Shown piece by piece: positions 1 through 64,000 of a stretch of DNA of 64,000 nt. Below the pieces are notes generated by a model. The model ran no database searches. It was not told the origin of the DNA and saw only the letters and a program-made list of their open reading frames with translations. Position numbers and translations under genes: made by a program. How positions within the stretch are numbered: the first letter of the stretch is position 1; every line of letters starts with the position of its first letter. The stretch covers positions 1,963 through 65,962 of the forward strand of contig CAMUYN010000001.1 of NCBI GenBank assembly GCA_947165005.1. The letters run 5' to 3'. Origin of the DNA: an uncultured Bacillota bacterium. GTDB taxonomy: Bacteria > Bacillota_I > Bacilli_A > RF39 > UBA660.

Positions 1-834
1 AATGCTAATTCTTTATTCTTTAATTGACTTCTTTCATTTTGACAAGTAACTACTATTCCTGTTGGAATATGAGTAATTCTAACTGCAGAATCTGTTGTAT
101 TTACTCCTTGTCCTCCTGCTCCTGTACTTCTATATACATCTATTCTTAAGTCTTGTTCCTTAATTTCTATATTAATAGAGTCATCTATTTCTGGTGTTAC
201 TTCTACAGATGCAAAAGATGTATGTCTTCTTTTATTTGAATCAAACGGAGAAATTCTTACTAAACGGTGAACCCCTCTTTCTCCTTTTAAATATCCATAG
301 GCATTTAATCCCTTAACTAGTATAGTTACTTTTTTTAGTCCTGCTTCTTCACCAGGTAATTCATCAATTACTTCAAATTTATAATTATTTCTCTCTATAT
401 ATCTAGTGTACATTCTAAGAAGCATCATAACCCAATCACATGCCTCTGTTCCACCTGCTCCAGAGTGTAATTCAAGGAATGCATTATTAGAATCATACTC
501 TCCAGATAGTTTAGTTTCTAGTTCTATTTTACTAATATTCTTAGATAACTCTTCTAGTGTGTCATGAATGTCAGACTTATAAGATTCATCTATATTAATT
601 AATTCTTTAAAAGTGACTAATTCTTCCTTAATTTTCTCTATTTCATTAACCGATTTTTTTAAATCACCTAATCTTTTAATGATATTATTTGAGTCTTCTC
701 TACTCCAGAAGTTATCACTTAAAGTTTCTTTTTCTAATTCACTTATTTCTTTTTCTTTTGAATCAACGTCAAAGTAACCTCCAAATTGTATCTACTTTAA
801 CTAATAATTCATCTATAACTCTATTTTCTTCCAT
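1..834 (-). CDS. prfB: Peptide chain release factor 2, 3'-truncated by the window edge, with a programmed +1 frameshift
   Basis: From ATG 834..832 the minus strand reads [21 protein letters not shown], then an in-frame TGA at 771..769. The +1 frame continues DVDSKEKE...[11 protein letters not shown] (SPF motif)...[27 protein letters not shown] (GGQ) to position 1. It is missing from the ORF track because it is split by the frameshift and truncated. Confidence 0.9.
768..782 (-). promoter_or_regulatory. prfB autoregulatory +1 frameshift site (SD-like GGAGG, then CTT TGA C)
   Basis: The minus strand reads tGGAGG TTA CTT TGA C. The internal Shine-Dalgarno-like GGAGG lies 3 nt before the slippery CTT, followed by the TGA-C stop context, as in the classical RF2 recoding site. 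Confidence 0.85.
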
Positions 835-871
835 ATTATTCACCAATAAAAATTATATCATATTTTGTCAA

Positions 872-901
872 TAAAAAAAAGAGACGAAACATCTCTTTTT
901 A
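872..901 (-). terminator. Intrinsic terminator downstream of the DUF362 gene
   Basis: Imperfect hairpin AAAGAGA-N7-TCTCTTT flanked by an A-run and a T-run. Confidence 0.5.
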
Positions 902-1789
902 AAATTCTATTAACTCGTAATCCGTAGAACCTAATCCTAATTCTTCAGCATATTCTGTTATATGCCTTCCACATCTAGTATCTATTCTCTCTTCAATAGA
1001 TTTAGTTCCTTCTTCATGAGTTTTCCAGATAGCATCTAAAAATGCTTGATCATTTGCTACCGGATCTAGAGAGGCGAATATGCCTATGTCTTTTATAACA
1101 GGATCTCCTTGATGTGCATCACAATCACAATCTAAACTAATATCATTTGCTACTGTTATATATACTATTTGTCTATTAGTTGATTCTACATAATCACTTA
1201 CTGCCTTGGCAGCTTCTGCCATTGATTCAATAAAATCTACTTGTTCATACTTAAGAATCCAGCATAATTTTGGACTTGATGTTTTTCCACAAGAATGTAT
1301 GTAAGCTTTACCTTTTCTAGAGGCAAATCCAATGGATTGATTCTTTAAATTTGCACCAAAACCACCCATTGCATGTCCTTTTCCATGTGCCAAATTAATA
1401 AATGAATCATAGTGTTCAAATCCTTTGCCAATTCTATCAAATTTTAGGTGTTTTCCACCGTTTACCGGTATCTTAAAATCCCCTTTTTCATCAAGTATTT
1501 CAATACCTTTTCCCATTTTAGTAAAACCATGTTCTTCTGCTACTTTTAAATGATCCTTAACATTATTTCTTTCACCAGGATATGCAGTATTACATTCAAC
1601 AATAGTACCATTTAACTTGTCTACTAAAGGTTTTATTAATTCTGATTTTAAATACCCTTTAGAACCAGCTTCTCCTGTGGAAACTTTAATACCTATATTA
1701 CCTTTTAAAGTTACTCCTAGTTTTTCATAGATTTCTATTAGTTTTTCTGGAGTTATCTCCTTTGTAAAATATACTATACTTTTACCCAT
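899..1789 (-). CDS. DUF362 domain-containing protein
   Basis: 296 aa with the N-terminus MGKSIVYFTKEITPEKL and a CDCDAH cysteine cluster typical of DUF362 proteins as I recall them. RBS GGTGA precedes the ATG. Confidence 0.6.
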   Translation of the reverse strand: MGKSIVYFTKEITPEKLIEIYEKLGVTLKGNIGIKVSTGEAGSKGYLKSELIKPLVDKLNGTIVECNTAYPGERNNVKDHLKVAEEHGFTKMGKGIEILDEKGDFKIPVNGGKHLKFDRIGKGFEHYDSFINLAHGKGHAMGGFGANLKNQSIGFASRKGKAYIHSCGKTSSPKLCWILKYEQVDFIESMAEAAKAVSDYVESTNRQIVYITVANDISLDCDCDAHQGDPVIKDIGIFASLDPVANDQAFLDAIWKTHEEGTKSIEERIDTRCGRHITEYAEELGLGSTDYELIEF

Positions 1790-1852
1790 ATTATCACCTA
1801 ATTAAATTATAACATAAAAAAAGACTAGGTTATCTAGTCTTTTTTTATTAAA

Positions 1853-2842
1853 TTAATTATTCTGCTTAACATTCTTTTTATGCATGAATGAAACCAATTC
1901 TGAATCTGGTTTTGAAGATAGTTTACCAATTAATATATTCTTAAATTCATCCGCTAAACCTCTAGCACTTTTTTCAGCCACTAATGACAATGAACAGTCG
2001 TATTCATTAACAAAATTACAAAGATCTCCAACAGAAACATTTATATTCTTTTCTCTACATTCAAACATATAATCCCATATTACTTTAGTAATAAATTTAT
2101 TATAAGACCCGCCTTTATCTGGTAATACAGATATTCCATTTTCATCTTTTGGAATAAACGGATTTGGTTGGTCAAATGATTCTCTAATTTCAGGATTATT
2201 ATTTAAGAAACCTAAAAATTCATCATAATGCTCTCTTTTAGCAAATCTTAAAACAATAGCATCATTAGCCGGGAATTTTCTAAACTTAAACTCATTTATT
2301 TCTTCATCAGGATGATTTTTATAAAGTTCATCTATGAATTTCATCAACTTAATCATCACATCAATATATTTGTCTTGTTTTATAGATAAATATGCCTTGC
2401 AGTAAGATTCTTTAGAATGCTTAGTAGAAAAAATAAAATTTCTTTCTATAACCATGTTAGGAGATGGACTAAACCATTTAAATGATACATTTTCATTGGC
2501 AAATTTTTCTTTTAATTTTTCTTCATCGCCTTCAGCATTAATTCTTGAACTTGAATATCTGCCTTTAATTCTAGCGCATTTATCCACACCCTCATATTTA
2601 TATCCATTACCAACCATATCAAAAAACTCGTAAAATACATCTAGATCGTATTTTAAAGGCTTATATCTATTTCTATAATTATATATTTTACTCTTAGTTT
2701 CATCAGGAACAAAATCTTCCCTTTCTAGATGATCAAGCATTGTAATTAATGCATAAAATTTTTCTAAATCGTATGGATTCTCTTTATCCGAAAAATTATT
2801 TTTCATAAAAAAACTATAATATCTCTCTAATACTTCTTGCAT
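1853..2842 (-). CDS. Hypothetical protein (329 aa, no family recognised)
   Basis: Long ORF with a GGAGG RBS 4 nt upstream of the ATG. It has its own hairpin terminators on both sides (1822-1846 and 2869-2896). Confidence 0.6.
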   Translation of the reverse strand: MQEVLERYYSFFMKNNFSDKENPYDLEKFYALITMLDHLEREDFVPDETKSKIYNYRNRYKPLKYDLDVFYEFFDMVGNGYKYEGVDKCARIKGRYSSSRINAEGDEEKLKEKFANENVSFKWFSPSPNMVIERNFIFSTKHSKESYCKAYLSIKQDKYIDVMIKLMKFIDELYKNHPDEEINEFKFRKFPANDAIVLRFAKREHYDEFLGFLNNNPEIRESFDQPNPFIPKDENGISVLPDKGGSYNKFITKVIWDYMFECREKNINVSVGDLCNFVNEYDCSLSLVAEKSARGLADEFKNILIGKLSSKPDSELVSFMHKKNVKQNN

Positions 2843-2897
2843 ATTGCCTCCTAGTATAATTATATCATAAAAAAAGAGACATTTGTCTCATTTTTTA

Positions 2898-3266
2898 TTA
2901 AGCTAATTCTACAGTAGCTCCAAGTTCTTCTAATTGTTTTTTAATATCTTCTGCTTCTTCTTTAGAAATATTTTCTTTAACAGCACCGCCGTTATCAGCT
3001 ATATCTTTAGCTTCTTTTAATCCTAAACCAGTTATATCTCTGATTAATTTGATTACTGGGATTTTTTGTCCACCAGCTGAAGTTAAGTTAACTGTAACTG
3101 TAGATGGTTCATCTGATCCAGCACCAGCAGCAGGAGCTGCAGCTACTGCAACAGCAGTAGGATCAATACCATATTCTTCTTTCATAGCGTCTACTAATTC
3201 TTTAATTTCTAATAAACTCATTTCGTTTAAAGCAGCGATAAAATCTTTAGCGTTTAATTTAGCCAT
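2898..3266 (-). CDS. rplL: 50S ribosomal protein L7/L12
   Basis: It has an Ala/Pro hinge AVAVAAAPAAGAG and the C-terminal domain VIKLIRDITGLGLKEAKD...LEELGATVELA. Confidence 0.97.
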   Translation of the reverse strand: MAKLNAKDFIAALNEMSLLEIKELVDAMKEEYGIDPTAVAVAAAPAAGAGSDEPSTVTVNLTSAGGQKIPVIKLIRDITGLGLKEAKDIADNGGAVKENISKEEAEDIKKQLEELGATVELA

Positions 3267-3288
3267 ATTATTTTCTCCTCCTATTTTC

Positions 3289-3786
3289 TTATTTACTTTC
3301 TTCTTTTTGTTCGCTAAGTAAATTTAAAGCGATTGATAAATCTTTGACTGTACCGATAAGTCCAGTAGCAAGCATAGTAAGTAATCCTTCTCTTGATGGT
3401 AATGCAGCTAACTTCTTGATAGTATCAAGATCTGTAACTTCCCCATCAACGATTCCTCCTTTTATTTCAAGAGCACTATGTTCCTTAGCAAAATCACTAA
3501 GTGTCTTGATTGGAGCAACTGAATCATTTGAATATGCCATAGCACTAGGACCTTCTAGGCAATCATCAAGATTGTAGTTTAGACTATCTAATGCTCTCTT
3601 TGTTAAAGTATTCTTCCAAACTTTATATTTAGCTCCATTTGCTCTAAGAGCTCTTCTAAGTTCAGCAGTTTCTTCAACAGTAAGGCCACGATAATCAAAC
3701 AAGATAAATGAAGCCGATTCTTTAGCAACATTAGCAATTTCATCAATTACTGCTTGCTTTGCTTCAAGTATTTTTGCGTTTGCCAC
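3289..3786 (-). CDS. rplJ: 50S ribosomal protein L10
   Basis: The ORF-track frame extends to 3891, but GGAGGAAAGCAA-GTG at 3786 gives (M)ANAKILEAKQAVIDEI..., the usual L10 N-terminus. The gene lies upstream of rplL. Confidence 0.9.
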   Translation of the reverse strand: MANAKILEAKQAVIDEIANVAKESASFILFDYRGLTVEETAELRRALRANGAKYKVWKNTLTKRALDSLNYNLDDCLEGPSAMAYSNDSVAPIKTLSDFAKEHSALEIKGGIVDGEVTDLDTIKKLAALPSREGLLTMLATGLIGTVKDLSIALNLLSEQKEESK

Positions 3787-3954
3787 TTGCTTTCCTCCTT
3801 GCTTTTTTATATTAAAAAAGTCTTTGCGAAACGGCAAAGACTTATATTTTATAAGTATAAGATTTTGCCCTCGGTAAGAAATTAAGTTCATAGAACACTT
3901 ACTGTCTTCGGTTCAAACTTTTTTAATAACGTAATTTATTATAATAGACAAATA
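3787..3954 (-). promoter_or_regulatory. Candidate ribosomal protein L10 leader with an attenuator hairpin
   Basis: This is a 168-nt untranslated gap between rplA and rplJ. The minus strand contains AAGTCTTTGC-CGTTTC-GCAAAGACTT followed by TTTTAAT (hairpin 3818-3843), consistent with the terminator-type L10 leader of Firmicutes. Confidence 0.55.
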
Positions 3955-4653
3955 TTAGTTTGTCAATGTATTTATGTCAATTTTTATTCCAGGTCCCATA
4001 GTTGATGATACTGAAACATTTTTAATAAATTGACCTTTAACTGTAGTTGGTTTAGATTTAATTATAACATTCATGAATGCCATTAAGTTTTCAACTAATT
4101 TAGCTTCATCAAATGAAACTTTACCAATGATAGCATGTACATTACCATAACTATCAGTTCTAAATTCAATTCTACCTTTTTTAACATCTTCAATTGCCTT
4201 AGCAACATCAGTTGTTACAGTACCAGTTTTAGGATTAGGCATTAAACCTCTTGGTCCTAATAACTTACCGATTTTACCTAGTAAAGGCATCATTTCTGGA
4301 GTAGCTATAATAACATCGAAATCTAACCAGTTTTCTTTAGCTATCTTATCGATTAATTCTTCTCCTCCAACAAATTCAGCACCTGCAGTACTTGCAGCTT
4401 TACTTTGTGCATCGTTCTTAGTTAATACTAATACTCTCTTAGCTTTACCAGTTCCATTTGGAAGAACTAAAGCTCCTCTAACTTGTTGATCAGTTTTTTT
4501 AGTATCTACGTTTAATCTTACTGCTATTTCTACTGAGCCATCAAATTTAGAAGTACTAGTCTTTTTAACTAATTCTACAGCTTCTTCTTTAGTATAAGCT
4601 TTATGCTTTTCTACTAATTCCATAGCTTTTATATATTTTTTACCTTTCTTCAT
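3955..4653 (-). CDS. rplA: 50S ribosomal protein L1
   Basis: 232 aa containing ...GTGKAKRVLVLT...IATPEMMPLLGKIGKLLGPRGLMPNPKTGTVT, with RBS AGGAGGT. Confidence 0.97.
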   Translation of the reverse strand: MKKGKKYIKAMELVEKHKAYTKEEAVELVKKTSTSKFDGSVEIAVRLNVDTKKTDQQVRGALVLPNGTGKAKRVLVLTKNDAQSKAASTAGAEFVGGEELIDKIAKENWLDFDVIIATPEMMPLLGKIGKLLGPRGLMPNPKTGTVTTDVAKAIEDVKKGRIEFRTDSYGNVHAIIGKVSFDEAKLVENLMAFMNVIIKSKPTTVKGQFIKNVSVSSTMGPGIKIDINTLTN

Positions 4654-4665
4654 ATTTACCTCCTT

Positions 4666-4694
4666 GTGGTATTAACGATTTTATCTCCCACTTA
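4666..4694 (-). promoter_or_regulatory. Candidate L1-binding mRNA motif upstream of rplA
   Basis: The minus strand reads AAGTGGGAGATAAAATCGTTAATACCAC. It shares AAGTGGGAG...TACCAC with the site upstream of rplK. Confidence 0.35.
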
Positions 4695-4698
4695 TTAA

Positions 4699-5124
4699 TT
4701 AATCTTTAATTTCGATACCCATGTTTTTAGCAGTACCTTCAATTTGTTTCATAGCAGCTTCAACATCATATGCATTTAAATCTGGCATTTTAGTTTCAGC
4801 TATTTGACGTAATTGATCTCTAGTTATAGATCCAGCGATTGTCTTAGATCCAGTAGCTGATGCTTTTTTAACATTAGCAGCTTTCTTAATTAAGAATGCA
4901 GCTGGTGAAGTCTTAACTTTGAAATCAAATGATCTATCATCATAGATGTATACTTCTACAGGAACGATATCACCCATTTTATCCTTTGTAGCATCATTAA
5001 ATCTTGTACAAAAGTCTGGTAGAGCTATACCAAATGGTCCTAAAGCAGTTCCAACTGGTGGAGCAGCTGTAGCTTTTCCTGCAGGTATTTGAAGTTTTAC
5101 CTTATTTAATAATTCCTTTGCCAC
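4699..5124 (-). CDS. rplK: 50S ribosomal protein L11
   Basis: AGGAGGTG-TTTTTC-GTG at 5124 gives (M)AKELLNKVKLQIPAGKATAAPPVGTALGP. The ORF-track start at 5133 lies inside the RBS. Confidence 0.95.
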   Translation of the reverse strand: MAKELLNKVKLQIPAGKATAAPPVGTALGPFGIALPDFCTRFNDATKDKMGDIVPVEVYIYDDRSFDFKVKTSPAAFLIKKAANVKKASATGSKTIAGSITRDQLRQIAETKMPDLNAYDVEAAMKQIEGTAKNMGIEIKD

Positions 5125-5151
5125 GAAAAACACCTCCTATTAAATTTTTTT

Positions 5152-5190
5152 CGCGAGTGGTACAAATGACTATATGCCTCCCACTTCATC
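5152..5190 (-). promoter_or_regulatory. Candidate L1-binding leader motif upstream of rplK
   Basis: The minus strand reads GATGAAGTGGGAGGCATATAGTCATTTGTACCACTCGCG, a GTGG/CCAC helix enclosing a GGGAG-type motif. Confidence 0.4.
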
Positions 5191-5250
5191 TATATATAAA
5201 ATACATAGTTGCCAATATAATATACCATTATTTTAATGGTTTTGCAATAA

Positions 5251-5790
5251 CTATTTATCAAGTTCTATTTGAGTAAGTTCTGCTTCTACAGTAGTTTCTT
5301 GTCCAAATAAATCAATTGATAATTTAGCCATGTTATTTTCTTTATCTATTTCAAGTACTTTACCAGTCATTAACTTGAATGGTCCATCAGTAAGTTTAAT
5401 CTTATCCCCAACTTGTAAATCAACCACAACTGATTTATCAGTAACTCCAATAGTTTTTAGAATATTATCTACTTCATGCTTATATAATGGGAATGGTTTA
5501 GCTCCCTTACCAGATGATCCAAGGAAACCTGTTACACCTGGAGTATTTCTAACCACATACCATGCTTCATCAGTCATAATCATTTCAACAAGTACGTAAC
5601 CTGGAAATAATTTCTTAACTTTTTCCTTTTTAACTCCATCTTTTATTTCGATTTCAGTCTTTTCAGGAACAATTACTCTAAATATATAATCTTGCATGTT
5701 CATAGATTGAATACGCATATCTAATTTTTCTTTTACTTTATTCTCATGTCCAGAATAAGTATTAACTACATACCATTGTTTTTCTTCCAT
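5251..5790 (-). CDS. nusG: Transcription termination/antitermination factor NusG
   Basis: It reads MEEKQWYVVNTYSGHENKVKE...FPGYVLVEM... with a KOW region. The likely start is ATG 5790, 2 nt after the secE stop. Confidence 0.95.
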   Translation of the reverse strand: MEEKQWYVVNTYSGHENKVKEKLDMRIQSMNMQDYIFRVIVPEKTEIEIKDGVKKEKVKKLFPGYVLVEMIMTDEAWYVVRNTPGVTGFLGSSGKGAKPFPLYKHEVDNILKTIGVTDKSVVVDLQVGDKIKLTDGPFKLMTGKVLEIDKENNMAKLSIDLFGQETTVEAELTQIELDK

Positions 5791-5792
5791 AA

Positions 5793-6005
5793 TTAAAACC
5801 ACCCTTTTATAGTTTCTACTATTGATTTAAAATCAATCATCTTAACTAAAACAATAATATATTGGATTAACATAAAGAATAATGCAAAGAATAATATAGT
5901 AGCTATTGTAACTATTACATTCTTCCAAAGTTCTTTACCTTTACACCATCTTATTCTTTTAATTTCTGATTTCATATCAGAGAAAAAATCTTTAACTTTT
6001 TCCAT
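5793..6005 (-). CDS. secE: Preprotein translocase subunit SecE
   Basis: It reads MEKVKDFFSDMKSEIKRIRW followed by a single TM helix. AAAGGTGAAAAT-ATG at 6005 is the probable start, and the gene sits directly upstream of nusG. Confidence 0.85.
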   Translation of the reverse strand: MEKVKDFFSDMKSEIKRIRWCKGKELWKNVIVTIATILFFALFFMLIQYIIVLVKMIDFKSIVETIKGWF

Positions 6006-6110
6006 ATTTTCACCTTTTATTTCAAAATAAAAAACACTTTCCTCGTGCTTCTGCATATAATTTAACATAAATTATATGTTTAGTCAATAGAAATAAGTGT
6101 TTTTTATATA

Positions 6111-7715
6111 CTAATTTATCATATCAATAAATTCATCTAATGAAGTAGAATCATATATATGATATCTAGGTATTTTATATTTATCATCATCTCTAGTAGC
6201 TTTATAATCCCCACCAGTAAATGCCACTTTATATCCCATTTCTTTTAATACACTTATAACTTTGTCATTATAAACATACATAGGATAACAAAAAGCATTA
6301 TCTGTACCTATTTCATTTTTAGAAATAGTTAGATCTTCTTTTATTTCTTCTCTTGATGAACAAAGTAATTTAGAACCTCTTGCTTCACTATCACATGCAC
6401 CACCAGAATGCATGTTATAAGTATGTGATTCTACATCTAAATTTGGTGATATATAATTACTATATTTATGCCATCCAGCTATTAAGAATAGTGTTGCATG
6501 CAGATCATATTTTTCTAGTAATGGTATTAATTTATTACCATTATCAAGTCCTGTACCCATAGCACCATCATCAATAGTAAGAAGTACACTTCTATTAGGA
6601 AGTTCTATTTCTCCATACATCCATTTAATAAATTCACTCATAGTTAATGTTTTAAATCCATTTACTTTTAAATAGTATAATTCTTTTTCAAAGTCTTTAG
6701 TATCCATACAATTTCCTTCACCGCAATATTCTCCTAGTGAAGAATCATAGAAGAAATGATAGTTTAATACCGCTATAGACGTAGCATTACCTTCTTTATT
6801 TCTTAAATTATGGGCATAATTAGTAGTCAAATCTATATAACTAATTACTTCTCCATCTATTATCTTCTTTATTGTTTCATTAGTAGTTTCACTAGTTATC
6901 TTATACATAGATATACTATTTTTTGTACCTTTTTTAGTACTTGCATTATCATTTTTATAAACATAATCTCCAAAATCTTTTTCTACATATATATCATATT
7001 TTTTAGCTATTTTTATTACTTCTTCGTTTTTAGATAATATTAATAATCCATTATTATTTATATTAATTTTATCATTAAACCATAATGTAAAATCTTCTAA
7101 AGTAATACCAAAATTACCATTTTCTTTTAAATATTTAAATTGAGCTTCTATATTATCATTATTATCTTCATAGTATAAAATACTCATATAATCTTTTTTA
7201 GTCATTTTTAGATTTTTTTCAGATTTAATATCATCTTTTTTTATACCATATAAATTATTTAAAAATCTAATATAGTAATAGTTATCATCTAAATATAAAA
7301 CATCATGTGTTTTACCTTTATTAATCTTTATAGATTTCTTATTATCAATATAATAAATTGTGTTATCTTTTAATGTAATAACTTTACCCATCATCACATA
7401 ATAATCTTTTATTTTAGTATCTTTTTTCTTAGTTTTTTTAACATCATTATAATAAATATAATAATCAGAATCTTTTATTTTATAATATTTGCCATTATTA
7501 TATTTATCTAATTCAAAATATGTATTTTTATATATTTTACCTATTTCTTTCTTTTTAGAGTCATATAAATTAGTATCTTTATTAACTATTATGTATTTAT
7601 TATAATTCTTTTTAATTTTATGCTCATTAAAAAGAATTAGTATACATAAAGTTAAACCTACTAATAGTACTAATACTAATAAAACTCTAAATATATTAAT
7701 TCTTTTCTTTTTCAT
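6111..7715 (-). CDS. Membrane-anchored polysaccharide deacetylase family protein (NodB domain)
   Basis: It has an N-terminal TM helix (INIFRVLLVLVLLVGLTLCILILF) and a K/Y/N-rich middle region. The C-terminal region LLTIDDGAMGTG...HTYNMH resembles NodB motifs. RBS AGGTGG precedes ATG 7715. Confidence 0.7.
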   Translation of the reverse strand: MKKKRINIFRVLLVLVLLVGLTLCILILFNEHKIKKNYNKYIIVNKDTNLYDSKKKEIGKIYKNTYFELDKYNNGKYYKIKDSDYYIYYNDVKKTKKKDTKIKDYYVMMGKVITLKDNTIYYIDNKKSIKINKGKTHDVLYLDDNYYYIRFLNNLYGIKKDDIKSEKNLKMTKKDYMSILYYEDNNDNIEAQFKYLKENGNFGITLEDFTLWFNDKININNNGLLILSKNEEVIKIAKKYDIYVEKDFGDYVYKNDNASTKKGTKNSISMYKITSETTNETIKKIIDGEVISYIDLTTNYAHNLRNKEGNATSIAVLNYHFFYDSSLGEYCGEGNCMDTKDFEKELYYLKVNGFKTLTMSEFIKWMYGEIELPNRSVLLTIDDGAMGTGLDNGNKLIPLLEKYDLHATLFLIAGWHKYSNYISPNLDVESHTYNMHSGGACDSEARGSKLLCSSREEIKEDLTISKNEIGTDNAFCYPMYVYNDKVISVLKEMGYKVAFTGGDYKATRDDDKYKIPRYHIYDSTSLDEFIDMIN

Positions 7716-7724
7716 ATATACCAC

Positions 7725-8339
7725 CTATTTATTCTCATCTAACATTTTACTTATTTTATTCTTTATTTTTTCTATATATTTACCTACAGATTTTTCTGTT
7801 ATATTTAATAAACTAGCTATTTCTTTATAAGAAAAACCTTTAGTCCTTAATTCAAAAATTTCTATTTCTTTTTCTTTTAAAATAGAAACTATATCATTAT
7901 GAAGATCCTCTTCTTCTTCTGATTCAATAAATGTAGTTTCAGGATTAACATTTTTATCATCTAATAAATTTATTAATGGTTTTCCATAAGAATTAGTTGT
8001 AGTATCAAAAGATAATGAATCATTTAATATTTTATGTCTTCCTGCGCTAATATTTCTCATAAATGAAAACATTTGTCTTTCTATACATACATTAGCAAAT
8101 GTAGTAAATTGAACATCTTTTTGTTCACTATAATCTTTTATTGCCTTAGATAAACCTATCATACCTTCTTGTACTAAATCATTATAGTCATAACCTTTAG
8201 ATTCAACATATTTAGTAAATTTTCTTGCTTTCATTTCTATTATAGGTCTATATTTAGTATAAAATAATTCTTTAGCATCTTCGTTGTTCTCAGATATTAA
8301 ATATAATAATTCATAATCATTATCTTTATATTTTTTCAT
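7725..8339 (-). CDS. sigH: RNA polymerase sigma factor, SigH-like
   Basis: DLVQEGMIGLSKAIKDY..F.TFANVCIERQ and RHKILNDSLSFD resemble B. subtilis SigH as I recall it. Its position after mrnC-rlmB matches Bacillus synteny. Confidence 0.75.
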   Translation of the reverse strand: MKKYKDNDYELLYLISENNEDAKELFYTKYRPIIEMKARKFTKYVESKGYDYNDLVQEGMIGLSKAIKDYSEQKDVQFTTFANVCIERQMFSFMRNISAGRHKILNDSLSFDTTTNSYGKPLINLLDDKNVNPETTFIESEEEEDLHNDIVSILKEKEIEIFELRTKGFSYKEIASLLNITEKSVGKYIEKIKNKISKMLDENK

Positions 8340-9024
8340 TTTTTTGTCTCACCACTTCATATATAGTAATACCCGCTGCAACAGAAGCATTTAAACTATT
8401 TATCTTACCAGTCATAGGAATACTTATTATATAATCACATTTTTCTGATACTAATTTAGATATTCCATTACCTTCTGCTCCAATTACTAAACATGTTTTA
8501 GGATCATATGATATATCAGTATAATTACTACCATCCATATCTGTTCCATAGAACCAGAATCCATATTTTTTTAACTTTTCTATTGTTTGAGGTAAGCTAC
8601 TTACTTCAACTATTTTTATATTATTTAAAGCACCTGCAGATACTTTCATAACAGTTGATGTTATTTCTACGCTTCTTTTTTTAGGAATAATAATTGCATC
8701 TACCCCAGCAGCTTCACATGTTCTTATAATTGCTCCAAAATTATGTGGATCTTCTAGATGATCAAGCATTACTAAGAAATTAGTATTTAATACTTCATCT
8801 ATATTACTATATTTATAATCTTCTATTTCTAAAGCAATTCCCTGATTATTCCCTTTAAACTTTTGATCTAATATTCTTTTATCCATTCTACTAATTTTAA
8901 TATTGTTATCCTCAAAATATTTAATTAGTTTATCATCATCAAAATTATTTGATAAATATACTTTTTTTATTTCTTTTTTGCTATCTATTACTTCTTTAGC
9001 AACATTTTTACCAAATACTATCAT
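8326..9024 (-). CDS. rlmB: 23S rRNA (guanosine-2'-O)-methyltransferase RlmB (SpoU/TrmH family)
   Basis: It contains LDHLEDPHNFGAIIRTCEAAGVD and ...IPMTGKINSLNASVAAGITIYE. It overlaps mrnC and sigH by a few nt, suggesting translational coupling. Confidence 0.85.
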   Translation of the reverse strand: MIVFGKNVAKEVIDSKKEIKKVYLSNNFDDDKLIKYFEDNNIKISRMDKRILDQKFKGNNQGIALEIEDYKYSNIDEVLNTNFLVMLDHLEDPHNFGAIIRTCEAAGVDAIIIPKKRSVEITSTVMKVSAGALNNIKIVEVSSLPQTIEKLKKYGFWFYGTDMDGSNYTDISYDPKTCLVIGAEGNGISKLVSEKCDYIISIPMTGKINSLNASVAAGITIYEVVRQKNEKI

Positions 9025-9413
9025 ATATTTTCCTCCAAAATAATTTTCATTAGTTCGTCTATTCTATCACTTTTTTCCAATAAATATAAGTATCCAAATA
9101 AACATTCAAATGCAGTAGCCCATTTATAAGTTACTATATTTGTATTTTTCGGATGAGAATAGGTACTAGCATTTCTACCTCTTTTAACTATATCTATTTC
9201 ATCTTCACTTAAATAATTATTATCAAGTAAATAATTAATAAACTTACATTGATTTTTAGCAGTTACATAATTTAAAGATTTAGTTTGTAGATTATTAACT
9301 TTATATGTTTTGTTCTTAATTAGATATTCTCTAACTCTAAGTTCATATACTGAATCTCCTAAATAAGCTAGAGCTAATATATTAACTTCGTTTATATTCA
9401 AACTTCTCACCAC
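9021..9413 (-). CDS. mrnC: Mini-ribonuclease III
   Basis: It contains LALAYLGDSVYELRVREYL. The start is uncertain: GTG 9413 or the TTG 12 nt downstream. Confidence 0.85.
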   Translation of the reverse strand: MVRSLNINEVNILALAYLGDSVYELRVREYLIKNKTYKVNNLQTKSLNYVTAKNQCKFINYLLDNNYLSEDEIDIVKRGRNASTYSHPKNTNIVTYKWATAFECLFGYLYLLEKSDRIDELMKIILEENI

Positions 9414-9434
9414 TCATATAATAACATAAAATAA

Positions 9435-9463
9435 TAAAAAAGAATACCTAATCAGGTATTCTT
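9435..9463 (-). terminator. Intrinsic terminator after divIC
   Basis: AAGAATACCT-AATC-AGGTATTCTT followed by a T-run on the minus strand. The stem overlaps the stop codon. Confidence 0.7.
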
Positions 9464-9741
9464 ATTATTATTTCTCCATCTTTAGAATATAAATATTTTT
9501 CTCTAGCATATCTAGCTATATAATCAGGATCTTGTAATTTATTTACTTGTCCTTTTAATTCTTCTTCTTTATCTTTTAAAACAGATAATTCTTCCATAAA
9601 TTCTCTTTTTTCTTTAGATTTAGTATATAACTCATATCCAGTCTTAACTACTGTTTGAACAAGTAAAAAACCTAAAACTAAATATACAAGAGAAATAATT
9701 ACAAAGTTTCTTTTTACTGTTTTTCTCTTCAAGTTATACAC
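9448..9741 (-). CDS. divIC: Septum formation initiator family protein (DivIC/FtsB)
   Basis: It has a single TM helix, then a coiled coil, then LQDPDYIARYAREKY. It follows yabP-yabQ as in Bacillus. The start may be the TTG at 9732, 9 nt after GGAGG. Confidence 0.8.
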   Translation of the reverse strand: MYNLKRKTVKRNFVIISLVYLVLGFLLVQTVVKTGYELYTKSKEKREFMEELSVLKDKEEELKGQVNKLQDPDYIARYAREKYLYSKDGEIIIRIPD

Positions 9742-9765
9742 CCTCCATTCTACATTAAGTATAGT

Positions 9766-10062
9766 TTATTTTATTTTAGTAGTCAATTTATTTTTATTAG
9801 GGAATGTAAAGTAATATCTATAAAAAATAATTCCTAATATAAAGACTGGAAGCATATAAATATGCAATCTTGCATTATTAATAAATCTTATTAATATAAA
9901 AAACAACAAGGTATGATCAATCAAAAATAATAAATTTAGTATTAAAGATATTATTTTTTTATTATTAAATAGTATTTTTTTACTTTTACTTAAAGTAAAA
10001 GCAAAAAATATACCATAAATAAAAGATAAAGATAGACACTTTATCTGATATATAAGTATCAT
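9766..10062 (-). CDS. yabQ: Spore cortex biosynthesis protein YabQ-like membrane protein
   Basis: It is a small polytopic membrane protein lying between yabP and divIC, and it overlaps the yabP stop. Confidence 0.6.
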   Translation of the reverse strand: MILIYQIKCLSLSFIYGIFFAFTLSKSKKILFNNKKIISLILNLLFLIDHTLLFFILIRFINNARLHIYMLPVFILGIIFYRYYFTFPNKNKLTTKIK

Positions 10063-10343
10063 TTAAATAATTTACTAAATACGGATGATTCTTTTTTATT
10101 ATCTTCAATATAACTAATAGAATTAATAGTACCTTTTATAGTTAAATTTCCTTGATATGTATCTAATCTTACTACTTCTAAATTTTCTCCTTTTATATTC
10201 ATTACACCAAGTGATGTTTCTATTAAAAATTCTTCTTTATCAAAACTATCTATTTTTACTACTCCAGTTAATGCTATATTTTTTCTTTCACCTACTGAAA
10301 AAGAATGTGTTAAACCAGAACTTATTTCTTTTAATTTATCCAT
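10059..10343 (-). CDS. yabP: Sporulation protein YabP
   Basis: It contains HSFSVGERKNIALTGVVKIDSFDKEEFLIETSLGVMNIKGENLEV, with RBS GGAGGAAAAT. Confidence 0.85.
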   Translation of the reverse strand: MDKLKEISSGLTHSFSVGERKNIALTGVVKIDSFDKEEFLIETSLGVMNIKGENLEVVRLDTYQGNLTIKGTINSISYIEDNKKESSVFSKLFK

Positions 10344-10391
10344 ATTTTCCTCCGTTTATCTAATTATATGAATATAATCAAAAATTAATGC

Positions 10392-10419
10392 AAAAAAAAG
10401 AAGAAGATTATTCTTCTTC
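10392..10419 (-). terminator. Intrinsic terminator after spoVG
   Basis: GAAGAAGA-TTAT-TCTTCTTC with a T8 run on the minus strand. Confidence 0.6.
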
Positions 10420-10707
10420 TACTGATTCTTCTGAATCACTTGGTTTAGCATCTTCTGCTTGGTCATACGCTTCAAAAATTGCTTTTTCAATCATTTCTCT
10501 AGTTTCACCATTGATTGGATGAGCAACATCTCTATATTCTCCATCAGGATACTTTCTACTTGGCATAGCAATAAATAATTTGTCTTCACCTTGAATGATA
10601 CGAATATCTTTAACAGCAAAGCAATCATCTAAAACGATAGATGCTATACCTTTCATTCTTGAACCTTCCTTTTCAATTTTCTTAACATTTACTGATGTAA
10701 CTTTCAT
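10408..10707 (-). CDS. spoVG: Septation protein SpoVG
   Basis: It contains MKVTSVNVKKI...MKGIASIVLDDCFAVKDIRIIQGEDKLFIAMPSRK....DVAHPIN. Confidence 0.95.
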   Translation of the reverse strand: MKVTSVNVKKIEKEGSRMKGIASIVLDDCFAVKDIRIIQGEDKLFIAMPSRKYPDGEYRDVAHPINGETREMIEKAIFEAYDQAEDAKPSDSEESVEEE

Positions 10708-10769
10708 ATTATCCCTCCTTAGTATAATGTTACCTATATTATATAATAATTATATGTTTTATTCAATAG

Positions 10770-11369
10770 TTATTTTTTCTCTTTATACTCAGCTTCAATT
10801 ATCTTTCCATCTGGTTCTTCACTATTATTTTTCATTCCAAATGTAATAGCAATACTTTCTGCTAAATCTAATACTGAATAAACTATTAGAGATATTCCTA
10901 TTATTTGAGTTAAGCCTTTAGCACCCTCAAAAGGATTAAATATTAGAGCAATACCAAATACAATTATTAATATTGATCCAATTATTGAAAAAACACTTTT
11001 ACTTTGTTTATATATTGATAAAGAGTAAGATAATTTAGTTACACCATTTATAACCATCCATACTCCAAGAAGTAAAGGAACTATGCTGGCAATTATACTT
11101 GGTTTAATTAATATTATAATTCCAAATATAAATACAAATGCTCCAAATATAAAATTTAGTGATAAATAATTAGTCGAATTCTTATCACTAAAAAATTGTA
11201 TTATTGATATTACTCCCCATAAGACTAATATTACTCCAAGTACATAACATACTATATTAATTGCAGTTTCTGGTTTTAGTAATAAAAATATACCAGTAAC
11301 TATAAATAATAATGAAAATATTATTGAAGTAATACTCATTTTTTTAACTTTAGTACTTAAATTATTCAT
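10770..11369 (-). CDS. DUF308 (HdeD-like) membrane protein
   Basis: It has six predicted TM helices with repeated LLLKP / ILIKP and WG/ING patterns. The probable start is ATG 11369, after AGGTGA. Confidence 0.6.
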   Translation of the reverse strand: MNNLSTKVKKMSITSIIFSLLFIVTGIFLLLKPETAINIVCYVLGVILVLWGVISIIQFFSDKNSTNYLSLNFIFGAFVFIFGIIILIKPSIIASIVPLLLGVWMVINGVTKLSYSLSIYKQSKSVFSIIGSILIIVFGIALIFNPFEGAKGLTQIIGISLIVYSVLDLAESIAITFGMKNNSEEPDGKIIEAEYKEKK

Positions 11370-11402
11370 ATACATCACCTAATATAATGATAGCATATTT
11401 TT

Positions 11403-11933
11403 TTATTTTCTAAAATACTTATCAATTATTTCTTTAACAAAAAATTTATATTCTACTTCCGATGAATCTTCTACTTCTAAAGTACATAATGGAGGAAACA
11501 ATACACACCAAAAATTATCACCATTACCTTCTCCTAAAGTAATAACTAATGACTCATAATTGCCCCCTTTATAAGTTAATCCTTTGTATTTTTTCTCTGG
11601 AAAATAATTATTTCCATAGTCTAATTTAAATGATTTGTCGTATCCTAGATTATATAGTTTTTCTTTAGTAATACTGTATAACTCTTCTTTGTGTTCTAGT
11701 AGTATATTTCTCACTTCATCAATAGATCTTGTATCTTTTGTTAATTCTAATATTTTATTTTGTATTAAATTTCTAATTTGTATTTTTATATTCTGATCAT
11801 ATGCTGTATTAGAGTTAGCAATAACCCTGAATCTGATTGCACTATCTGGAATAATATTTTCTTTTTCTTTTGTATTAAAAATAATACCTAACATCAAAGT
11901 TATTAATAATATCGAAATAATAATTTTTTTCAT
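11403..11933 (-). CDS. spoIIR: Stage II sporulation protein R
   Basis: It has a signal/TM sequence, then IRFRVIANSNTAYDQNIKIQIRN and FWCVLFPPLC. Confidence 0.9.
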   Translation of the reverse strand: MKKIIISILLITLMLGIIFNTKEKENIIPDSAIRFRVIANSNTAYDQNIKIQIRNLIQNKILELTKDTRSIDEVRNILLEHKEELYSITKEKLYNLGYDKSFKLDYGNNYFPEKKYKGLTYKGGNYESLVITLGEGNGDNFWCVLFPPLCTLEVEDSSEVEYKFFVKEIIDKYFRK

Positions 11934-11977
11934 AAAAAATCATCCCTTCAATTTCTTTATGGATGATTATTTTTATT

Positions 11978-12700
11978 TTATTCAAAATTATATATAAAGA
12001 TCATTCTATCTCTTCCTTCTAAATCTTTCTTTAATAAGATATTACTATCTGGAAGATATTTATCCTTTATTTTATTTATTTCTTCTGCTTGGCTCTTACC
12101 TATTTCAAATGCAATTAAGTATTTATCATTAAGAATAGATTTAATATTCTTTAGTATTTCTTCATAATAATATAAACCATTATTATCAGCATATAATGCA
12201 ATATGGGGTTCATTATTTTTAACTATTTCATCTATTTCTTCATCATATCTAATATATGGTGGATTACTAATAACTATATCAAATTTTTCTTTTATTCCAT
12301 CATATAGATTAGTTTCTATAAAATTAATATCTACATTATTTCTTTTAGCATTTTCTTTTGCTACTTCTAAAGCTTCTTTAGATATATCAGTAGCATATAC
12401 TATAGAATCTATATCTTTTTTAATAGAAATAGCTATTGCTCCAGATCCTGTACCTATATCTAATACTTTTGGTTTATTAAAATATTCTTTAATAAAATTA
12501 ATAGTGTTTAATACTAATTCTTCTGTTTCAAATCTAGGTATTAATACATTTTTATTAACTATTAAATTGGAATTATAAAAATCTACATTACCTACTATAT
12601 ATTGAACTGGTTCACCATCATTTAGTCTTTTTATTGCTTCATTCATATTGCCTTTATAATATTTTTTTAAATATTCAATATTATTCATAATTCTATCCAT
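11978..12700 (-). CDS. prmC: Release factor glutamine methyltransferase
   Basis: It contains EPVQYIVGNVDF...VLIPRFETEELV, LDIGTGSGAIA and NPPYI. Confidence 0.9.
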   Translation of the reverse strand: MDRIMNNIEYLKKYYKGNMNEAIKRLNDGEPVQYIVGNVDFYNSNLIVNKNVLIPRFETEELVLNTINFIKEYFNKPKVLDIGTGSGAIAISIKKDIDSIVYATDISKEALEVAKENAKRNNVDINFIETNLYDGIKEKFDIVISNPPYIRYDEEIDEIVKNNEPHIALYADNNGLYYYEEILKNIKSILNDKYLIAFEIGKSQAEEINKIKDKYLPDSNILLKKDLEGRDRMIFIYNFE

Positions 12701-12794
12701 TCTCCGTTCTTTTTGCTTTTTTTTCTTTCTATCATACCTTTTTTTTGCATAACATCACCTCAGATTAATACTATCATAGCGCAAAAAGATAGTT

Positions 12795-12830
12795 TAAAGT
12801 GCAAAGATTGCACTTTATTTTTGCACTTTA
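12795..12830. repeat. Three copies of the 10-mer TAAAGTGCAA (one inverted, two direct)
   Basis: On the plus strand, TAAAGTGCAA is at 12795-12804 and TTGCACTTTA is at 12808-12817 and 12821-12830. The first two form a perfect hairpin with a 3-nt loop. Confidence 0.8.
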
Positions 12831-12857
12831 AATTTTTATCTAATTAAAAAAGTTCTA

Positions 12858-13364
12858 TTATAATTTTAGTACTTTACCTACTTCTTCCTTATGTTTAGGA
12901 AGTAATCCTTCTTCTTCTGGATTATCTGAATAATATATTGTTTTAACTAAGTGATCTCTAATTTTATCTAAATCTGATTGTTTACCTAAATCTAGTAAAT
13001 CATCATCATCAATTACACAGTAATGCGCAATTTCTGGATGATTTTTTAAATATTCTAATATTTCATCTTCTTTCCAAATTTCAGTATATGTATTATCTTT
13101 TAATGTTTTACCTATATTTGGAGTTCTTCCTATACATTCAATTCCATGTTTCTTTAGACATTCAAGAACAAATTTAACCCATCCATCAGGCACTTCCATA
13201 GTTTTTTCATCTATTTGATCTTTGGATGATGCCTCTATTACTACTTTAGCATCATATTCCTTGCAAATATCTGCGAGAATTTTAATTCTTTCCTCTACTT
13301 TTTCAGGAGTACTATCATGAATAGTATCTAAAACACCATCAAAATCTAAAAAAATAACATTCAT
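12858..13364 (-). CDS. HAD-like hydrolase domain protein (standalone, DxDGV motif)
   Basis: It starts MNVIFLDFDGVLDT and has CVIDDDD later. It lies between prfA and prmC. Confidence 0.6.
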   Translation of the reverse strand: MNVIFLDFDGVLDTIHDSTPEKVEERIKILADICKEYDAKVVIEASSKDQIDEKTMEVPDGWVKFVLECLKKHGIECIGRTPNIGKTLKDNTYTEIWKEDEILEYLKNHPEIAHYCVIDDDDLLDLGKQSDLDKIRDHLVKTIYYSDNPEEEGLLPKHKEEVGKVLKL

Positions 13365-13401
13365 TTATATCACCTCTTTAATTATAACAAAAAAAAGAAA
13401 A

Positions 13402-14457
13402 TTATTCTCCTGCTAATTTTCTCTTTATATCTTCATTTATTAATGATTCAATTAATTCATCCATTTTACCCTGCATTATTCTATCCAATTGCATTAATGT
13501 TAAATTAATTCTGTGATCAGTTACTCTATTTTGTGGATAGTTATAAGTTCTTATTTTTTCTGACCTATCACCAGTACCAATCTTACTTCTTCTTTCTGCT
13601 CCAACTTCTGCTTCTTGTTTTCTTTGCATTTCATCATATATTCTTGCTTTTAAGATTCCTAAAGCTTTAATTTTATTTTTTAACTGACTTCTTTCATCTT
13701 GACAAGTGACTACTATTCCTGTTGGAATATGAGTAATTCTAACAGCAGAATCTGTTGTATTTACTCCTTGTCCTCCTGCTCCAGTTGATCTATATACATC
13801 TATTCTTAAATCTTGCTCCTTAATATCAATATTAACATCTTCTACTTCAGGCATTACAAGCACGGTAGCGGTAGATGTGTGAACTCTTCCTTGTGATTCT
13901 GTTTCTGGAACTCTTTGAACTCTATGAGATCCTGATTCATATTTAAGTTTAGAGTAAACATTTTCGCCCTTAACCATGAATTCTATTTGGGCATAACCTC
14001 CAGCACTCCCGGCTTCCGCATTAGTTACTTCTATTCTCCAGCCTTGGCTTTCTGCATATCTAGAATACATTTCAAATAAATCTCCAGCAAATATATTAGC
14101 TTCATCTCCACCGGCAGCTCCTCTTATTTCAACAATAATATTCTTATCATCATTAGGATCTTTTGGTAATAATAATATTTCTAATTCTTTAATTAATTCT
14201 TCTTTTTTATCACTTAAATTACTAATGTCTTCTTTAGCTAAATCTGCCATTTCCGGATCATTTAATAGTTCTTTAGCTTCTTCTAAATCACTATCTACTT
14301 TTTTATATTCTTTGTATTTTTCTACAACTTCTCCAATAGATGCTTGTTCTTTTGATAGAGAAGTCATTTTATCTACATTATTTAATATTTCTGGGCTAGA
14401 TAATAGATCACTTAATTCATTATATCTATTAAGAGTAGCCTCTAATCTCTCTATCAT
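13402..14457 (-). CDS. prfA: Peptide chain release factor 1
   Basis: It contains RVQRVPETESQGRVHTS (PxT-type motif) and [28 protein letters not shown] (GGQ). Confidence 0.97.
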   Translation of the reverse strand: MIERLEATLNRYNELSDLLSSPEILNNVDKMTSLSKEQASIGEVVEKYKEYKKVDSDLEEAKELLNDPEMADLAKEDISNLSDKKEELIKELEILLLPKDPNDDKNIIVEIRGAAGGDEANIFAGDLFEMYSRYAESQGWRIEVTNAEAGSAGGYAQIEFMVKGENVYSKLKYESGSHRVQRVPETESQGRVHTSTATVLVMPEVEDVNIDIKEQDLRIDVYRSTGAGGQGVNTTDSAVRITHIPTGIVVTCQDERSQLKNKIKALGILKARIYDEMQRKQEAEVGAERRSKIGTGDRSEKIRTYNYPQNRVTDHRINLTLMQLDRIMQGKMDELIESLINEDIKRKLAGE

Positions 14458-14465
14458 AAGATCAC

Positions 14466-14918
14466 CTATTCCTCTATACTTATATCACTCATATCGTCTT
14501 CTGAAACGATAGTTAAATCTCCAAGATCATCTTCATCTTCTTTGCTATCATCAACTGCTTCATCTGAATAATCATCTTCAATATCTTCTGCATCTTCAGA
14601 ATTTTCAACAGTTTCTGTTTCATCCATTTCGATATCTTCTTCATCACCATCATCAACAACTACTTTAACTTTATGATTTTCTTTTAAATCCCAAGATTTA
14701 CTATCTATAAAGATAAATCTTCCATCAGTTGTCAATGCTGTGAAGAAATCCCCTATTTGTTCAACAAATGTATTTTCATCTAATTCAAGTAATTTACATA
14801 CTTCCTTAAATAGTTTATTTGTATCATATTTCTTTTTATCTTCTTTAATTATTTCGTAAGCTATGTCTGTATAACTCATTAATTCTAATTCTTCTAATTT
14901 CTTTTTTCTAATGCTCAT
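14466..14918 (-). CDS. rpoE: DNA-directed RNA polymerase delta subunit
   Basis: The N-terminal region MSYTDIAYEIIKE...FFTALTTDGRFIFI is followed by a long D/E-rich tail. Confidence 0.85.
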   Translation of the reverse strand: MSIRKKKLEELELMSYTDIAYEIIKEDKKKYDTNKLFKEVCKLLELDENTFVEQIGDFFTALTTDGRFIFIDSKSWDLKENHKVKVVVDDGDEEDIEMDETETVENSEDAEDIEDDYSDEAVDDSKEDEDDLGDLTIVSEDDMSDISIEE

Positions 14919-14964
14919 TATAAATCATCCTTTCTTTTATATTTATGTGAGTATTAATATTTTG

Positions 14965-16659
14965 TTACATTCTTTCAGGCATTTCTATACCTAATAGATT
15001 ACATCCAGTTTTAAGAATGTCTGATACTATAGTAATAAGATAAATTCTTGAATTTCTTTCGTCTACATCATCACTTAATATCTTAACAGTATTATAGTAT
15101 TCACTATAAGTAGATGAAAGTTTTATTAAGTATCTCGATAATATATATGGTTCATTCTTACTGATCACGTCATTTAAAACATCATTAAATCTATATATTA
15201 ATTTAACTAGCTCATATGCTTGACCCTCAAGTAATTTATCATATTTAACATTATTAAGCAATACTTCTTCATTATTTTTTCTTAAAATACTTCTTATTCT
15301 TACATACATATATTGAATATATGGACTTGTTTCTCCGTTAAACTTAAGCATTTCATCCATATCAAATACTTCATCTTTTATTCTAGAATTATATAAATCA
15401 CTAAATACAACTGCACCAATTCCTACTTTTTTAGCCACTTCATCTAAGTCTTCTAATTCTGGATTCTTTTCCATAATTATTTCTTTTGCTCTAGTTATTG
15501 CAGCGTTTAATATATCTTCTAGCTTAATAAAATTACCTTTTCTTGTGGAAAACTTACCTTCTGGTAATCTATACATACCAAACGATACATGTTCTAATCC
15601 ATTAACATATTTATTATCTAAATCAAGGTATTTTGCTGTAGCAAATACTTGTTTAAATGATAAATCTTGTTCATAAGCTACAACATATAATGATTTGTCA
15701 TAATCATATGTTCTTGCTCTATAAAGAATAGCTGCTAGATCACGAGTAGCATATATACTTGAACCATCACTTTTAACAATAATACATGGTGTTTTGATGC
15801 CTTGATCTTCTAAATCTACTACTCTAGCACCTTCACTATCTATTAATTTATTATTTTTTTCTAATATTTGAATTACTTCAGGCATTTTATCTGTATAGAA
15901 TGATTCACCCTTAATACTATCAAATTTAACACCTAATAAATCATATATTTTATCAAATTCTTTTAAACTTAGATCAGAAAATTCTTTCCAAAGTTTTACG
16001 CAGTATTCATCGCCTTCTTCAAGAAGTTTAAAATTATTTCTACATCTTTCTAATACACTCTCATCTTCAGAACATAATGCATTAATTCTTACATATATTT
16101 CTACTAATTTATCTACTGCATCAGTACTTAAATCATATTCAGAACCCCATAGTTTATAACCTTCGATTAATTTACCAAATTGAGTACCATAATCTCCTAA
16201 ATGGTTAATACCAATAGTATTCCATCCTAAATATTTATATATATTGTATAAGGCATGACCAATAACTGTTGATCTTAAATGACCTACATGAAATGGTTTT
16301 GCAATATTTGGAGCAGAATAATCTATACATACTGTCTTTCCATTTGATTCTTCTTTACCAAAATTAGATTTCTTTTTATCGTATTCATTAAATACTATCT
16401 TAGTTAGATATTCTTTGTTAATAAAGAAATTTAAATATCCATTAAGGCTCTCTATTTTTTCTATAGATTCATCTTCAATAGAATTTGCTAATTCATCTGC
16501 TATTTGATTAGGTGCTTTGTGTAACTCTTTTGCGAGTGCGAAGCACGGAAAAGTATAATCACCTTTAGATGAATCATCTATTTCTTTAATTAAATCATAA
16601 ACATCAATATTAATTTCTTTTTCTATCAAAGAAGATATAATCTTTTTAATATCAGTCAT
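14965..16659 (-). CDS. argS: Arginine--tRNA ligase
   Basis: 564 aa with PNIAKPFHVGHLRS (HIGH-type motif) and the C-terminal anticodon-binding end ...GIEMPERM. Confidence 0.95.
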   Translation of the reverse strand: MTDIKKIISSLIEKEINIDVYDLIKEIDDSSKGDYTFPCFALAKELHKAPNQIADELANSIEDESIEKIESLNGYLNFFINKEYLTKIVFNEYDKKKSNFGKEESNGKTVCIDYSAPNIAKPFHVGHLRSTVIGHALYNIYKYLGWNTIGINHLGDYGTQFGKLIEGYKLWGSEYDLSTDAVDKLVEIYVRINALCSEDESVLERCRNNFKLLEEGDEYCVKLWKEFSDLSLKEFDKIYDLLGVKFDSIKGESFYTDKMPEVIQILEKNNKLIDSEGARVVDLEDQGIKTPCIIVKSDGSSIYATRDLAAILYRARTYDYDKSLYVVAYEQDLSFKQVFATAKYLDLDNKYVNGLEHVSFGMYRLPEGKFSTRKGNFIKLEDILNAAITRAKEIIMEKNPELEDLDEVAKKVGIGAVVFSDLYNSRIKDEVFDMDEMLKFNGETSPYIQYMYVRIRSILRKNNEEVLLNNVKYDKLLEGQAYELVKLIYRFNDVLNDVISKNEPYILSRYLIKLSSTYSEYYNTVKILSDDVDERNSRIYLITIVSDILKTGCNLLGIEMPERM

Positions 16660-16663
16660 ACTC

Positions 16664-17071
16664 TTACTCCTTTACTTCTATTTTTAATTCAAATTTACCT
16701 ATATATTCATCTTGTAAATATAATTCATATTTTATATCTAATTTATTATCCTTATATATAAGCTTACTTGTTTTTATTTTAGCATCCATATAAAAATCTA
16801 ATTCTTTTATATAATATGTACCTTTTGTATCTTTTTTATCACTAAAAATAAAACATAATCTAGATTCATTATTATCTTTTTCTAATATAAATTTATCTAA
16901 ATCTATTTTATATTTATCATTACCTATATTAAATTTTAATGTATTTTTTTTAAATACAGATTCAATATTATCTTTTTTAATAGTTTCATCATTATTTTTT
17001 AAATAAAAGTTAATTATATAAATCACCACTTTTTTCAATGAAATTATACCATACCAATATAAAAAATGCAC
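16664..17071 (-). CDS. DUF1934 (YwiB-like) protein; start uncertain
   Basis: It is a small beta-rich protein immediately upstream of argS, as ywiB is in Bacillus. A TGGTATAAT extended -10 at 17051..17043 lies inside the 5' end of the ORF, so the true start is probably a downstream TTG or GTG near 17036. Confidence 0.5.
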   Translation of the reverse strand: MHFLYWYGIISLKKVVIYIINFYLKNNDETIKKDNIESVFKKNTLKFNIGNDKYKIDLDKFILEKDNNESRLCFIFSDKKDTKGTYYIKELDFYMDAKIKTSKLIYKDNKLDIKYELYLQDEYIGKFELKIEVKE

Positions 17072-17121
17072 TTATAATTTAATATTTTTTTAACATAATA
17101 TAAATAGTCTATGGAGATAAT

Positions 17122-19038
17122 ATGAAAAAAAGAAAAATAATGCTTAAAATAATAATTATTTTTATATTCTTTATATATGCTTTTTTTGGATTATTTTATT
17201 TATATATAAGACTAAGTCCTAAATTAAATTTAAAAAAAGCAAATACTATTATTTTATATGATAAAGATAATAAAGAATTCTTTAGAGGTAATGGCTCTAA
17301 AGAATGGATTGATCTAAAAAATATAGATAAAGATTTAATAAATGCTACTATATCTACTGAAGATAAAAGATTTTATGAACATAATGGTTTTGATTATATA
17401 AGAATTATTAAATCTTTATTTATTAATTTAAAATCCGGTTCTATTAAAGAAGGCGCATCCACTATTACTCAGCAATATTCTAGGAATTTATATCTTAATT
17501 TTGATAGAACATTAACTAGAAAAATAAAAGAGGCTTATTTAGCTTTTAAAATGGAAATCAATTATTCTAAGGATGAAATACTTGAAGGTTATTTAAATAC
17601 TATTAATTATGGTAATGGTGTTCTTGGTATAGAAAATGCTTCTAAATATTATTTTAATAAATCTTCTAAAGATTTATCTCTAGGAGAAGCAAGTATACTT
17701 GCAGGAATACCTGCCTCTCCCCAAGATTATTCACCTATAAATGATTTAAATACCTCAAAAAGAAGACAAAAGATAATATTAGATAAAATGGTTAAAAACA
17801 AATATATAACTGAAGATGAGGCTAAAAATGCCTATAATGAAGAATTGGTTTTTTATGGTAAAAAAGAAAAATTGAATTTAACTACATTAATGTATTATAA
17901 AGATGCTGTTATGAATGAACTTAATAATCTAGAAGTAATACCAAAGGATTATATAGAAAATAACAGTATTAAAATATATACTAATTTAGATTTAGAAGCA
18001 CAAACTAAATTAGATGAATCAATTAAAAATAATGTTAATAATGATTTAGAACTATCTAGTGTAATGATTGAAAATAAAACAGGAAAAATAATAGCACTTG
18101 CAGGTGGAAAAGACTATGAAAAAAGCCAATATAATAGAGCATTATATTCTAAAAGACAAGTTGGTTCTACTTTAAAACCATTTTTATATTATACTGCTTT
18201 AGAAAATGGATTTACTGCTTCATCAGAATTTATGTCTAAAAAAACATCTTTTAATCTTGGAAATGAAGTATATAAACCAAATAATGCCGGAAATATATAT
18301 GCCAATAGAAAGATTCCTATGATTTTAGCACTAGCATATTCAGATAATATTTATGCCCTAAAAACAAATATGTTTTTAGGAGATAATCAATTAGTAAACA
18401 CATTAAATAAGGTTGGTATAGATAGTGTTGATAATAATGTTTCACTTCCACTTGGAACAAGTGAAATAAATATTATAAAACTAACTTCTGGATATAAAGT
18501 ACTAGCTAATGAAGGAAAAAAGAATAATAATTATTTTATTAGGGAAATAAAATCTAAAGATAATAAAATATTATATAAATTTAATCAAGAAGAAAAACAA
18601 GTTTTAAATAATAATTATGTGTATATATTAAGTGAATTATTAAGAAATTGTTATGATTACGGATTAGTAGATTATAACTCTCCAACATGTCTATCAATCA
18701 GACCAAAAATAACAAAAAAATATGCTATTAAAACAGGTAGTACTAATACTGATTCACTTATAGTAGGTTATAATAAAGATTATACTTTAGGAGTATGGGT
18801 TGGATATGATGATAATAAAAAATTAAGTGATAAAGATAATTCTATATCAAAAAATATATGGGTAGATACTATGGAGAATTATCTAAGAAATAAAAGTGAT
18901 TCTTGGTTTTATAAACCAAGAGATGTTAATGCCGTACTAGTTAATCCATTAAATGGAAAACTAGCTACTAATGAATCTAAGAAAAAGAAATTCATATATT
19001 ACTTAAAAGGTACTGAACCAACTGAAATAGATAAATAA
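17122..19038 (+). CDS. Class A penicillin-binding protein (glycosyltransferase + transpeptidase)
   Basis: It has an N-terminal TM helix, EDKRFYEHNGFD and GASTITQQ (GT51 motifs), and STLKP, SDN and KTGS (transpeptidase motifs). Confidence 0.92.
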   Translation: MKKRKIMLKIIIIFIFFIYAFFGLFYLYIRLSPKLNLKKANTIILYDKDNKEFFRGNGSKEWIDLKNIDKDLINATISTEDKRFYEHNGFDYIRIIKSLFINLKSGSIKEGASTITQQYSRNLYLNFDRTLTRKIKEAYLAFKMEINYSKDEILEGYLNTINYGNGVLGIENASKYYFNKSSKDLSLGEASILAGIPASPQDYSPINDLNTSKRRQKIILDKMVKNKYITEDEAKNAYNEELVFYGKKEKLNLTTLMYYKDAVMNELNNLEVIPKDYIENNSIKIYTNLDLEAQTKLDESIKNNVNNDLELSSVMIENKTGKIIALAGGKDYEKSQYNRALYSKRQVGSTLKPFLYYTALENGFTASSEFMSKKTSFNLGNEVYKPNNAGNIYANRKIPMILALAYSDNIYALKTNMFLGDNQLVNTLNKVGIDSVDNNVSLPLGTSEINIIKLTSGYKVLANEGKKNNNYFIREIKSKDNKILYKFNQEEKQVLNNNYVYILSELLRNCYDYGLVDYNSPTCLSIRPKITKKYAIKTGSTNTDSLIVGYNKDYTLGVWVGYDDNKKLSDKDNSISKNIWVDTMENYLRNKSDSWFYKPRDVNAVLVNPLNGKLATNESKKKKFIYYLKGTEPTEIDK

Positions 19039-19065
19039 AAAAAGAGACAAATGTCTCTTTTTTTA
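19037..19065. terminator. Bidirectional terminator between the PBP gene and the giant gene
   Basis: AAAAAAGAGAC-AAAT-GTCTCTTTTTTT lies between convergent stop codons. Confidence 0.8.
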
Positions 19066-22000
19066 GTTTGTACTCTTCTTCCAATAATATTGTCTATATG
19101 TAGTTTTTAAATACGTTGCATTATCTGATGTATTAGTTAATGTTAAATCTGTACCACTTGTTGCATCTGGTAAAGTAGATACAAACCATCCATTAGGATC
19201 ATTAAATGTGGCTGATGTTAATTTTGAACAAGCAAGGAAAGCACCTCTTCCAATGCTTGTGACTCCGCTTCCGATTGTCACTGATGTTAAATTTGAGCAA
19301 CCGACGAATGCGGCATTTCCGATGCTTGTGACTCCACTTCCGATTGTTACCGTTGTTAAGTTTGCACAACTATCAAATGCGTCATCACCTATGCTTGTGA
19401 CACTATCTGGAATAACTATTGAGGTTAAGCTATTGCAGGCGGAGAAAGAATACCTTCCAATAGTTGTGACACTATTTGGAATTATAATTGAGGTTAGAGC
19501 TCTTTTCGCAAATGCATCATCTCCTATTTTTGTAACCGTATTTGGAATTATAGTATTCATTGATCCTAATATCAATTCGTTTGTCGATGTATTAATTATT
19601 GCATTACTGTTATTTCTACTATCATAAGTAGAGTTATTAGGATCTACAGTTATCGTAGATAAATTTTCACAACCATAAAATGCATCAGTACCAATACTTG
19701 TGACTCCACTTCCCATTACTATTGACACTAAATTTTCACAATCTCCAAATGCATTACTTCCAATGCTTGTGACACCGTTTGGAATTATTATTCCTGTTAA
19801 TCCGGTATTTTCATAAAACGCACAATTTCCTATTTTTGTTACACTTGATGGTAATACTAATTTACCAGATAAATCATTATCATAAAATACCTTATATGGT
19901 GATCCTGCTGTTGTTGAAGAATTTGATTTTGTATAATCATATTCTACCGTAGATGCTGTTAAACCTAGTGCTTCTAGTTCAGCCCATGTTTTTATCATGT
20001 TATCATTAGAATCATATAATCCCGGAGGAAAAGCATATTCCCATTGTGCATAAAGAATTACATTATCATCAACAGTTCCTAATTGATAAATTTGAGCCTC
20101 ATCTAAATATGCATCACCAGAACCATTTGGAGAAGTATTCCATCCAGCAAATCTATATAAGATATATGTATACGTATTTTTATTTAAAGTTGTTTGCTCC
20201 GATAACGATACGAATTGATTGTCCATTGTGCCGCTACCACCATTTGCATTAAATGATATAGTATACCCATATTTTTTCCAATATTTATCACTATATGTTG
20301 TCTTTAAATATGTGGCATTTTGGGATGTATTAGTCAACGTTAAACTTGTTCCGCTTGTTCCATCAGAAGTAGAAGATGCATGCCAATCAGATGTAGAAAT
20401 AAAATCAGCTGATGTTAGGCTTGTGCAACCATCGAACGCATATGCTCCAATATTATTAATTCCCTCTGGAATTGTGATTGAGGTTAAGCCCGGACAATTC
20501 TTGAATGCGTAATTACCTATTTTATTTATTCCATCTGGTAGCATTAACTTTCCTGTTAAATTGTTATCACTAAACACTTTATATGGAGAACCTGTTGTTG
20601 TTGAATAATTTGATGATGTATAATCCTGTTCTATCTTAGATTTTGTTAAACCTAAGGCCTCTAATTGTGCCCATGTTTTTATTATATTACCATTACTATC
20701 AAATAATCCTGCAATTCTTTCCCATTGTGCATATAATACTACCGTTTGATTACTAGATGCTAAATTAGATACTGAGGCACCATTTTGATAAGATGTTCCA
20801 GAACCATCTGATGCTGTATTCCAGCCTATGAAACTATAATTATCTTTAGTAAAAGTATTTGTACTTAGACTTACAGTTTGCCCCGCTGCAGCATACTGAC
20901 TATTCATTGTTCCATTACCACCATTTGCATTAAATGATATTTTGTAAGCTGTTGTTCTGTAATAATAATTATTTTTTAATTCTGATGCGGCTTGAGCCGG
21001 ATCTGAGAATGATACACTAGTTTCACTAGTAAAAGAGGAACTACTAGATCTATACCACCCTTCGGTATTTTTGAAATTGACAGTTGTGAATGCATAATTT
21101 GCAAGTCCTCGACTTTCAATCAACGTGACACTGCCAGGTATAGTTATTGTTATTAATCCAGAAATAGAATAAAATGCATTTTGACGGATTGTTTTCAATC
21201 CATCAGATAATGTTACTGAAGTAATCCTTGAAGCATAAAAGCAATAAGTACCTAGTGTTTCTACGCTACTTGGAATTATTATTCCTGTTAATCTAGAATT
21301 AGAATAAAAGGCATAATTACCTATTTTTGTTATACTAGAAGGTAAAACTAATTTACCTGATAAATTATTATCATTAAGAACTTTATATGGAGAGCCGGCT
21401 GTTGTTCTATAAGAAGACGATGTGTAATCAGTTTCAACTGTGGCCTTTGTTAAACCTAAGGCTTCTAATTCAGACCATGTCTTTATTAATTCCCCATTGC
21501 TATCAAATAAACCTGGTTCATAATCCCATTGTGCATATAAATTTAATTTTTCATTTTCAGACAAAGTTGGAGTAATAACGGCTTTATTAGAATAAGATGT
21601 TCCTGTGCCATTTAGTTTTGTATTCCATCCAGTAAAGACATAACCGTTTCTTGTATAATTTAAGTCTCTTAACTGAACTCCACTTGATACTTCTACATCT
21701 TGATCGGCCATTGTTCCAGTACCACCATTTGCATTATAGACTATCTTATATGTCCTACGTCTTTTCCAATATTTATCACTATATGTTGTCTTTAAATATG
21801 TAGCATTTTGAGAAGTACTAGTCAATGTTAAATCTGTTCCGCTAGTTCCATCAGAAGTAGAAGATGCATACCAGTTATTTGAATTTATGAATTCTGCTTG
21901 GGCTAAATTTGTACAACTAGAGAATGCATTTATACCAATATAATAAGTACTTCTAGGGATTACTATAGCTGTAACTTTTGTATTTTGATAGAATGCATAA

Positions 22001-25000
22001 TCACCTATTTTAGTTACACTTGAAGGTAATACTAATTTACCTGATAAATTATTATCATTAAGAACTTTATATGGCGATCCTGCTGTTGTTGAATAATTTG
22101 ATGATGTATAATCATTTTCTATAGATGATACTGTAAGACCTAATGCTTCTAATTCTGCCCATGTTTTTATTATATTGCCATTAGCATCATATAATCCTGC
22201 ACCTAATGCCCACTGTGCATAGAGTTGAACTACACCATTATCATTTGCTAATGATACAACATTTGCTTGATCTTCATAACTTGTTCCAGAACCATCTGCT
22301 GCTGTATTCCAGCAGTCAAATACATATCCTGATTTTGTGAAACTATTTACATTTAGTGTAGTTTCTTCATAAATCCCAATATATTGATTATTCATTGTTC
22401 CACTACCACCGTTTGCATTAAATTGAACTGTATATAATGGTTTTATCCAGTAAACAGATGAATATGTTGATTTTAAATATGTGGCATTTTGTGATGTATT
22501 AGTTAATGTTACATCCGTACCACTTGTTGCAGATGCTGAAGTGGCTGTAAACCACCCATTTGGTCCTTCAAAAGTTGCTGATGCTAAACTTGTACAGTCA
22601 CTGAATGCATAAGTTCCGATACTTTTGACACTAGCTGGAATTGTGATTGAGGTTAAACTGACACAGATACGGAATGCACTATTACCAATGCTTGTTACGC
22701 TGTTTGGAATAACTATTGAGGTTAAACCGGCACAGGCATAGAATGCTTGATTACCAATACTTGTGACTCCACTTCCCATTACTATTGACACTAAATTTTC
22801 ACAATAAGCAAATGCACTACCACCAATGCTTGTTACGCTGTTTGGAATAACTATTGAGGTTAAACCGGTACAGCCATAGAATGCACTACTACCAATGCTT
22901 GTTACGCTGTTTGGAATAACTATTGAGGTTAAACCGGTACAGTTATAGAATGCACTACTACCAATGCTTGTTACACTGTTTGGAATAACTGTATTTTTTG
23001 ATCCTACTATTAATTCATTTGTTGATGTTTTAATTATTGCATTACTATTATTTCTACTATCATAAGTAGAATTATTTGAATCTACAGTTATTGTAGATAA
23101 ATTTGCACAATTTCTAAATGCTTGATTACCAATGCTTGTGACTCCGCTTCCAATTACTATTGACACTAAATTTTCACAATAAGCAAATGCAGTACTTGCA
23201 ATGCTTGTTACGCTGTTTGGAATAACTATTGAGGTTAAACCGGTACAGCCATAGAATGCATTATTACCAATGCTTGTTACGCTGTTTGGAATAACTGTAT
23301 TTTTTGATCCTACTATTAATTCATTTGTTGATGTTTTAATTATTGCATTACTATTATTTCTACTATCATAAGTAGAATTATTTGAATCTACAGTTATCGT
23401 AGATAAATTTGCACAATTTTCAAATGCAGAAGTACCAATACTTGTGACTCCACTTCCGATTGATACTGAAGTTAAGTCGGTACAACCAGCGAATGCAGAA
23501 GTACCAATGCTAGTTACGCTGTTTGGAATTATTATTTCTGTTAATCCGGTATTTTGAAACGCATAATTGCCTATAGTAGTAACACTACTTGGAATTGTGA
23601 TTGAGGTTAAACCGGTACAGCCATAGAATGCATAAGTACCAATGCTTGTGACTCCACTTCCGATTGATACTGAAGTTAAGTTGGTACTATTTCTAAATGT
23701 ATAATTGCCTATAGTAGTAACACTACTTGGAATTATTATTCCTGTTAATCTAGGATTAGAATAAAAGGCATAATTACCTATTTTTGTTATACTTGATGGC
23801 AACACTAATTTACCTGATAAATTATTATCATTAAGAACTTTATATGGTGATCCCGCTCTTGTCTTATAAGTAGATGATGTATAGTTATATTCAATTGTAT
23901 TTTTTGTTAAACCTAATGCTTCTAGTTCAGCCCATGTTTTTATTAAGTTATTATTAGAATCATATAATCCTGGAACTTGCCATTGTGCATATAAAGTTAC
24001 TGAAGTTGATGTTGTTAGATTAACAACATTTTGAGTATCATCATAACTTGTTCCAGAACCATCTGCTGCTGTATTCCAGCCAGTAAATGTATAACCATCA
24101 TTTGTAAATGCATTTGCTGTTAATTCAAAGCTAGAATCATATACTTTTACTTCTGCTGCCATAGTTCCAGTACCACCATTTGCATTATAGTTTAATGTAT
24201 ATGATATTGGAGCCCAGTTAGCATAGATTGTATGATTAGATGCTGTTGTTACTATTGTTGAACTTGTAATATATTTAGAATATCCTGCAATAAAGTCATT
24301 TCCTGATGTATTTGCATTTCCATAGAAAATTCCATTAACAAGATCATATAATCCTGCTTTTCCTGTGGAATTATTTATGCATGGAATATAATTTCTTATT
24401 AACTGTTGACTTTGATTGTAAATCTTTAATGAATATATCTTTTGACTTGCATATCTATTAAGACTTGAATTATTTGAAACATATAAATTATTTGATGTTG
24501 TTGCTATTGGATTTGTTTCAGTCAATGCGAAGGTATCACTATTATGTTTTATTTCATCATTTGTAATTGTTAAAGTATTAATACCACTTGTAAGGACAGT
24601 TAATGCTGAAGATTTTTCTACAGTTCTATATCGTAGATATGCTCTATTAAGATAATAGTATCTTCCTAATGTGAAATTATCACCAGTACCTGATAAGTAT
24701 GATTGATAATCATTAGTAGTTCCTGTTGGAGTATATTTATATTCTAATCCATAGATTGTGTTTGCTGCTACTCCTGTATTTATATATTGAGTTCCATTTG
24801 ATTCAATATATTCAATCTGTGTATATCCATTTATCTTATATATAGGAGAACCCGAAACAAAATCTTCTCCTGAATTTGCAGCATTTCCATAGAATACTTC
24901 ATTAACAGTATCATATAATCCTACTTTCCCTGTGGATTCTTCTATACATGGTATTAAGAATCTTACTAATTGTTGGCTTTGATCATAGATTTTTAATAAA

Positions 25001-28000
25001 TATATTCTTTGACTTGATAACTTATTACTACTTGTACCATTTGAAATATATAAATTATTTGCTGTTGTTGCTATTGGATTTGTTTCAGTTAATGGGAAAG
25101 TTTCATTATTATGTCTTATCTCACTACTTGTAATTGTTAAAGTATTAATACTATTTGTATAAACATCTAATGATGCAGATTTTTCTACAGTTCTATATCT
25201 TAGATATGCTTTATTAGCATACACATATCTTCCTAATGTGAAATTGTCTGAAGTACCTGATAAGTATGATTGATATCCATCAGAACTTCCTGTTGGCATA
25301 TATTTATATTCTAATCCATAGATTGTATTTGCTGCTACTCCTGTATCTATATATTGAGTTCCATTTGATTCAATATATTCTACTTGTGTATATCCACTTG
25401 GTAATGTTGGTAATGTTTCTTGATCTAGTGTCCAACCTTTAAAGTTGTATCCTGGTCTTGTTGGTGTTGGAAGTGTACCATATGCAGAACCATATGTTAC
25501 ATTCTTTGTTGATGTATTTCCTGTACCTGTCCAACCAGTTGTTGAAGGTATTGATCCACCTGTTGCATCTGCTGTAAGTGTATATGTTGCAAGAGTACAT
25601 ACTCCATATAATCTTGTATTCCCTGAAGGTATTAAATTTCCTCCACTTTGATATTCTATTGTTGTTCCTTCACTATCTGTAGTCCATCCACAGTTATATC
25701 CCGTCTTTGTGATTGTTGGTAATACTTTGCTTGGCATTGCTCCAAATTGTGCATATAAAGTTGTGTCCGCATCCCTTGCCCATTTTCCATTTGATAAGTA
25801 TCCGCTTACAGTAGCATTATTATATGTAGCAGTTGTATTTGCTTGTAGTATTAAACTTCCACCACTTGGGGCTGTATAATATCCATTTAATGACGCTGTA
25901 CTTGTTAAAGTAGATGTACTACTTACTGCAGCACCAGTTGCACTACTTAGTAAAGTAAATCCACTTATATAGTATGATTTACTTGCTAATGTTATATAAG
26001 ATGGACTTATTACACTTGAATCATATGTTGCTGTTACTCCTGATCCTCCCATGCCTGTTCCATCATTTTTATTTAGTGTTATTCTATAACTTCTTGGTAT
26101 CGCTCTCTCATATATATCATGATTTCTTGGTGTCTTAACAATAGTTGAACTTGTTATAAAGTCCACTGGCCCTTTATTGAACGAATAAACAGTTGCATCA
26201 CTATAGAAAGTATTAGTTACTAAATCATATAATCCCGCTTTTCCTGTAGATTCATTTATACATGGGATATAATCTCTTACTAATACTTCTGAATCATATA
26301 TCTTAAAACTATATACGTTTCCTTTAAATCTACTTGAATCTGCTGTTCCAGCATTATTCCATGTTCCTATATAAATATTATAGAAATTAGTAAGTGGTCC
26401 TCTGTTTGAAATTGTTTGATCTACACCATCTATCTGATATATGTCATTACTTAAAACCAATTTATGTTTATTTCCGTCTCTTAAATTCATAGTTGTTGCA
26501 TATTGTGTAGTTTCTGCACCAAATGCAACAGATACTGCTGTTGTTGTGGCTTCACCAAATATCAACCCATCTTCATTAACATTTTTTCTCGCTCCAAAGT
26601 ATGCTAATCCAGTAGTTGCTGAGAATTCTGTTTCAATTTTTAGTGATTGTTTTGTTAATACTCCTGTATCTATATATCCACCATTAAATGTTATATATTC
26701 CAATTGCGTATATCCAGCAGGTAATAAACTCCAACCAACATCATAACCTGTCATTGTTGGTAAAGCTGGTAGTGTTCCATATGCACTATCATATGTCACT
26801 GATTTTGTTGCTGTGTTTCCTGTACCTGTCCAGCCACTTGTTGCTGGTATTGGAGTACCACTAGAATTTGCAGTTACTGTATATGTTGCTAGAGTACATA
26901 CTCCATATAATGTTGTATTTCCTGAAGGTATTAAATTACCCCCACTTTGATATTCTATTGTAGTTCCTGAACTATTTGTTGTCCAGCCACATGTGTATCC
27001 CGCCTTTGTGATTGTTGGTAATACTTTGCTTGGCATTGCTCCAAATTGTGCATATAAAGTTGTATCTACATCTCTTGTCCAAGTTCCACTCGATAAGTAA
27101 TTAGTTACAGATGTGCTATTATATGTAGCGGTTGTATTACCTTGTAATATTAAATTTCCACCGCTTGCTGCAGTATAATATCCATTTAATGTTGCTGTAC
27201 TTGTTAAAGTAGATGTACTACTTACTACTGCATTAGCTGCACTACTTAGTAATGTAAATCCACTTATTGTATATGATTTACTTGCTAATGTTATAGAAGA
27301 TGGACTTATTACACTTGAATCATATGTTGCAGTTATACTTGTTGTTCCATCACTTGTTCCATCATTTTTATCTAATGTTAATGTATATGTTTTTGTTATC
27401 CATTCTGCATGTAAATTTAATTTATTTGTTGAGTCTACATATTCTGTTGCAGTTTCAGCTTTTTCAAATTTAAGACCCGCAATTTGTACTGCTCCATTTC
27501 CTGATGCAGTACCAACCCCTATTCGATTTAAATATCTTCCAGAAGTTCTTGCGTTATATGTACCTGCTGTATTAGTTGTTACAGGTATTACTTTCATTTC
27601 ATATCTTTGCCATGTATCTGTTAGAGTAAATGATTGTTCTCTATAAGGAGTAGAATTACCTGCTCTTAAAATTATACTTCCTGAACCTTTTGCATATACG
27701 CTTACTGTATATGATTGATTTGGTTCAACTAATAAGTAATTAAAATATACATAGAAATTTGAAGAAAGTGTATTTGATGGGATATTAAATCCTTTTGTTA
27801 TTAGGCTAGATGGTGCATCAGTTACATCTATTTGTGTTGGACTAAGTGATGTTGATGATTTAGCCCATCTTCCTGAATATGCATAAGAAGTTGTGTTTGA
27901 TGGTACTGCTGGTGCTGATGTTCCTACTAGCATATTAGGATTAATATTCATACTATCTTGATTATTATAATCAACTCCAGTACCTAAGCTATTAGTATTC

Positions 28001-31000
28001 CAATTGGAATATGTATAACCTGTTCTATTATATGCATTTGCTGTTAATGTTCCTGCAGTTCCATAAGTTAATGATTGATCGCTCATAGAACCAGATGTAG
28101 AACCATTTCCATCAAATACTACATCATAAGTATTCTTTTGCCATAATGCATATAGGTTATATGTACCATTATTTGTCTTTGTTAAATTACTTACGCTTTG
28201 TTTATCATAGTAAATTGATGTTGTAGCTCCATTAGCTAATCTAGACCATCCAATAAATGTATAACCAGTTCTTGTAAATGCATTTTGTGTTAATGCTTGA
28301 GCTACGTCATATGTAAATGATTGGTTAGACATTGTTCCGCTACCACCATTTGCATTAAATTTAACTTGGAATGTATTAGCAGTCCAATGTGCATAATATG
28401 TTTTATCTGATGCTGGAACTGGAGTACTACTTGAAATAGCATTTCCACCAGTTGCTGCATCATACCAACCAGTAAAATTATATCCTGGTTTTGTTACTGG
28501 ATCTGGAATATCTAATGTATTTCCATATACATATGGTCTAGTTATTGTTAATGTCTTATGGTTAGTAGCTGTTGTAAATGGACTAGTATCAGTTCTATTA
28601 TCTCTTGTACCGATTTTTAAAGTCTTTGTTCCTTGACCAATAATATTATATGTATCAGTCATAGATATATTAGTATTTGTTCCAGTTGCAGTAAATGTAT
28701 ATGTATGAGTACTTGCTACCCAACTAAATGAATATGTAATATCCGCATTTCTACCTACTGTAGTAGAAGATACTTGATCATATTCACCGTTACCAAGTAA
28801 TATTCTAAATTTATTTGCTGTAGTTAATTCTATATTAAGAGCCTTATCAGGATCAGTATAACTACCTATTACTAAATAACGTTTTGCATTTGTTCCATAT
28901 TTAAATACACCATTAATTGTGAAATCATTATCCCAATCAATAATATATCCAGTATCTGCTGTCTCACCACTAGCAAATGCTATTTGAACAGTATTTCTAT
29001 AATCGTATGTAATTAAATATGTATTAGCAGTAGCATTAGCTGTATATGTTTTATTTTCGTTTACTGTAATTACTGAAGATTTATCAGGAAGTATTGATGT
29101 TCCTGTCCAATTACTGAATGAATATCCAGGAACTAATGTTGCATCAATAGTTACACTTCTACCATTAATATAATTAACTGCAGATGTTGTACTTGTTCCA
29201 TTATTAGTTACATCACTAATTCCTGTTCCTTTTGTTAATGTAACACTGTATACTGTTACTGATTTTGTTCCTGCAGATGAATCACTATAGTTAGAGTTTG
29301 GTGCCTTTGCTATTACTGATACTGCTCTACTTCCTGTTGCTGCTACTATATCAGTATTTTTATTTACTCCACTTGTAGCATTTGCATAGCTTCCGTTTGC
29401 TACTTTTACTTGATGTTGTGCACTTGAACAGTTACTACTTGCTGTCCATGTTACAACTCCTGTATTTGATACTGCTACTGCTGTTGGAGTAGCACATTGT
29501 AATTTATTTACTTTAATTGTATATGTAGCAGATTTTGTTGCTCCAGTAACACTATCTGTTGCTGTTATTGTTACAGCATATCCAGTTGAATTTGCTGGTG
29601 TGTTTGCTGCTACTACTATATTTCTTCCACTTAAGCTGAAGTAATTATTTGTATTTTCTCCAGTTATAGCATATGTATAAGTTCCTGATCCATTTGTTGC
29701 TGCATTTACCCCATTAGTTATTGTTTGAGCTGCACTTGGATTATATGTACTTGATACTTCTTTATCCGCAAATGTTAATTCATTTGCTTCCCATTTAGCA
29801 TATATTACATGATCATGTGCTAAATTTACTATTGATGAACTTGTTATATATTCTTCTTGGCCTGCTGTGAAGTCATTTCCTGATGAGTTTGAATTACCAA
29901 AGAATTCTCCACTTACTAAATCATATAATCCTACTTTTCCTGTAGATTCTTCTATACATGGAATATAATCTCTTACTAATACTTCTGAATCATATATCTT
30001 AAAGCTATATACCTTTCCATTAAACATTCTTGAATCTGCTGTTCCAGCATTATTCCATGTTCCTATATAAATATTATAGAAATTAGCAAGCGTTCCTCTA
30101 TTTGAAATTGTTTGATTTACATCATCTATTTGATATATATCATTACTTAAAACTACTTTATGCTTATTTCCATCCATTGCATTAATAGTTGTTGTATAAG
30201 CATCCGACCTTGTACCAAATCCAACATATGCTGTATTTGATGTGAAGTAACCAAATACTAAACTATCTGCAGAAGAAATCCTTCTTGCTCCAAAGAATAA
30301 TTTTTTATTAACAGTTGTTGAGAATTCTGACTCAATTTTTAATGTTTGTTTTGATGGTACTCCAGTATCTATATATTGAGATTCATTAAATGTTATATAT
30401 TCTACTTGTGTATACCCTTCTGGAAGTACTGACCATCCTTTTAATGTATATCCAGTTCTTGATACAGTTGGTAATGTTCCATACGCAGATTTATATGTGG
30501 CATTCTTTGTTGATGTATTTCCTGTACCTGTCCAGCCAGTAGTTGATGAGATTGTTCCACCATTTGAACTTGCTATTACTTGATATGTTGATGGTGTCCA
30601 TTCAGCTGTTATTGTATGATTTTGTGGATTAACTACATTAGAACTAGAAGTAATATAATATGGTTCATAATCATTTATAGTTGTTCCTTCAAAAATAGAC
30701 ATTTTAATTCTATAAGTTCCAGTTACGCCATTATTTGATTGGAACCAGAAAGAACCCAAAGTGACATTAGAAAAATCTGATCTTGTTTTAAATGTTTTTA
30801 CAATCTTACCAGTAAAACCTAGTGATCCAAGATTAATTCTAGTGCTGCCACCATAATTAAGAATATAAAATCTATCGTCTGTAGCTAGGAATAGTTCTTT
30901 ATCAAAAGTATTTTCTAAAACATCGATAACCAATGTATAAGTAGTATCTGTTTTAGGAACCCATTTAGTTTTATTTAAAATTCTATCATAAACTCCAGCA

Positions 31001-32040
31001 TTTAATGTTATTTCTTCGGAGCCTTGAGTGTGAGTACTGCTTGTGAAAGTCATAGTATCTGGATTAAAGATATTGCTTCCTCTCCATCCAACAAAGTCAT
31101 AACCAGATTTTGTTGGGGTTGGTAATGTTCCATATGCATTATTGTATGTTACATCTTTTGTAGATATTGCTCCTGTACCTGTCCAGCCAGTAGTTGAAGG
31201 TATATTTCCTCCGTTTGCATCTGCTGTTACTGTTATTTGAGGAATAGTTACTGTTAATTCTTTTACTTTTCTTTCATTACTAACGTTATCAAAAGTATAT
31301 ACATGAGTAATATATACTCCGCCTTCATTATTATGATCAGAAATATTTACTCTATATGTCCATGTTCCATTTCCATTATCAGTTCCAGTATATGATGCAC
31401 TTGTTCTCCATGGTTGAAGTAAATCATCTTTTCCATTTAAACTTGTCCATGTTGGGAATTGAACTCTATTTACTCCACTAAAGTTTCCATCTGTTACTCC
31501 AGTTACTACAACATCATATCCAGTTGGAGATATATTTGTAACATATGCATCTGTTGCAGTTGGAGCATCTTTATCAAGATATGGATTTGATCCACCAACA
31601 GGTAATGTACATGTTCTTGAGTTTAAGTATGCATCTTGTAATGTTACTGTTACGCTTTCTCCATCACTCTTGATTGATGTTGTATAATCTTTTACGTCTT
31701 TAAAGTATCTTTTTGTATTTCCTGCTGCTGTTACAGTATCTACATTGATACATCCATAATCGCCTTCCATGTTATCTGTACATTCGATAAATAAAGTTTT
31801 ATCTGTATTTGTCCATGTTGTGTTTGTTCCTGGATTTATAAATTTATTTTGATTATATGCTTCTTGAGTAGTTAATGAAGAGTCTCTTAAATACCAACTT
31901 CCACAAGTTGGTGCAGTAGTGTCCTTTAATACGCTTCCTTCTCCAGTGATATTTAACTCACTATTAAAAGCCGCATATGCTACGGATATAAAAGTCAAAA
32001 GAAAAATTGTAACAAAACTTAAAGCATAATTCTTCTTCAT
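19063..32040 (-). CDS. Giant (4325 aa) secreted or surface mosaic repeat protein with Listeria-Bacteroides (Flg_new-type) repeats, BspA-type leucine-rich repeats, a GBS Bsp-like repeat and CBM-like modules
   Basis: It is a single uninterrupted ORF. The N-terminal signal/TM sequence is MKKNYALSFVTIFLLTFISVAYA. Other recognisable parts are VNRVQFPTWTSLNGKDDLL...YITHVYTFDN (Bsp-like), many GYTFxGWNT...LYAQW units, and dozens of 23-aa IPNSVTSIGxxAFxxCTGLTSIV units. There is no LPXTG and no C-terminal TM helix. Confidence 0.9.
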   Translation of the reverse strand: MKKNYALSFVTIFLLTFISVAYAAFNSELNITGEGSVLKDTTAPTCGSWYLRDSSLTTQEAYNQNKFINPGTNTTWTNTDKTLFIECTDNMEGDYGCINVDTVTAAGNTKRYFKDVKDYTTSIKSDGESVTVTLQDAYLNSRTCTLPVGGSNPYLDKDAPTATDAYVTNISPTGYDVVVTGVTDGNFSGVNRVQFPTWTSLNGKDDLLQPWRTSASYTGTDNGNGTWTYRVNISDHNNEGGVYITHVYTFDNVSNERKVKELTVTIPQITVTADANGGNIPSTTGWTGTGAISTKDVTYNNAYGTLPTPTKSGYDFVGWRGSNIFNPDTMTFTSSTHTQGSEEITLNAGVYDRILNKTKWVPKTDTTYTLVIDVLENTFDKELFLATDDRFYILNYGGSTRINLGSLGFTGKIVKTFKTRSDFSNVTLGSFWFQSNNGVTGTYRIKMSIFEGTTINDYEPYYITSSSNVVNPQNHTITAEWTPSTYQVIASSNGGTISSTTGWTGTGNTSTKNATYKSAYGTLPTVSRTGYTLKGWSVLPEGYTQVEYITFNESQYIDTGVPSKQTLKIESEFSTTVNKKLFFGARRISSADSLVFGYFTSNTAYVGFGTRSDAYTTTINAMDGNKHKVVLSNDIYQIDDVNQTISNRGTLANFYNIYIGTWNNAGTADSRMFNGKVYSFKIYDSEVLVRDYIPCIEESTGKVGLYDLVSGEFFGNSNSSGNDFTAGQEEYITSSSIVNLAHDHVIYAKWEANELTFADKEVSSTYNPSAAQTITNGVNAATNGSGTYTYAITGENTNNYFSLSGRNIVVAANTPANSTGYAVTITATDSVTGATKSATYTIKVNKLQCATPTAVAVSNTGVVTWTASSNCSSAQHQVKVANGSYANATSGVNKNTDIVAATGSRAVSVIAKAPNSNYSDSSAGTKSVTVYSVTLTKGTGISDVTNNGTSTTSAVNYINGRSVTIDATLVPGYSFSNWTGTSILPDKSSVITVNENKTYTANATANTYLITYDYRNTVQIAFASGETADTGYIIDWDNDFTINGVFKYGTNAKRYLVIGSYTDPDKALNIELTTANKFRILLGNGEYDQVSSTTVGRNADITYSFSWVASTHTYTFTATGTNTNISMTDTYNIIGQGTKTLKIGTRDNRTDTSPFTTATNHKTLTITRPYVYGNTLDIPDPVTKPGYNFTGWYDAATGGNAISSSTPVPASDKTYYAHWTANTFQVKFNANGGSGTMSNQSFTYDVAQALTQNAFTRTGYTFIGWSRLANGATTSIYYDKQSVSNLTKTNNGTYNLYALWQKNTYDVVFDGNGSTSGSMSDQSLTYGTAGTLTANAYNRTGYTYSNWNTNSLGTGVDYNNQDSMNINPNMLVGTSAPAVPSNTTSYAYSGRWAKSSTSLSPTQIDVTDAPSSLITKGFNIPSNTLSSNFYVYFNYLLVEPNQSYTVSVYAKGSGSIILRAGNSTPYREQSFTLTDTWQRYEMKVIPVTTNTAGTYNARTSGRYLNRIGVGTASGNGAVQIAGLKFEKAETATEYVDSTNKLNLHAEWITKTYTLTLDKNDGTSDGTTSITATYDSSVISPSSITLASKSYTISGFTLLSSAANAVVSSTSTLTSTATLNGYYTAASGGNLILQGNTTATYNSTSVTNYLSSGTWTRDVDTTLYAQFGAMPSKVLPTITKAGYTCGWTTNSSGTTIEYQSGGNLIPSGNTTLYGVCTLATYTVTANSSGTPIPATSGWTGTGNTATKSVTYDSAYGTLPALPTMTGYDVGWSLLPAGYTQLEYITFNGGYIDTGVLTKQSLKIETEFSATTGLAYFGARKNVNEDGLIFGEATTTAVSVAFGAETTQYATTMNLRDGNKHKLVLSNDIYQIDGVDQTISNRGPLTNFYNIYIGTWNNAGTADSSRFKGNVYSFKIYDSEVLVRDYIPCINESTGKAGLYDLVTNTFYSDATVYSFNKGPVDFITSSTIVKTPRNHDIYERAIPRSYRITLNKNDGTGMGGSGVTATYDSSVISPSYITLASKSYYISGFTLLSSATGAAVSSTSTLTSTASLNGYYTAPSGGSLILQANTTATYNNATVSGYLSNGKWARDADTTLYAQFGAMPSKVLPTITKTGYNCGWTTDSEGTTIEYQSGGNLIPSGNTRLYGVCTLATYTLTADATGGSIPSTTGWTGTGNTSTKNVTYGSAYGTLPTPTRPGYNFKGWTLDQETLPTLPSGYTQVEYIESNGTQYIDTGVAANTIYGLEYKYMPTGSSDGYQSYLSGTSDNFTLGRYVYANKAYLRYRTVEKSASLDVYTNSINTLTITSSEIRHNNETFPLTETNPIATTANNLYISNGTSSNKLSSQRIYLLKIYDQSQQLVRFLIPCIEESTGKVGLYDTVNEVFYGNAANSGEDFVSGSPIYKINGYTQIEYIESNGTQYINTGVAANTIYGLEYKYTPTGTTNDYQSYLSGTGDNFTLGRYYYLNRAYLRYRTVEKSSALTVLTSGINTLTITNDEIKHNSDTFALTETNPIATTSNNLYVSNNSSLNRYASQKIYSLKIYNQSQQLIRNYIPCINNSTGKAGLYDLVNGIFYGNANTSGNDFIAGYSKYITSSTIVTTASNHTIYANWAPISYTLNYNANGGTGTMAAEVKVYDSSFELTANAFTNDGYTFTGWNTAADGSGTSYDDTQNVVNLTTSTSVTLYAQWQVPGLYDSNNNLIKTWAELEALGLTKNTIEYNYTSSTYKTRAGSPYKVLNDNNLSGKLVLPSSITKIGNYAFYSNPRLTGIIIPSSVTTIGNYTFRNSTNLTSVSIGSGVTSIGTYAFYGCTGLTSITIPSSVTTIGNYAFQNTGLTEIIIPNSVTSIGTSAFAGCTDLTSVSIGSGVTSIGTSAFENCANLSTITVDSNNSTYDSRNNSNAIIKTSTNELIVGSKNTVIPNSVTSIGNNAFYGCTGLTSIVIPNSVTSIASTAFAYCENLVSIVIGSGVTSIGNQAFRNCANLSTITVDSNNSTYDSRNNSNAIIKTSTNELIVGSKNTVIPNSVTSIGSSAFYNCTGLTSIVIPNSVTSIGSSAFYGCTGLTSIVIPNSVTSIGGSAFAYCENLVSIVMGSGVTSIGNQAFYACAGLTSIVIPNSVTSIGNSAFRICVSLTSITIPASVKSIGTYAFSDCTSLASATFEGPNGWFTATSASATSGTDVTLTNTSQNATYLKSTYSSVYWIKPLYTVQFNANGGSGTMNNQYIGIYEETTLNVNSFTKSGYVFDCWNTAADGSGTSYEDQANVVSLANDNGVVQLYAQWALGAGLYDANGNIIKTWAELEALGLTVSSIENDYTSSNYSTTAGSPYKVLNDNNLSGKLVLPSSVTKIGDYAFYQNTKVTAIVIPRSTYYIGINAFSSCTNLAQAEFINSNNWYASSTSDGTSGTDLTLTSTSQNATYLKTTYSDKYWKRRRTYKIVYNANGGTGTMADQDVEVSSGVQLRDLNYTRNGYVFTGWNTKLNGTGTSYSNKAVITPTLSENEKLNLYAQWDYEPGLFDSNGELIKTWSELEALGLTKATVETDYTSSSYRTTAGSPYKVLNDNNLSGKLVLPSSITKIGNYAFYSNSRLTGIIIPSSVETLGTYCFYASRITSVTLSDGLKTIRQNAFYSISGLITITIPGSVTLIESRGLANYAFTTVNFKNTEGWYRSSSSSFTSETSVSFSDPAQAASELKNNYYYRTTAYKISFNANGGNGTMNSQYAAAGQTVSLSTNTFTKDNYSFIGWNTASDGSGTSYQNGASVSNLASSNQTVVLYAQWERIAGLFDSNGNIIKTWAQLEALGLTKSKIEQDYTSSNYSTTTGSPYKVFSDNNLTGKLMLPDGINKIGNYAFKNCPGLTSITIPEGINNIGAYAFDGCTSLTSADFISTSDWHASSTSDGTSGTSLTLTNTSQNATYLKTTYSDKYWKKYGYTISFNANGGSGTMDNQFVSLSEQTTLNKNTYTYILYRFAGWNTSPNGSGDAYLDEAQIYQLGTVDDNVILYAQWEYAFPPGLYDSNDNMIKTWAELEALGLTASTVEYDYTKSNSSTTAGSPYKVFYDNDLSGKLVLPSSVTKIGNCAFYENTGLTGIIIPNGVTSIGSNAFGDCENLVSIVMGSGVTSIGTDAFYGCENLSTITVDPNNSTYDSRNNSNAIINTSTNELILGSMNTIIPNTVTKIGDDAFAKRALTSIIIPNSVTTIGRYSFSACNSLTSIVIPDSVTSIGDDAFDSCANLTTVTIGSGVTSIGNAAFVGCSNLTSVTIGSGVTSIGRGAFLACSKLTSATFNDPNGWFVSTLPDATSGTDLTLTNTSDNATYLKTTYRQYYWKKSTN
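22685..22960 (-). repeat. 69-nt (23-codon) tandem LRR repeat array; two adjacent units differ by 2 nt
   Basis: Unit starts are at 22685, 22754, 22823 and 22892, with the next at 22961. By my reading, units 22823-22891 and 22892-22960 are identical except CC/TT. Confidence 0.85.
22961..23419 (-). repeat. 306-nt-period tandem duplication with about 153-nt near-identical cores
   Basis: 22961-23113 and 23267-23419 differ at 2 positions by my reading. Both encode NLSTITVDSNNSTYDSRNNSNAIIKTSTNELIVGSKNTVIPNSVTSIG. A diverged third copy lies at about 19540-19680. Confidence 0.85.
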
Positions 32041-32063
32041 ATACTACTCTACCTTATTAATTT

Positions 32064-32093
32064 ATTATACCACTTTTGTCAATAATTAATCAA
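32064..32093 (-). promoter_or_regulatory. Putative sigma-A promoter of the giant gene (TTGATT-18 nt-TATAAT, with the last 3 spacer nt TGG giving an extended -10)
   Basis: On the minus strand, TTGATT is at 32093..32088 and TGGTATAAT at 32072..32064, about 24 nt upstream of the ATG. Confidence 0.5.
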
Positions 32094-32100
32094 GTCTTAA

Positions 32101-32127
32101 TATATATATATTTATATATATATATAT
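32101..32127. repeat. (TA)5 and (TA)7 dinucleotide tracts
   Basis: tatatatata is at 32101-32110 and tatatatatatata at 32113-32126. They sit directly upstream of the putative -35 of the giant gene. Confidence 0.9.
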
Positions 32128-32140
32128 TGATATATTTTTT

Positions 32141-32173
32141 TATAAAAAAAAGATTGATTATTTTTCAATCTTT
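32141..32173 (-). terminator. Intrinsic terminator of the noc/parB-like gene
   Basis: AAAGATTGA-N7-TCAATCTTT followed by a T-run on the minus strand. The stop codon lies in the loop. Confidence 0.75.
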
Positions 32174-33090
32174 ATTATGAACTCAAATAGCTTATCAAAT
32201 TCATAAGAATCATAGGTAGAAACATATCCTTCTTCCTTTAATTCTTCAACGAATTTCTTTATTTTTTCTTGTAAAACATCTTTTTTGTCATTGTCTGTTT
32301 CTTCATCAAGTAATAATGTTTCTTCCATTTCAATAGAAGGATTTGTTTTATCCTCAATTTCTGGATATACCTTATCTTCTATTTCAGGTATATCTTTAAA
32401 TAGATTATCAAAATCTATAGTATCACTTTTACTTGATGGACCAAGCGTTTTCCCAACACTTCTAATTGGTTCTAATTCATCAGTTTCTTTAAGGCTATCT
32501 ATTAATCTATCAGTATCTCTGACATTTAGTCTTTCTTTTATAATTGTTCTTAATAATTCTACTTGTTCTTCTTTGTCTTCTATTCTTAATAGACTTCTTG
32601 CATGTCTTTCACTAATCTCATTATTTAATAAGGCGTCTTGTACTTCATCAGATAAATTTAATAGTCTTAATTTATTAGAAATTGCTCCTTGAGTTTTGCC
32701 CATTCTAACAGCTAACTCTTCTTGAGTTAGATAACCTCTATCTAATAATTTTTTATATGATTTAGCTTCTTCTAAAGCAGATAAATCTTTTCTTTGAATA
32801 TTTTCTACAATAGCTACTTCTGCTGATTCATTATCATTTAAATCTATTACTACTGCTGGTACTTTAGTTAAACCTGCGATAAAAGACGCTTTAAATCTTC
32901 TTTCACCGGCAATTATTTCGTATTTATTACCTACTTTTCTTAAGACTAATGGTTGAATAATACCATGTTGTCTAATAGATTTTGCTAGTTCATTTAATGC
33001 ATCTTCATCAAAAGATAATCTTGGTTGAAACCTATTAGGGATTATATCATCTAAAGATACTTCAATTATTTCTTTTTCCATATTATTCAT
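32158..33090 (-). CDS. noc: ParB/Spo0J/Noc-family protein with a Noc-like recognition helix
   Basis: It contains IIPNRFQPR, QHGIIQPLVLRK and YEIIAGERRFKA (CTP-binding GERRxR box). The HTH region GKTQGAISNKLRLL...ISERHARSLL and the C-terminal end EFDKLFEFIIKIEK resemble B. subtilis Noc more than Spo0J, by comparison from memory. Confidence 0.85.
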   Translation of the reverse strand: MNNMEKEIIEVSLDDIIPNRFQPRLSFDEDALNELAKSIRQHGIIQPLVLRKVGNKYEIIAGERRFKASFIAGLTKVPAVVIDLNDNESAEVAIVENIQRKDLSALEEAKSYKKLLDRGYLTQEELAVRMGKTQGAISNKLRLLNLSDEVQDALLNNEISERHARSLLRIEDKEEQVELLRTIIKERLNVRDTDRLIDSLKETDELEPIRSVGKTLGPSSKSDTIDFDNLFKDIPEIEDKVYPEIEDKTNPSIEMEETLLLDEETDNDKKDVLQEKIKKFVEELKEEGYVSTYDSYEFDKLFEFIIKIEK

Positions 33091-33135
33091 ATTATCAACT
33101 CACTTCTTATTCTTATACATATATAATAATATAAT

Positions 33136-33163
33136 AAAAAATCCATTTTTTCAATGGATTTTT
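33136..33163 (-). terminator. Intrinsic terminator after the 181-aa gene
   Basis: AAAAATCCATT-N6-AATGGATTTTT with a T-run on the minus strand. Confidence 0.7.
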
Positions 33164-33164
33164 A

Positions 33165-33710
33165 TTATTTTAATATTTTTTTCTTTTTTTCATCTTGTAT
33201 AGATGACTCATATTTTATTAATAGTTCTAAATAATTTCTTGCATTTAATAATCTTGCTTTTCTTTTAACATCACTAAATAAAATATTACCATCTTCATCT
33301 AATTCTTTTTTACAATAACCAACAGCTAATCTCTTATAATTAAAATCTTCTTCAGACATTTTTTTTGATTTTTCTTTTATTTCTAATTCTGATAAAAATG
33401 TATTTTCTGTTTCTTTTATAAACTTACTTGTTTTATCTGTTTCGTTTTGAAAATATATTGATATTTCATCAAAATCTTCATTTTTTAATGTCTTTAATTT
33501 TTCTTCTAATAATTCTCTTATTGCTATTTCTAACAACTCTGAATTGTAATCTTTTTTTAATTCACTGTTTATTTTTATTTTCTTTAATCCTTCAAATAAT
33601 TCTAGGTATGAAAGATTACTAATTTGATCCTTTAAGGCATTCTTATAATCCTCCATTTTTATTATCATTTCTTTATTTGAATTCATTATTTGTTCTAATT
33701 TATTTTTCAT
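33165..33710 (-). CDS. Hypothetical K/E-rich, predicted helical protein (181 aa)
   Basis: The ORF sits between rsmG and the ParB-family gene, in the position normally taken by noc/soj. No Walker A motif and no family recognised. Confidence 0.55.
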   Translation of the reverse strand: MKNKLEQIMNSNKEMIIKMEDYKNALKDQISNLSYLELFEGLKKIKINSELKKDYNSELLEIAIRELLEEKLKTLKNEDFDEISIYFQNETDKTSKFIKETENTFLSELEIKEKSKKMSEEDFNYKRLAVGYCKKELDEDGNILFSDVKRKARLLNARNYLELLIKYESSIQDEKKKKILK

Positions 33711-33719
33711 AATTTCCCC

Positions 33720-34427
33720 CTATAATGGTCTATTTTTTATTTCATTATAATTTCTTGGATACTTAGTTTTAGTATCACTTATTTTCTTTATAATTACTAA
33801 ATTTCTAATACTATTTTCTATTGGTAAATTAAATGAAACTATATCTTCTAATTTTGAATTTAATTCGTTTATTGAATTAGAAGCTTCTTCTAATTCACCT
33901 TCAATGGATCCCTTCATCGGAATAAAATATCCATTTATTTTAACTAAAGGAATACACATTTCATTTAATATATTTAATCTTGCCATAGCTCTACTTGTAA
34001 CAATGTCGTATTTATTTCTATTATTTCTAGCAAATATTTCTGCACGTTCTTTGCAAATAAATAGGTCTTTTAAATTTAGTTTTTCCTTTACTAAATAAAG
34101 AAATCTAACTCTTTTTTGCAATGTTTCTACTAAAGTTATTTTAAGCTGTGGAAAACATATTTTAAGAACAATTCCTGGAAAACCAGCTCCTGTTCCTATA
34201 TCACATAAAGTTAGTCCTTGAGTAAGGTCAATTGCCTTAATTAGAGTTAAACTATCATAGAAATGTTTAAGATAAACATCCTCTTTTTCAGTAATTCTAG
34301 TTAAGTTAACTTTTTCGTTATAATCAATTAATAACTCATAGAACTCTTCTAGCTGTTCTAACTGCTTTTCACTAAGATGAATATTTAATTTTTCTACTTC
34401 TTTTATAAAATTATTTAGATTCATCAA
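33720..34427 (-). CDS. rsmG: 16S rRNA (guanine527-N7)-methyltransferase RsmG
   Basis: It contains NLTRITEKEDVYLKHFYDS, DIGTGAGFPGIVLKI and VTSRAMARL. It overlaps the mnmG stop. Confidence 0.92.
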   Translation of the reverse strand: MMNLNNFIKEVEKLNIHLSEKQLEQLEEFYELLIDYNEKVNLTRITEKEDVYLKHFYDSLTLIKAIDLTQGLTLCDIGTGAGFPGIVLKICFPQLKITLVETLQKRVRFLYLVKEKLNLKDLFICKERAEIFARNNRNKYDIVTSRAMARLNILNEMCIPLVKINGYFIPMKGSIEGELEEASNSINELNSKLEDIVSFNLPIENSIRNLVIIKKISDTKTKYPRNYNEIKNRPL

Positions 34428-36234
34428 AATACCTCTTCATATATACTGATAAAATAGCTATATCACTAGGATTTACTCCACTAATTCTTGAAGCTTGTGA
34501 GAATGATAATGGTCTAACTTCTTTTAATTTTACTCTTGCTTCTGATGCTAAGTTAGGAACTTTATCATAATCAATATCAACTGGAATTTTTTTGTTTTCA
34601 AGTTTTCTCATTTTTTCTGCTTCTTTTCTAGCTTTCTTTATATATCCTTCATATTTAATTTGTATTTCTGCTTGTTCTAATTCTAATTCATCATATTTTT
34701 TACTTAATTTATCACTTATATCATTGATAGAATTCTCTGTTCTCTTAATAAAATCTATACCATTCATTTTTCTATCAGATTTAATATTTATATTCTTTAA
34801 TTCATTTATTATATTATTAATATTTTTTTCTTTTTTCATTAATTTATTATATTGTTTCTTGTTAATTAAGCCTACTTCATAACCATATTTTCTTAATCTT
34901 AAATCTGCATTATCACTTCTAAGTAATAATCTATATTCTGCACGAGATGTAAGTAATCTATATGGATCTCTAACACCTTTAGTAACTAGATCATCAATTA
35001 AAACTCCAATATATGCTTCATCTCTTTTTAATATTAATGGTTCTTTTCCTTGTAATTTTAATCCTGCATTAATACCTGCCATTAATCCTTGACATGCTGC
35101 TTCTTCATAACCACTTGTACCGTTTATTTGTCCTGCAGTATAAAGTCCAGATATAATTTTTGTTTCAAGTGATGGATATAAATCCATTGAATCAATAGCA
35201 TCATACTCTATTGCATAACCATATCTAAGTATTTTAGCATTTTCAAGTCCTGGTAATGAATGGACCATTTCATCTTGTACTTCTGGTGGCATACTTGTTG
35301 AGAATCCTTGAAGATATATGTCATCAAAGTATCTACTTTCTGGTTCTAGGAATAATTGATGTCTTTCTTTATCAGCAAATCTAACTACTTTATCCTCAAT
35401 TGATGGACAGTATCTAGGTCCTACTCCTAATTTTTCTTTTATTCCACCATACATACTAGATTTATTAAGATTTTTTCTTATTATTTCATGAGTCTTAGGA
35501 GTAGTATAAGTTAAATAACAAGGTTCTTGTTCTTCTACTTTATAATATGGTTTATCATCAAACGAGAATGTATATAATTTATCATCCCCTGGTTCCATCT
35601 TACACTTAGTAAAATCAATAGAACTTCTTTCAATTCTTTGTGGTGTTCCAGTCTTTAATCTTAGTATTTTAAAACCTAATTTTTCTAGATTATCACTTAA
35701 ATGAAGTGAGGCCCTGGTATTAGAAGGACCTGATCTAGTTCTAGTATCACCTACTAAGATATCAGCCTTCATATATGTACCAGTTGTTAATATAACTGCT
35801 TTAGATTCTATTTTTTCTCCATTAGATAGAATTACGCCTTTTACTGCACTATCTTCAATTATAAGGTCTTCTACCATTTCTTCAAGTAGAGTAACATTCT
35901 TTTCTTCTTTTAGAATTCTTTGCATTTCTTTAGGATAAGCAACTTTATCTCCTTGAGACCTAAGTGATCTAACTGCTGGTCCTTTAGCAAAGTTAAGCAT
36001 TTTCATTTGAAGTAAAGTTCTATCTGCGACTTTACCCATCATACCACCTAAAGCATCAATTTCTCTAACAACAATACCTTTAGCAGATCCACCAATATGT
36101 GGATTACATGGCATCATTGCTATCTTATCAATAGACCCTGTAACTAAAATTGTTTTGAATCCCATTTTAGCAGCACTTAGTGTAGCTTCAACTCCAGCAT
36201 GTCCACCACCAACAACGATAACGTCACATTTCAT
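34411..36234 (-). CDS. mnmG: tRNA uridine 5-carboxymethylaminomethyl modification enzyme MnmG
   Basis: It starts MKCDVIVVGGGHAGVEA (FAD motif). GAGGTG-AAGTTC-ATG at 36234 is the probable start. Confidence 0.95.
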   Translation of the reverse strand: MKCDVIVVGGGHAGVEATLSAAKMGFKTILVTGSIDKIAMMPCNPHIGGSAKGIVVREIDALGGMMGKVADRTLLQMKMLNFAKGPAVRSLRSQGDKVAYPKEMQRILKEEKNVTLLEEMVEDLIIEDSAVKGVILSNGEKIESKAVILTTGTYMKADILVGDTRTRSGPSNTRASLHLSDNLEKLGFKILRLKTGTPQRIERSSIDFTKCKMEPGDDKLYTFSFDDKPYYKVEEQEPCYLTYTTPKTHEIIRKNLNKSSMYGGIKEKLGVGPRYCPSIEDKVVRFADKERHQLFLEPESRYFDDIYLQGFSTSMPPEVQDEMVHSLPGLENAKILRYGYAIEYDAIDSMDLYPSLETKIISGLYTAGQINGTSGYEEAACQGLMAGINAGLKLQGKEPLILKRDEAYIGVLIDDLVTKGVRDPYRLLTSRAEYRLLLRSDNADLRLRKYGYEVGLINKKQYNKLMKKEKNINNIINELKNINIKSDRKMNGIDFIKRTENSINDISDKLSKKYDELELEQAEIQIKYEGYIKKARKEAEKMRKLENKKIPVDIDYDKVPNLASEARVKLKEVRPLSFSQASRISGVNPSDIAILSVYMKRYFDESK

Positions 36235-36307
36235 GAACTTCACCTCTTTTCTTTAAAAGCATATGTATTATACTACAAAATATAAAAAAGTAAAAATATT
36301 TATATTT

Positions 36308-37276
36308 TTATTTTAATATTTGCCAATGTCCTGTCTTATCTGAACCTATCCTTTCTATAATACAGTTTTCTATTAATACCTTAAAATTTCTCTTAATTGT
36401 TCTTACATTTACTCCCAATTTGTCTGCAATTTCTTGTTGAGTAATCTTATTATCATTTATTACTAATTCTATTATTTTATTTTGAATATCATTTAAAGCA
36501 AAATTACTATTCTTAATAATTTTATCTATTGATGAATTTATTATTCTTAATAAAAACTTAATAAAAATATTAGCATTATGATTTATATGACATTGAGTGA
36601 TTGATGAATAGTATTCTTCTTCATTCAAATACAGTTCTTCTTCAATAGGAATAAATTCAAAATTTTTGTGATATTTTATTAACATTAATGTAAGCCAATA
36701 TCTTGCCAATCTTCCATTACCATCAGAAAAGGGATGTATTGCTACAAAATAATAGTGAAATATTGCTGCCAATATCATTTGATTTAAAGCACTTTTTTTT
36801 ATGTATTCAAATAGGCTTTTCATTAATGATGGCACTAATATTGATTCTGGAGCAATATATATAATTACTTCTTCTTTTTTTACTCCCTCTCCATGTGTTC
36901 TATATTTTCCATTATCCTCATCAAAATATTTCATCATTATTTGTTGTACTTTTAGTAAATCTTTTTCACTTTTATAATCATATTTGCTTATATTATTATA
37001 AGCTTCCAAACCATTTTTTACTGCTTGTATTTCGTCTTTTTTACCAAGTATTTGCTTATTTTGTAATAAATTTTCAACATCAAATAAAGATATTGAAATA
37101 TCCTCAATACTAAGTGATGAATGAACAGATCTTACTCTAGCTTTAGTAACCATATATTTTCTTTTTTGTCTATCATTTATTTTTATTATGCTTAATTTAG
37201 TATTGATATTCTCTAATAAATCTTCTATTTCATCATCAATATAAAATACAGGTTCTATTTTATCAAACATATTCAT
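36308..37276 (-). CDS. Fic family protein with a C-terminal winged-HTH
   Basis: It has the canonical Fic motif HPFSDGNGRLARYW and the C-terminal region ITQQEIADKLGVNVRTIKRNFKVLIENCIIERIG. Confidence 0.88.
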   Translation of the reverse strand: MNMFDKIEPVFYIDDEIEDLLENINTKLSIIKINDRQKRKYMVTKARVRSVHSSLSIEDISISLFDVENLLQNKQILGKKDEIQAVKNGLEAYNNISKYDYKSEKDLLKVQQIMMKYFDEDNGKYRTHGEGVKKEEVIIYIAPESILVPSLMKSLFEYIKKSALNQMILAAIFHYYFVAIHPFSDGNGRLARYWLTLMLIKYHKNFEFIPIEEELYLNEEEYYSSITQCHINHNANIFIKFLLRIINSSIDKIIKNSNFALNDIQNKIIELVINDNKITQQEIADKLGVNVRTIKRNFKVLIENCIIERIGSDKTGHWQILK

Positions 37277-37306
37277 TGTATCACCTCTTGTATCATTATA
37301 TCATAT

Positions 37307-37329
37307 ATGTCACTGTAAATGTCACTGTA
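37307..37329. repeat. Tandem direct repeat ATGTCACTGTA x2 (12-nt period) over the fic promoter
   Basis: The copies at 37307-37317 and 37319-37329 are identical. They lie 31-53 nt upstream of the fic ATG and just upstream of a TGATATAAT extended -10 on the minus strand. Confidence 0.8.
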
Positions 37330-37349
37330 TTTTTCAAAATATTAAAAAA

Positions 37350-37372
37350 AACAATATTAATCTAATATTGTT
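37350..37372 (-). terminator. Intrinsic terminator after gpsA
   Basis: AACAATATTA-ATC-TAATATTGTT with flanking A and T runs. Confidence 0.6.
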
Positions 37373-38280
37373 TTTATATCTTTTTTATTATAAATAATAT
37401 TATATAAATTATCTATTATTTTAGCATCTATATTATATTTTTTAGATAAATTATATCCAGATTTTAAACTATCTAATCCTTCAATAGTCATACCTACTTC
37501 TTTTCTTACTTCATCAATTGATTTACCTTTAGCAAGTAATAGACCTGCTCTTTTATTTCTTGAATCCATTGATAAAGATGTAGTTAATAAATCTCCTAGT
37601 CCTGCTAGACCATAGATTGTTTCTGGTTTAGCCCCCATTTTTATAGATATTTCATTTATTTCTCTTAAACCTTCAGTTATGAAATAAGATAATGTATTTG
37701 ATTCATATCCTAAACCTTCAACTATACCAGATCCTAAAGACACTATATTTTTTAATGTGGCTCCTAGTTGCATTCCAATAGCATCTTCTGTATAAGTTAA
37801 ATGAAAGTTATCTGTTTCAAATATATCTTTTAAATTCTTATTACCTGAATACATTACAAATGTAGGTATATCTCTTGCTATTTGTTCTGCATGAGATGGT
37901 CCTGAAATTACACTTGTTTCCTTACCTAATTCTTCATAAATTACTTCACTTAGAAGCTTTTCTTCTTCCATTCCTTTAGAAAGAAGTACTATTTCTTGAT
38001 CAGTTACATAATTCTTAATATTCTTGCATGTTTCTCTTATAACTCTTGATGGTGTTACAAGTACTATTATTTTACTATTTTCTATTACTTTTTCATAATC
38101 TGTAGATGCAGAAATAGAGTCATCTAGTACTAAGTCTTTTACAAACATACATCTATGTTCATTATTGATCATATCTGCTTCTTCCTCTAAGTAAGACCAT
38201 ATTTTTATACTATTATTTTTACTTAATATTTTTGCAAGTGCACAACCAAAACTCCCACTACCTATAATTGCTATATTCAT
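37357..38280 (-). CDS. gpsA: NAD(P)H-dependent glycerol-3-phosphate dehydrogenase
   Basis: It contains MNIAIIGSGSFGCALA and GLAGLGDLLTTSLSMDSRNKRAG. Confidence 0.85.
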   Translation of the reverse strand: MNIAIIGSGSFGCALAKILSKNNSIKIWSYLEEEADMINNEHRCMFVKDLVLDDSISASTDYEKVIENSKIIVLVTPSRVIRETCKNIKNYVTDQEIVLLSKGMEEEKLLSEVIYEELGKETSVISGPSHAEQIARDIPTFVMYSGNKNLKDIFETDNFHLTYTEDAIGMQLGATLKNIVSLGSGIVEGLGYESNTLSYFITEGLREINEISIKMGAKPETIYGLAGLGDLLTTSLSMDSRNKRAGLLLAKGKSIDEVRKEVGMTIEGLDSLKSGYNLSKKYNIDAKIIDNLYNIIYNKKDIKTILD

Positions 38281-38285
38281 GTTAC

Positions 38286-39623
38286 CTACTTTCCTAGACA
38301 GAAATTACTAAATAATCTATCTATTAATTCATTATCATATTTTTGACCTGTTATTTCTCCAAGTAAATCTAATATATTTCTTATATCTATTTCAAGCATA
38401 TCTATTGGAAGATCATTATCTAAAGATATAATTAATTCTTTAGAAATCTTTTTAGCTTGTTTTAATAGATTAATTGTTCTTATGTTAGATAAATATGTCA
38501 TATCACCATTATTAATTTTATCTAATTCAAATAATTCATTTATTTTATTTAATAATGGTTCTACATCTTTATTAGCACATATTTTTACTGAATCTTCAAA
38601 ATCTTTGTCTAATTTAGTATCTAGATCAATCTTATTAATAACTAGTATTCTCTTTTTATTCTTTGTTTTTTCTAGTAATTCTTCATCTTCTTTAGTAAAT
38701 TTATCATTATTATTTAATACTAATAATACTAGATCTGCTTGGTCTATTAAAGATAGTGATTTATCTACCCCAATTTTTTCTACTTTATTATCGGTTTCTC
38801 TGATACCTGCAGTATCTAAGAAATTAATTAGTATTCCATTTATTCTTATAGAACCCTCTACAACGTCTCTAGTGGTTCCTGGAATATCTGTTACTATAGC
38901 TTTATCCTCATTTAATAAGGCATTTAATATACTTGATTTACCAACATTTGGTCTTCCTATTATAACTGTATTAATACCTTCTTTTATAAGCTTACCATTT
39001 TCTGAATCTTTTAGAAGTTCATCTATTTGATTATTTAATTTTTTAGAAAATTCTCTAACCTTTTCAATAGTCATAACTTCTATATCTTCATATTCTGGAT
39101 AATCTATATTAACTTCTATATTAGATATTAAATCTAAACCTAAGTCTCTGATAGTATTTATTTTATTTGATAATTTACCATCTACTCCATTGATAGCCAT
39201 CTTTCTAGCAGTATCTGTTTTAGCTTCAATTAAATCCATTACTGATTCTGCTTGTACTAAATCTATTCTTCCATTTAAGAAAGCTCTTTTAGTAAATTCA
39301 CCTGGTTCTGCTTGACGGCAACCTTCTTCAAGAAGTAATTCTACTATTTTATTAGTTACTGCAATTCCACCATGTGAATTAATTTCTACTATATCTTGTT
39401 TTGTATATGTTTTAGGTGCTAAAAATACTGATACTAATACTTCATCAATTATCTTATTATTTTTAACTATATGTCCATAATTAATAGTATTAGCATCATA
39501 TTTAGTTATATCTTTATCAAATATTTTATTAACTATTTTTAATGCATCATTTCCAGATACTCTTATTATAGATATAGCTCCTACTCCAAGAGCAGTTGAA
39601 ATAGCTACTATTGTATCTTCCAT
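38286..39623 (-). CDS. mnmE: tRNA modification GTPase MnmE
   Basis: It contains DTIVAISTALGVGAISIIRVSG, GRPNVGKSS, DTAGIRET and the C-terminal FCLGK. Confidence 0.95.
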   Translation of the reverse strand: MEDTIVAISTALGVGAISIIRVSGNDALKIVNKIFDKDITKYDANTINYGHIVKNNKIIDEVLVSVFLAPKTYTKQDIVEINSHGGIAVTNKIVELLLEEGCRQAEPGEFTKRAFLNGRIDLVQAESVMDLIEAKTDTARKMAINGVDGKLSNKINTIRDLGLDLISNIEVNIDYPEYEDIEVMTIEKVREFSKKLNNQIDELLKDSENGKLIKEGINTVIIGRPNVGKSSILNALLNEDKAIVTDIPGTTRDVVEGSIRINGILINFLDTAGIRETDNKVEKIGVDKSLSLIDQADLVLLVLNNNDKFTKEDEELLEKTKNKKRILVINKIDLDTKLDKDFEDSVKICANKDVEPLLNKINELFELDKINNGDMTYLSNIRTINLLKQAKKISKELIISLDNDLPIDMLEIDIRNILDLLGEITGQKYDNELIDRLFSNFCLGK

Positions 39624-39633
39624 ATTATCACCC

Positions 39634-40026
39634 CTATATTACTTTTAATAATTTTTTTGGTTTATCTAATTTTTTTGGTTTAAATATTCCCTTTTCTACT
39701 AAAGAATCCATTGTATTATTATATTCTTTTATTAAATCATTTACGAATGGATAATCTCTTTCTTCATCATAGAAAGGTTCAAATATTCTTTCGTTGAAAC
39801 AATCATAAATTTGTATATCTTTTTTATCATCAAATTCATCATGTAATATATGTTCCCAAGGACATATCATTATTTGTACTTCAATTGAATCACATAATTC
39901 TTTTGAATAATAATATCTTATTGTTGGCCATTCTTCTGTTTCTCTTAATCTAATAAATTCTGATTTATCCATTTTCTTCATTGTTAAATTGTCATCTAAT
40001 TCGTATCTTTTTATAACTTCGCGCAT
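39634..40026 (-). CDS. Hypothetical protein (130 aa)
   Basis: The ORF has an AGGAGGG RBS and lies between jag and mnmE. No family recognised. Confidence 0.5.
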   Translation of the reverse strand: MREVIKRYELDDNLTMKKMDKSEFIRLRETEEWPTIRYYYSKELCDSIEVQIMICPWEHILHDEFDDKKDIQIYDCFNERIFEPFYDEERDYPFVNDLIKEYNNTMDSLVEKGIFKPKKLDKPKKLLKVI

Positions 40027-40086
40027 ATTCCCTCCTGATTAATTAATTATATCATATTTTTTTGAATAAAAAAGAGTCTTATGACT

Positions 40087-40698
40087 CTATTCTACTGGTT
40101 TAATTACTATTCTTCTGTTTGGTTCTTCACCTTCACTATTAGAAGTAATTCCTTTAAAATTAGCTAAAGCATTATGTACTAATCTTCTTTCATAAGAATT
40201 CATTGAGTCCATAGCAATTGGTTCTTTTGTTCTTAATACTTCTTTTGCTAACTTTTTAGCCAATCTTTCTATATTATGTTCTTGTTTTATTTTATAATTT
40301 TCTACATCTAATATAATATTAACAAATATACCTATTTGATTAGAAACTGATGTTCTTATTAAGTTTTGTAATGAAGAAAGTGTTCTTCCATTTCTTCCTA
40401 TTAATATTGAATTATCAGATGAATGAAGAGTTAATTTAATAAAATTCTCTTTTCTTTGAGATTCAATAATAACATCTTTAATACCCATTCCTTCAACTAT
40501 ATCTTTTAATAGTTTTTTTGAATATTCTAATACTTCACTTTTTAATACTACATTCAATGTATATTTTTTCTTTCTTAATAATCCTACTGTTTCTTCTTTT
40601 ACTTCAGTAAGCATTTCATCTTCTTTAACATTTAATTCTTTTAATGCTTGTAATGTTAATTCTTCTAAATTTTTTCCTTCATATGTATATATTTTCAT
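40087..40698 (-). CDS. jag: RNA-binding protein Jag/KhpB (Jag_N, KH, R3H)
   Basis: It contains ILIGRNGRTLSSLQ (KH-like) and NSYERRLVHNAL (R3H), and lies downstream of yidC. Confidence 0.88.
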   Translation of the reverse strand: MKIYTYEGKNLEELTLQALKELNVKEDEMLTEVKEETVGLLRKKKYTLNVVLKSEVLEYSKKLLKDIVEGMGIKDVIIESQRKENFIKLTLHSSDNSILIGRNGRTLSSLQNLIRTSVSNQIGIFVNIILDVENYKIKQEHNIERLAKKLAKEVLRTKEPIAMDSMNSYERRLVHNALANFKGITSNSEGEEPNRRIVIKPVE

Positions 40699-40710
40699 AG
40701 TACTACTCCC

Positions 40711-41664
40711 TTATATATTTGCCTTTTTCTTCTTTTTTATTTGTTTAGCAATTAAGTTTTGAACTATAGTAAATATAGTAGATGCTATCCAATATAAAGA
40801 TAATGCTACTGAGAAATTAATAGACATAACAGCTATCATTATAACCATCATATTAGACATAATATTTGGATTAATATCGCCCTTTTGTGGTGTTGGTGCT
40901 GTTTTATTAAATTTTTGAGAAATTAATGTTGTTGCTATTATTAATATAGGTATTATTACATATATATAACTTCCTCCAGTAATTGCCTTTAAAGGAGTTG
41001 TTCCAAGTATTAAACCAAATGATTTTCCTTCAAATATTACTGGTACTCTATTAATTGCTTCATAAAAAGCCATTAATAAAGGTATTTGAATAAATGCAAA
41101 TAAGCAACTAGCAAATGGATTAATCTTATATTTTTTATATAATTGCATCATTTCCATAGATTTCTTACTTTGTGATTCTTGATCATCTTTACCTTCATAT
41201 TTTTTATTTAATCTATCTAGCTCAGGTTGCATTTCTTTCATATTTTCTGATTGCATTGCTGTCTTTTGAGTAAATGGTGCAAGTAATAATCTTATTAATA
41301 AACCTAAAATAACAATTGTTAATCCATAGTTCTTAACAAATTTATTAGTATTAACTAATATCCATGCTAATGGTTTTACTAGTAAATTTTCCCATAATCC
41401 TTCATAATTACTATCATTTATTTCAAATTTTTCACATTTTGGTAATTTACTAATATCTATTTTCTTCTTATATTTATTATATTTTTTAATTAATCCCTTA
41501 TCTGTTGGTTGGCATAATATATTTTCATATAATGTGATTTTTACATCATTTGTTTCATAATATACGGCTTTTTTAGTTTTATTATCTTTTAAAACTGTCG
41601 TACAACCTGTTAATAAAAGAATTAATGATAATACAACTAATATTTTAAATCTATTCTTCTTCAT
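40711..41664 (-). CDS. yidC: Membrane protein insertase YidC (lipoprotein type)
   Basis: It has the lipobox LLLTGC, and polytopic regions with PLLMAFY and LSLYWIASTIFTIVQN. Confidence 0.92.
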   Translation of the reverse strand: MKKNRFKILVVLSLILLLTGCTTVLKDNKTKKAVYYETNDVKITLYENILCQPTDKGLIKKYNKYKKKIDISKLPKCEKFEINDSNYEGLWENLLVKPLAWILVNTNKFVKNYGLTIVILGLLIRLLLAPFTQKTAMQSENMKEMQPELDRLNKKYEGKDDQESQSKKSMEMMQLYKKYKINPFASCLFAFIQIPLLMAFYEAINRVPVIFEGKSFGLILGTTPLKAITGGSYIYVIIPILIIATTLISQKFNKTAPTPQKGDINPNIMSNMMVIMIAVMSINFSVALSLYWIASTIFTIVQNLIAKQIKKKKKANI

Positions 41665-41998
41665 TTTTTTCTCCTTCTAGTTTACATAATATATCTATTA
41701 AATATTTTTTCTTTTCATCGTAAGATATATCTGAAATTTCTTTCCTTAATATTATAACATAGTCCATATTACTTTGAAATACTAAATTACTCTTATCAAT
41801 AATATCTTTAATTTGTCTTTTATTTTTATTTCTTACTACAGCATTTCCAAGTTTTTTAGAGACACAAATACAGAATCTATGATATTTATTATTGTTTTTC
41901 TTATTATATATAAAGAAATATTTATTTTTAAATAAAATACCAGTTTTAATTATATTATTTATCTCATCTTGTTTCTTTATAATATTTAATTTTTTCAT
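41651..41998 (-). CDS. rnpA: Ribonuclease P protein component
   Basis: It contains MKKLNIIKKQDEINNI...VSKKLGNAVVRNKNKRQIKD. AGGAGGCCT-ATG at 41998 is the probable start. Confidence 0.9.
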   Translation of the reverse strand: MKKLNIIKKQDEINNIIKTGILFKNKYFFIYNKKNNNKYHRFCICVSKKLGNAVVRNKNKRQIKDIIDKSNLVFQSNMDYVIILRKEISDISYDEKKKYLIDILCKLEGEKNEEE

Positions 41999-42042
41999 AG
42001 GCCTCCTATAATACAAAAAAAACCACTAAAAAAAGTGGATAA

Positions 42043-42165
42043 TTATTTAGATAAAGTTTTGCGACCTTTTTTTCTTCTACTATTTAATACATTACCTTTA
42101 ATTCTAGAAAAAAATCCATGTTTCTTCTTCATATTTCTATTGTTAGGTTGAAAAGTTCTTTTCAT
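42043..42165 (-). CDS. rpmH: 50S ribosomal protein L34
   Basis: It is not in the ORF track because it is under 60 aa. The minus strand translates to [40 protein letters not shown], with a GGAGGTG RBS. Confidence 0.93.
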
Positions 42166-42209
42166 TATATAAACACCTCCAAGTCCATAAAACATAATAG
42201 ATTATAACA

Positions 42210-42470
42210 TGTTTTTGTGGAAAGTCAAACATTTTAAATAAATAAATACAATTTATTAACAATTTTTGTGGAAAAATATTATATTTTTCATTATAATATA
42301 TAATAAAATTTAATTATCAACAGACTCCACAGAATGGTGGATAATTATAAATAGTGGATAATTAGTTGCGTATAACATAAATTTGTGGAAATTGTGGAAA
42401 AAGAGTTTTTACTATTTATTTAATTAATAATTATTGTTAATTATTTTGTGGATAACTTTTGTGGATAAAA
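42210..42470. other. oriC part 1: DnaA-box cluster upstream of dnaA
   Basis: Perfect TGTGGATAA boxes are at 42447-42455 and 42460-42468. Near-consensus boxes are TGTGGAAA(G/A/T) at 42216, 42267, 42384 and 42393; GTGGATAA at 42338 and 42354; and TTATCAACA at 42314. Confidence 0.88.
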
Positions 42471-42549
42471 AAATTGCCTGTTTTTGCTTGAAATATAAGG
42501 AAAATAAGGTATAATTAGTTATGAAAGTACCTGGGGGAAGGTGAAACAA

Positions 42550-43932
42550 ATGGAGAATAAGGATCTTGTTTGGGAAAAATTTCTTAGTATTATAAAAAAA
42601 AGAGTTTCATCTATTGGTTATGAGACTTGGTTTAAAGAGACTAGATTACATTCTCTAGGTGAAGACGCAGTCATTGTTGTTTCCACAATAGCTCATAAAA
42701 AACACTTATCAGAAAGCTATGGCGATATAATAAGTGAAATATTAAATTCTATAACAGGTACTAACTTTAATTTAAAATTTGTATTAGAAAGTGAAATAGA
42801 TAAGGAAGAACATGAAGAATTAGTTGAAAAACAAGAAGAATTAGGTGTTCCTTATAATAGTTATAAAGATGCTAACTTAAATCCCGAATATAAATTTGAA
42901 AACTTTATAGTAGGAGAGAGTAATAAGTTTGCACAAGCTACTGCACTTGCAGTCGCGGAAAACCCTGGTAAAATGTATAATCCTTTATTTATATATGGAA
43001 ACAGTGGATTAGGTAAAACTCACTTGATGCATGCAATAGGTAATTATATTGTGGAAAATACTAATAAAAAAGTATTATATGTTTCATCTGATACATTTAT
43101 AAATGATTGGATAGGTATAAATAGAACTACTAATGGAAATAATTTTGATAAAAAAGAATATTTTAATAATAAATATAGAAATGTAGATGTATTAATAATA
43201 GATGATATACAATTTTTAGGTAATGCACCTAAATCTCAAGAAGCATTTTTCCACACATTTAATACATTATTTGATAATAAAAAGCAAATTATAATATCTA
43301 GTGATAATTCTCCAGATGATTTAAAGAATCTTGAAGATAGATTAAGAACTAGATTTAACTGGGGATTAAAAGTAAATATTTTTCCACCAGATAATGAATT
43401 AAGAAAAAGAATATTAAAAAATAAACTGACAAATATGAATTTTGCACAACATATGTCAGAAGAAGCATTTGATTATATAGCAAATACTTGCCAATCAGAT
43501 GTAAGAGAATTAGAAGGAACTTTAACTAGAGTATGTGCTTATGCCACAATATTTTTCCAAGAAGAAATAACGTTACAAACAGTTATTGATGCAGTAGGTA
43601 AGACAAAATTCTCTAATAATAGTAATCCTTATGGTAGTGGATCTAATAGTTATGATATAAATAGAATACAAAAATGTGTTGCTAATTATTATAATGTAAC
43701 TGTTGAAGATCTAAAATCTAAAAAGAGAGTAGCAAATATTGCATTTCCAAGACATATAGCTATATATTTATCAAGACAATTAACTGATGAATCTTTCCCA
43801 AGAATAGGTATGGAATTTGGTGGAAGAGACCATTCTACAGTAATGAGTTCTTGTGATAGAATAGAAGAAGAATTAAAAAGTAATAAACAATTAGAAAAAG
43901 TAATAGAGGAAATCAAAAGAAGATTAGAATAA
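42550..43932 (+). CDS. dnaA: Chromosomal replication initiator protein DnaA
   Basis: It contains YNPLFIYGNSGLGKTHLMHA, DVLIIDDIQFL and the C-terminal region IAFPRHIAIYLSRQLT...GGRDHSTV. ATG 42550 after GGGGGAAGGTG is the probable start. A TTGAAA-16 nt-TATAAT promoter lies at 42488-42515. Confidence 0.97.
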   Translation: MENKDLVWEKFLSIIKKRVSSIGYETWFKETRLHSLGEDAVIVVSTIAHKKHLSESYGDIISEILNSITGTNFNLKFVLESEIDKEEHEELVEKQEELGVPYNSYKDANLNPEYKFENFIVGESNKFAQATALAVAENPGKMYNPLFIYGNSGLGKTHLMHAIGNYIVENTNKKVLYVSSDTFINDWIGINRTTNGNNFDKKEYFNNKYRNVDVLIIDDIQFLGNAPKSQEAFFHTFNTLFDNKKQIIISSDNSPDDLKNLEDRLRTRFNWGLKVNIFPPDNELRKRILKNKLTNMNFAQHMSEEAFDYIANTCQSDVRELEGTLTRVCAYATIFFQEEITLQTVIDAVGKTKFSNNSNPYGSGSNSYDINRIQKCVANYYNVTVEDLKSKKRVANIAFPRHIAIYLSRQLTDESFPRIGMEFGGRDHSTVMSSCDRIEEELKSNKQLEKVIEEIKRRLE

Positions 43933-44070
43933 TGTGGAAACAGTTAAAAGTTTTAAACATTAATTAACAGAAAAATTTGTTATAAATAAAAGAAAAAATA
44001 TAGTTTTATACATTTTCCACATCAATAATAATATAAATAATTATAATAAAAAATAAATAGGCATTTCAAA
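43933..44070. other. oriC part 2: DnaA boxes plus an AT-rich candidate unwinding region between dnaA and dnaN
   Basis: TGTGGAAAC is at 43933-43941 and TTTTCCACA at 44013-44021, followed by an almost pure A/T run (ATCAATAATAATATAAATAATTATAATAAAAAATAAATA). Confidence 0.7.
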
Positions 44071-44085
44071 ATGGAGGTAAGGAAT

Positions 44086-45207
44086 ATGAAATTTAGTATT
44101 AAAAAAGAAATATTATTAGAAAACTTAAATAAGGTATCACATGCAGTATCAACTAAAAATGTTATACCAGTATTATCAGGTATTAAATTTGATTTAACAA
44201 AGAAAGGATTAACACTACTTGCTAGTGATAATGATATAGATATTAAAGTATTTATTGATAAAAAATATATAGATAATATAGATGAAGAAGGATCTATAGT
44301 TATTCAAGGTAAATTCTTATTAGATATTATTAGAAAGATTCAAGATGGTATTATTAATATAGAAGTAATTGATGGTCTTAAATTAATGTTATATAATGAA
44401 ACATCAAAATTTAATTTAAATGGAATTGATTCAGATGAATTTCCTAATATAAATATAGAAAAGAGTAATAATCCAATAGAATTAAATAAAAAAGTTATTA
44501 AAACAATGGTTAATCAAACTATATATGCAACTAGTACACAAGAAAGTAGACCAATACTTACAGGTATTAATTTAAAAATAGAAAAAGATATTCTTGAATG
44601 TATAGCTACAGATTCTTATAGATTAGCTAAAAAGAAAATAAAATTAGATAATCCTGTGGATAATCCTATTAATATAGTAATACCTAGTAGAAATATTGGA
44701 GAATTAGTAAAAATAATTGATGATGAAGAAGAAAATATAAATATTCATATATTTACAAATAAGATATTATTTGAATTTGATAATATATTATATCAATCTA
44801 GATTATTAAATGATGTTTTCCCTAATATATCTAGATTAATACCAAGTGAATTTAAACTAATAATTGATGCAAATCTTAATGATTTATTTAATGTTGTGGA
44901 TAGAGCATCATTATTAACAAGTGAAAAAGAAAAAAATGTTATTAAATTTGAAACTGAAGGTAATACATTGATAGTAACTAGTAATACCCCTGAAATTGGT
45001 AGAGTAGAGGAAAAACTAGCTATTAAGAAAAATAATGATGAAGAAATAAAAATAGCATTCTCTGCAAAACATATGATGGATGCTTTAAGAACTATTGATA
45101 GTAAAAATGTAAAAATATTATTAAATAGTGAAATTAGTCCAATAATATTAAATACTGAAGATAATGATGACTTATTACAATTATTAATGCCAATTAAGAC
45201 TTATTAA
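44086..45207 (+). CDS. dnaN: DNA polymerase III beta sliding clamp
   Basis: It contains MKFSIKKEILLENLNKVSHAVSTKNVIPVLSGIKF...ATDSYRLA...LLMPIKTY. GGAGGTAAGGAAT-ATG at 44086 is the probable start. Confidence 0.95.
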   Translation: MKFSIKKEILLENLNKVSHAVSTKNVIPVLSGIKFDLTKKGLTLLASDNDIDIKVFIDKKYIDNIDEEGSIVIQGKFLLDIIRKIQDGIINIEVIDGLKLMLYNETSKFNLNGIDSDEFPNINIEKSNNPIELNKKVIKTMVNQTIYATSTQESRPILTGINLKIEKDILECIATDSYRLAKKKIKLDNPVDNPINIVIPSRNIGELVKIIDDEEENINIHIFTNKILFEFDNILYQSRLLNDVFPNISRLIPSEFKLIIDANLNDLFNVVDRASLLTSEKEKNVIKFETEGNTLIVTSNTPEIGRVEEKLAIKKNNDEEIKIAFSAKHMMDALRTIDSKNVKILLNSEISPIILNTEDNDDLLQLLMPIKTY

Positions 45208-45211
45208 TAAA

Positions 45212-45238
45212 AAATTGCATAAAAAATGCAATTTTTTT
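45212..45238 (+). terminator. Intrinsic terminator after dnaN
   Basis: AAATTGCAT-AAAAA-ATGCAATTT followed by TTTT. Confidence 0.8.
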
Positions 45239-45352
45239 ATGTTTTCGACAAGAAATAACAAATTTTTTAATTTTTTTTTGTAAAAATAGGGGAATATTAT
45301 TTTTTTTCGCGAAAATAATATATAGAAGTCAAAAAAAGATTGGGGGAATAAT

Positions 45353-45805
45353 ATGATTTCTTATGAGATTAATCGTAATACTATGGCATTAATACCAATT
45401 AATGATGATCAAACTAAAATTATAGAAAGGAATAAAATATTTATTATTAATGAAAATATTATGGAAATTATAAAAAATAGTTGTGAATTTTTTGGCAGTT
45501 CTTATTTAGGAAGAAAAGAAGGTACTAAAAAATTGACAGGTATAACACATAAAAGTCCTATAATTATAGAAGAAAGTAATAATATAATATATTTTCCAAC
45601 GGAATCACCTAGATTAAATAGCTGCTCATGGATAGGTTTTAATAATATAAAGAAATGTATTAATAATAATGGTAAAGGTACAATTATATTTGATAATGAT
45701 AAAAGTTTAGATTTAGATATATCATATAATTCTTTAGATAATCAAGTACTTAGATCATCAAAACTGGAATCAATATTACGAAAAAGATTAAATACTGCAA
45801 TTTAG
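45353..45805 (+). CDS. comK: Competence transcription factor ComK family protein
   Basis: YEINRNTMALIP, SCEFFGSSYLGRKEGT, GITHKSPIII, IYFPTESP..C.W and ISYNSLDNQV match ComK hallmarks as I recall the B. subtilis protein. Confidence 0.85.
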   Translation: MISYEINRNTMALIPINDDQTKIIERNKIFIINENIMEIIKNSCEFFGSSYLGRKEGTKKLTGITHKSPIIIEESNNIIYFPTESPRLNSCSWIGFNNIKKCINNNGKGTIIFDNDKSLDLDISYNSLDNQVLRSSKLESILRKRLNTAI

Positions 45806-45819
45806 CAGTATTTTTTTTT
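45792..45819 (+). terminator. Intrinsic terminator after comK
   Basis: ATACTGC-AATTTA-GCAGTAT followed by T8. Confidence 0.75.
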
Positions 45820-45936
45820 ATTAAAATCAAAAAATAAGTACAAAAAGGGCCTTATTTATGATATAATAGTATTGTATGTGTAGGTGCATTATTTAAGGTG
45901 GTATGGTAAATATGAGGGGTAAAAAATAGGTTTAAA

Positions 45937-48943
<3,007 letters not shown>

Positions 48944-48953
48944 GAGGTAAGGT

Positions 48954-51431
48954 ATGGATCACAGTAGAGATAGATTAGAAGAAAACAATATAGTTAATGA
49001 AATTGAAACATCCTTTCTAGAATACTCAATGAGTGTTATTGTATCTAGAGCTTTACCAGACCTAAGAGATGGTTTAAAGCCAGTTCATAGAAGAATTTTA
49101 TGGTCAATGTATGAATCTGGATATACTCCAGATAAACCTCATAAGAAATCGGCAAGAATTGTCGGTGATGTTATGGGTAAATACCATCCACATGGAGATT
49201 CTTCAATATATGAAGCAATGGTACATATGGCACAAGATTTTAGTTATAGAAACTGTTTAGTTGATGGCCATGGTAACTTTGGTAATATTGAAGGTTATGG
49301 CGCAGCAGCAATGCGTTATACTGAAGCAAGATTATCAAAAATTTCATTAGAATTATTAAGAGATATACAAAAAGAAACAGTAGATATGGTTCCAAACTTT
49401 GATGAATCAGAGAAAGAACCAGCTGTATTACCATCAAGATTTCCTAATATATTAGTTAATGGAACAATGGGTATAGCAGTAGGTATGGCTACTAATATTC
49501 CACCACATAACTTAGGAGAAGTAATTGATGGATGTGTTGCATATATAGATAATCCTAATATAGATGTTCTAGGATTGATGCAATATATTAAAGGACCAGA
49601 CTTTCCAACAGGTGGAATAATCCTTGGTAATAGTGGTATTAAAAAGGCCTATGAAACAGGAAGAGGTTCTATTACTATAAGAAGTAAGGCTACTATTGAA
49701 GAAACTGATGGAAAACATCAAATAATTATTGATGAAGTTCCATATGGAGTAAATACTTCAACATTAAAAAATAAAGTAGCAGAATTAGTACATAATAAAG
49801 TAATTGATGGCATATCTGATTACCATACTGACTTAAAAGATGGTGTTAAGATAACAATTACTTTAAAGAAAGATGCTAATGCACAAGTAGTATTAAATAA
49901 TTTATATAAACATACAGATTTCCAAACAAATTTTGGTATTATCTTCCTAATGCTAGATAAAGGTGTACCAAAAACACTTGGATTAAAAGATATAATTGCT
50001 AAATATATAGATTATCAAAAAGAAATAATTATTAGAAGAACTAGATATGATCTTAAAAAAGCACAAGATAGAGTACATATATTAGAAGGATTAAAGATAG
50101 CTCTTGATCATATAGATGAAGTAATTAAACTAATCAGAGGTTCTAAGACAGATGACATTGCTAGAGAAGGATTAATGAAACAATTTGGTTTAACAGAAAT
50201 CCAAGCAAACGCTATTCTAGAAATGAAGTTAAGAAGATTAACTGGATTAGAAAGAGAAAAGATTGAAGAAGAATTATCTGAATTATTAAAGAAAATTGAG
50301 GAATATAATGCTATTCTTGCTAGTGAAGAAAAAGTATTAGCTATAATCAAGGAAGAATTATTAGATATTAAGAATAGATATTCTGATGAAAGAAGAACTA
50401 AGATTGATATGACTGCTATAGATTTCATCGAAGATGAATCATTAATACCAGTTGAGGATATAATTATTAACTTAACTAATAAAGGTTATATTAAGAGATT
50501 ACCAATTGATACTTACAAAGTACAAAACAAAGGTGGAGTAGGTGTTAAAGGTATGCAAACTCAAGAAGAAGACTTTGTTACTAAGATGGTTACATTAAAG
50601 ACTCATGATCATGTATTATTCTTTACTAATAAAGGTAAAGTATATAGAATTAAAGGTTATGAAGTACCAGAATTTAGTAGACAAGCTAAAGGATTACCAA
50701 TAATTAATCTATTACCAATCGAAAAAGATGAATATGTAAGAGAAATTCTTCCGGTTCAAGCTGATGATAGTGTTAAAGATAAATTAATTACATTTGTTAC
50801 AAAGAAAGGTATAGTTAAGAGAACAAATATCTCTGAATTTGAAAATATAAGAGTAACTGGTAAAATAGCTATAACTTTAAAAGAAAATGATGAATTATTA
50901 TCAGTATTCTTAACAGATGGTAACCAACAAATCTTAATCGGTGCATCAAATGGTAGAATGGTTAAGTTCAACGAAGATGAGATAAGAATCTTAGGTAGAA
51001 CTGCAAGTGGTGTTAAGGGTATAGATATACCAGAAGAAATTAATTGCGTAAGTGCAGATGTTATTACTGAAGATGATGAAATACTTATAATTACAGAGAA
51101 TGGTTATGGCAAAAGAACAAATGTTCGTGAATATAGATTAACTCACAGAGGTAGTAAAGGTGTTAAAGGATTAAACGTTACTGAAAAGAATGGCCCATTA
51201 ATATCAATAAGTAAGGTTGAAGATGATTCAGACTTAATTATAATTACTAATTCAGGTATAGTTATAAGAATTCCACTAGATCAAGTATCTAAAATGAGTA
51301 GAGTAACTCAAGGAGTTAGATTAATAACATTAAAAGATAATCAAAAAGTAGCTACAGTTTCTATATCGAAAAAAGAAGTAGAAACAGAAAATACTGAAGA
51401 AACACAGCAAGAATCATCAACTGAAGAATAA
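48954..51431 (+). CDS. gyrA: DNA gyrase subunit A
   Basis: It contains [28 protein letters not shown] and [10 protein letters not shown], plus C-terminal beta-pinwheel repeats. Confidence 0.97.
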
Positions 51432-51441
51432 TATTAAACAA

Positions 51442-51457
51442 TGTTTCACGTGAAACA
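51442..51457. promoter_or_regulatory. parS site A (perfect TGTTTCACGTGAAACA)
   Basis: It is an exact 16-mer, embedded in a 26-bp perfect palindrome at 51437-51462, followed by a T-run (terminator-like) after gyrA. Confidence 0.85.
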
Positions 51458-51476
51458 TTGTTTTTTTACTAAAAAA

Positions 51477-51492
51477 TATTTCCCGGGAAATA
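51477..51492. promoter_or_regulatory. NBS-type palindrome A (perfect TATTTCCCGGGAAATA)
   Basis: It is an exact 16-mer within the 28-bp palindrome AAAAAATATTTCCCGGGAAATATTTTTT at 51471-51498. It matches the Noc-binding site consensus as I recall it. Confidence 0.7.
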
Positions 51493-51551
51493 TTTTTTTT
51501 GATAATTTTTATTATTTATGATATATTTAATGTGAAACTGGTGATAAAAAT

Positions 51552-52094
51552 ATGAAAAATTACAAAGAATTAGGTTTTGATAGTGAATATGAGATGAATT
51601 TATATCATGACGTATGTTGTGAAATGAATTATGTAATAGAATTTTCATCATTTCAAGATCTACTAAACTATTTAGAAACTAATAATATAAAGAATATAAA
51701 GAATCAGCAAACAAAAAGTCAATGTAATACATTTATAAGAAAAAATAATTTATTAGAACTATTAATGGAAGTGGAAGAACAACCATTAGTTAATAGATAT
51801 ATAGAATTATATAAATATCATGCCAATTTCTATTCTATATCAAGTAATGTTATCAAACTTAATGGAATCTTACTTACAAATGCAATAAAAAGTAAAAATG
51901 ATGAACAAGCTAATTTTTACAAAGCAGAAATAAGCAGAACATTAGATATAGCAGAAGTTCACCTACGTTGCCTAACATATATTGTTGAACAAGTATATGA
52001 TAAAGTACCACTTGATTCATATCAATTTATTAAAGGAATTGAATATGTACAAAGTGAAGTATTTAAGGATAATGGTAACTTTGGTTTGAGTTAA
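51552..52094 (+). CDS. Hypothetical protein (180 aa, predicted helical)
   Basis: The ORF has a GGTGA RBS and a TTGATA-17 nt-TATATT promoter abutting NBS A. No family recognised. Confidence 0.55.
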   Translation: MKNYKELGFDSEYEMNLYHDVCCEMNYVIEFSSFQDLLNYLETNNIKNIKNQQTKSQCNTFIRKNNLLELLMEVEEQPLVNRYIELYKYHANFYSISSNVIKLNGILLTNAIKSKNDEQANFYKAEISRTLDIAEVHLRCLTYIVEQVYDKVPLDSYQFIKGIEYVQSEVFKDNGNFGLS

Positions 52095-52097
52095 AAA

Positions 52098-52113
52098 TAT
52101 TTCCCGGGAAATA
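52098..52113. promoter_or_regulatory. NBS-type palindrome B (perfect TATTTCCCGGGAAATA)
   Basis: It is an exact 16-mer 4 nt after the stop codon of the 180-aa ORF. Confidence 0.7.
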
Positions 52114-52122
52114 TTTTTTATA

Positions 52123-52138
52123 TGTTTCACGTGAAACA
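52123..52138. promoter_or_regulatory. parS site B (perfect TGTTTCACGTGAAACA)
   Basis: It is an exact 16-mer 9 nt after NBS B. Confidence 0.85.
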
Positions 52139-52183
52139 TTAATATGAATTGACTTTTTAAATAAAATAAAGTATATTAATATT

Positions 52184-52254
52184 GCACAACGGAGAACTTG
52201 GAATCAGGTCAGGATAGAAATATAGCAGCCTTAACATTTAATTTCCGTGTGTGC
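52184..52254 (+). ncRNA. ffs: Signal recognition particle RNA, small (4.5S-like) type
   Basis: GGTCAGG-ATA-GAAA-TAT-AGCAGCC reproduces the SRP domain IV core (E. coli GGUCAGG-UCC-GGAA-GGA-AGCAGCC). The closing helix pairs GCACAACGGAGAA with TTTCCGTGTGTGC. A TTGACT-17 nt-TATATT promoter is at 52149-52177 and a T-run terminator at 52256-52263. The position upstream of tadA/dnaX matches Bacillus. Confidence 0.88.
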
Positions 52255-52273
52255 ATTTTTTTTGGAGTAAAAT

Positions 52274-52669
52274 ATGGACGTAATTGCAGAATTAAATAAA
52301 CTTATGGATATAGCTATTAAGAAAAATGAAGTTCCAGTAGCGTGTATCATTACAAAAAATAATAAAATAATAGCAAAAGCATATAATAAAACAAATAAAT
52401 CTAATAATATATTAGATCATGCAGAAATAATTTCAATCATCAAGGCTTCAAAAAAGATAAACAATTGGAGATTAAATGATTGTATAATGTATATTTCATT
52501 AGAACCATGTTCTATGTGCAAGGAAGTTATTAAAAAGTCTAGAATTAAGAAAGTAATATATTTTTCAAAGCAAAATGGGCATAAAACCGAATCTGATATT
52601 GATTATGAATATATAAATAATGATAAAATATCAAATAAATTATCGAATTTTTTTAAAGGTATTAGATAA
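52274..52669 (+). CDS. tadA: tRNA adenosine(34) deaminase TadA (short form)
   Basis: It contains VPVACIIT, HAEIISI and PCSMCKEVI (zinc-binding CDA motifs). Confidence 0.88.
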   Translation: MDVIAELNKLMDIAIKKNEVPVACIITKNNKIIAKAYNKTNKSNNILDHAEIISIIKASKKINNWRLNDCIMYISLEPCSMCKEVIKKSRIKKVIYFSKQNGHKTESDIDYEYINNDKISNKLSNFFKGIR

Positions 52670-52676
52670 ACAGTAA

Positions 52677-52692
52677 TGTTTCACGTGAAACA
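52677..52692. promoter_or_regulatory. parS site C (perfect TGTTTCACGTGAAACA)
   Basis: It is an exact 16-mer within a 30-bp perfect palindrome at 52670-52699, directly after tadA. Confidence 0.85.
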
Positions 52693-52714
52693 TTACTGTT
52701 TTAATATTCAAAAA

Positions 52715-52730
52715 TATTTCCCGGGAAATA
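52715..52730. promoter_or_regulatory. NBS-type palindrome C (perfect TATTTCCCGGGAAATA)
   Basis: It is an exact 16-mer. It is followed by TTTTTGATA, as copy A is. Confidence 0.7.
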
Positions 52731-52832
52731 TTTTTTTGATATCTATAACAAAAAAATATGAGATTTTCACAATTATTTACTTAATCTATATAGGTAAATG
52801 TGTTATAATTATTAGGGAAAGGAAAGATAAAT

Positions 52833-54482
52833 ATGATATATCAAGCTTTATACAGAAAATATAGACCAAAGACATTTGATGATGTTTGTGGTCAAGAAAT
52901 AATTACTACAACTTTGAAGAATGCAATTAAATATAATAAGTTAACACATGCATATCTATTTATTGGACCTAGGGGTACTGGTAAAACAAGTATTGCAAAA
53001 ATATTTGCTAAAACAATTAACTGTGAATCAAATAAAGATGGAGTTTCTTGTGAAAAATGCGATATTTGTAAAATGAGCAATAATAATGAGAATGTTGATA
53101 TTATTGAAATGGATGCAGCTTCTAACAATGGCGTAGATGAAGTGAGAGAAATTAAAAATCACGTTACATATATGCCAACATTCTCAAAATATAAAGTATA
53201 TATTATAGATGAAGTTCATATGTTATCTGCAGGTGCTTTTAATGCACTGCTTAAAACATTGGAAGAACCACCAAAACATGTGATCTTTATATTAGCTACA
53301 ACAGAACCACAAAAAGTCCCTTTAACTATAATCTCTAGATGCCAATGCTTTGAATTTAAATCTATACCAAATAATTTAATAGAGGATAGAATTAAATATA
53401 TATGTAAGGAAGAAAAAATAAAAATATCTGATGAATCAATTAAACAAATAGGAGAAGATTCAAACGGTGGATTAAGAGATGCAATTGGCCTATTAGATCA
53501 ATTGAATTCATACACTAACGGAAATATTAATTTAGAGGATGTTCTTAAGATAAATGGTAGAGTTAATCAAGATACATTTAAAAATATATTCGATTATATA
53601 ATAAATAATAATATAGAAGAATTATTTAATTTAAGTGACAAATTTAATTCTGAAGGAAAAGATTTTGTATTAATTTGTGAAGATTTAATTAAGTATCTAA
53701 AAGATTCACTTATTGAATACCAAATTAATAATGAAAATGAGTTGGTAGGGCAACTGGGAAAAGAAAAAGTAACAAAGATAATATTCGAGGTTAGTGATTA
53801 TATCGGTCGTATGCGAAATATTAGAGAAAAAAAAATATTTTTTGATTTATTATTAATAAAGATAGGTAGTATTATAAATACAAATGTTCGTGTTGAAGAA
53901 TCTAAACCTATTTTAATAGAAAAAAAAGAAGAAATTAAAGAAATCAAAAATAATGAGTCTAAAATAGAAGCACAAAAAGAAGAAATTAAAAAAACAGCAC
54001 ATATAATGGATGAGAAATATATTAAATATAATGAATTAATGAAAATAAGATTAAACAATATATTAGCTCAAGCAGATAGAAACTCCCTAAAGAGTTATTT
54101 AGAATTCATCAATAATCTAGAAGCAAACCTAGATAATCTAGAGGAAAGACAAATATATAATTTATTATTGGATTGTGAAATAGTTGCTGGATCCAGTGAT
54201 GGTTTAGTTATTACAACTGACTCTAAAATTTTACTAGAAGAATTATATGACAATCTATCTAATATTGAAAATTTAATTAGCAATAAGTTAAATACAAATA
54301 TACATGCATGTTTTAATTTAAATGATGATTGGATAAAAACAAGTGAAGTATATAGAAAAAAGATAAGAAATAAAGAAAAAATTGAATTATTAGATGAATC
54401 AGAAATATTAAAGAGTATACTTGATACAAATGAAGTTAAGAAAAATGAATTTGAAGATTTATTGGAGATAGGAGAAATGTAA
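52833..54482 (+). CDS. dnaX: DNA polymerase III subunits gamma/tau
   Basis: It contains YRKYRPKTFDDVCGQE, GPRGTGKTS, a C-x-C zinc module and IIDEVHMLS. Confidence 0.95.
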   Translation: MIYQALYRKYRPKTFDDVCGQEIITTTLKNAIKYNKLTHAYLFIGPRGTGKTSIAKIFAKTINCESNKDGVSCEKCDICKMSNNNENVDIIEMDAASNNGVDEVREIKNHVTYMPTFSKYKVYIIDEVHMLSAGAFNALLKTLEEPPKHVIFILATTEPQKVPLTIISRCQCFEFKSIPNNLIEDRIKYICKEEKIKISDESIKQIGEDSNGGLRDAIGLLDQLNSYTNGNINLEDVLKINGRVNQDTFKNIFDYIINNNIEELFNLSDKFNSEGKDFVLICEDLIKYLKDSLIEYQINNENELVGQLGKEKVTKIIFEVSDYIGRMRNIREKKIFFDLLLIKIGSIINTNVRVEESKPILIEKKEEIKEIKNNESKIEAQKEEIKKTAHIMDEKYIKYNELMKIRLNNILAQADRNSLKSYLEFINNLEANLDNLEERQIYNLLLDCEIVAGSSDGLVITTDSKILLEELYDNLSNIENLISNKLNTNIHACFNLNDDWIKTSEVYRKKIRNKEKIELLDESEILKSILDTNEVKKNEFEDLLEIGEM

Positions 54483-54483
54483 T

Positions 54484-54777
54484 ATGAATATGAATCAAAT
54501 TTTAAAGCAAGCACAAGCAATGCAAAAAGATATGATGAAGGCACAAGAAGAAGTAGGAAAAATGACATTTATTGCTTCTAAAGATTTAGTAACAGTAGAA
54601 GTAAATGGTAATAGAAAGGTTACTAAAGTAACATTGTCTAAGGATATTGATGTTGAAGATATAGAAATGCTAGAAGATATGATTTTAATTGCTACTAATG
54701 ATGCTTTAGATCAAGCTGAAGCAGAAATGGAGAAAAAACTAGGTAAATACTCTAAAGGTATGCCAGGTTTATTTTAG
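54484..54777 (+). CDS. ebfC: Nucleoid-associated protein YbaB/EbfC
   Basis: It starts MNMNQILKQAQAMQKDMMKAQEE and lies between dnaX and recR. Confidence 0.9.
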   Translation: MNMNQILKQAQAMQKDMMKAQEEVGKMTFIASKDLVTVEVNGNRKVTKVTLSKDIDVEDIEMLEDMILIATNDALDQAEAEMEKKLGKYSKGMPGLF

Positions 54778-54779
54778 TT

Positions 54780-55385
54780 ATGAAATATCCTAAGAGTTTC
54801 GAAGAATTACTAGATTGCTTTAAAATGCTTCCTGGAATAGGAGAAAAAAATGCAGAACGTTTATGTTTTGCAGTTTTGCATTTTAATGAAGAACAAGCAA
54901 AAAAGTTTTCAGATTCAATAATGAATGTAAAAACAAAAATTAAAAAGTGTAATATTTGTAATAATTACACAGAAGATAGTGAAATTTGTGAAATATGTAG
55001 TGATTCTTCCAGAGATAATACGACAATTTGTGTTGTAGAAAGCGTTAAAGATCTTATACTACTAGAAAAGTCTAATGCGTATAAAGGTATATACCATGTG
55101 CTTGAGGGGTTAATATCACCACTTGAAGGTATTAATCCAGAAGATATTAAGATTAATCAATTAATTAATAGAATAAAAGATGGCAATGTTAAAGAAGTTA
55201 TTTTAGCTTTGAATATGACTATGGAAGGTGAAACAACTTCGTTATATATATCGAAATTGTTACAGGGAACAGGTGTTTCAGTTACAAAAATAGCAGCAGG
55301 TATACCTGTGGCTGCTGATATGGAATATCTTGATTCACTTACTATTCAAAGAGCCTTGGAGGGAAGAAATAAATTATCAGATTAA
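54780..55385 (+). CDS. recR: Recombination protein RecR
   Basis: It contains LPGIGEKNAERL, a C4 zinc finger (CNICNNYTEDSEICEIC) and a Toprim region. Confidence 0.95.
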   Translation: MKYPKSFEELLDCFKMLPGIGEKNAERLCFAVLHFNEEQAKKFSDSIMNVKTKIKKCNICNNYTEDSEICEICSDSSRDNTTICVVESVKDLILLEKSNAYKGIYHVLEGLISPLEGINPEDIKINQLINRIKDGNVKEVILALNMTMEGETTSLYISKLLQGTGVSVTKIAAGIPVAADMEYLDSLTIQRALEGRNKLSD

Positions 55386-55431
55386 TAGTCATAAATAAAA
55401 ATTATCCTAATATAATTAAATTGGTGATAAT

Positions 55432-55620
55432 ATGAAACTATTATTTAAAATAATTAAGAAGTTATCATTAAGTTTTGGAATTTTGTATGGTTATAATATT
55501 TTAATGCAATCATTTAATTTACCAATACCAATTAATTTGATTACAGTGGGTATTACTTTCTTTTTAGGTATACCAGGATTTTTAGGGTTGATTTTGTTTT
55601 TTATGATTAATTTTATGTGA
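55432..55620 (+). CDS. bofA: Pro-sigma-K processing inhibitor BofA family protein
   Basis: PIPINLITVGITFFLGIPGF resembles BofA VPINLVT...GILGIPG. The position after recR matches Bacillus. Confidence 0.7.
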   Translation: MKLLFKIIKKLSLSFGILYGYNILMQSFNLPIPINLITVGITFFLGIPGFLGLILFFMINFM

Positions 55621-55626
55621 GGAAAT

Positions 55627-56538
55627 ATGCTAGAGAAGTATTTAGAAAAGCAAAATATACCAACAAATTTGCTTTTGAATGAAAAACAAAATAATAAAAT
55701 AGTTCAAGCTTATCTATTTGTTTCAGAAGATAAGAGTTTTTTGATGCAATATTCTCTAGATTTTGCAAAAGAAATAATATGTGATGAATATGATGAAAGA
55801 ATATCAAAACAGATAGATGATAATTGTTATCCGGAATTAAAGATAATAGAATCACAAAGTAATACTATAAAAAAAGAACAATTATTAGAATTACAAGAAT
55901 CGTTTTCAGTAAAACCAGTACTTGGTAATAAGCTTGTGTATATAATTGATGGCGTAGAAAACTTAAATTCTGCAGCAGCTAATACAATATTAAAGTTTTT
56001 AGAGGAACCAAGTGATGGAATAGTTGCCATTTTATTAACTGATAATTTACAAAAAGTTTTATCTACAGTAAAATCAAGATGTCAAACCATTGTTTTTAAT
56101 AATGAAAAAAAGAGTAAAAATTTAATATTTGATAATTATAAGAAATATTATCAAGAGTCTGAATATAATGATGAAACATTTAATTATCTAGTTTCTGGGA
56201 TTTTAGAATTAATAAAAAAGATTGATACAAAAAAGATAAAGACCTATATTTACTATAAAACTGATATAACAGATATATATAAAGATAAAAGGGATTATAT
56301 GTTCTTATTTGACTTTATTCTATATTTTTATTATGATATGTTAAATTTTAAATTACATAGAAATTTAATGTATATGAATAATTATACTGATTATATTGAA
56401 GCACTTGATATAGATAACACGATTGAATCAATAACAAGTAAACTTCAAATAGTAGAAAATACAAAGAATTATTTAGAGACTAATATGAATTTAAAATTAT
56501 TAATGGATGATTTCATTATAAAGATGAGTGAGGTGTAG
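55627..56538 (+). CDS. holB: DNA polymerase III delta' subunit
   Basis: It contains QAYLFVSEDKS and AANTILKFLEEP...VKSRCQ, and lies upstream of ricT. Confidence 0.85.
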   Translation: MLEKYLEKQNIPTNLLLNEKQNNKIVQAYLFVSEDKSFLMQYSLDFAKEIICDEYDERISKQIDDNCYPELKIIESQSNTIKKEQLLELQESFSVKPVLGNKLVYIIDGVENLNSAAANTILKFLEEPSDGIVAILLTDNLQKVLSTVKSRCQTIVFNNEKKSKNLIFDNYKKYYQESEYNDETFNYLVSGILELIKKIDTKKIKTYIYYKTDITDIYKDKRDYMFLFDFILYFYYDMLNFKLHRNLMYMNNYTDYIEALDIDNTIESITSKLQIVENTKNYLETNMNLKLLMDDFIIKMSEV

Positions 56539-56539
56539 T

Positions 56540-57334
56540 ATGGAAACTATAAAAGTCGCAAAAATTACATTTTCAGAGGGTGGAAGAGAGTATTATTTTG
56601 ATTGTAATAATTTAAAACTTCATGATGGTCTTAATGTAGTAGTAGAAACAGAAAGAGGATTACAATTTGGCAATATATCTGAAATAGTTGAAGTAGATGC
56701 TGATAAATATAAGAATTTAAAAGAAGTAGTAAGAATAGCTTCTAAAAAAGATTTTGAACAATATCAGAGAAATATTAAAGATTCTAAGAAAGCTTTTGAT
56801 AAATGTAAGGAATTGATTGAACAAAATAAATTAGATATGAAACTAATTGATGCTAATTACAACTTTGAAAGAACACATTTATTCTTTACTTATTTATCAA
56901 ATGATAGAGTAGACTTTAGAGAACTAGCTAAACAATTAGCAGCTATCTATAAAGTGAGAATTGAATTAAGACAAATAGGTCCAAGAGATAAGGCTAAGGA
57001 AATCGGTGGTATTGGTCCATGTGGAAGACCACTTTGTTGTTCAAAATTCTTATATTCATTCAACAATATAACAATTAATATGGCTAAAAACCAAAACTTA
57101 TCTTTAAATCCAACTAAAATTAATGGATCTTGTAATAGATTATTATGCTGTTTAGATTATGAAGATGATACATATAGTGAAGAAAAGAAAAAATATCCTA
57201 AAATAGGCACTATTATTAATAGAGATGGTAAGAAAGGTAAAGTAATATCTGTAGATATCTTTAGAAAATCTTATAGAGTAGAAACTGAAGATAAAGATGT
57301 TATTGAAATATTCTTAGATGAAAGTAGTAAATGA
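56540..57334 (+). CDS. ricT: PSP1 domain protein RicT/YaaT (stage 0 sporulation)
   Basis: It contains VDFRELAKQLAAIYKVRIELRQIGPRD and GPCGRPLCCSKFL. ATG 56540 is the probable start. Confidence 0.88.
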   Translation: METIKVAKITFSEGGREYYFDCNNLKLHDGLNVVVETERGLQFGNISEIVEVDADKYKNLKEVVRIASKKDFEQYQRNIKDSKKAFDKCKELIEQNKLDMKLIDANYNFERTHLFFTYLSNDRVDFRELAKQLAAIYKVRIELRQIGPRDKAKEIGGIGPCGRPLCCSKFLYSFNNITINMAKNQNLSLNPTKINGSCNRLLCCLDYEDDTYSEEKKKYPKIGTIINRDGKKGKVISVDIFRKSYRVETEDKDVIEIFLDESSK

Positions 57335-58031
57335 TTTACTAGGATATAACAAAAAAATAGTTCAAGATACAGATTATTTTAGATATTCTTTAGATTCAGT
57401 ATTACTGGCTAATTTCTGTAATGTAAGAAAGAATACTAAAATGATAGATATATGTTCTGGTAATTGTCCAATTCCTTTAATATTATCTGATAAAGTAGAT
57501 AAGATTATTGGTGTAGAAATACAAAAAGAGACCTATGATCTAGGACTTGAATCTATTAAAATAAATAATCTAGAAGATAAAATAGAATTATTAAATATAG
57601 ATGCTAAAGAATTAACTAAAAAATATGAAACAGATACATTTGATTTAATCACATGTAATCCACCATATTTTAAAAATAATGAAACATCTAAAAAGAATAG
57701 CAATGATATTAAAACAATTGCTAGACATGAAATAACTATTACATTAGAAGATATAATGAAATTATCAAGAAAACTACTTAAAAATAATGGATCATTAGTA
57801 ATGGCTCATAGAGTAGAAAGATTAAGTGAAATAATAGAATTATCTAAGAAATATAACTTAGAAATAAAAAGATTACAATTTATATATCCTAAAATTGATC
57901 ATGAAGCTAATATGCTTTTATTTGAAGCAGTTAAAAATGGTAAATCTGGTATTAAAATAATGCCTCCAGTAATAGTTCATGATGAGAAAGGTAATTATAA
58001 AGAAGAAATAAAAAAGATATTTAAGGAGTGA
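57318..58031 (+). CDS. tRNA1(Val) (adenine37-N6)-methyltransferase-like SAM methyltransferase (YabB/TrmN6)
   Basis: It contains DSVLLANF, DICSGNCPIPL and CNPPYF. The position after ricT matches Bacillus. Confidence 0.75.
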   Translation: MKVVNDLLGYNKKIVQDTDYFRYSLDSVLLANFCNVRKNTKMIDICSGNCPIPLILSDKVDKIIGVEIQKETYDLGLESIKINNLEDKIELLNIDAKELTKKYETDTFDLITCNPPYFKNNETSKKNSNDIKTIARHEITITLEDIMKLSRKLLKNNGSLVMAHRVERLSEIIELSKKYNLEIKRLQFIYPKIDHEANMLLFEAVKNGKSGIKIMPPVIVHDEKGNYKEEIKKIFKE

Positions 58032-58035
58032 TATT

Positions 58036-58872
58036 ATGAGTCAAATTAGTTATGATGATACTCCAACACTATATTTAGTACCAACTCCTATAGGTAATCT
58101 AGGAGATATGACTTATAGAAGTATAGAAGTATTAAAGAATAGTGAAGTTATCTTCTCCGAAGACACAAGAGAGACTAAAAAACTATTAGACTATTATGGT
58201 ATAGATAAAAAACTAATATCAAATCATAAATTTAATGAAGATACTGCATGGCAAAAAGTATTATCTTATCTAGATGAAGGTAAAACAGTAGCTTTAGTAT
58301 CAGATAGAGGTACACCATCTATATCAGATCCAGGATTTGTTAGTACATTTCAAATAATAAATAAAGGATATAATGTAGTATGTCTTCCAGGAGCTACTGC
58401 ATGTATACCCGCATTAGTAATGAGTGGACTAAATCCTAATAAATTCTTATTCTATGGATTCTTAAATAGCAAGAAATCCTCTAAAAAGAAAGAATTAGAA
58501 GAATTAAAAGAATATAAATACACAATTATCTTATATGAATCTCCATTTAGAGTAGTAGAAACTCTAGAATTAATAAAAGAAGTTATGGGAGATAGAAATA
58601 TAAGTATATCAAGAGAAATAAGTAAGAAACATGAAGAAGTTTATAGAGGTACAGTTTCTGAAGTACTAGAAGAAATAAACCCTAAAGGTGAATTTGTAAT
58701 AGTAATTGAGGAAAATAAAGAAGAAAAAAGCTATGATCAAGTTGACATAATATCACATATTAAAGAGTTAATTAGATCCGGTTTAACAGAAAAAGAAGCT
58801 ATAAAGGAAGTAGCTAAACTTCATAAACTACCAAAACAAGAAGTTTATAAAAAATATATGGAGGTGAAATAA
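58036..58872 (+). CDS. rsmI: 16S rRNA (cytidine1402-2'-O)-methyltransferase RsmI
   Basis: It contains LYLVPTPIGNLGDMTYRSIEVLK, SDRGTPSISDPG and ILYESPFR. Confidence 0.92.
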   Translation: MSQISYDDTPTLYLVPTPIGNLGDMTYRSIEVLKNSEVIFSEDTRETKKLLDYYGIDKKLISNHKFNEDTAWQKVLSYLDEGKTVALVSDRGTPSISDPGFVSTFQIINKGYNVVCLPGATACIPALVMSGLNPNKFLFYGFLNSKKSSKKKELEELKEYKYTIILYESPFRVVETLELIKEVMGDRNISISREISKKHEEVYRGTVSEVLEEINPKGEFVIVIEENKEEKSYDQVDIISHIKELIRSGLTEKEAIKEVAKLHKLPKQEVYKKYMEVK

Positions 58873-59432
58873 TGAGATTAATCGTTGGACTTGGTAATCC
58901 AGGTAAAGAATATGAAAAAACAAGACATAATGTTGGTTTTAATATAATAGATAAATATCTAGAAAAAAATAAACTAAAACTTGAAAAAGAAAAGTTTAAT
59001 GGAAAATATGTTAAAACAAACATTAAAGGTGAGGAAGTAATATTCCTAGAACCTCAAACATATATGAATAATAGTGGTGAATCAGTAAGCGCTATTATGA
59101 AATTCTATAAAATTAAAGTAGAAGACATACTAGTAATACAAGATGATTTAGATATGGAAATTGGAAAGATTAAACTAAAAGAAAAATCTAGTTCCGGTGG
59201 ACATAATGGTATTAAGAGTATTGAAGATCATCTTGGTACTGATAACTATAAGAGATTAAAAGTAGGTATTTCAAATAATAAAGATATTGATACTAAAGAC
59301 TATGTACTTGGTAAGTTCTCTAAAGAAGATAGAGAAATACTAGAAAATACATATAAAACTTGTGTAGATATCATTGATGATTACTTTGAAATGAACTTTG
59401 ATCTATTAATGGGAAAGTACAACAAGAGATGA
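58872..59432 (+). CDS. pth: Peptidyl-tRNA hydrolase
   Basis: It contains MRLIVGLGNPGKEYEKTRHNVGF, YMNNSGES and GGHNGIKSI. Confidence 0.96.
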   Translation: MRLIVGLGNPGKEYEKTRHNVGFNIIDKYLEKNKLKLEKEKFNGKYVKTNIKGEEVIFLEPQTYMNNSGESVSAIMKFYKIKVEDILVIQDDLDMEIGKIKLKEKSSSGGHNGIKSIEDHLGTDNYKRLKVGISNNKDIDTKDYVLGKFSKEDREILENTYKTCVDIIDDYFEMNFDLLMGKYNKR

Positions 59433-59438
59433 TTTAAT

Positions 59439-62400
59439 ATGAAGAGGTTTAAAGAATTATTCAATGTAAAAGAAATAAATAATATTGCTTTAACAGGGCT
59501 AACTAATGAGTTAACCTCTTTTTGCGTTGATAATATCTATAAATCTAACGATAGAGATATATTAATTTTAACTAATTCTCTATATGAAGCTAATCAATTA
59601 TATTTATCATTATCAAATAAAAATGATAATACTTTATTATTCCCAATGGATGATTTCTTAACAACAGAAGCACTTGCGTGTTCTCCAGATTTATTATCTA
59701 TAAGATTAAATACATTAAATGAATTATTAAATGATGAAAAACATATAGTAATTACTAACTTAATGGGATTACTAAGATATTTACCCACAAAAGAAATGTG
59801 GAAAACAAATAATATAGTATTAAAATACGATGAAGAAGTAGATAGAAAAGAATTAGTAGATAAACTAATGACTATGGGATATAAGAATGAAGATATAGTT
59901 ACAGCATCTGGTGAATTTTCTTCAAGAGGATTTATATTAGATATATTTCCAATATCAAGTGATTCTGCTATAAGAATAGAATTCTGGGGAGATCAAATAG
60001 ATTCAATTAGATATTTTAATGTGGATACTCAAAGATCTCTTGATGAAATAAAAGAAATACAAATCTCTCCATATTCAGAATTTATGAATGAAAAAGGTAT
60101 GGATATTGAACCTAAACAAAAATATCTACCTCTATGTGTAGATAAAGTATCTTCTATATTTGATTATTTAGATAATCCTATTACTATTATTAAAGATTAT
60201 AATGATATAGAAAATTCATATACAAGGTTAAAAGATGAAATATATGAATATGATAAGTCACTGGAAGATCCAAACAAAACTAATTATATGTTTAATCTAG
60301 AAGATATTAAATTTAAAGATGAAATATTCCTTTTATCAGTAGATAATATATTAAATAAAAAGATAGATAAAACATATGATTTTAAATCAAAGAATGTTAA
60401 TGAATTTAGAAATAATTATAATTTATTAAACGAATATATAACTACATCTCTATTAAATAAGAAAACTATTATTATTACTCTTAATAGCGATGTTAAAATT
60501 AATAGTTTGAAGAAATATTTAAATCTAGAATTCCATTTAACTGATATAGATAATATTTATGATAATGAATTAAATGTTATTAAAATGGAATTAAATGAAG
60601 GATTTGAAATAAATGATTATATCTTTATTACTGAAAAAGAATTATACGGTACTAAAGTAAATAAAGTTAATTATAAAAATAAATTTAAAGCAGGAACTAA
60701 AGTAAAACTTAATAATCTAGAAAAAGGTGATTATGTAGTTCATATTAATCATGGTATAGGTAGATATGAAGGTATTAAAACTATTAGTAATCATGGAAAT
60801 ATGAAAGATTATCTTGAAATTACTTATATGAATGATGATAAACTATATATTCCTGTGGAAAAGATAGATTTAATATCTAAGTATTCCTCTAAAGAAGGAA
60901 TGATACCTAAAATAAATAGATTAGGTGGAACTGACTGGGCTAAAACTAAACTTAGAATTAAGAATAAAGTTAAAGATATCGCAGATAAACTTATTAGAAT
61001 TCAAGCAGAAAGAGCAATGAAGAAAGGATTTGCTTTTAATAAAGATGATTCTCTTCAAAAAGAATTTGATTCTGAATTTGAATATGATTTGACTAAAGAT
61101 CAATTTATTGCTATAGAAAAGATTAAATCTGCGATGGAATCAGAAGTACCAATGGATATGCTTCTATGTGGTGATGTTGGCTATGGTAAGACAGAAGTAG
61201 CATTTAGAGCTATATTTAAAGCAATTGAATCTAAAAAACAAGTAGCGTATTTATGCCCTACAACTATTTTATCTAATCAACAATATCAAAATGCAGTTAA
61301 TAGATTTAAGAATTTTGGTATAGAAATAGCATTACTTAATAGATATACAACTTATAAAGAAGAAAAAGAAATAATAGAAAAACTCTCTAATGGTAAGATA
61401 GATTTAGTTATAGGAACTCATAAATTATTAAATCAAAAGATTAAATATAAAGATTTAGGATTACTTGTAATAGATGAAGAACAAAGATTTGGAGTAACAC
61501 ATAAAGAAAGAATTAAAGAATATAAAGCAAATATTGATGTTCTTACTTTAAGTGCTACACCAATTCCTAGAACACTTCAAATGTCACTTGTAGGTATTAG
61601 AGATTTAGCATTAATAGAGACACCACCTCAATCAAGATATCCAGTACAAACTTATGTAGTAGAGGAATCTCTATCAATCATAAAAGATGCAATATATAAA
61701 GAAATGTCTAGAAATGGGCAAGTATTTATTTTATATAACAGAGTAGAACATATCGAAGAAAAACGTGATGAATTAAAGCATTTGTTACCGCAAGCAGATA
61801 TAAGAATAGTACATGGTCAAATGAATAAAGAAGAAATAGAAGATACTATGAATGCATTTATTAATAATGAATTTGAGATATTATTATGTACTACTATTAT
61901 AGAAACAGGTATAGATATACCTAATGTTAATACATTAATTATCTATGATGCAGATAGATTTGGTTTATCGCAACTATATCAAATAAGAGGTAGAGTAGGA
62001 AGATCTAATAAGATCGCATATGCATATCTTATGCACTCAAAACAAAAGATGTTAAATGACTCTGCAGTTAAAAGATTAAAAGCAATTAAAGAATTTACTG
62101 AACTTGGATCAGGATTTAATATAGCTATGAGAGATTTATCAATAAGAGGAGCAGGAGATATCCTTGGTTCTGAGCAAGCAGGTTTTATCGATTCAGTAGG
62201 TTATGATTTATATGTAAAAATTCTTAATGATGAAGTATCTAGACTTAAAGGTCTAGAAGTTAAAGAAGTGAAAAAAGAAGATGAAAAACCATTAATTAAT
62301 GTAGCTACTCACATCGATAATAAATATACTGATAGTGATGCATTAAAAATTGAAATTCATAAATTAATTAATGAAATTTCTTCAAAAGACACACTAGAAA

Positions 62401-62738
62401 GAGTTAAACAAGAAATCGAGGATAGATTTGGCAAAATCAACGATGATATTGATGTATATATGCATAGTGAATTATTAGAAAAATTAGCTAAGAAATTAGA
62501 AGTAAATAATATAACTTCTAACAATTTATATGTAGAATTTATCTTAAATAAAGATATAATTGAAAAATTAGATGTAACAGATTTATTTGTTTATGCATCT
62601 AAATTATCTAATAAATATAGATTTAATTATAAGAATGATAGATTATATATAAAACTACTTCTTAGTGGTCTAGAAAGACACTATGTTTATTACTTGGTAG
62701 AGTTATTTGAATATATTATAAAAATAAAGAGTAATTAA
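59439..62738 (+). CDS. mfd: Transcription-repair coupling factor
   Basis: 1099 aa with VVHINHGIGRYEG, LLCGDVGYGKTEVA, VIDEEQRFGV and QLYQIRGRVGRS. Confidence 0.96.
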   Translation: MKRFKELFNVKEINNIALTGLTNELTSFCVDNIYKSNDRDILILTNSLYEANQLYLSLSNKNDNTLLFPMDDFLTTEALACSPDLLSIRLNTLNELLNDEKHIVITNLMGLLRYLPTKEMWKTNNIVLKYDEEVDRKELVDKLMTMGYKNEDIVTASGEFSSRGFILDIFPISSDSAIRIEFWGDQIDSIRYFNVDTQRSLDEIKEIQISPYSEFMNEKGMDIEPKQKYLPLCVDKVSSIFDYLDNPITIIKDYNDIENSYTRLKDEIYEYDKSLEDPNKTNYMFNLEDIKFKDEIFLLSVDNILNKKIDKTYDFKSKNVNEFRNNYNLLNEYITTSLLNKKTIIITLNSDVKINSLKKYLNLEFHLTDIDNIYDNELNVIKMELNEGFEINDYIFITEKELYGTKVNKVNYKNKFKAGTKVKLNNLEKGDYVVHINHGIGRYEGIKTISNHGNMKDYLEITYMNDDKLYIPVEKIDLISKYSSKEGMIPKINRLGGTDWAKTKLRIKNKVKDIADKLIRIQAERAMKKGFAFNKDDSLQKEFDSEFEYDLTKDQFIAIEKIKSAMESEVPMDMLLCGDVGYGKTEVAFRAIFKAIESKKQVAYLCPTTILSNQQYQNAVNRFKNFGIEIALLNRYTTYKEEKEIIEKLSNGKIDLVIGTHKLLNQKIKYKDLGLLVIDEEQRFGVTHKERIKEYKANIDVLTLSATPIPRTLQMSLVGIRDLALIETPPQSRYPVQTYVVEESLSIIKDAIYKEMSRNGQVFILYNRVEHIEEKRDELKHLLPQADIRIVHGQMNKEEIEDTMNAFINNEFEILLCTTIIETGIDIPNVNTLIIYDADRFGLSQLYQIRGRVGRSNKIAYAYLMHSKQKMLNDSAVKRLKAIKEFTELGSGFNIAMRDLSIRGAGDILGSEQAGFIDSVGYDLYVKILNDEVSRLKGLEVKEVKKEDEKPLINVATHIDNKYTDSDALKIEIHKLINEISSKDTLERVKQEIEDRFGKINDDIDVYMHSELLEKLAKKLEVNNITSNNLYVEFILNKDIIEKLDVTDLFVYASKLSNKYRFNYKNDRLYIKLLLSGLERHYVYYLVELFEYIIKIKSN

Positions 62739-62775
62739 TACTCTTTTTTTGTTCATACTAATAATGGTGAAGTAA

Positions 62776-63288
62776 ATGAATGATCTATCTATTATTAAAA
62801 AAATTGACAACCTAGGGAGAATAATAATACCCAAAGAGATAAGAAGAAAATTAAATATCAGTATAGATGATGATCTAAAAATAACTCTATTAAAAGAAAA
62901 TATTATTATTTCCAAATATAGTTTACTTTCTGAAATAGATAATAAAATAATTGCATATGGAAGAATAGTAAATAAGATTACTAATAAGAATATAATTATT
63001 ACGGACAAGGATAAAATTATATATTCGAATAATATAAACTATTTAAATAAAGAAATATCTGACTCATTAAAAAAATATCTATATCAAAGATTAGAATTAG
63101 ATAAAAAAATGGATTTAGAATTAATAAAAAACATAAATATAGATAATAATTATTATATAAAACCAATAATTATAAACAGTGATACACTAGGAATAGTTAT
63201 ACTATATAGCACCAATTCTATTAATGATAAAGATAAAATCCTTATTAATCTAATAATTAGTATAATTGAAGAGTATTTTAATAACTAG
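62776..63288 (+). CDS. spoVT: Stage V sporulation protein T-like regulator (AbrB/SpoVT domain + GAF-like C-terminus)
   Basis: It contains IDNLGRIIIPKEIRRKLNI and lies immediately after mfd, as in Bacillus. Confidence 0.75.
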   Translation: MNDLSIIKKIDNLGRIIIPKEIRRKLNISIDDDLKITLLKENIIISKYSLLSEIDNKIIAYGRIVNKITNKNIIITDKDKIIYSNNINYLNKEISDSLKKYLYQRLELDKKMDLELIKNINIDNNYYIKPIIINSDTLGIVILYSTNSINDKDKILINLIISIIEEYFNN

Positions 63289-63321
63289 ATTTATGATATA
63301 CTTAATTTATGGAGTATATTT

Positions 63322-63798
63322 ATGAGAAAATTTGAAATTATAAGTAAAAAAGAATATGAAAAATCATTAAAAGATATATGTGATTATGAGGATATATCAA
63401 TTCCAACTAGATCAACTAAACATAGTGCAGGATATGATTTTAAAAGTCCTATTAGTTTTATATTAAATCCAGGGGAAAGTAAAAAAGTTCCTACTGGTAT
63501 TAAAGCTTGTATGAATGAAGATGAATATCTAGCTATATTAGTAAGAAGTTCTATGGGATTTAAATATAATATAAGACTATGTAATCAAGTAGGTATAGTA
63601 GATTCTGATTATTATAATAATCCTGATAATGAAGGACATATATTTATAAAAATACAAAATGAAGGAACAGAACCCCTAATTATTAATAAAGGCGATAGAT
63701 TTGCTCAGGGAATATTTATGAAATATTTATTAACTGATGATGATATGGCTTTTGGTGATAGAACTGGTGGTTTTGGATCAACAGGTAAAGGAGAATAA
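63322..63798 (+). CDS. dut: dUTP diphosphatase
   Basis: It contains RSTKHSAGYDF, GIVDSDYY and RTGGFGSTG. Confidence 0.88.
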   Translation: MRKFEIISKKEYEKSLKDICDYEDISIPTRSTKHSAGYDFKSPISFILNPGESKKVPTGIKACMNEDEYLAILVRSSMGFKYNIRLCNQVGIVDSDYYNNPDNEGHIFIKIQNEGTEPLIINKGDRFAQGIFMKYLLTDDDMAFGDRTGGFGSTGKGE

Positions 63799-63920
63799 TA
63801 TTCTCTTTTTTTTGTAAAATAGTAGTATTGCGATGTTTTGAAAGTTTATTTTTCCAGTAACAAAGGAGATAGTAATTATATGTTTTTTATGTTATAATAG
63901 CACATAAAAAAGGAGGACAT

Positions 63921-64000
63921 ATGGCTTATAATCCATTAGAACGTTTAAAAGATGGCAATGTTGATTTTGTATATGGATTAACATCATATGATTATGATTG
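63921..64000 (+). CDS. 5' end of an unidentified CDS (truncated by the window edge)
   Basis: AAGGAGGACAT-ATG is followed by the open frame MAYNPLERLKDGNVDFVYGLTSYDYD, and TGTTATAAT lies upstream. Confidence 0.4.
   Translation, partial: MAYNPLERLKDGNVDFVYGLTSYDYD

Follow-up and report, generated by a model that had tools for sequence, protein, structure and literature searches.

A giant modular adhesin with a constant head in a variable noc/argS hot spot, and the resemblance of its N-terminus to AbpX/TasA-like fibre subunits

Introduction

TapA, encoded in the Bacillus subtilis tapA-sipW-tasA operon, is a minor secreted protein of 253 residues with a mature N-terminus that repeats the start of the major fibre subunit (AFHDI in TapA versus AFNDI in TasA). 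It is a substrate of the signal peptidase SipW, carries a disulfide-containing domain of its own that is not a subunit domain, and donates a strand while being unable to accept one; such a protein therefore sits at one fibre end, and for TapA only the filament start is possible (PMC10151520). A related arrangement is found in the AbpX-like/Tafi loci of the TasA superfamily, where AbpX-like subunits lie beside a polytopic TIGR02228 peptidase and a DUF5305-like helper, and where tip and anchor proteins are predicted to join the fibre via donor-strand complementation (10.64898/2026.01.04.697558).

A different group of known proteins comprises the BspA-type LRR/Listeria-Bacteroides giants of Clostridia and Bacilli (PF13306, PF09479; 'fibrillar adhesins'), which are T/S/N/G-rich, thousands of residues long, and built of alternating LRR_5 blocks and Flg_new repeats. 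Here we describe a protein from an uncultured gut or rumen bacterium of the Bacillota, encoded in a window of 64,000 nucleotides, that has the body of such a giant and an N-terminus like that of a fibre subunit.

Results

A genuine 4,325-codon gene

The single uninterrupted ORF of the initial annotation agrees with our frame analysis, being the sole long frame in its stretch and having no internal stops (Table 1). Downstream of a promoter-like site, and ~8 nt upstream of the ATG, lies the ribosome-binding site AAGGTAGAG. The noc terminator sets noc apart from the giant's transcription unit, and a bidirectional terminator is shared with the convergent PBP gene. At third codon positions the G+C content matches that of the neighbours at 12.7%, while GC2 is 48.7%; the high G+C of the gene is thus explained by its amino-acid composition (T 14.5%, S 11.4%, N 9.0%, G 8.6%, T/S/G/N-rich as first described), and a foreign origin was rejected.

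The source genome was assembled from short metagenomic reads into 33 contigs (88.6% complete), scaffold gaps visibly break the related locus L013, and LRR super-module 1 holds a 116-nt exact repeat (near 22976 and 23282), as might be expected if the ORF were a dead gene or a chimeric, collapsed or expanded repeat array. We consider such an artefact very improbable, however, given that 12,978 nt remain open in a 26% G+C genome, that the gene is internal to a 121.8-kb contig, and that GC3 is native with promoter, ribosome-binding site and terminator in place. Moreover, 116 nt is the longest exact DNA repeat within the gene and the other internal repeats have diverged (≤87% identity over 300 nt), which makes a collapsed assembly unlikely. 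We conclude that the gene is genuine and encodes a 4,325-residue adhesin, predicted to be independently transcribed and Sec-exported.

Table 1. Features of the giant adhesin gene and its surroundings (window coordinates)
Feature	Residues	Position	Strand	Remarks
Class A PBP gene		17122..19038	+	convergent with giant; second accessory occupant of noc/argS hot spot
Bidirectional terminator, giant and PBP gene		19037..19065	.	A-run / AGAGAC-AAAT-GTCTCT / T-run; read directly
Giant secreted modular adhesin gene, whole		19063..32040	-	4,325 codons plus stop
LRR super-module 5	~3931-4325	19066..20250	-	cap is the protein's C-terminal end
LRR super-module 4	~3701-3930	20251..20940	-	
LRR super-module 3	~3433-3700	20941..21744	-	
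LRR super-module 2	~3206-3432	21745..22425	-	
LRR super-module 1	~2610-3205	22426..24213	-	Flg_new, WAELEALGL linker, long BspA-type LRR_5 block, NGWF...YW cap
LamG/ConA-like module, copy 4	2400-2590	24271..24843	-	
LamG/ConA-like module, copy 3	2211-2401	24838..25410	-	
LamG/ConA-like module, copy 2	1771-1961	26158..26730	-	
'CBM-like' region 2	1363-1533	27442..27954	-	sub-threshold CBM_4_9
Divergent InlB B-repeat (Flg_new_2)	945-1002	29035..29208	-	Pfam
LamG/ConA-like module, copy 1	537-731	29848..30432	-	
All-beta 'CBM-like' region 1	~325-470	30631..31068	-	
GBS Bsp-like repeat, single	171-259	31264..31530	-	PF08481, 48.5 bits (cut-off 31.6)
Conserved four-Cys head domain	41-163	31552..31920	-	
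Predicted mature N-terminal amphipathic strand	24-40	31921..31971	-	AFNSELNITGEGSVLKD; candidate donor strand
Signal peptide	1-23	31972..32040	-	MKK, 16-residue hydrophobic core, AYA before predicted cut; by eye
Promoter-like site of giant		32064..32093	-	TTGATT, 18 nt, TG-n-TATAAT, extended -10
noc terminator		32143..32173	-	hairpin and T-run; loop holds noc stop codon; read directly
Noc-type ParB gene		32158..33090	-	

A strain-variable hot spot

As initially described, the gene lies between a noc-like gene and a PBP gene in an origin-proximal housekeeping region, with gidB, gidA, argS, rpoE and prfA nearby. Comparison among relatives showed the noc/argS site to be variable: noc directly adjoins DUF1934-argS in the same-genus genome G047 and on contigs L085 and L087, whereas L086 holds the PBP alone, L084 a giant without the PBP, and L013 both. 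Judged by gene content, the giant occupies a strain-variable insertion hot spot extending from noc to DUF1934-argS, ~10-23 kb off the replication origin. The giants of close relatives found there differ in their bodies.

A body of adhesive modules

Almost all of the proposed parts were found. By Pfam, LRR_5 matches in 10 stretches (E 1e-213), and Flg_new, which accounts for the many Listeria-Bacteroides repeats of the initial annotation, in another 10 (E 1.4e-88). The five C-terminal LRR super-modules were recovered with one repeated order, in which a Flg_new repeat leads into a W(A/S)(E/Q)LEALGL linker, an LRR_5 block comes next and an NGWF...YW cap closes the unit. These BspA-type LRR units resemble the HupY/LrrG adhesin (NF047961; 252 bits over 8 stretches), although membership was rejected, as the score is far under the 1,250-bit equivalog cut-off and the architecture differs. 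A homology search returned 634 giant proteins at E ≤ 0.001, in which individual super-modules are matched at 40-57% identity; no full-length relative was among them, the best matches covering 8-36% of the protein.

All four copies of the proposed ~190-aa module were located, and a ~430-aa block (aa ~1541-1962) that includes the second is duplicated at aa 1963-2401. No Pfam model recognises the module. Its predicted structure (pLDDT 80, pTM 0.82) matches laminin G/LNS domains in the PDB (E 8e-6, TM 0.5-0.58), and by this model it is a jelly roll of the LamG/ConA-like lectin kind. The module also resembles gut 'Siphoviridae sp.' proteins (BFVD A0A8S5P150 and others; TM 0.83, 29% identity, E 1.8e-15) and occurs, as GYTQVEYIE...GLYD, in gut/rumen MAGs of Clostridia, Alphaproteobacteria and Kiritimatiellia. 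The proposal of two CBM-like regions fared less well: aa 1363-1533 gave a sub-threshold match to CBM_4_9 (E 0.0027, 18.5 bits, below the 25.9 cut-off), aa ~325-470 gave none, and the label is only weakly supported. Glycans or proteins encountered in the gut or rumen are the most likely ligands of the body.

Many BspA-type giants carry a C-terminal sortase, SLH, dockerin or T9SS signal. The giant described here has none: inspection of its sequence revealed no LPXTG-like motif, sorting signal or hydrophobic tail at the C-terminus, in keeping with the reported lack of an LPXTG, SLH/choline anchor or C-terminal TM helix. Domain content, neighbours and absent anchors together support the proposal of a giant, mosaic surface protein that is secreted. 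Its mode of surface retention had been left unclear; there are now two clues, the Bsp-like repeat and an N-terminus like that of fibre subunits.

A single Bsp-like repeat

The Bsp-like repeat placed at ~31255-31569 was found by Pfam within that interval and is the sole copy of PF08481 in the genome. In Streptococcus mutans AtlA, the Bsp repeats attach to the wall polysaccharide through its polyrhamnose backbone (10.1101/2020.06.26.173716), and RmlC is encoded in the present genome. With a match exceeding its cut-off, the repeat could by itself hold the giant non-covalently to a rhamnose-containing wall polysaccharide, the N-terminal strand playing no role. We regard this as improbable: the giant has one repeat against six in AtlA, and all 12 head-sharing relatives lack it and have another domain in its place, so that it is not the family's general anchor. 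Furthermore, in S. suis the same domain reportedly binds vimentin of the host (PMC9377611), and hence the repeat may be one more adhesive module.

A constant head that begins like a fibre subunit

The first 163 residues are 67-94% identical among relatives, whereas the bodies have been rearranged and share 28-51% identity. The signal sequence and four-Cys region noted at the N-terminus are both present, the former by eye, and C46, C87, C97 and C144 are invariant (n=11 relatives). The four-Cys domain has no match in Pfam or the PDB, and its AF2 model reaches a pLDDT of 46.6. Only 16 clusters among 1.84 billion proteins belong to the head family, and residues 1-163 are N-terminal in every case. 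On these comparisons, the giant is a constant 163-residue head (signal peptide, predicted 15-17-residue amphipathic strand and four-Cys domain) followed by a fast-reshuffling body.

A single SipW-type peptidase is encoded in the genome (TIGR02228, E 3e-22); it retains the catalytic SGSM and HRV motifs and is adjoined, on a contig other than the giant's, by six putative AbpX/TasA-like fibre subunits, whose profile best matches AbpX chains in the PDB (9rhp_A, E 0.005, and 9sj2_C). The giant's gene lies outside this fibre operon. The subunits begin ...VAFA|AFSTTLNINGTATV and the giant ...VAYA|AFNSELNITGEGSV, with the same signal peptide layout. When the head family was aligned with the subunits by hhalign, exactly residues 1-17 aligned and the rest did not; the head is identical to the subunit consensus at positions 1, 2, 6, 8, 10 and 14. 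Mean entropy in the head family is 0.26 bit at even positions 2-14 versus 1.2 bit at odd ones, which points to a strand with one conserved face. A degenerate form of the motif, searched for in 408,260 residues, matched nothing but the giant, all six subunits and a single antisense frame (shuffles, 0.13 hits). The match is short, and a generic hydrophobic signal peptide is part of it.

In G047 the giant, subunits and SipW-type peptidase are jointly absent. Giants in related genera have the fibre N-terminus outright: a 5,469-aa giant of G028 is encoded within a subunit/SipW operon, and a 2,212-aa protein of G144, in which Pfam detects no family, consists of a subunit domain and then, by eye, Listeria-Bacteroides-like (PNGG...EGW) repeats. 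The match between the conserved head and the subunits' N-terminus thus suggests how the giant may be retained at the surface.

It is also conceivable, if rather unlikely, that the giant is an ordinary adhesin without fibre use, its motif being a SipW-type signal/processing tag or a relic of ancestry, and the protein being held by an uncleaved signal anchor or released to matrix or medium. Within the same bacterial family the motif starts many unrelated secreted proteins (e.g. a 557-aa protein of G020 and a 448-aa protein of G068), and hence could mark proteins for export or processing in general. In addition, the gene is unlinked to the fibre locus, and hundreds of giant LRR_5/Flg_new proteins do without such a head. 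HMM searches are of little help to the match: a model of the six subunits' N-termini retrieved the giant at E 0.0055, below a false positive matching by its transmembrane segment alone, a model of the 18-residue strand alone did not retrieve it, and TIGR04088, the NCBIfam SipW-cognate signal model, matched nothing in the genome, subunits included. Nevertheless, the genome (G000) also encodes a LepB-type peptidase, and proteins are thus not exported with the SipW-like tag by default. Positions -3 and -1 are the main determinants for signal peptidase, yet conservation here extends to +14, with conserved and variable faces alternating. The segment is the donor strand in all solved TasA superfamily members. 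That the head is kept while the body is swapped argues for a conserved docking partner.

Discussion

We propose that the giant is an adhesin of constant head and variable body that is cleaved by a SipW-type peptidase and docks at the end of a fibre by its donor strand, a reading to which we give about an even chance. In this model, the one polytopic SipW-type peptidase of the genome would cleave the signal peptide behind AYA, exposing AFNSELNITGEGSV as the new N-terminus, which would serve as a donor beta-strand for a fibre subunit by filling its open acceptor groove. Because it lacks a subunit body, the giant would be confined to one fibre end, acting either as a starter in the manner of TapA or as an adhesin at the tip. 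The Bsp-like repeat, which closely follows the head, may additionally tether it to rhamnose-containing wall polysaccharide. As a counterpoint, the strand might instead pack on the giant's own head domain.

Like TapA, the giant would be a substrate of a SipW-type peptidase, starts like the subunits, has a separate non-subunit domain and would donate a strand while accepting none, but sequence similarity between the two is limited to the strand, by which the giant is presumed to dock. TapA is small and encoded in its fibre operon, whereas the giant carries ~4,000 residues of adhesive modules and is encoded in an unlinked hot spot. With the accessory proteins of AbpX-like/Tafi loci it has the candidate donor-strand N-terminus in common. 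Operon-linked giants of SipW fibre loci, such as that of G028, contain a whole subunit-like domain; here there is the strand alone, followed by a private four-Cys head.

As a class, the protein is an already known kind of giant Firmicute adhesin. What is new here is its placement in a variable noc/argS hot spot, the conservation of the head alone among relatives, and the start of that head, which resembles the signal peptide and first strand of AbpX/TasA-like subunits.

The gene and its setting

The giant gene is one open frame of 4,325 codons, with no other long frame in its interval. It is flanked by a Noc-type ParB gene and a class A PBP gene, with gidB, gidA, argS, rpoE and prfA surrounding this stretch; the frame and neighbours are the same as in the initial annotation, which had described a single ORF between noc-like and PBP genes in a housekeeping region. 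The GC skew turns near 42 kb of the window, and the giant therefore lies 10-23 kb from the origin and is transcribed co-directionally with replication. Its host, an uncultured 'Bacilli bacterium', has an assembly of 0.87 Mb (33 contigs, completeness 88.6%, 26% G+C), and the gene makes up ~1.5% of the ~0.9-Mb genome. The noc gene ends in a terminator whose hairpin loop contains the noc stop codon, while the giant gene is preceded by its own extended -10 promoter-like site and ribosome-binding site and shares a bidirectional terminator with the convergent PBP gene. The long (TA)n/(AT)n tract immediately upstream of its -35 element could be slippage-prone and modulate promoter strength. Immediately upstream of gidA, the origin-proximal core genes are joined by one for a Fic/DOC-domain protein, which carries a winged-helix domain at its C-terminus.

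Collapsed repeats are unlikely to have distorted the gene, judging from the repeat identities: its internal DNA repeats have diverged (at most 87% identity over 300 nt), and exact repeats reach 116 nt at most. One repeated unit, of 306 nt, lies near 22.9-23.6 kb. The raised G+C had suggested recent horizontal transfer, which was rejected because the GC3 of the gene is native (12.7%, versus 9-13% in neighbouring genes); the raised G+C stems from GC2 (48.7%), that is, from a T/S/G/A-rich protein.

Coordinates of the giant gene, its modules and related features. C3, C5 and C14 are contigs of the host genome.
Feature	Sequence	Position	Strand	Remark
Giant adhesin gene	window	19063-32040	-	
Noc-type ParB gene	window	32158-33090	-	
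Class A PBP gene	window	17122-19038	+	
(TA)n/(AT)n tract	window	32100-32135		
Fic/DOC-domain gene	window	36308-37276	-	
Four LamG-like modules	window	24271-30432		
Head	giant protein	aa 1-163		strand aa 24-40, four-Cys domain aa 41-163
Bsp-like repeat	giant protein	aa 171-259		
CBM-like region 1	giant protein	aa 325-470		
CBM-like region 2	giant protein	aa 1363-1533		
Extended fibre subunit	C3	75244-75378		356-aa ORF
Extended fibre subunit	C5	4809-4955		400-aa ORF
Sortase gene	C14	18219-18578		
Second SipW-like gene of a related genus	L014 (G028:C24)	735-1940 (38734-39939)	-	
Split relative of the giant	L013	10001-28736		ENA scaffold

Modules of the body

BspA-type LRRs, taken as repeated ~23-residue units scoring above the Pfam gathering cut-off, are present: PF13306 (LRR_5) scores 698 bits against a cut-off of 27.7 over 10 stretches, and a motif scan finds 21 units in five blocks. 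The many Listeria-Bacteroides repeats claimed earlier are borne out by PF09479 (Flg_new; 291 bits, 10 stretches) and TIGR02543 (74.6 bits, cut-off 20.95), both above cut-off, and Flg_new_2 is also found by Pfam. The five LRR super-modules assigned to the C-terminal part were recovered by self-comparison and motif scans; they fill the C-terminal 1,700 residues, each in the order Flg_new repeat, W(A/S)(E/Q)LEALGL linker, LRR_5 block and NGWF...YW cap, and the final cap is the end of the protein. With 252 bits against a threshold of 1,250, the giant is not a member of the HupY/LrrG adhesin equivalog (NF047961).

The ~190-aa module is likewise present in the four copies first counted, which start GYTQ(V/L/I)EYI and finish GLYD(L/T)V (wider motif, GYTQVEYIE...PC...G(L/M)YD). 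No Pfam model matches it, LamG models included. Its AF2 model (8-row alignment; pLDDT 80, pTM 0.82) is an all-beta jelly roll, for which the best PDB matches in Foldseek are LamG/LNS domains of neurexin, agrin and laminin (E 8e-6 to 1e-3, TM 0.5-0.58). The model thus predicts a LamG/ConA-like lectin fold, a two-sheet jelly roll superposable on LamG/LNS. Gut 'Siphoviridae sp.' proteins of the BFVD viral library match much better than these PDB domains (TM 0.83, 29% identity, E 1.8e-15). The module is common to gut and rumen MAGs of Clostridia, Alphaproteobacteria, Kiritimatiellia and others (loci L022-L083) and to gut phages, with many copies per genome in Candidatus Enterousia (gut Alphaproteobacteria); its sharing by gut phages and distant gut phyla may point to a common ligand.

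The two regions described as CBM-like fared less well. The one at aa 1363-1533 retains a CBM_4_9 match (PF02018) of 18.5 bits, below the gathering cut-off of 25.9, and the one at aa 325-470 has none; neither matches the PDB by sequence.

Retention at the surface

A sortase anchor consists of a C-terminal sorting motif, a hydrophobic helix and a basic tail. The giant's C-terminus reads ...TYRQYYWKKSTN, with neither an LPXTG sorting signal nor a hydrophobic tail, in agreement with the initial annotation. The genome carries a sortase gene, and three other giants encoded in it (a 5,645-aa ORF on C3, and 3,805-aa and 2,391-aa ORFs on contig C4) end in IQTG, a transmembrane helix and a K/R (KRK-type) tail, which looks like a variant sortase signal.

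The GBS Bsp-like repeat noted near the N-terminus is an above-cut-off Pfam match, in one copy (PF08481; 48.5 bits, cut-off 31.6). Bsp repeats of S. mutans AtlA attach to the wall polysaccharide through its polyrhamnose backbone (10.1101/2020.06.26.173716), and RmlC is encoded in the present genome. By analogy, the repeat may offer a clue to how the giant is retained at the wall, although wall-binding proteins of the S. mutans AtlA/SmaA type have multiple copies where the giant has one. The repeat is absent from all head-bearing relatives of the giant.

A fibre system and a matching N-terminus

Contig C3 carries a polytopic SipW-type (S26B) peptidase (TIGR02228, E 3e-22) with SGSM and HRV motifs; AbpX/TasA-like subunits and a DUF5305-like helper adjoin it. 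Altogether the genome encodes six such subunits, for example at C3 63045-63683, and the best PDB matches of their profile are AbpX chains. Two of the six are extended C-terminally by 130-190 residues (the extension is Cys-rich in one) and may be minor or decorated subunits.

The N-termini of the fibre subunits read ...VAFA followed by AFSTTLNINGTATV, and that of the giant ...VAYA followed by AFNSELNITGEGSV. The strand consensus of the giant's head family and that of the subunits are identical at positions 1, 2, 6, 8, 10 and 14. Within the head family the even positions 2-14 are nearly invariant (0.26 bit) and the odd positions variable (1.2 bit), an alternation which, as a sequence pattern, is typical of a strand that buries one face. 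Across the whole genome, a degenerate form of the N-terminal motif picks out nothing besides these six subunits, the giant and a single antisense frame, against 0.13 matches in shuffles. The giant's N-terminus hence appears to copy the subunits' donor strand, as is looked for in a TapA-like, tip or anchor protein, and the SipW-type peptidase and fibre subunits that should accompany such an accessory protein are encoded in the giant's own genome. Operon linkage, a further mark of such proteins, is lacking: the two lie on different contigs, C1 (giant) and C3 (fibre locus). Given that the genome also encodes a LepB-type peptidase, the SipW-like tag is not the default export signal. In another genome of the same genus (G047), giant, fibre subunits and SipW-type peptidase are all absent together.

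Could the giant itself be a fibre subunit? When the head family is compared with the subunits profile to profile (hhalign), the alignment is confined to residues 1-17; BLASTP has the same result, and no jelly-roll body with an acceptor groove is aligned behind the strand. Therefore, the giant is not a fibre subunit of the TasA/AbpX superfamily.

All TasA-superfamily members with a solved structure use the mature N-terminus as the donor strand, which occupies the groove of the next subunit. TapA copies the first residues of TasA, donates them, and can sit only at the filament start (PMC10151520), while AbpX-like loci are predicted to encode tip/anchor proteins that join the fibre in a TapA-like manner (10.64898/2026.01.04.697558). 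Because of these precedents, we infer that the giant's signal peptide would be cut by the SipW-type enzyme, and that the freed N-terminal strand would then plug into a fibre end.

Alternatively, the shared motif may be a processing tag only, with no docking on fibres, since a wide variety of secreted proteins begin with it. Of 201 genomes sampled from the family, 90 encode proteins with such N-termini; most of these are ORFs of 170-250 aa, but giants are among them. A similar N-terminal motif is present in a 6,969-aa protein (P0089). The match between giant and subunits is short, and HMM support for it is weak: an HMM of the six subunits' N-termini places the giant eighth (E 0.0055), below a false positive whose match is limited to its transmembrane segment, and a strand-only HMM from the six misses it. 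Both were built from six near-identical sequences and are over-fitted; we nevertheless count their outcome against docking. TIGR04088, a 34-position model of the SipW-cognate signal, recognises neither the giant's N-terminus nor anything else in the genome at E <= 10, a negative that says little, as the model also misses the genome's own fibre subunits. The unlinked gene also counts against docking, as does the head, whose profile matches nothing in the PDB or Pfam and whose AF2 model (mature head plus Bsp repeat, 3-sequence alignment) is too poor to use (pLDDT 46.6).

In related genera, giants occur with complete subunit domains. A 5,469-aa protein of G028 has a full subunit-like first domain and lies inside a subunit/SipW operon, and a 2,212-aa protein of G144 joins a subunit domain to Listeria-Bacteroides-like (PNGG...EGW) repeats, recognised by eye, in which Pfam finds no family. 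Directly downstream of the 5,469-aa giant is a second polytopic SipW-like gene, which may be an inactive copy because it scores only 46 bits against TIGR02228.

Constant head, variable body and a variable site

No full-length relative of the giant was found among 5.8 billion proteins; 634 giant proteins have single LRR or Flg_new blocks in common with it. Its head, comprising the signal peptide, the amphipathic strand and a four-Cys domain, recurs in 16 clusters among 1.84 billion representatives, always as residues 1-163; the longest protein that carries it has 3,874 residues. Heads of this family are 67-94% identical, whereas the bodies are 28-51% identical and rearranged, and the relative with the closest head (P0121, 94%) diverges from the giant right past residue ~165. 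In 100 other genera of the family, the head was not found except as short matches to the signal/strand region.

The interval between noc and DUF1934-argS is a strain-variable hot spot. It is empty in G047 and in two relatives' loci (L085 and L087), and holds the PBP only in L086, whose ArgRS protein is the same as that of L085. In L084 (ArgRS 88% identical to the window's), it contains a giant (2,210 aa or more) with hardly any relation to that of the window, and no PBP, while L013 has a head-bearing giant and a PBP arranged as in the window. The site thus holds giant and PBP independently of each other, and the presence of each varies between strains. The class A PBP is itself accessory, as seen in L086 and L085; the sole other PBP-like gene of the host genome is 28% identical to it, and its best match in G047 is 30%. 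The related giant of L013 is in pieces of 3,238, 1,544 and 1,189 aa; where it breaks, the sequence contains scaffold Ns and repeats a stretch of 40 residues, which looks like an assembly problem, not a real interruption.

Implications

Uncultured Bacilli with ~1-Mb genomes are common in guts and rumens, and we know of no account of how they attach to hosts, food particles or partner cells. The present host keeps a gene of ~1.5% of its genome in a strain-variable slot beside the replication origin. The giant's protein class is already known, and giant adhesins on SipW fibres are foreshadowed in the AbpX preprint (10.64898/2026.01.04.697558); new here are the proposed strand-only plug on a private head, the separation of a plug-bearing giant from the fibre operon, and the constant head with a variable body at a defined hot spot.

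A wider reading, which we put forward tentatively and consider rather unlikely, is that the 163-residue head would be a universal plug, whose 15-residue donor strand and private four-Cys domain would allow any adhesin body to be attached at a fibre end of the AbpX/TasA-like kind. Strains of these gut Bacilli with tiny genomes would then exchange bodies at the noc/argS hot spot, in a plug-and-play, strain-specific system of adhesin display whose genes are separate from those of the fibre machinery. Should docking prove wrong, the gene would remain one for a giant adhesin, well formed but of an ordinary kind. Docking of the head on AbpX/TasA-like fibres, if real, would allow giant adhesins to be displayed independently of sortase and would make the N-terminal strand a simple rule for finding fibre-associated proteins encoded outside fibre operons.

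Follow-up and report, generated by a model that had tools for sequence, protein, structure and literature searches.

A locus near the replication origin of an uncultured Bacillota bacterium raises two linked questions: which protein reads its paired parS and NBS sites, and what a Noc-like protein is when the N-terminal membrane helix is missing. In the window, that is, the whole 64,000-nucleotide stretch of DNA analysed here, three perfect parS sites pair up with three perfect 16-bp NBS sites in doublets at 51442-52730. A Noc-clade ParB-family gene encoding 310 aa lies at 32158..33090 on the (-) strand, as characterised by ORF analysis, Pfam, NCBIfam, PDB alignment, an NJ tree, AlphaFold and Foldseek. 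An initial annotation had described it as the only ParB-family gene present. Consistently, when Soj, Spo0J and Noc were used as phmmer queries against the window translated in all six frames, this ORF was the only hit, and no KGGxGK motif was detected there.

No start codon lies between the preceding in-frame stop and the ATG of the ORF, and a gap of 74 bp separates the ORF from the one upstream; thus there is no room for an N-terminal extension. A promoter-like TTGAAA-17-TATTAT (33126..33154, (-) strand) precedes the gene and overlaps a hairpin that follows the upstream ORF. As initially proposed, the gene probably also has its own terminator, a hairpin and then a U-run coming directly after the coding sequence; this AT-rich element (32144..32173, (-) strand; folding z-score -3.9) overlaps the stop codon and is likely an intrinsic terminator. 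A second hairpin with a U-run stands just 3' of the upstream ORF. Both AT-rich hairpins were found by folding and were not flagged by a consensus terminator scan. The synteny anchor of the locus is rsmG (33720..34427, (-) strand), which immediately precedes the Noc-like gene in almost every relative (~75/80 related loci). Here the two genes are separated by a 181-aa ORF (33165..33710, (-) strand) that belongs to no family known to Pfam or NCBIfam and, judged from the related loci, is seen in this species only. We considered this ORF as a possible partner of the Noc-like protein and rejected it, as it has no family and none of the 80 related loci contains it. On the other side, a gene for a 4325-aa surface protein (19063..32040, (-) strand) fills the position held by soj-spo0J in 21 related loci.

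Pfam matched the 310-aa protein to ParB_N (PF02195, 2e-33) and HTH_ParB (PF17762, 1.6e-33). Its top NCBIfam match was TIGR04285 nucleoid_noc with 274.6 bits, which covers model positions 1-198/255 and does not reach the curated cutoff of 315 bits. As the family scores below this cutoff, its members are likely annotated as generic ParB proteins. Among PDB sequences, Noc (7NG0/7NFU, 209 bits; 7OL9, 187 bits) was matched ahead of Spo0J (6SDK, 173 bits). The AlphaFold model (mean pLDDT 62, linker unstructured) confirmed the domain layout only: an N-terminal domain (NTD, residues 1-100), a DNA-binding domain (DBD, 101-204), a disordered acidic linker (205-268) and a C-terminal dimerisation domain (269-310). 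A Foldseek search with this model ranked Noc first, and the DBD aligned to the Noc-NBS structure 6Y93 with a TM of 0.90-0.95. Further supporting this assignment, an NJ tree of the NTD and DBD, an unrooted distance analysis of a small taxon sample, split canonical Noc and the window family from Spo0J in 200/200 bootstraps. A search for intermediate lineages, run with a profile that combined canonical and family sequences, returned only Geobacillus/Bacillus Noc and the window clade.

Comparison with characterised proteins gave the same picture. With the Noc proteins of B. subtilis, Geobacillus thermoleovorans and Staphylococcus aureus (TIGR04285; 7NFU, 7OL9, 6Y93), the window protein has in common an NTD with GERR and ENxQR CTP boxes, the residues Q173, K179 and R201, a Noc-type C-terminal domain (EEFDxxYQIxIKIxK), a gene position after rsmG, perfect 16-bp NBS in the genome and grouping against Spo0J. 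It differs from them in a shorter N-terminus, in Asn184 instead of Lys, in a long acidic disordered linker with a helix-like FF motif, in its score below the Noc cutoff, and in NBS sites that are paired with parS beside oriC. Spo0J/ParB (6SDK, 1VZ0, 4UMK) has the same fold and CTP boxes, with ~44% identity in the NTD and DBD. However, the window protein has Q134 and R162 where Spo0J has R173 and G201, has no LGKGL-type ParA-interaction peptide (ALG[KR]GLEELF) at its N-terminus, has a different C-terminal domain, and is accompanied by no ParA partner gene in the window or its extensions; moreover, relatives of the window gene encode a separate, genuine Spo0J.

The DNA-reading residues were then compared position by position. 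The HTH/recognition region (GKTQGAISNKLRLLNL...ISERHAR, residues 131-165; 32596..32700, (-) strand) was delimited with alignments and PMC7383237. In the numbering of C. crescentus ParB, its specificity residues Q134, K140, N145 and R162 are positions 173, 179, 184 and 201, and the aligned columns read Q-K-N-R here versus QKKR in Noc and RHTG in Spo0J. The reference sequences that the initial annotation had quoted, ...GKGQSTIANKLRLLKL...ITERHARALI for B. subtilis Noc and ...GKSRPHIANHLRLLTL...LSMGHGRTLL for Spo0J, were both reproduced by the PDB alignments, and P0407 (B. subtilis Noc) showed 100% identity over the first 227 residues of the reference sequence used. With the specificity positions scored in a proper alignment, three of the four are Noc-type; K184 is not kept, and canonical Noc almost always has Lys at this position. 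The Asn had been singled out as neither the Noc nor the Spo0J state, which is correct, but it is not peculiar to this gene. Q173 and R201 occur in all 151 family sequences and QKNR in 113/151, so Q-K-N-R is no oddity of the window gene. The C-terminal domain (32161..32286, (-) strand) consists of one helix and two strands according to AlphaFold and comparison with Noc, and its end, YEFDKLFEFIIKIEK, matches canonical Noc EEEFEDYYQITIRIPKK, as had been noticed. The earlier description of the protein as Noc-like is thus borne out by the specificity columns, the C-terminus and the grouping within the Noc clade.

In the NBS, A1 is read by Q173 and C6 by R201, and a single Lys at 179 or 184 suffices to license this (Jalal et al. 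2020, PMC7383237). From the rules stated in that work, an NBS preference is predicted for the window protein. The QKNR variant was not found in two supplementary files of the deep mutational scan in PMC7383237. The CTP-binding residues are also in place. The GERR box (residues 62-65; 32896..32907, (-) strand), a ParB-type CTP-binding motif, and its companion, the ENIQR box (residues 96-100; 32791..32805, (-) strand), are both conserved, with G62, E63, R64, R65, E96, N97, Q99 and R100 invariant in 42 diverse family members. The equivalent residues R89 and N121 of Noc are needed for CTP binding (PMC8429893). With these features, the 310-aa protein would act as a CTP-gated clamp that loads on 16-bp NBS palindromes.

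The predicted targets are three perfect NBS at 51477..51492 (TATTTCCCGGGAAATA), 52098..52113 and 52715..52730, paired with parS at 51442-51457, 52123-52138 and 52677-52692, respectively. They lie ~9-10 kb from dnaA, each adjoining a perfect parS, and stand against a chance expectation in the window of 0.37 NBS matches even with up to three mismatches. Perfect NBS were also found in 7 related loci. At gyrA-tadA-dnaX, the parS+NBS doublets are conserved across at least 120 metagenome contigs.

The constant adjacency of parS and NBS would be explained without Spo0J if a single ParB-family protein of dual or intermediate specificity read both sites, as the initial annotation had suggested. The gene inventory is compatible with this idea. 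With another assembly from this organism (ERZ14209547), the sequence was extended by 10 kb on the right and 5 kb on the left, and no ParA or ParB was found in these extensions; the ORF is therefore the sole ParB-family gene in ~79 kb around oriC, and the earlier statement that no soj/parA or second parB lies nearby holds throughout this region. An adjacent soj-spo0J pair is likewise absent from 48/69 informative related loci, and the Asn at the fourth specificity position belongs to neither class. The recognition residues point the other way. Specificity is switched by Q173 and R201, and because these two together with one Lys are sufficient for NBS preference (PMC7383237), the dual-specificity reading is not supported; QKNR is, moreover, the family norm. 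Known dual-specificity variants mostly have T or S at 201 and retain elements of both classes, and R173 is invariable among parS-specific binders (PMC7383237). Further arguing against a dual reader, the same Q-K-x-R protein has a parS-type Spo0J encoded beside it in relatives. In 21/69 related loci with enough downstream sequence, soj-spo0J lies directly downstream of the Noc-like gene, completing the order rsmG-noc-soj-spo0J; the window has rsmG, the 181-aa ORF and noc, without soj-spo0J downstream. The Spo0J of these relatives has the parS-type R173 and the ALG[KR]GLEELF N-terminus. Since the Noc-like gene coexists with a canonical soj-spo0J pair in these loci, parS has its own reader in the clade, and we regard a single protein reading both sites as improbable.

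We conclude that the 310-aa protein is probably a Noc orthologue in an uncultured low-GC gut/rumen Bacilli lineage, probably the order RF39, and it is predicted to form a CTP clamp on NBS, with parS read by Spo0J. The Pfam and NCBIfam matches, the PDB and Foldseek ranks, the NJ split, rsmG synteny, the specificity residues, the CTP boxes and the clade-wide short form all speak for this assignment, whereas the TIGR04285 score below the cutoff and the Asn, not Lys, at position 184 speak against it. In the window genome, the parS sites would be read by a canonical Spo0J whose gene pair lies beyond the ~79 kb, unless the pair has been lost. When the Spo0J of one relative was used as a protein query, every hit came from the genus of that species, at identities of at least 83%, which provided no link to the window genome.

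The Noc orthologue lacks a feature on which the current Noc model rests, the N-terminal amphipathic helix. Only 17 residues precede PNRFQPR in the window protein versus 35-39 in 36 canonical Noc sequences, which start with MKHPFSRFF, and residue 5 aligns with residue 27 of B. subtilis Noc. The in-frame stop and 74-bp gap upstream agree with the earlier proposal that the membrane-targeting helix is absent. This helix is reported as extremely conserved in every homologue examined, and deletion of the 10 N-terminal residues of Noc abolishes both membrane binding and function (PMC4331003, PMC8429893). The short form is nevertheless the rule in this clade. Among uncultured gut/rumen Bacilli, the 150 best cluster representatives at 50% identity and 80 species genomes have it directly after rsmG; the genomes came from a contig scan that did not return the window's own genome. 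In 144/149 cluster representatives, the start lies 14-19 residues before PNRFQPR. At 80 genome loci, the open frame upstream of PNRFQPR almost always spans fewer than 35 residues, with no Noc-helix-like sequence there. Both helix alpha1 (residues 1-10, membrane-targeting) and helix alpha2 of Noc are therefore absent across the clade. A literature search on Noc without the helix, and on Noc in RF39, found nothing relevant.

A short N-terminus and a score under the NCBIfam Noc cutoff would also be expected of a truncated, decaying paralogue, with a full-length Noc carrying the membrane helix elsewhere in the genome. This explanation is extremely improbable, as the same short form recurs in the cluster representatives and species genomes, the ancestral rsmG-noc(-soj-spo0J) position is the one occupied, the catalytic and DNA-reading residues are invariant, and full-length identities of 71-100% are seen for more than 120 close homologues. 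The clade-wide short N-terminus, and the 21/69 informative loci in which the gene sits beside canonical soj-spo0J, likewise give no support to an odd or truncated copy. Because the short form is common to the whole clade, it does not represent a broken copy; the helix-less Noc is a clade-wide variant, and not a half-evolved DNA reader. Any effect of the protein on division or on origin organisation must do without the canonical N-terminal helix. Most speculatively, contact with the membrane or a partner, if there is any, would be likeliest via a conserved FF motif in the linker.

The linker between the DBD and the C-terminal domain (residues 205-268; 32287..32478, (-) strand) is about 63 aa long in the window protein, compared with a median of 215 aa in the family. 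It is disordered and acidic, with 19 D/E versus 6 K/R, and contains P-x-IEDK-x-Y repeats and an invariant EETLLL. Within it, TIDFDNLFKDI (residues 224-234; 32389..32421, (-) strand) is the degenerate counterpart of a [KR]FF-x-F-x-EDE motif found in the linkers of the family; the close clade shows no variation at F227 and F231. In most family members, the motif reads [NG][KR]FF-N-F-L-E-D-E, similar to the canonical Noc helix, and [KR]FF is present in 80/146 family linkers versus 3.6 in shuffled linkers. A PSSM built from the linker motifs alone had its best match at the N-terminal membrane helix in 28/30 canonical Noc proteins, aligning in register with S-R-F-F-S-F-G-E-K-E. Scores on canonical Noc reached 18 bits and for most proteins 0/300 shuffles attained the observed score, with the likeness carried largely by the selected K/R-F-F triad and the flanks adding a few bits. 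When the same PSSM was run on the window protein, its own motif TIDFDNLFKDI was not detected. The hydrophobic moment of [NG][KR]FFNFLEDE (0.4-0.6) is similar to that of the short MinD/Noc amphipathic membrane-targeting sequences (K/R-x-FFG type). Unlike these, the family motif is internal rather than terminal, lies within an acidic tract, and has a net charge of about 0, and that of the window protein is -2.

From this likeness we tentatively suggest that, in this uncultured gut Bacilli clade, the Noc membrane-targeting/autoinhibitory peptide S-R-F-F-S-F-G-E-K-E may be placed in the linker as [NG]-K-F-F-N-F-L-E-D-E, a reading we hold to be possible rather than likely. The internal peptide may have been relocated from the N-terminus. 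Alternatively, it may reflect an older arrangement, in which case NBS specificity preceded N-terminal membrane tethering. The loss of the basic residue from the motif in the window genus suggests a further shift away from membrane binding. If the internal-peptide reading is true, then with the doublets beside gyrA, Noc and Spo0J clamps would be loaded side by side at the origin. An entire abundant gut/rumen lineage with helix-less Noc orthologues, many beside a normal soj-spo0J pair, provides a natural test set for whether membrane tethering is needed at all by Noc-clade proteins, how an internal motif is linked to the CTP switch, and in which order DNA specificity and membrane targeting arose after parB duplication.

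A different use of the same linker motif, which we likewise consider a minority possibility, is that the protein is a membrane-independent origin organiser, forming a second CTP-clamp domain beside Spo0J on the doublet array with no DNA-membrane tether. Its role would lie in organising the origin, in segregation or in the timing of division, with the linker motif as an autoregulatory or partner-binding peptide. The absence of the N-terminal helix throughout the clade and the conservation of the doublet arrays at gyrA-tadA-dnaX are consistent with such a role. Supporting this idea, the FF motif of the window genus is acidic, and Noc no longer binds the membrane when its helix carries negative charges (PMC4331003). 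The FF residues of canonical apo-Noc dock onto the NTD as well (PMC8429893), and B. subtilis Spo0J and Noc jointly affect Z-ring timing (PMC6852036). However, most family members keep a near-canonical amphipathic FF motif with its basic residue, which argues for a retained membrane contact in the family. Moreover, in relatives NBS sites are also present away from the doublet locus, as expected of a nucleoid occlusion factor.

The Noc-like gene (32158..33090, minus strand) encodes a 310-aa protein; an in-frame stop lies upstream, and no possible start codon precedes its ATG after that stop. Pfam placed ParB_N at residues 7–99 and HTH_ParB at residues 101–201; the best NCBIfam match was TIGR04285 nucleoid_noc at 274.6 bits, under its curated cutoff of 315, with TIGR00180 parB_part next. 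Noc ranked first in both a PDB sequence search and a fold search. At the four specificity positions (173, 179, 184 and 201, C. crescentus ParB numbering), ParB has RTAG and Noc QKKR (PMC7383237). The initial annotation had made its comparison with the helix-turn-helix (HTH) sequences of B. subtilis Noc and Spo0J; PDB alignments gave the same sequences, and the database B. subtilis Noc (P0407) agreed with the Noc reference at 100% identity over its first 227 residues. The alignment reads Q134, K140, N145 and R162 (QKNR) in the window protein, so that the proposed Noc-type states at three positions and Asn at the remaining one stand, as does the proposed Noc-like C-terminal end, where YEFDKLFEFIIKIEK agrees with canonical ...EEEFEDYYQITIRIPKK. 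In a neighbor-joining tree of the N-terminal and DNA-binding domains (NTD and DBD), all 200 bootstraps placed canonical Noc and the short-N-terminus family apart from the Spo0J proteins of B. subtilis and of the relatives, and 189 of the 200 separated the family from canonical Noc. The protein is by descent a Noc orthologue. It shares with Noc intact CTP boxes, residues for reading NBS, a dimerisation domain of Noc type and, close to the origin, cognate NBS sites. It differs in lacking the N-terminal membrane helix, one defining feature of the functional definition of Noc. Given this absence and the score under the NCBIfam cutoff, yet descent from Noc, it is most aptly described as a helix-less Noc-clade ParB protein.

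As initially annotated, the protein has no room for the membrane-targeting helix. Only 17 residues precede its PNRFQPR box, compared with 35–39 in 36 canonical Noc sequences, and residue 5 aligns to B. subtilis Noc residue 27 in PDB alignments. Noc carries a membrane-targeting helix α1 (residues 1–10) and a conserved helix α2 (Adams et al. 2015; Jalal et al. 2021); both are thus absent here. The gap to the upstream ORF is only 74 bp, which together with the upstream in-frame stop leaves no possibility of a hidden N-terminal extension. A short N-terminus could also mark a truncated paralogue, as had been considered, and we rejected this reading because the short form is common to the clade. When 1.84 billion cluster representatives were scanned in full with HMMER, the best 150 matches (257–442 bits) aligned from their own residue 1–5, and the PNRFQPR box began at residue 15–20 in 144 of 149. 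A second scan, of one genome per species, yielded 80 loci, every one in a MAG of an uncultured gut or rumen bacterium; in nearly all of them the open frame upstream of the box was shorter than 35 residues (at least 45 in two), and no Noc-helix-like sequence was found in that frame. The short N-terminus is therefore the clade-wide form. The records were titled Bacilli, Tenericutes, Mycoplasma sp., Erysipelotrichaceae or Clostridium sp. CAG:609, and the clade probably corresponds to GTDB order RF39. All family representatives among the best matches have Q173 and R201, and 113 of 151 have QKNR; the others nearly all have Lys at 179 (a few Thr, one Arg) and a residue other than Asn at 184. Family proteins span 340–820 aa owing to a long variable linker, and nearly all representatives end in the Noc-type EEFDFExxYQIIIKIxK. 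A literature search of incomplete coverage found no published description of helix-less Noc proteins or of parS-NBS doublets; the remaining interest lies in the conserved doublets and in a Noc membrane helix that has been lost or relocated throughout a clade.

The protein had also been suggested as a possible dual-specificity intermediate. In NBS reading, Q173 picks adenine at position 1 and R201 cytosine at position 6 (Jalal et al. 2020, PMC7383237); one Lys at 179 or 184 suffices to license it, variants without either being dead, whereas R173 is invariable in parS binders and most dual-specificity variants have T or S at 201 (PMC7383237). Since Q173, R201 and one Lys suffice by these rules, QKNR is predicted to be an NBS-specific reader; the exact variant was not found in the searchable supplementary text of Jalal et al. 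2020. Dual reading is not supported. With Soj, Spo0J and Noc as phmmer queries, the six frames of the window gave no match beyond the Noc-like ORF, no frame contained a KGGxGK Walker motif, and neither ParA nor ParB was found in the stretches that a second assembly of the same organism adds, 10 kb on the right side and 5 kb on the left, in line with the claim that no soj/parA or second parB lies nearby. Of the related loci (viewed 10 kb either side of the match), 69 continue for 2.5 kb or more downstream; soj then spo0J directly follow the Noc-like gene in 21 of the 69, and one further locus ends within soj; in 48 the pair, either moved or lost, is not adjacent, as in the window. One locus (L003) has the pair 7 kb upstream, divergent from rnpA. 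The relatives' Spo0J has parS-type R173, the HTH GKSRSHITNMLGLL and an N-terminus, ALG[KR]GLEELF, as in the ParA-stimulating peptide. Within the clade, then, the short Noc-like protein occurs alongside an ordinary partition pair. Position 201 of the Spo0J encoded downstream of the Noc-like gene is Ser or Thr (ISMSHAR, PLTHAR) in 7 of 22 relatives (Ser in L042, L044, L048, L062, L070 and L071; Thr in L074); G201 is described as absolutely conserved in extant ParB (Jalal et al., PMC7383237).

All three window parS sites are perfect 16-mers, and close relatives keep 2–4 perfect parS and 2–3 perfect NBS at the same locus with different spacers. An exact-match scan of metagenome contigs for parS-N(5-35)-NBS detected doublets in at least 120 contigs, nearly all of them in the gyrA, SRP RNA, tadA and dnaX intergenic regions and with wide divergence in gyrA, so the doublets are not confined to the window genome. 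From these parS sites and their conservation, the window genome very probably encodes a Spo0J-type parS reader elsewhere. The window also holds three perfect NBS, found likewise in 7 of 80 related loci, which fits the expectation of a conserved NBS target. None of these 80 loci, spo0J-bearing ones included, had a parS with at most one mismatch. Perfect 16-bp NBS lie at L042:7239, L048:7338, L056:7274, L059:7284 and others; those of L042, L048 and L056 share a similar place, the Noc-like gene starting ~2.7 kb further downstream. Doublets often number 2–8 per locus (metagenome loci L082–L201); those of the window lie at 51442–52730, with a small SRP RNA (bacterial, 55.4 bits; 52173–52270, plus strand) between two of them. 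The bases flanking each parS differ between the window and its relative L169 and remain palindromic, so the sites form part of extended hairpins at the ends of genes and may double as terminators.

AlphaFold gave the expected NTD, DBD and C-terminal helix with two strands (mean pLDDT 62), with residues 205–267 disordered. Family linkers (median 215 aa) are rich in E, N and P, poor in R, and share a short conserved motif with the consensus P-G-K-F-F-N-F-L-E-D-E-E-A-N-M; [KR]FF occurs in 80 of 146 linkers versus 3.6 in shuffled linkers, and [KR]F[FILM] in 99 of 146 versus 14. Canonical Noc N-termini read M-K-H-P-F-S-R-F-F-S-F-G-E-K-E-Q-E-E. A PSSM was built from linker instances only, collected by the K/R-F-F triad; of 30 canonical Noc sequences free of redundancy, 28 had exactly this N-terminal segment as their best-scoring window, at up to 18 bits, and for most, 0 of 300 shuffles reached the observed score. 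Spo0J gave no match. Because the selection triad supplies much of the score and the flanks (N/S-F-L/G-E-D/K-E) only a few bits, we hold the relationship of the motif to the canonical helix to a lead. Hydrophobic moments are alike (0.4–0.6), whereas net charge is +2 in the canonical helix, ~0 in the family motif and −2 in the window protein's TIDFDNLFKDI, a version that receives no score from the PSSM. In the close clade of the window protein, F227 and F231 are invariant (F-x-x-L/F-F; compare canonical F-S-R-F-F) and the basic residue is gone. Negative charges in the Noc helix abolish membrane binding (Adams et al., PMC4331003), and the acidic motif accordingly suggests that membrane binding by the window protein may be weak or absent. 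The motif may instead have a different function, for instance docking onto the NTD like α1 in apo-Noc. The linker also contains tandem octapeptide repeats P-x-I-E-D-K-x-Y (32335–32388; residues 235–252), variable in copy number among close homologues (P0002–P0120) and followed by an invariant EETLLL(D/E).

We propose that the window protein would load on NBS as a CTP-gated clamp and spread locally, beside Spo0J clamps loaded at the adjoining parS. Since Spo0J and Noc together control Z-ring timing in B. subtilis (PMC6852036), a joint origin-proximal Spo0J–Noc complex is plausible. Any effect on division or origin organisation might, speculatively, act through the linker motif, by a weak membrane or partner contact rather than an N-terminal helix.

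The window is the replication origin region. The GC skew switches sign near 42 kb, and the ORF at this switch (42541–43932, plus strand) matches dnaA-position ORFs beside gyrB-gyrA in related contigs; on this basis we read it as dnaA. The minus strand carries, in order, mnmG (34411–36243), rsmG (33720–34427), a 181-aa Lys/Glu-rich ORF (33165–33710) and the Noc-like gene. The 181-aa ORF matches nothing in Pfam or NCBIfam, is confined to this species (L001) and does not occur at any of the 80 related loci; in ~75 of these loci, rsmG is the gene immediately upstream of the Noc-like one. A promoter-like site upstream of the gene and hairpins with U-runs just before and just after it are consistent with the monocistronic unit with its own terminator that had been described. 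On the downstream side, the position held by soj-spo0J in Bacillus and in related genomes is filled by a gene (19063–32040, minus strand) whose product is a secreted, repeat-rich surface protein of 4325 aa; its GC content is ~32% versus ~24% in its neighbours. SpoVT-like, YabG (Peptidase_U57), SpoIID and class A penicillin-binding protein genes (right-hand extension L202; window 17122–19038) mark the organism as a walled, possibly spore-forming Firmicute, despite related records titled Tenericutes or Mycoplasma. The conserved gene cluster flanking the origin has an insertion immediately upstream of mnmG, a gene for a Fic-domain protein that ends in a winged-helix domain (36308–37276, minus strand). 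Positions 3803–3929 on the minus strand hold a ribosomal protein L10 leader (79.1 bits).

Follow-up and report, generated by a model that had tools for sequence, protein, structure and literature searches.

The three parS sites and three Noc-binding sites (NBS) found between gyrA and dnaX in the window (the whole 64-kb stretch of DNA analysed here) belong to an arrangement whose sites multiply as parS+NBS units, separate into two discrete classes and keep a helically phased spacing. We regard it as somewhat more probable than otherwise that these six palindromes represent, in this genome, a centromere-like region close to the origin that is shared across the lineage and on which two ParB-family clamps load. 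Such a region would occupy the intergenic gaps separating gyrA, the ffs-tadA island and dnaX, and two kinds of ParB-family loading site would be kept adjacent within it.

Both the parS 16-mer TGTTTCACGTGAAACA and the NBS 16-mer TATTTCCCGGGAAATA occur three times in the window without mismatch, and the six sites are the six longest perfect palindromes of its 64 kb. When up to three mismatches were allowed, one further parS match was found (three mismatches, position 43080), against 0.27 ± 0.51 matches in the shuffled window, and no further NBS match was found in the 64 kb. The original prediction gave all six sites at their exact coordinates, with correct distances and gene context (pair 1 after gyrA, pair 2 after ORF180, pair 3 after tadA). 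The two consensus sequences on which it relied both agree with the crystallisation oligos of Jalal et al. 2020 (parS GATGTTTCACGTGAAACATC, NBS GGATATTTCCCGGGAAATATCC; PMC7383237), a paper that cites Livny et al. 2007 for the Firmicute parS consensus TGTTTCACGTGAAACA. The sites and their surroundings are as follows.

32158..33090, minus strand: ParB-family protein of 310 aa, the predicted NBS reader, whose gene follows rsmG and lies 19 kb from the sites
42017..42540, no strand: oriC region between rnpA and dnaA, where the GC skew switches and 8 DnaA boxes lie (at most 1 mismatch)
48954..51431, plus strand: gyrA, conserved left border of the site cluster in relatives, stop at 51431
51442..51457, no strand: parS-1, within a 28-bp perfect palindrome (51436-51463), 5 bp past the gyrA stop and followed by T7
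51477..51492, no strand: NBS-1, within a 28-bp palindrome (51471-51498) with A6/T6 flanks, 35 bp centre to centre from parS-1
51552..52094, plus strand: ORF180, an orphan ORF peculiar to this genome, where it divides the gap between gyrA and ffs, stop at 52094
52098..52113, no strand: NBS-2, within a 26-bp palindrome (52093-52118), immediately 3' of the ORF180 stop
52123..52138, no strand: parS-2, within an 18-bp palindrome (52122-52139), 25 bp centre to centre from NBS-2 and just upstream of a promoter-like site of ffs
52173..52270, plus strand: ffs (SRP RNA gene), which with tadA forms a conserved island between the two site-bearing gaps
52274-52669: tadA, the other part of this island, stop at 52669
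52677..52692, no strand: parS-3, within a 34-bp perfect palindrome (52668-52701) that overlaps the tadA stop region
52715..52730, no strand: NBS-3, within a 26-bp palindrome (52710-52735), 38 bp from parS-3 (centre to centre), with dnaX about 100 bp downstream
52833..54482, plus strand: dnaX, conserved right border of the site cluster

With the DnaA-box cluster and the GC-skew switch at 42.0-42.5 kb, the sites lie 9-10.3 kb further right and are thus origin-proximal. Pair 2 sits between the ORF180 stop (52094) and ffs (52173), and pair 3 between the tadA stop (52669) and the dnaX start (52833). ORF180 was considered as a site-binding factor and rejected, since a comparison with 5.8 billion proteins gave no homologue of this orphan and the relatives do not have it; it is outside the conserved system.

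A scan of species-representative genomes, with one parS-NBS pair at 19-49 bp as the entry condition, returned at least 120 loci in at least 117 related assemblies, all of them low-GC uncultured gut Bacilli. Every locus listed carries genes of the gyrB-gyrA-tadA-dnaX-recR block (gyrA in at least 102, tadA in at least 101 and dnaX in at least 93 among the matches listed), with GyrA identities to the window of 54 to 88%. The same pairing was found at the same syntenic place in all of these loci, often as alternating arrays. Among the matches listed, the gap between gyrA and tadA holds at least 284 parS and 164 NBS and that between tadA and dnaX at least 49 parS and 44 NBS; almost all sites are intergenic, and single loci reach maxima of 10 parS and 13 NBS. 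Many of the listed arrays are strictly alternating and tandem, with species-specific spacers. In two tandem arrays with unrelated spacers, 83 bp x 13 and 75 bp x 8.8, each unit combines a single parS with a single NBS. In at least 19 relatives an NBS lies inside the dnaX coding sequence, within its variable linker, which argues for selection at the DNA level; the window's own dnaX has no such extra NBS.

The physical coupling of parS and NBS, as had been supposed, is far above chance; it recurs in every listed locus. The doublet had also been taken as fixed, and this did not hold: the number, order and spacing of sites differ even among close relatives, and it is the helical phase that is constrained. 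Some relatives have 8-9 parS and merely 1-2 NBS, so that a strict 1:1 platform is not required. Beyond the cluster, no parS or NBS was found in about 110 kb of origin-region sequence (the window, its flanks L123 and L124, and 21 kb around the noc-like gene of relative L122), and no parS-NBS doublets were found in viral contigs. Our search of the searchable literature returned no description of the paired arrangement.

Sites of the form TNTTTCNCGNGAAANA among the matches listed comprise at least 339 pure parS, at least 309 pure NBS, 7 others and no parS/NBS hybrids (655 in total). The 16-bp cores are invariant across the listed loci, while flanks and spacers turn over. Heterotypic neighbours account for 445 of 647 cases among the matches listed, against 356 ± 11 by label permutation, an excess that is inflated, as are the phasing statistics, because entry needed one parS-NBS pair at 19-49 bp and because related species and tandem copies are non-independent. 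Centre distances between parS and NBS are most frequent near 26-27, 35-36 and 45-49 bp, values that correspond to half-integer helical turns, with troughs at 30 and 41-44 bp that fall within the 19-49 bp ascertainment range. A periodicity of 10-11.5 bp, subject to the same inflation, was obtained with p <= 0.0002 both after per-locus de-duplication and after clustering of the spacers into 174 families.

The protein encoded after rsmG has ParB_N and HTH_ParB domains (PF02195, PF17762; E ~ 1e-33), an acidic linker and then a small C-terminal domain. Its GERRFKA motif is present, GERR(F/Y)KA and ENIQR are conserved, and the CTP-binding motifs are intact. The best PDB matches are the Noc entries 7NG0 and 7NFU, with 209 bits against 173 for Spo0J. 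According to Jalal 2020, NBS specificity is conferred by Q173 and R201 together with K179 or K184, and R173 was invariable among the parS binders of their deep mutational scan (PMC7383237). The specificity residues here are Q173/K179/N184/R201; QKNR occurs in 119 of 120 orthologues, and Q173 with R201 in 150 of 150 representative clusters. From its sequence the protein is thus predicted to have NBS-type specificity and to be the NBS reader, and its presence 19 kb from the sites is consistent with the ParB-family clamps originally envisaged.

The NBS reader is not a classical Noc. The N-terminal amphipathic membrane-targeting helix of about 10 aa, required for Noc function in B. subtilis (Adams 2015, PMC4331003; Jalal 2021, PMC8429893), is missing from the protein, which starts with MNNMEKEIIEV and has 16-17 residues ahead of PNRFQPR, a motif preceded by 39 residues in B. 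subtilis Noc; no upstream extension of the ORF is possible. The NCBIfam model TIGR04285 scores 274.6 bits, below its curated cut-off of 315, and is covered over positions 1-198 of 255. In the family, the acidic linker is variable and lengths range from 227 to 821 aa. The AlphaFold model is of moderate confidence (pLDDT 63). The noc-like gene adjoins rsmG directly in L122, while in the window a 181-aa ORF without family match, missing in L122, intervenes upstream of it. Lacking the membrane-targeting helix, the protein is less likely to act in nucleoid occlusion than as an adaptor or as a second organiser of the origin domain.

From -47 to +32 kb around oriC (about 80 kb), beside the noc-like gene of L122 and in the related loci listed (at least 120), searches for a parS-type ParB (R173/G201) and for ParA/Soj found neither. 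In phmmer searches with the window protein and with Spo0J and Noc of B. subtilis as queries, the six-frame ORFs of the window and L001-L124 yielded the noc-like gene alone; a Pfam search of 40 window ORFs revealed no ParA, and extension past the window via its edge proteins, leftward by 5 kb and rightward by 10 kb, added no ParB or ParA. The canonical rsmG-noc-soj-spo0J position is occupied by the noc-like gene alone. A metagenome scan with an AT-biased back-translation of the Spo0J HTH (GKSR..[IV].N..RLL.L) gave, among the 120 loci listed, mostly marine sequences, plus Clostridium-like soj-spo0J-DUF4446-yyaC contigs and a noc-less soj-spo0J group. Similarity in tetranucleotides and codon usage assigned none of these loci to the lineage of the window, because both measures are dominated by AT bias. 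The most promising candidate, a soj-spo0J locus in a non-origin context (L178), was rejected, as it belongs to Tissierella. In a paper on gene content in RF39, RFN20 and ML615J-28, no treatment of spo0J, soj or parB was found. Of the two ParB-family clamps that had been proposed, an NBS-type protein is thus encoded, whereas a parS-type ParB was not found in the approximately 80 kb read. Since none turned up around oriC or in the loci listed, the second reader is one that we infer.

The arrangement can be explained if a Noc-like dimer that has nucleated on NBS closes into a CTP clamp and then slides away, and if a separate R173-type ParB/Spo0J, which would be encoded outside the sequence read, acts likewise on parS. 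With centres about 2.5, 3.5 and 4.5 helical turns apart, the two dimers would sit on opposite faces of the DNA, so that both sites could be occupied together even with 9-11 bp between their edges. Together, the two proteins may form one mixed nucleoprotein complex about 10 kb from oriC, and the longest parS palindromes, directly after gyrA and tadA, may also terminate transcription. The composite platform for two clamps suggested at the outset is borne out as far as the sites are genuine, coupled and of two classes; the fixed doublet is not, and the second clamp was not found.

Three other readings were weighed against the two-clamp loading region. That the sites share a place without functional coupling seems unlikely, although it is the strongest of the three: a ParB-type and a Noc-like protein would use their own sites, both kinds would gather in the few origin-proximal gaps of a gene-dense, AT-rich genome, and tandem duplication would copy them. 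The strong variation in site number, order and ratio (3+3 in the window against 9 parS + 2 NBS in its closest relative, L110) agrees with this, as do the clear expansion of arrays by tandem duplication with species-specific spacers and the isolated sites outside arrays, at least 33 NBS against at least 6 parS among the matches listed. Yet helical phasing persists over the 174 unrelated spacer families, heterotypic neighbours exceed the permutation expectation, the pairing is the same in every listed locus despite the divergence in GyrA, and the roughly 110 kb of origin-region sequence holds no NBS or parS elsewhere. Rather improbable is a single Noc-like protein that recognises both palindromes in a lineage without canonical ParB. 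Only one ParB-family gene lies in the 80 kb around oriC, none was found in the related loci listed, soj-spo0J is missing at its usual place after noc, and dual-specificity ParB variants are possible in principle, 82 of them having been recovered in the Jalal 2020 scan (PMC7383237). In those dual binders residue 201 was mostly T or S, and the parS binders always had R173 (PMC7383237), whereas Q173 and R201 are invariant in the family considered here; moreover, a promiscuous protein should tolerate hybrid half-sites, which are absent from all 655 sites. The use of both sites by one protein, an alternative in the original prediction, is therefore disfavoured.

Least probable is that the palindromes are structural hairpins only, terminators or a REP-like element whose likeness to parS and NBS has no protein-binding meaning. 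Some of the hairpins do have terminator properties: the parS-1 RNA hairpin (-12.5 kcal/mol, z = -4.6), directly after gyrA and followed by U7, was flagged as terminator-like, and that of parS-3 (-18.1 kcal/mol, z = -5.7), directly after tadA, has a weaker U-run. Likewise, parS flanks covary at positions ±2 to ±6 so as to lengthen the palindrome (complementarity 0.46-0.61 against an expected 0.33-0.47), and extension by at least 4 bp is seen in 53% of the first sites after a gene against 34% overall. On the other hand, the NBS hairpins do not exceed shuffled sequence in stability (z about -1.2 to -1.5; NBS-1, -7.6 kcal/mol, z = -1.5, not significant), and a stable stem-loop with a U-run at a gene 3' end is lacking in all three NBS hairpins and in parS-2. 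Where as many as 23 sites crowd into 1 kb, not every one can be a terminator, NBS lie within the dnaX ORF in many species, and the 16-bp cores remain invariant while the flanks change. The other terminators of the window have sequences unrelated to these palindromes, which form a family at one locus only in the roughly 110 kb of origin-region sequence. A REP-like family with variable cores had been named beforehand as the outcome contrary to the loading platform; it fails on the invariant cores, the varying flanks and the single locus. A dispersed palindromic repeat of REP type was rejected for the same invariance, for the lack of extra copies in the window or L122-L124, and because other window hairpins are unrelated. 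Hairpins as the sole explanation are largely refuted. The original reading of the palindromes as terminators stands for parS-1 and parS-3, which probably double as such, and not for the NBS hairpins.

The loading region for two clamps can be compared with several known systems. Firmicutes normally encode ParB and Soj near oriC, and here the cognate R173-type ParB and Soj were not found there. As in B. subtilis and other Firmicutes, the parS sites are identical 16-bp palindromes in multiple copies within about 10 kb of oriC, with the presumed role of nucleating CTP-dependent ParB clamps and organising the origin domain. They differ from Firmicute parS in being intergenic, tightly clustered, each with an NBS partner, and tandemly amplified in relatives. 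Many parS sites near oriC are also known from Streptomyces, Corynebacterium and Myxococcus, and iterated repeats from plasmid centromeres, but such arrays are known as homotypic, each made of a single site type for a single reader. The region described here resembles them in its many close loading sites within a short origin-proximal stretch and in a copy number that varies between relatives; unlike in them, two site types for two paralogous specificities alternate, helically phased.

The Noc-NBS nucleoid occlusion system is reportedly the subject of Wu et al. 2009. With the system of B. subtilis and S. aureus (PMC4331003, PMC8429893), the present one shares an identical NBS 16-mer, Q173/K179/R201, the GERR CTP motif and the gene position after rsmG, and its protein is the nearest sequence relative of the Noc crystal structures. 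In contrast to those Noc proteins, it has no N-terminal helix, falls below the NCBIfam Noc cut-off and has a variable acidic linker, and its NBS, in the roughly 110 kb of origin-region sequence, are concentrated beside parS near oriC, whereas those of B. subtilis are scattered round the chromosome. Helix-less Noc-like paralogues with QK(K/R)R residues and a short N-terminus (e.g. MEDKKVMEIPIENIVPNPYQPR) also occur in the Clostridia-like contigs L207, L158 and L161, where they are distinct from the RTNG-type Spo0J on the same contig. Unlike the gene in the window, these paralogues adjoin soj and spo0J; they are distant from the window protein (about 174 bits against 460-640 for its orthologues), and no parS or NBS sites were found in these contig fragments.

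We tentatively propose, with less than even confidence, that this clade of gut Bacilli replaced the classical layout, in which ParB acts at origin parS and membrane-bound Noc at scattered NBS, by a two-clamp centromere. Its sites, alternating and helically phased, would be loaded by a Noc-type paralogue without the helix and by a parS reader, and the two would work as a single heterotypic complex for partition and organisation; at the extreme, the clade would have no canonical ParB/Soj and parS would be read by something new. An orthogonal, tightly spaced natural site pair of this kind is relevant to dual-colour ParB/Noc DNA-labelling tools (PMC11109969).

If the two-clamp reading is true, the region would represent a second evolutionary use of NBS specificity. 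ParB and Noc are textbook paralogous CTP-switch DNA clamps with separate sites and jobs, ParB serving origin segregation and SMC loading, and Noc nucleoid occlusion at the membrane. The occurrence of side-by-side, co-amplified, helically phased parS and NBS in well over a hundred species suggests that both proteins serve one chromosome-organising region. On the same condition, the region would offer a natural system for studying whether two sliding clamps divide a loading region between them, obstruct each other there or cooperate, and a compact sequence signature by which the centromere and origin may be located in uncultured low-GC Bacilli.

All three parS and all three NBS 16-mers of the original prediction were found as exact copies in the window. 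Both consensus sequences of that prediction were right: in the crystal structures of Jalal et al. 2020 (PMC7383237), the parS duplex contains exactly TGTTTCACGTGAAACA and the NBS duplex exactly TATTTCCCGGGAAATA. At up to three mismatches, the window holds one further parS match (three mismatches; shuffled sequences give ~0.3 matches) and no further NBS match. Extended to 34, 28, 28, 26, 26 and 18 bp, the sites take the first six places by length among perfect palindromes of the 64-kb window. The features considered here are the following.

51442, 52123 and 52677: parS, TGTTTCACGTGAAACA, three exact copies
51477, 52098 and 52715: NBS, TATTTCCCGGGAAATA, three exact copies
51552-52094, + strand: ORF180, an orphan ORF between pairs 1 and 2
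32158-33090, - strand: noc-like gene, encoding a ParB-family protein of 310 aa with ParB_N and HTH_ParB domains

The GC skew switches at ~42 kb and eight DnaA boxes are clustered at 42034-42468, upstream of dnaA, which together with the gene order places the sites 9-10.3 kb from oriC, in agreement with the predicted origin proximity. To the right of oriC lie dnaA, dnaN, comK, recF, gyrB, gyrA, pair 1, ORF180, pair 2, the SRP RNA gene (ffs), tadA, pair 3, dnaX and recR. The comK homologue (45353-45805, +) occupies a slot between dnaN and recF that is conserved in relatives covering that region. ORF180 matches nothing but itself among 5.8 billion proteins and has no counterpart in the gyrA-tadA gap of any relative; its extended -10 promoter-like site is at 51499-51527. 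To the left of oriC lie rnpA, yidC, jag, mnmE, gpsA, a Fic protein gene, mnmG, rsmG, a 181-aa ORF, the noc-like gene, which is the single ParB-family gene of the window, and a 4325-aa surface-protein gene. This last ORF (19063-32040, -; BspA-type LRR, Flg_new and GBS_Bsp repeats; GC ~0.32 vs 0.25 in its surroundings) is an insertion immediately downstream of the noc-like gene; L122, the corresponding ~21 kb of a relative, has a PBP gene there and a 7562-aa repeat protein further on. The Fic-domain protein (36308-37276, -), with a C-terminal winged HTH, lies between mnmG and gpsA, a slot taken in L122 by a sigma-70 family gene (6107-7336). Sporulation genes (SpoIIR, SpoVG, YabP, SpoIID, SpoVT-like and a YabG-type peptidase) surround oriC in the lineage (L122, the window flank L124 and window 62776-63288), despite the closed chromosome of one relative being only 1.31 Mb (OZ006981.1).

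The pairing is real and extends beyond the window. Searching one genome per species with the pattern parS(14)-N5-35-NBS(14) recovered at least 120 loci with a parS-NBS pair in the same gyrA-dnaX neighbourhood, nearly all recorded as uncultured gut Bacilli, Erysipelotrichaceae, 'Mycoplasma', Tenericutes or Clostridium sp. CAG:710. Among the 120 loci listed, most have a GC content of 23-31%, one is on the closed 1.31 Mb chromosome OZ006981.1, and all carry genes of the gyrB-gyrA-tadA-dnaX-recR block (gyrA 102, tadA 101, dnaX 93), with identities to the window of 54-88% for GyrA and only ~35-80% for DnaX. In these loci the gyrA-tadA gap holds 284 parS and 164 NBS, and the tadA-dnaX gap 49 and 44; ffs lies immediately upstream of tadA in 17 of 18 loci tested. 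Viral contigs showed no comparable doublets. A dispersed REP-like repeat family is ruled out by this lineage-wide synteny at one gene block and by the absence from viral contigs; the three pairs of the window represent a conserved region on a small scale. IS200/IS605 TnpA-type ORFs are inserted within the region in two species (L034 2681-2986; L073 5331-5816).

Contrary to the fixed doublet that had been proposed, parS-NBS centre distances vary. Among the loci listed, neighbouring distances cluster at 26-27, 35-36 and 45-49 bp, leaving troughs at 30 and 41-44 bp; the window spacings of 25, 35 and 38 bp match the first two of these peaks. The distances have a 10-11.5 bp periodicity (p <= 0.0002 vs a uniform null), which survives when a distance is allowed only one count per locus and when the spacers are clustered into 174 sequence families. 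The loci share ancestry and were each ascertained by one pair at 19-49 bp, but that range includes the troughs, and the spacers share no sequence relationship. With a preferred phase of d mod 10.5 ~4.7, equal to half-integer helical turns, the parS and NBS dyads lie on opposite DNA faces.

Loci listed hold up to 10 parS and 13 NBS. In many, the two site types alternate strictly in a tandem array (83 bp x 13 copies in L094, the OZ006981.1 locus; 75 bp x 8.8 in L060), whose unit has one parS-like site and one NBS, with spacers unrelated between species. Heterotypic neighbours number 445 of 647 vs 356 +/- 11 with labels permuted within loci, a significance that is an upper bound because tandem copies are non-independent. 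Sites of the form TNTTTCNCGNGAAANA in the 120 loci comprise 339 pure parS, 309 pure NBS and seven single variants, with no hybrids. NBS flanks are conserved A/T tracts, and parS flanks are variable, covarying to lengthen the palindrome. In L110, the closest relative of the window among these loci, five parS follow the first pair with an exact 37-bp period (2700-2900); parS can therefore also be amplified on its own, and the set of sites changes fast.

The sites had also been read as terminator hairpins. This is plausible for parS-1 (-12.5 kcal/mol, z = -4.6, with U7 behind it) as terminator of gyrA and for parS-3 (-18.1 kcal/mol, z = -5.7) as terminator of tadA, but not for parS-2 and the three NBS, whose hairpins are indistinguishable in stability from shuffled sequence. 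Of 103 loci, 78 have a site no more than 120 bp from the gyrA stop, and the palindromes of these first sites are longer than average. Some parS copies thus likely have termination as a secondary role, which does not by itself explain the system. In at least 19 related species (L006, L010, L015, L019, L020, L024, L026 and others) an exact NBS lies within the dnaX coding sequence, at about codon 350-400, although none does in the window (dnaX, 52833-54482). It translates as (I/N)ISREI(I/F) in a linker with no other conservation; the peptide thus appears to be set by the DNA site. Its retention there points to selection on DNA rather than on an RNA hairpin or peptide.

The nearest structures to the noc-like protein by sequence are Noc of Geobacillus (209 bits) and of B. 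subtilis (187 bits), compared with 173 bits for Spo0J. Its score is below the NCBIfam Noc cut-off. At the four positions that Jalal et al. 2020 (PMC7383237) found to set specificity, it has Q173, K179, N184 and R201; in their work NBS specificity takes Q173, R201 and a lysine at 179 or 184, and R173 is retained in all parS-specific variants. Of 120 orthologues, 119 have QKNR. The family is very large (227-821 aa, owing to a variable linker), and all 150 clusters taken to represent it have Q173 and R201. Membrane binding by Noc requires a 10-aa amphipathic N-terminal helix, which is absent from the short N-terminus of the window protein (MNNMEKEIIEV...), an ORF not extendable upstream. Judging from its residues and N-terminus, the protein would be Noc-like in DNA specificity but probably not Noc in the functional sense. 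The missing helix is not unique to this lineage: Clostridia-like metagenome contigs (L207, L158, L161 and L174; GC ~0.29-0.30) likewise encode a helix-less Noc-type paralogue, with QKRR or QKKR, but there it adjoins soj and an RTNG-type spo0J, neighbours that the window does not have.

Neither an R173-type (parS-reading) ParB nor a ParA turned up between -47 and +32 kb relative to oriC, up to 10 kb from the L122 noc-like gene or in the 120 loci listed. Metagenome candidates for the Spo0J of the lineage were rejected as marine, Clostridium-like, noc-less Bacilli or Tissierella. The 120 loci keep 339 perfect parS, and the one ParB-family protein seen has Q173; we therefore infer that parS has its own reader, encoded elsewhere. 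The literature searched, in which ParB-parS and Noc-NBS are studied separately, yielded no description of natural pairing; the two systems have been used together in engineered DNA labelling. A composite model with two clamps, as first suggested, is moderately favoured, one of them being the putative parS reader. Conserved and origin-proximal, the parS/NBS cluster is a centromere-like region in which interleaved sites are helically phased, and it is probably coupled to a helix-less Noc-type clamp.

Follow-up and report, generated by a model that had tools for sequence, protein, structure and literature searches.

The window, the whole stretch of DNA analysed here, comprises 64,000 nucleotides from the genome of an uncultured gut bacterium of the Bacillota. 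Its interval between gyrA and dnaX carries five genes, all on the forward strand: gyrA (48954-51431), an 825-aa ORF whose orthologue at locus L029 matches the Pfam families DNA_topoisoIV and DNA_gyraseA_C; an ORF (51552-52094) whose product, an acidic and all-helical protein of 180 aa, belongs to an uncharacterised family; the small SRP RNA gene ffs with its promoter (52149-52270); tadA (52274-52669), a member of the tRNA adenosine deaminase family, whose identical L029 orthologue matches dCMP_cyt_deam_1; and dnaX (52833-54482), whose orthologues match the Pfam families DNA_pol3_delta2 and DNAX_ATPase_lid. The ffs RNA was recognised by Rfam model RF00169 (55.4 bits, 52173-52270), and a promoter scan placed TTGACT, a 17-nt spacer and TATATT in front of it. 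Between these genes lie three parS palindromes and three Noc-binding sites (NBS). Read 5' to 3', the order is gyrA, parS A, NBS A, the 180-aa gene, NBS B, parS B, ffs, tadA, parS C, NBS C and dnaX.

Binding sites and cognate proteins

The parS sequence TGTTTCACGTGAAACA has three perfect matches in the window (at 51442, 52123 and 52677), all of which conform to the 16-bp palindrome TGTTNCACGTGAAACA by which we recognised parS; the NBS sequence ATTTCCCGGGAAAT also has three (at 51478, 52099 and 52716). The numbers expected by chance, estimated from dinucleotide shuffles of the window with two mismatches allowed, were 0.02 for parS and 0.09 for NBS. A search of the whole assembly (874,825 bp, 88.6% complete) with at most one mismatch detected no parS or NBS beyond these six, which all lie within 1.3 kb. 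Four of them bracket the ORF 51552-52094, in the order parS, NBS on the upstream side (doublet A) and NBS, parS on the downstream side (doublet B). The symmetrical parS-NBS-gene-NBS-parS bracket, which a preceding sequence-only reading had pointed out, was thus confirmed with four perfect palindromes, and so was its remark that doublet B starts 4 nt past the stop codon, where the 14-bp core of NBS B begins.

Several of the sites appear to have a second use. The core of parS A (51442-57) is embedded in a hairpin with a 12-bp stem, followed by seven Ts (51436-51463), and this terminator-like structure (-12.5 kcal/mol, z = -5.3) probably doubles as the terminator of gyrA. NBS A (51478-51491), a perfect match to the Noc-binding-site consensus that is invariant in the eight syntenic loci described below, has the extended palindrome AAAAATATTTCCCGGGAAATATTTTT. 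The 18-bp palindrome of NBS A ends 58 nt upstream of the ATG of the 180-aa gene. NBS B (52099-52112), again a perfect match, has an A-run that includes the stop codon of the gene; its weak hairpin with T-run (-6.7 kcal/mol) is probably the terminator of the 180-aa gene. The perfectly matching parS B (52123-52138) is found in seven of the eight syntenic loci described below. Doublet C (52677-52729) consists of parS C (52677-92), located in a 15-bp-stem hairpin with a T-run after the stem (-17.7 kcal/mol, z = -6.5) that probably also terminates tadA, and of NBS C (52716-29). The sequence-only reading had also noticed a junction, TTTTTGATA, after NBS C. This junction does exist, but the sister species G205 has not kept it; there, the conserved dnaX promoter-like sequence is found about 100 nt farther downstream. 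A degenerate third parS, ATATTTAATGTGAAACTG, was suggested at 51524-51541 by alignment with the species G203; we rejected it, there being nothing parS-like at this place in the other gene-bearing lineages.

The site cluster (51.4-52.7 kb) is about 7.5-9 kb from the dnaA/origin region (dnaA at 42541-43932, dnaN at 44071-45207), i.e. it is origin-proximal, and a cognate ParB is provided by the soj-spo0J (ParA-ParB) pair encoded on contig C8. In sequence, cognate protein and position, the three sites have the properties of chromosomal parS. Like the Spo0J/ParB-based ParABS system of B. subtilis, this system has perfect 16-bp parS sites near the origin and a soj-spo0J pair. It departs from the B. 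subtilis system in that its parS sites number only three and are confined to 1.3 kb, that every one of them is accompanied by a Noc site, and that two form part of putative terminator hairpins.

The sequence of the NBS palindrome, TATTTCCCGGGAAATA, is that of the consensus of B. subtilis, the species whose Noc-NBS nucleoid occlusion system was reportedly described by Wu and colleagues in 2009. The genome encodes two Noc-like ParB paralogues, one on contig C1 beside rsmG, the other on contig C31, and the model matching them best, although below its cut-off, is that of Noc (TIGR04285). Their HTH reads Q..K..R at the ParB/Noc specificity positions, for which work by Jalal and colleagues from 2020 is said to be the source, as opposed to R..M..G in ParB. 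The NBS sites of B. subtilis are scattered around the chromosome (PMC8429893), and B. subtilis Noc has an N-terminal membrane-targeting amphipathic helix (Jalal et al. 2021, PMC8429893). Here, in contrast, 875 kb contain three NBS, all adjoining parS near the origin, thus these sites agree with NBS in sequence but lack the defining feature of being scattered over the chromosome. The Noc-like proteins also differ from B. subtilis Noc: their scores, 275 and 286 bits, are below the NCBIfam Noc cut-off of 315 bits, and both begin 2-6 residues before the match to the Noc/ParB_N model, with only some 8-10 residues ahead of the ParB N-domain box, and thus lack the region of the membrane-targeting helix. 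The six palindromes are the predicted loading sites of ParB (parS) and of the Noc-like paralogue (NBS), and together they make up one putative composite centromere.

In 40 relatives, the parS and NBS sites were likewise few and clustered within 1-2 kb. We fetched the locus from 12 other species of the genus, all having a site; each of them carries parS, NBS or both in the spacers that hold the sites of the window, gyrA|ffs-tadA and tadA|dnaX. In 10 of the 12 there is no gene between gyrA and ffs, therefore the conserved "cage" is around ffs-tadA and not around the 180-aa gene. In two species, G203 and G201, the array reads parS-NBS-parS | ffs-tadA | parS-NBS-parS. The array is kept genus-wide in the gyrA|ffs-tadA|dnaX spacers, the gene is not what the sites are for, and in related species the centromere works without it. 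Genes located between or under parS sites are normal in known centromeres.

The 180-aa gene and its protein family

The gene is preceded by a predicted sigma-A promoter (51499-51527, forward strand) consisting of TTGATA, a 17-nt spacer and TG-n-TATATT (extended -10 TGaTATATT), which matches the consensus at 10 of 12 positions and has the TG extension in addition. The T-run of NBS A leads directly into the -35 box at 51499-51504, as had been noted earlier. The TTG, the spacer length and the extended -10 are kept in six aligned lineages (TTG.., 17 nt, TG-n-TATA.T). A putative ribosome binding site, GGTGA, can be read at 51540-51544 of the same strand, 7 nt upstream of the ATG; its equivalent in the orthologues is GAGGG or AGGGG. 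We infer that the gene is transcribed from this promoter of its own, which abuts NBS A, and that transcription ends at the NBS B hairpin.

It is scarcely credible that the ORF is spurious or a decaying remnant. The copy in the window is indeed the most divergent of the syntenic group (31-40% identity), which would be expected of a remnant, but an ORF of this length would arise by chance 0.0075 times per genome at the given base composition, the frame is intact at 180-183 aa in eight lineages with the invariant residues retained, dN/dS is below 1, the predicted promoter and ribosome binding site are conserved, the AF2 model is confident, and an identical copy was found in a second sample (L029). 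By these criteria the ORF is a genuine gene, encoding a predicted soluble, acidic, all-helical protein. Its composition is native: GC content is 24.1% (26.0% in the genome), the CAI is at the 17th percentile and GC3 is in the range of the genome, which excludes a foreign composition.

The protein had been described from the sequence as an orphan matching no family. It is true that no curated family matches it, but the protein is not an orphan. When the single sequence was used in a word-indexed search, the protein matched only itself, whereas an exhaustive phmmer search of 1.84 billion representative sequences identified 19 clusters of homologues (141-258 aa, mostly about 180 aa; 26-39% identity), to which profile searches added others, and the exhaustive HMMER searches as a whole yielded about 30 clusters of acidic, all-helical proteins of about 180 aa. 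The family is characterised by the motifs LGF..E..LY.DVCC, L..LF.KV...L.DR.IE.Y.Y..N and YI. All members are acidic (pI 4.5-6.3), which argues against direct DNA binding. Pfam profile searches detected no HTH, DNA-binding or other known domain: the protein itself was unmatched, and no Pfam family was matched by more than one of 25 members. The best NCBIfam hit had E = 0.033 and 14 bits against a cut-off of 126 bits, the best PHROGs hit had E = 0.07, PADLOC gave no match, and the best hit in a sequence profile search of the PDB had E = 0.02 over 67 residues.

Structure prediction, which the sequence-only reading had proposed along with profile searches, gave a confident fold without a structural relative. 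AF2 supplied with an alignment of 25 sequences produced a model (pLDDT 88, pTM 0.80) in which a small helical domain at the N terminus is followed by three long helices (residues 79-113, 117-151 and 153-170); it supersedes a poor model obtained from the single sequence (pLDDT 52). Foldseek searches of the PDB and BFVD with this model retrieved only generic helical bundles such as ferritins and designed bundles (best E = 0.3-0.5, TM at most 0.44). Two other small genes were considered as possible relatives, a 181-aa gene beside noc and a 163-aa gene beside soj; hhalign gave a probability below 1% for both.

The distribution of the family is sporadic. Profile searches did not find it in samples of 400 genomes each from the family, the order and the class, nor in the 13 other genomes of the genus, which include G205, G207 and one species without a fetched locus. 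tblastn searches of phage and plasmid collections and a search of IMG/VR revealed no homologue, and no integrase, transposase or recombinase gene was present in any examined locus. The distant homologues (X) occur in different contexts: whiA-X-clpP (L025), murC-X-scpBA (L026), recG-X (L041), an mqsRA/Panacea toxin-antitoxin module followed by X and a flavodoxin gene (L042), an AI-2E transporter gene and X (L043), and a tandem pair of paralogues on one contig (L027). No parS or NBS was found at any of these loci. An idea we considered, that the contexts of the family all concern chromosome biology, was weakened by three of them (toxin-antitoxin with flavodoxin, transporter, recG).

These findings define a previously unannotated family of proteins of about 180 aa, for which a fold could be predicted confidently but no structural relative was retrieved. 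What is new is the gene inside the array, the family to which it belongs and the way in which it evolves, which is unusually fast, as described below.

Inheritance of the gene in one sub-clade

The closest homologues are encoded at eight distinct loci, all with the order gyrA-X-ffs-tadA-dnaX and all in one sub-clade of the genus (G000, the genome of the window, with its identical copy in L029; L031; L032-34; L035; L036-38; L044; L045; L046). A tree of concatenated TadA, DnaX and YbaB, which left out L044-L046 because they were found after it had been built, united the gene-bearing lineages with G205 and G207 in one clade (100/100 support), and ten other species of the genus lie outside the gene-bearing clade.

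The product of the gene diverges much faster than its neighbours. Compared with their counterparts in the genome of the window, GyrA is 89-99% and DnaX 80-95% identical, whereas the identity of the 180-aa protein is only 31-39% (31-59% within the sub-clade). The dS values of the gene (0.59-1.28) overlap those of the neighbouring genes (0.27-1.6), which indicates co-inheritance. In contrast, its dN is 5-15 times that of the neighbours and its dN/dS is 0.40-0.93 (0.03-0.29 for the neighbours), although these ratios are rough, because dS is near saturation in a genome of 26% GC. Variability is concentrated in residues 101-130, the tip of a helical hairpin in the model, with a mean pairwise identity of 0.20-0.29; the corresponding value for residues 81-90 is 0.92. 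The product would most likely act by binding other proteins through this variable hairpin, in a lineage-specific role of adaptive or conflict type.

In G205, which is nested in the clade, the slot is occupied by an unrelated ORF of 222 aa (ORF222). We considered that ORF222 might be a diverged member of the family, but BLASTP (E = 16), hhalign (probability 0.3%) and a six-frame profile search, which gave no match, all spoke against this. The DNA of G205 is homologous to the gene-bearing loci only through the T-run after parS A and then again from the stop codon/NBS B onward, which means that the breakpoints of the swap coincide with binding sites. In this spacer, where the gene has been replaced, the second NBS is missing. 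The gyrA-ffs spacer of G211, a species outside the sub-clade, likewise contains an inserted gene, in this case for a DHH phosphoesterase.

In our opinion the gene is probably a vertically inherited cargo, which was inserted once into a pre-existing centromere array. The ancestral, genus-wide array between gyrA and ffs would have been parS-NBS-parS. Promoter, gene and a second NBS would have entered it on a single occasion at the base of the sub-clade, giving parS-NBS-[promoter-gene]-NBS-parS; vertical inheritance with rapid divergence would have followed, and in one nested lineage, G205, the gene would have been swapped for the unrelated ORF with breakpoints at the binding sites. The mirror-symmetric bracket would then be explained by the insertion of the gene into an existing array of palindromes, and the sites would have remained perfect because they serve the centromere; some of them would double as terminator hairpins. 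The two NBS palindromes, of 26 bp, are identical, and if the segment that separates them were deleted, exactly the parS-NBS-parS of G203 and G201 would be restored. Recombination at NBS as the mode of insertion would fit this, but it is not proof. The alternative origin mentioned in the sequence-only reading, a cassette inserted between gyrA and ffs, therefore finds support as far as evolution is concerned: the gene is confined to one sub-clade, the ancestral spacer appears to have been parS-NBS-parS-ffs, and an unrelated gene occupies the same slot in one nested lineage.

The locus resembles the variable slots that accommodate lineage-specific accessory genes: only one sub-clade has the gene, its core flanks (gyrA, ffs) are highly conserved, its place is taken by an unrelated gene in a nested lineage, and a third gene, that of the DHH phosphoesterase, is found in the same spacer elsewhere. 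It differs from such slots in being inside a centromere array, in having breakpoints that coincide with protein-binding palindromes, and in that no link to an integrase, transposase or phage was found. Another reading is that exchangeable accessory genes are accommodated in a hotspot between parS A and NBS B, and that the protein serves in defence, anti-defence or immunity and evolves under diversifying selection. As regards function this reading is a guess, compatible with the gene being a passenger, and we consider it rather unlikely. It would account for the high dN/dS and the hypervariable hairpin tip, for the sporadic distribution of the family, for the other genes seen in the slot (ORF222) and in the spacer (DHH phosphoesterase), and it agrees with the homologue adjoining the MqsR/MqsA-Panacea toxin-antitoxin module, with the tandem paralogues on one contig and with the acidic nature of the protein, which is shared by DNA-mimic proteins. 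On the other hand, neither PADLOC and PHROGs nor the phage, plasmid and IMG/VR collections gave a match, inheritance in the sub-clade was vertical and does not suggest frequent exchange, and the contexts of the family are mostly housekeeping loci, not defence islands.

Whatever the function of the protein, the locus indicates that a centromere array, here of an unusual mixed ParB/Noc type, can accept an inserted and presumably transcribed gene and keep it for a long time without losing any of its sites. It can be looked upon as a natural experiment on the coexistence of sliding CTP clamps with transcription.

The junctions between binding sites and gene

In all eight syntenic loci the upstream NBS is at -73 to -76 from the ATG, with its core ending 6-7 nt from the -35 box, and the core of the downstream NBS begins 5-6 nt after the stop codon, as it does after ORF222 in G205. 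The distance between parS and NBS varies from 35 to 114 nt, and parS is found outside both NBS sites in seven of the eight loci. A second NBS in the gyrA-ffs spacer was seen solely where the 180-aa gene is present. It must be noted that the eight loci all derive from one insertion, thus their conserved junctions count as one evolutionary observation.

Two of these features count against the gene being mere cargo. Within the sub-clade, the junctions of NBS with promoter and of stop codon with NBS vary by no more than 1-3 nt in spite of a protein identity of 31-59% and of the parS-NBS drift, and the second NBS accompanies the gene only. Both would equally suit a functional unit of NBS and gene. 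In such a unit the gene and its promoter would belong together with NBS A and NBS B, and CTP clamps of the Noc-like protein and/or ParB, loaded at the flanking sites, would gate transcription, or else the protein would feed back on the clamps, locking or modulating them in the manner of KorA/TrbA and KorB. We consider functional coupling of this kind unlikely. Besides the constant junction and the gene-linked second NBS, which is missing in G205, where the gene was replaced, it would explain why the gene was kept intact throughout the diversification of the sub-clade, and some distant homologues adjoin whiA, scpAB or recG. However, the constancy goes back to a single evolutionary event, and a gap of 6-7 nt has little room for indels anyway. 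Furthermore, ten species of the genus run the array without the gene, no parS or NBS is near any distant homologue, the protein is acidic and has no HTH or other known domain, and the NBS, located at about -43 to -56 relative to the predicted start, is not in a classic repressor position.

The same evidence bears on the suggestion, made in the sequence-only reading, that the protein is an accessory factor of the partition/nucleoid-occlusion machinery. That suggestion found no support: there are sites without the gene, genes without the sites, and an acidic protein without a known domain. The comparison of the gyrA-ffs interval among relatives, also proposed there, largely speaks against a link between gene and doublets, as 10 of 12 relatives have sites and no gene and the distant homologues have no sites; within the one sub-clade, gene and sites do co-occur.

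Repression of promoters by a ParB-family CTP clamp is known from KorB of plasmid RK2, which silences promoters together with KorA/TrbA (PMC11790492, PMC13584720). The present locus is similar in that a predicted loading site of a ParB-family protein lies beside a promoter, and a sliding clamp could in principle gate the small gene. It differs from the KorB-KorA/TrbA system in being a chromosomal centromere, and its 180-aa protein has neither an HTH nor Pfam similarity to the KorA/TrbA families. We know of no clamp-locking partner for this chromosomal centromere. One may go further and imagine NBS, promoter, gene and NBS as a centromere-embedded module, in which the Noc-like clamp, devoid of a membrane anchor and loaded at both flanking NBS, would control a fast-evolving, acidic, helical protein that in turn would bind and modulate ParB-family clamps or SMC loading. 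Such a module would be a chromosomal counterpart of the clamp-locking partners of KorB and would provide a function for the odd Noc of this clade, but we regard it as decidedly unlikely. The locus nevertheless offers a compact test system, a 0.7-kb fragment, for the effect of a Noc-type clamp on an adjacent promoter, NBS and -35 box being separated by 6-7 nt. Should coupling not exist, the gene would be a passenger of the ordinary kind, specific to its lineage.

A further observation that counts against the gene being mere cargo concerns the genomic contexts of the family: in four of seven other contexts there are genes of DNA transactions (whiA, scpAB and recG, plus gyrA at the present locus).

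Contents of the gyrA-ffs spacer and a possible route of exchange

The spacer between gyrA and ffs holds other cargo in two genomes of the genus. In G205, which is nested inside the gene-bearing sub-clade, it contains a 222-aa ORF without a family match (locus L011, 4127-4795), and in G211, a species outside the sub-clade, a 338-aa DHH/DHHA1 phosphoesterase (L020, 4500-5516). A ComK-family gene lies between dnaN and recF in the window (45353-45805; Pfam E = 9e-45), and L033 and L036, two loci of the sub-clade, have it as well. Natural competence would offer a way for the cassette in G205 to have been swapped. Tandem paralogues of the 180-aa family occur as a pair on a metagenomic contig of 21% GC (L027, 320-1435; hhalign probability 99.7%).

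Predicted promoter of the 180-aa gene

In the alignment of the upstream regions (A7) the promoter's -10 box is overlapped by an inverted repeat, which shows symmetric changes between lineages: ATGAT..ATCAT in L032 (3165-3185), ATGGT..ACCAT in L035 (600-620) and TGATA..TATCA in the upstream regions of L031 and L036. The same alignment shows no such repeat in G000, the genome of the window. The repeat may serve as an operator.

Binding sites and coding sequence

A sister group within the genus uses a variant palindrome, TGTTCCACGTGGAACA, present in two or three copies per locus, spaced about 50-100 nt, within the dnaX coding sequence: at 6172, 6226 and 6274 in L017 (G047), at 2446 and 2548 in L020 (G211), and at 6391 and 6484 in L021 (G209). 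These copies resemble parS sites, here placed inside an essential gene. The 62-aa ORF 'MFHVKHY...FPGNIF' (window 52676-52864) is an artefact, since its frame simply runs across parS C and NBS C; L045 likewise has an artefactual ORF, which starts inside parS A.

Two rsmG and Noc-like gene pairs

The G000 assembly carries two pairs of rsmG and a Noc-like gene, one in the order mnmG-rsmG-noc on the short contig C31 (locus L002, 95-1833), the other in the window as rsmG-181aa-noc (32158-34100). Either a genuine duplication or contaminating DNA of a relative could account for the copy on C31; the estimated contamination of the assembly is 3%. Most members of the genus have only two ParB-family genes.
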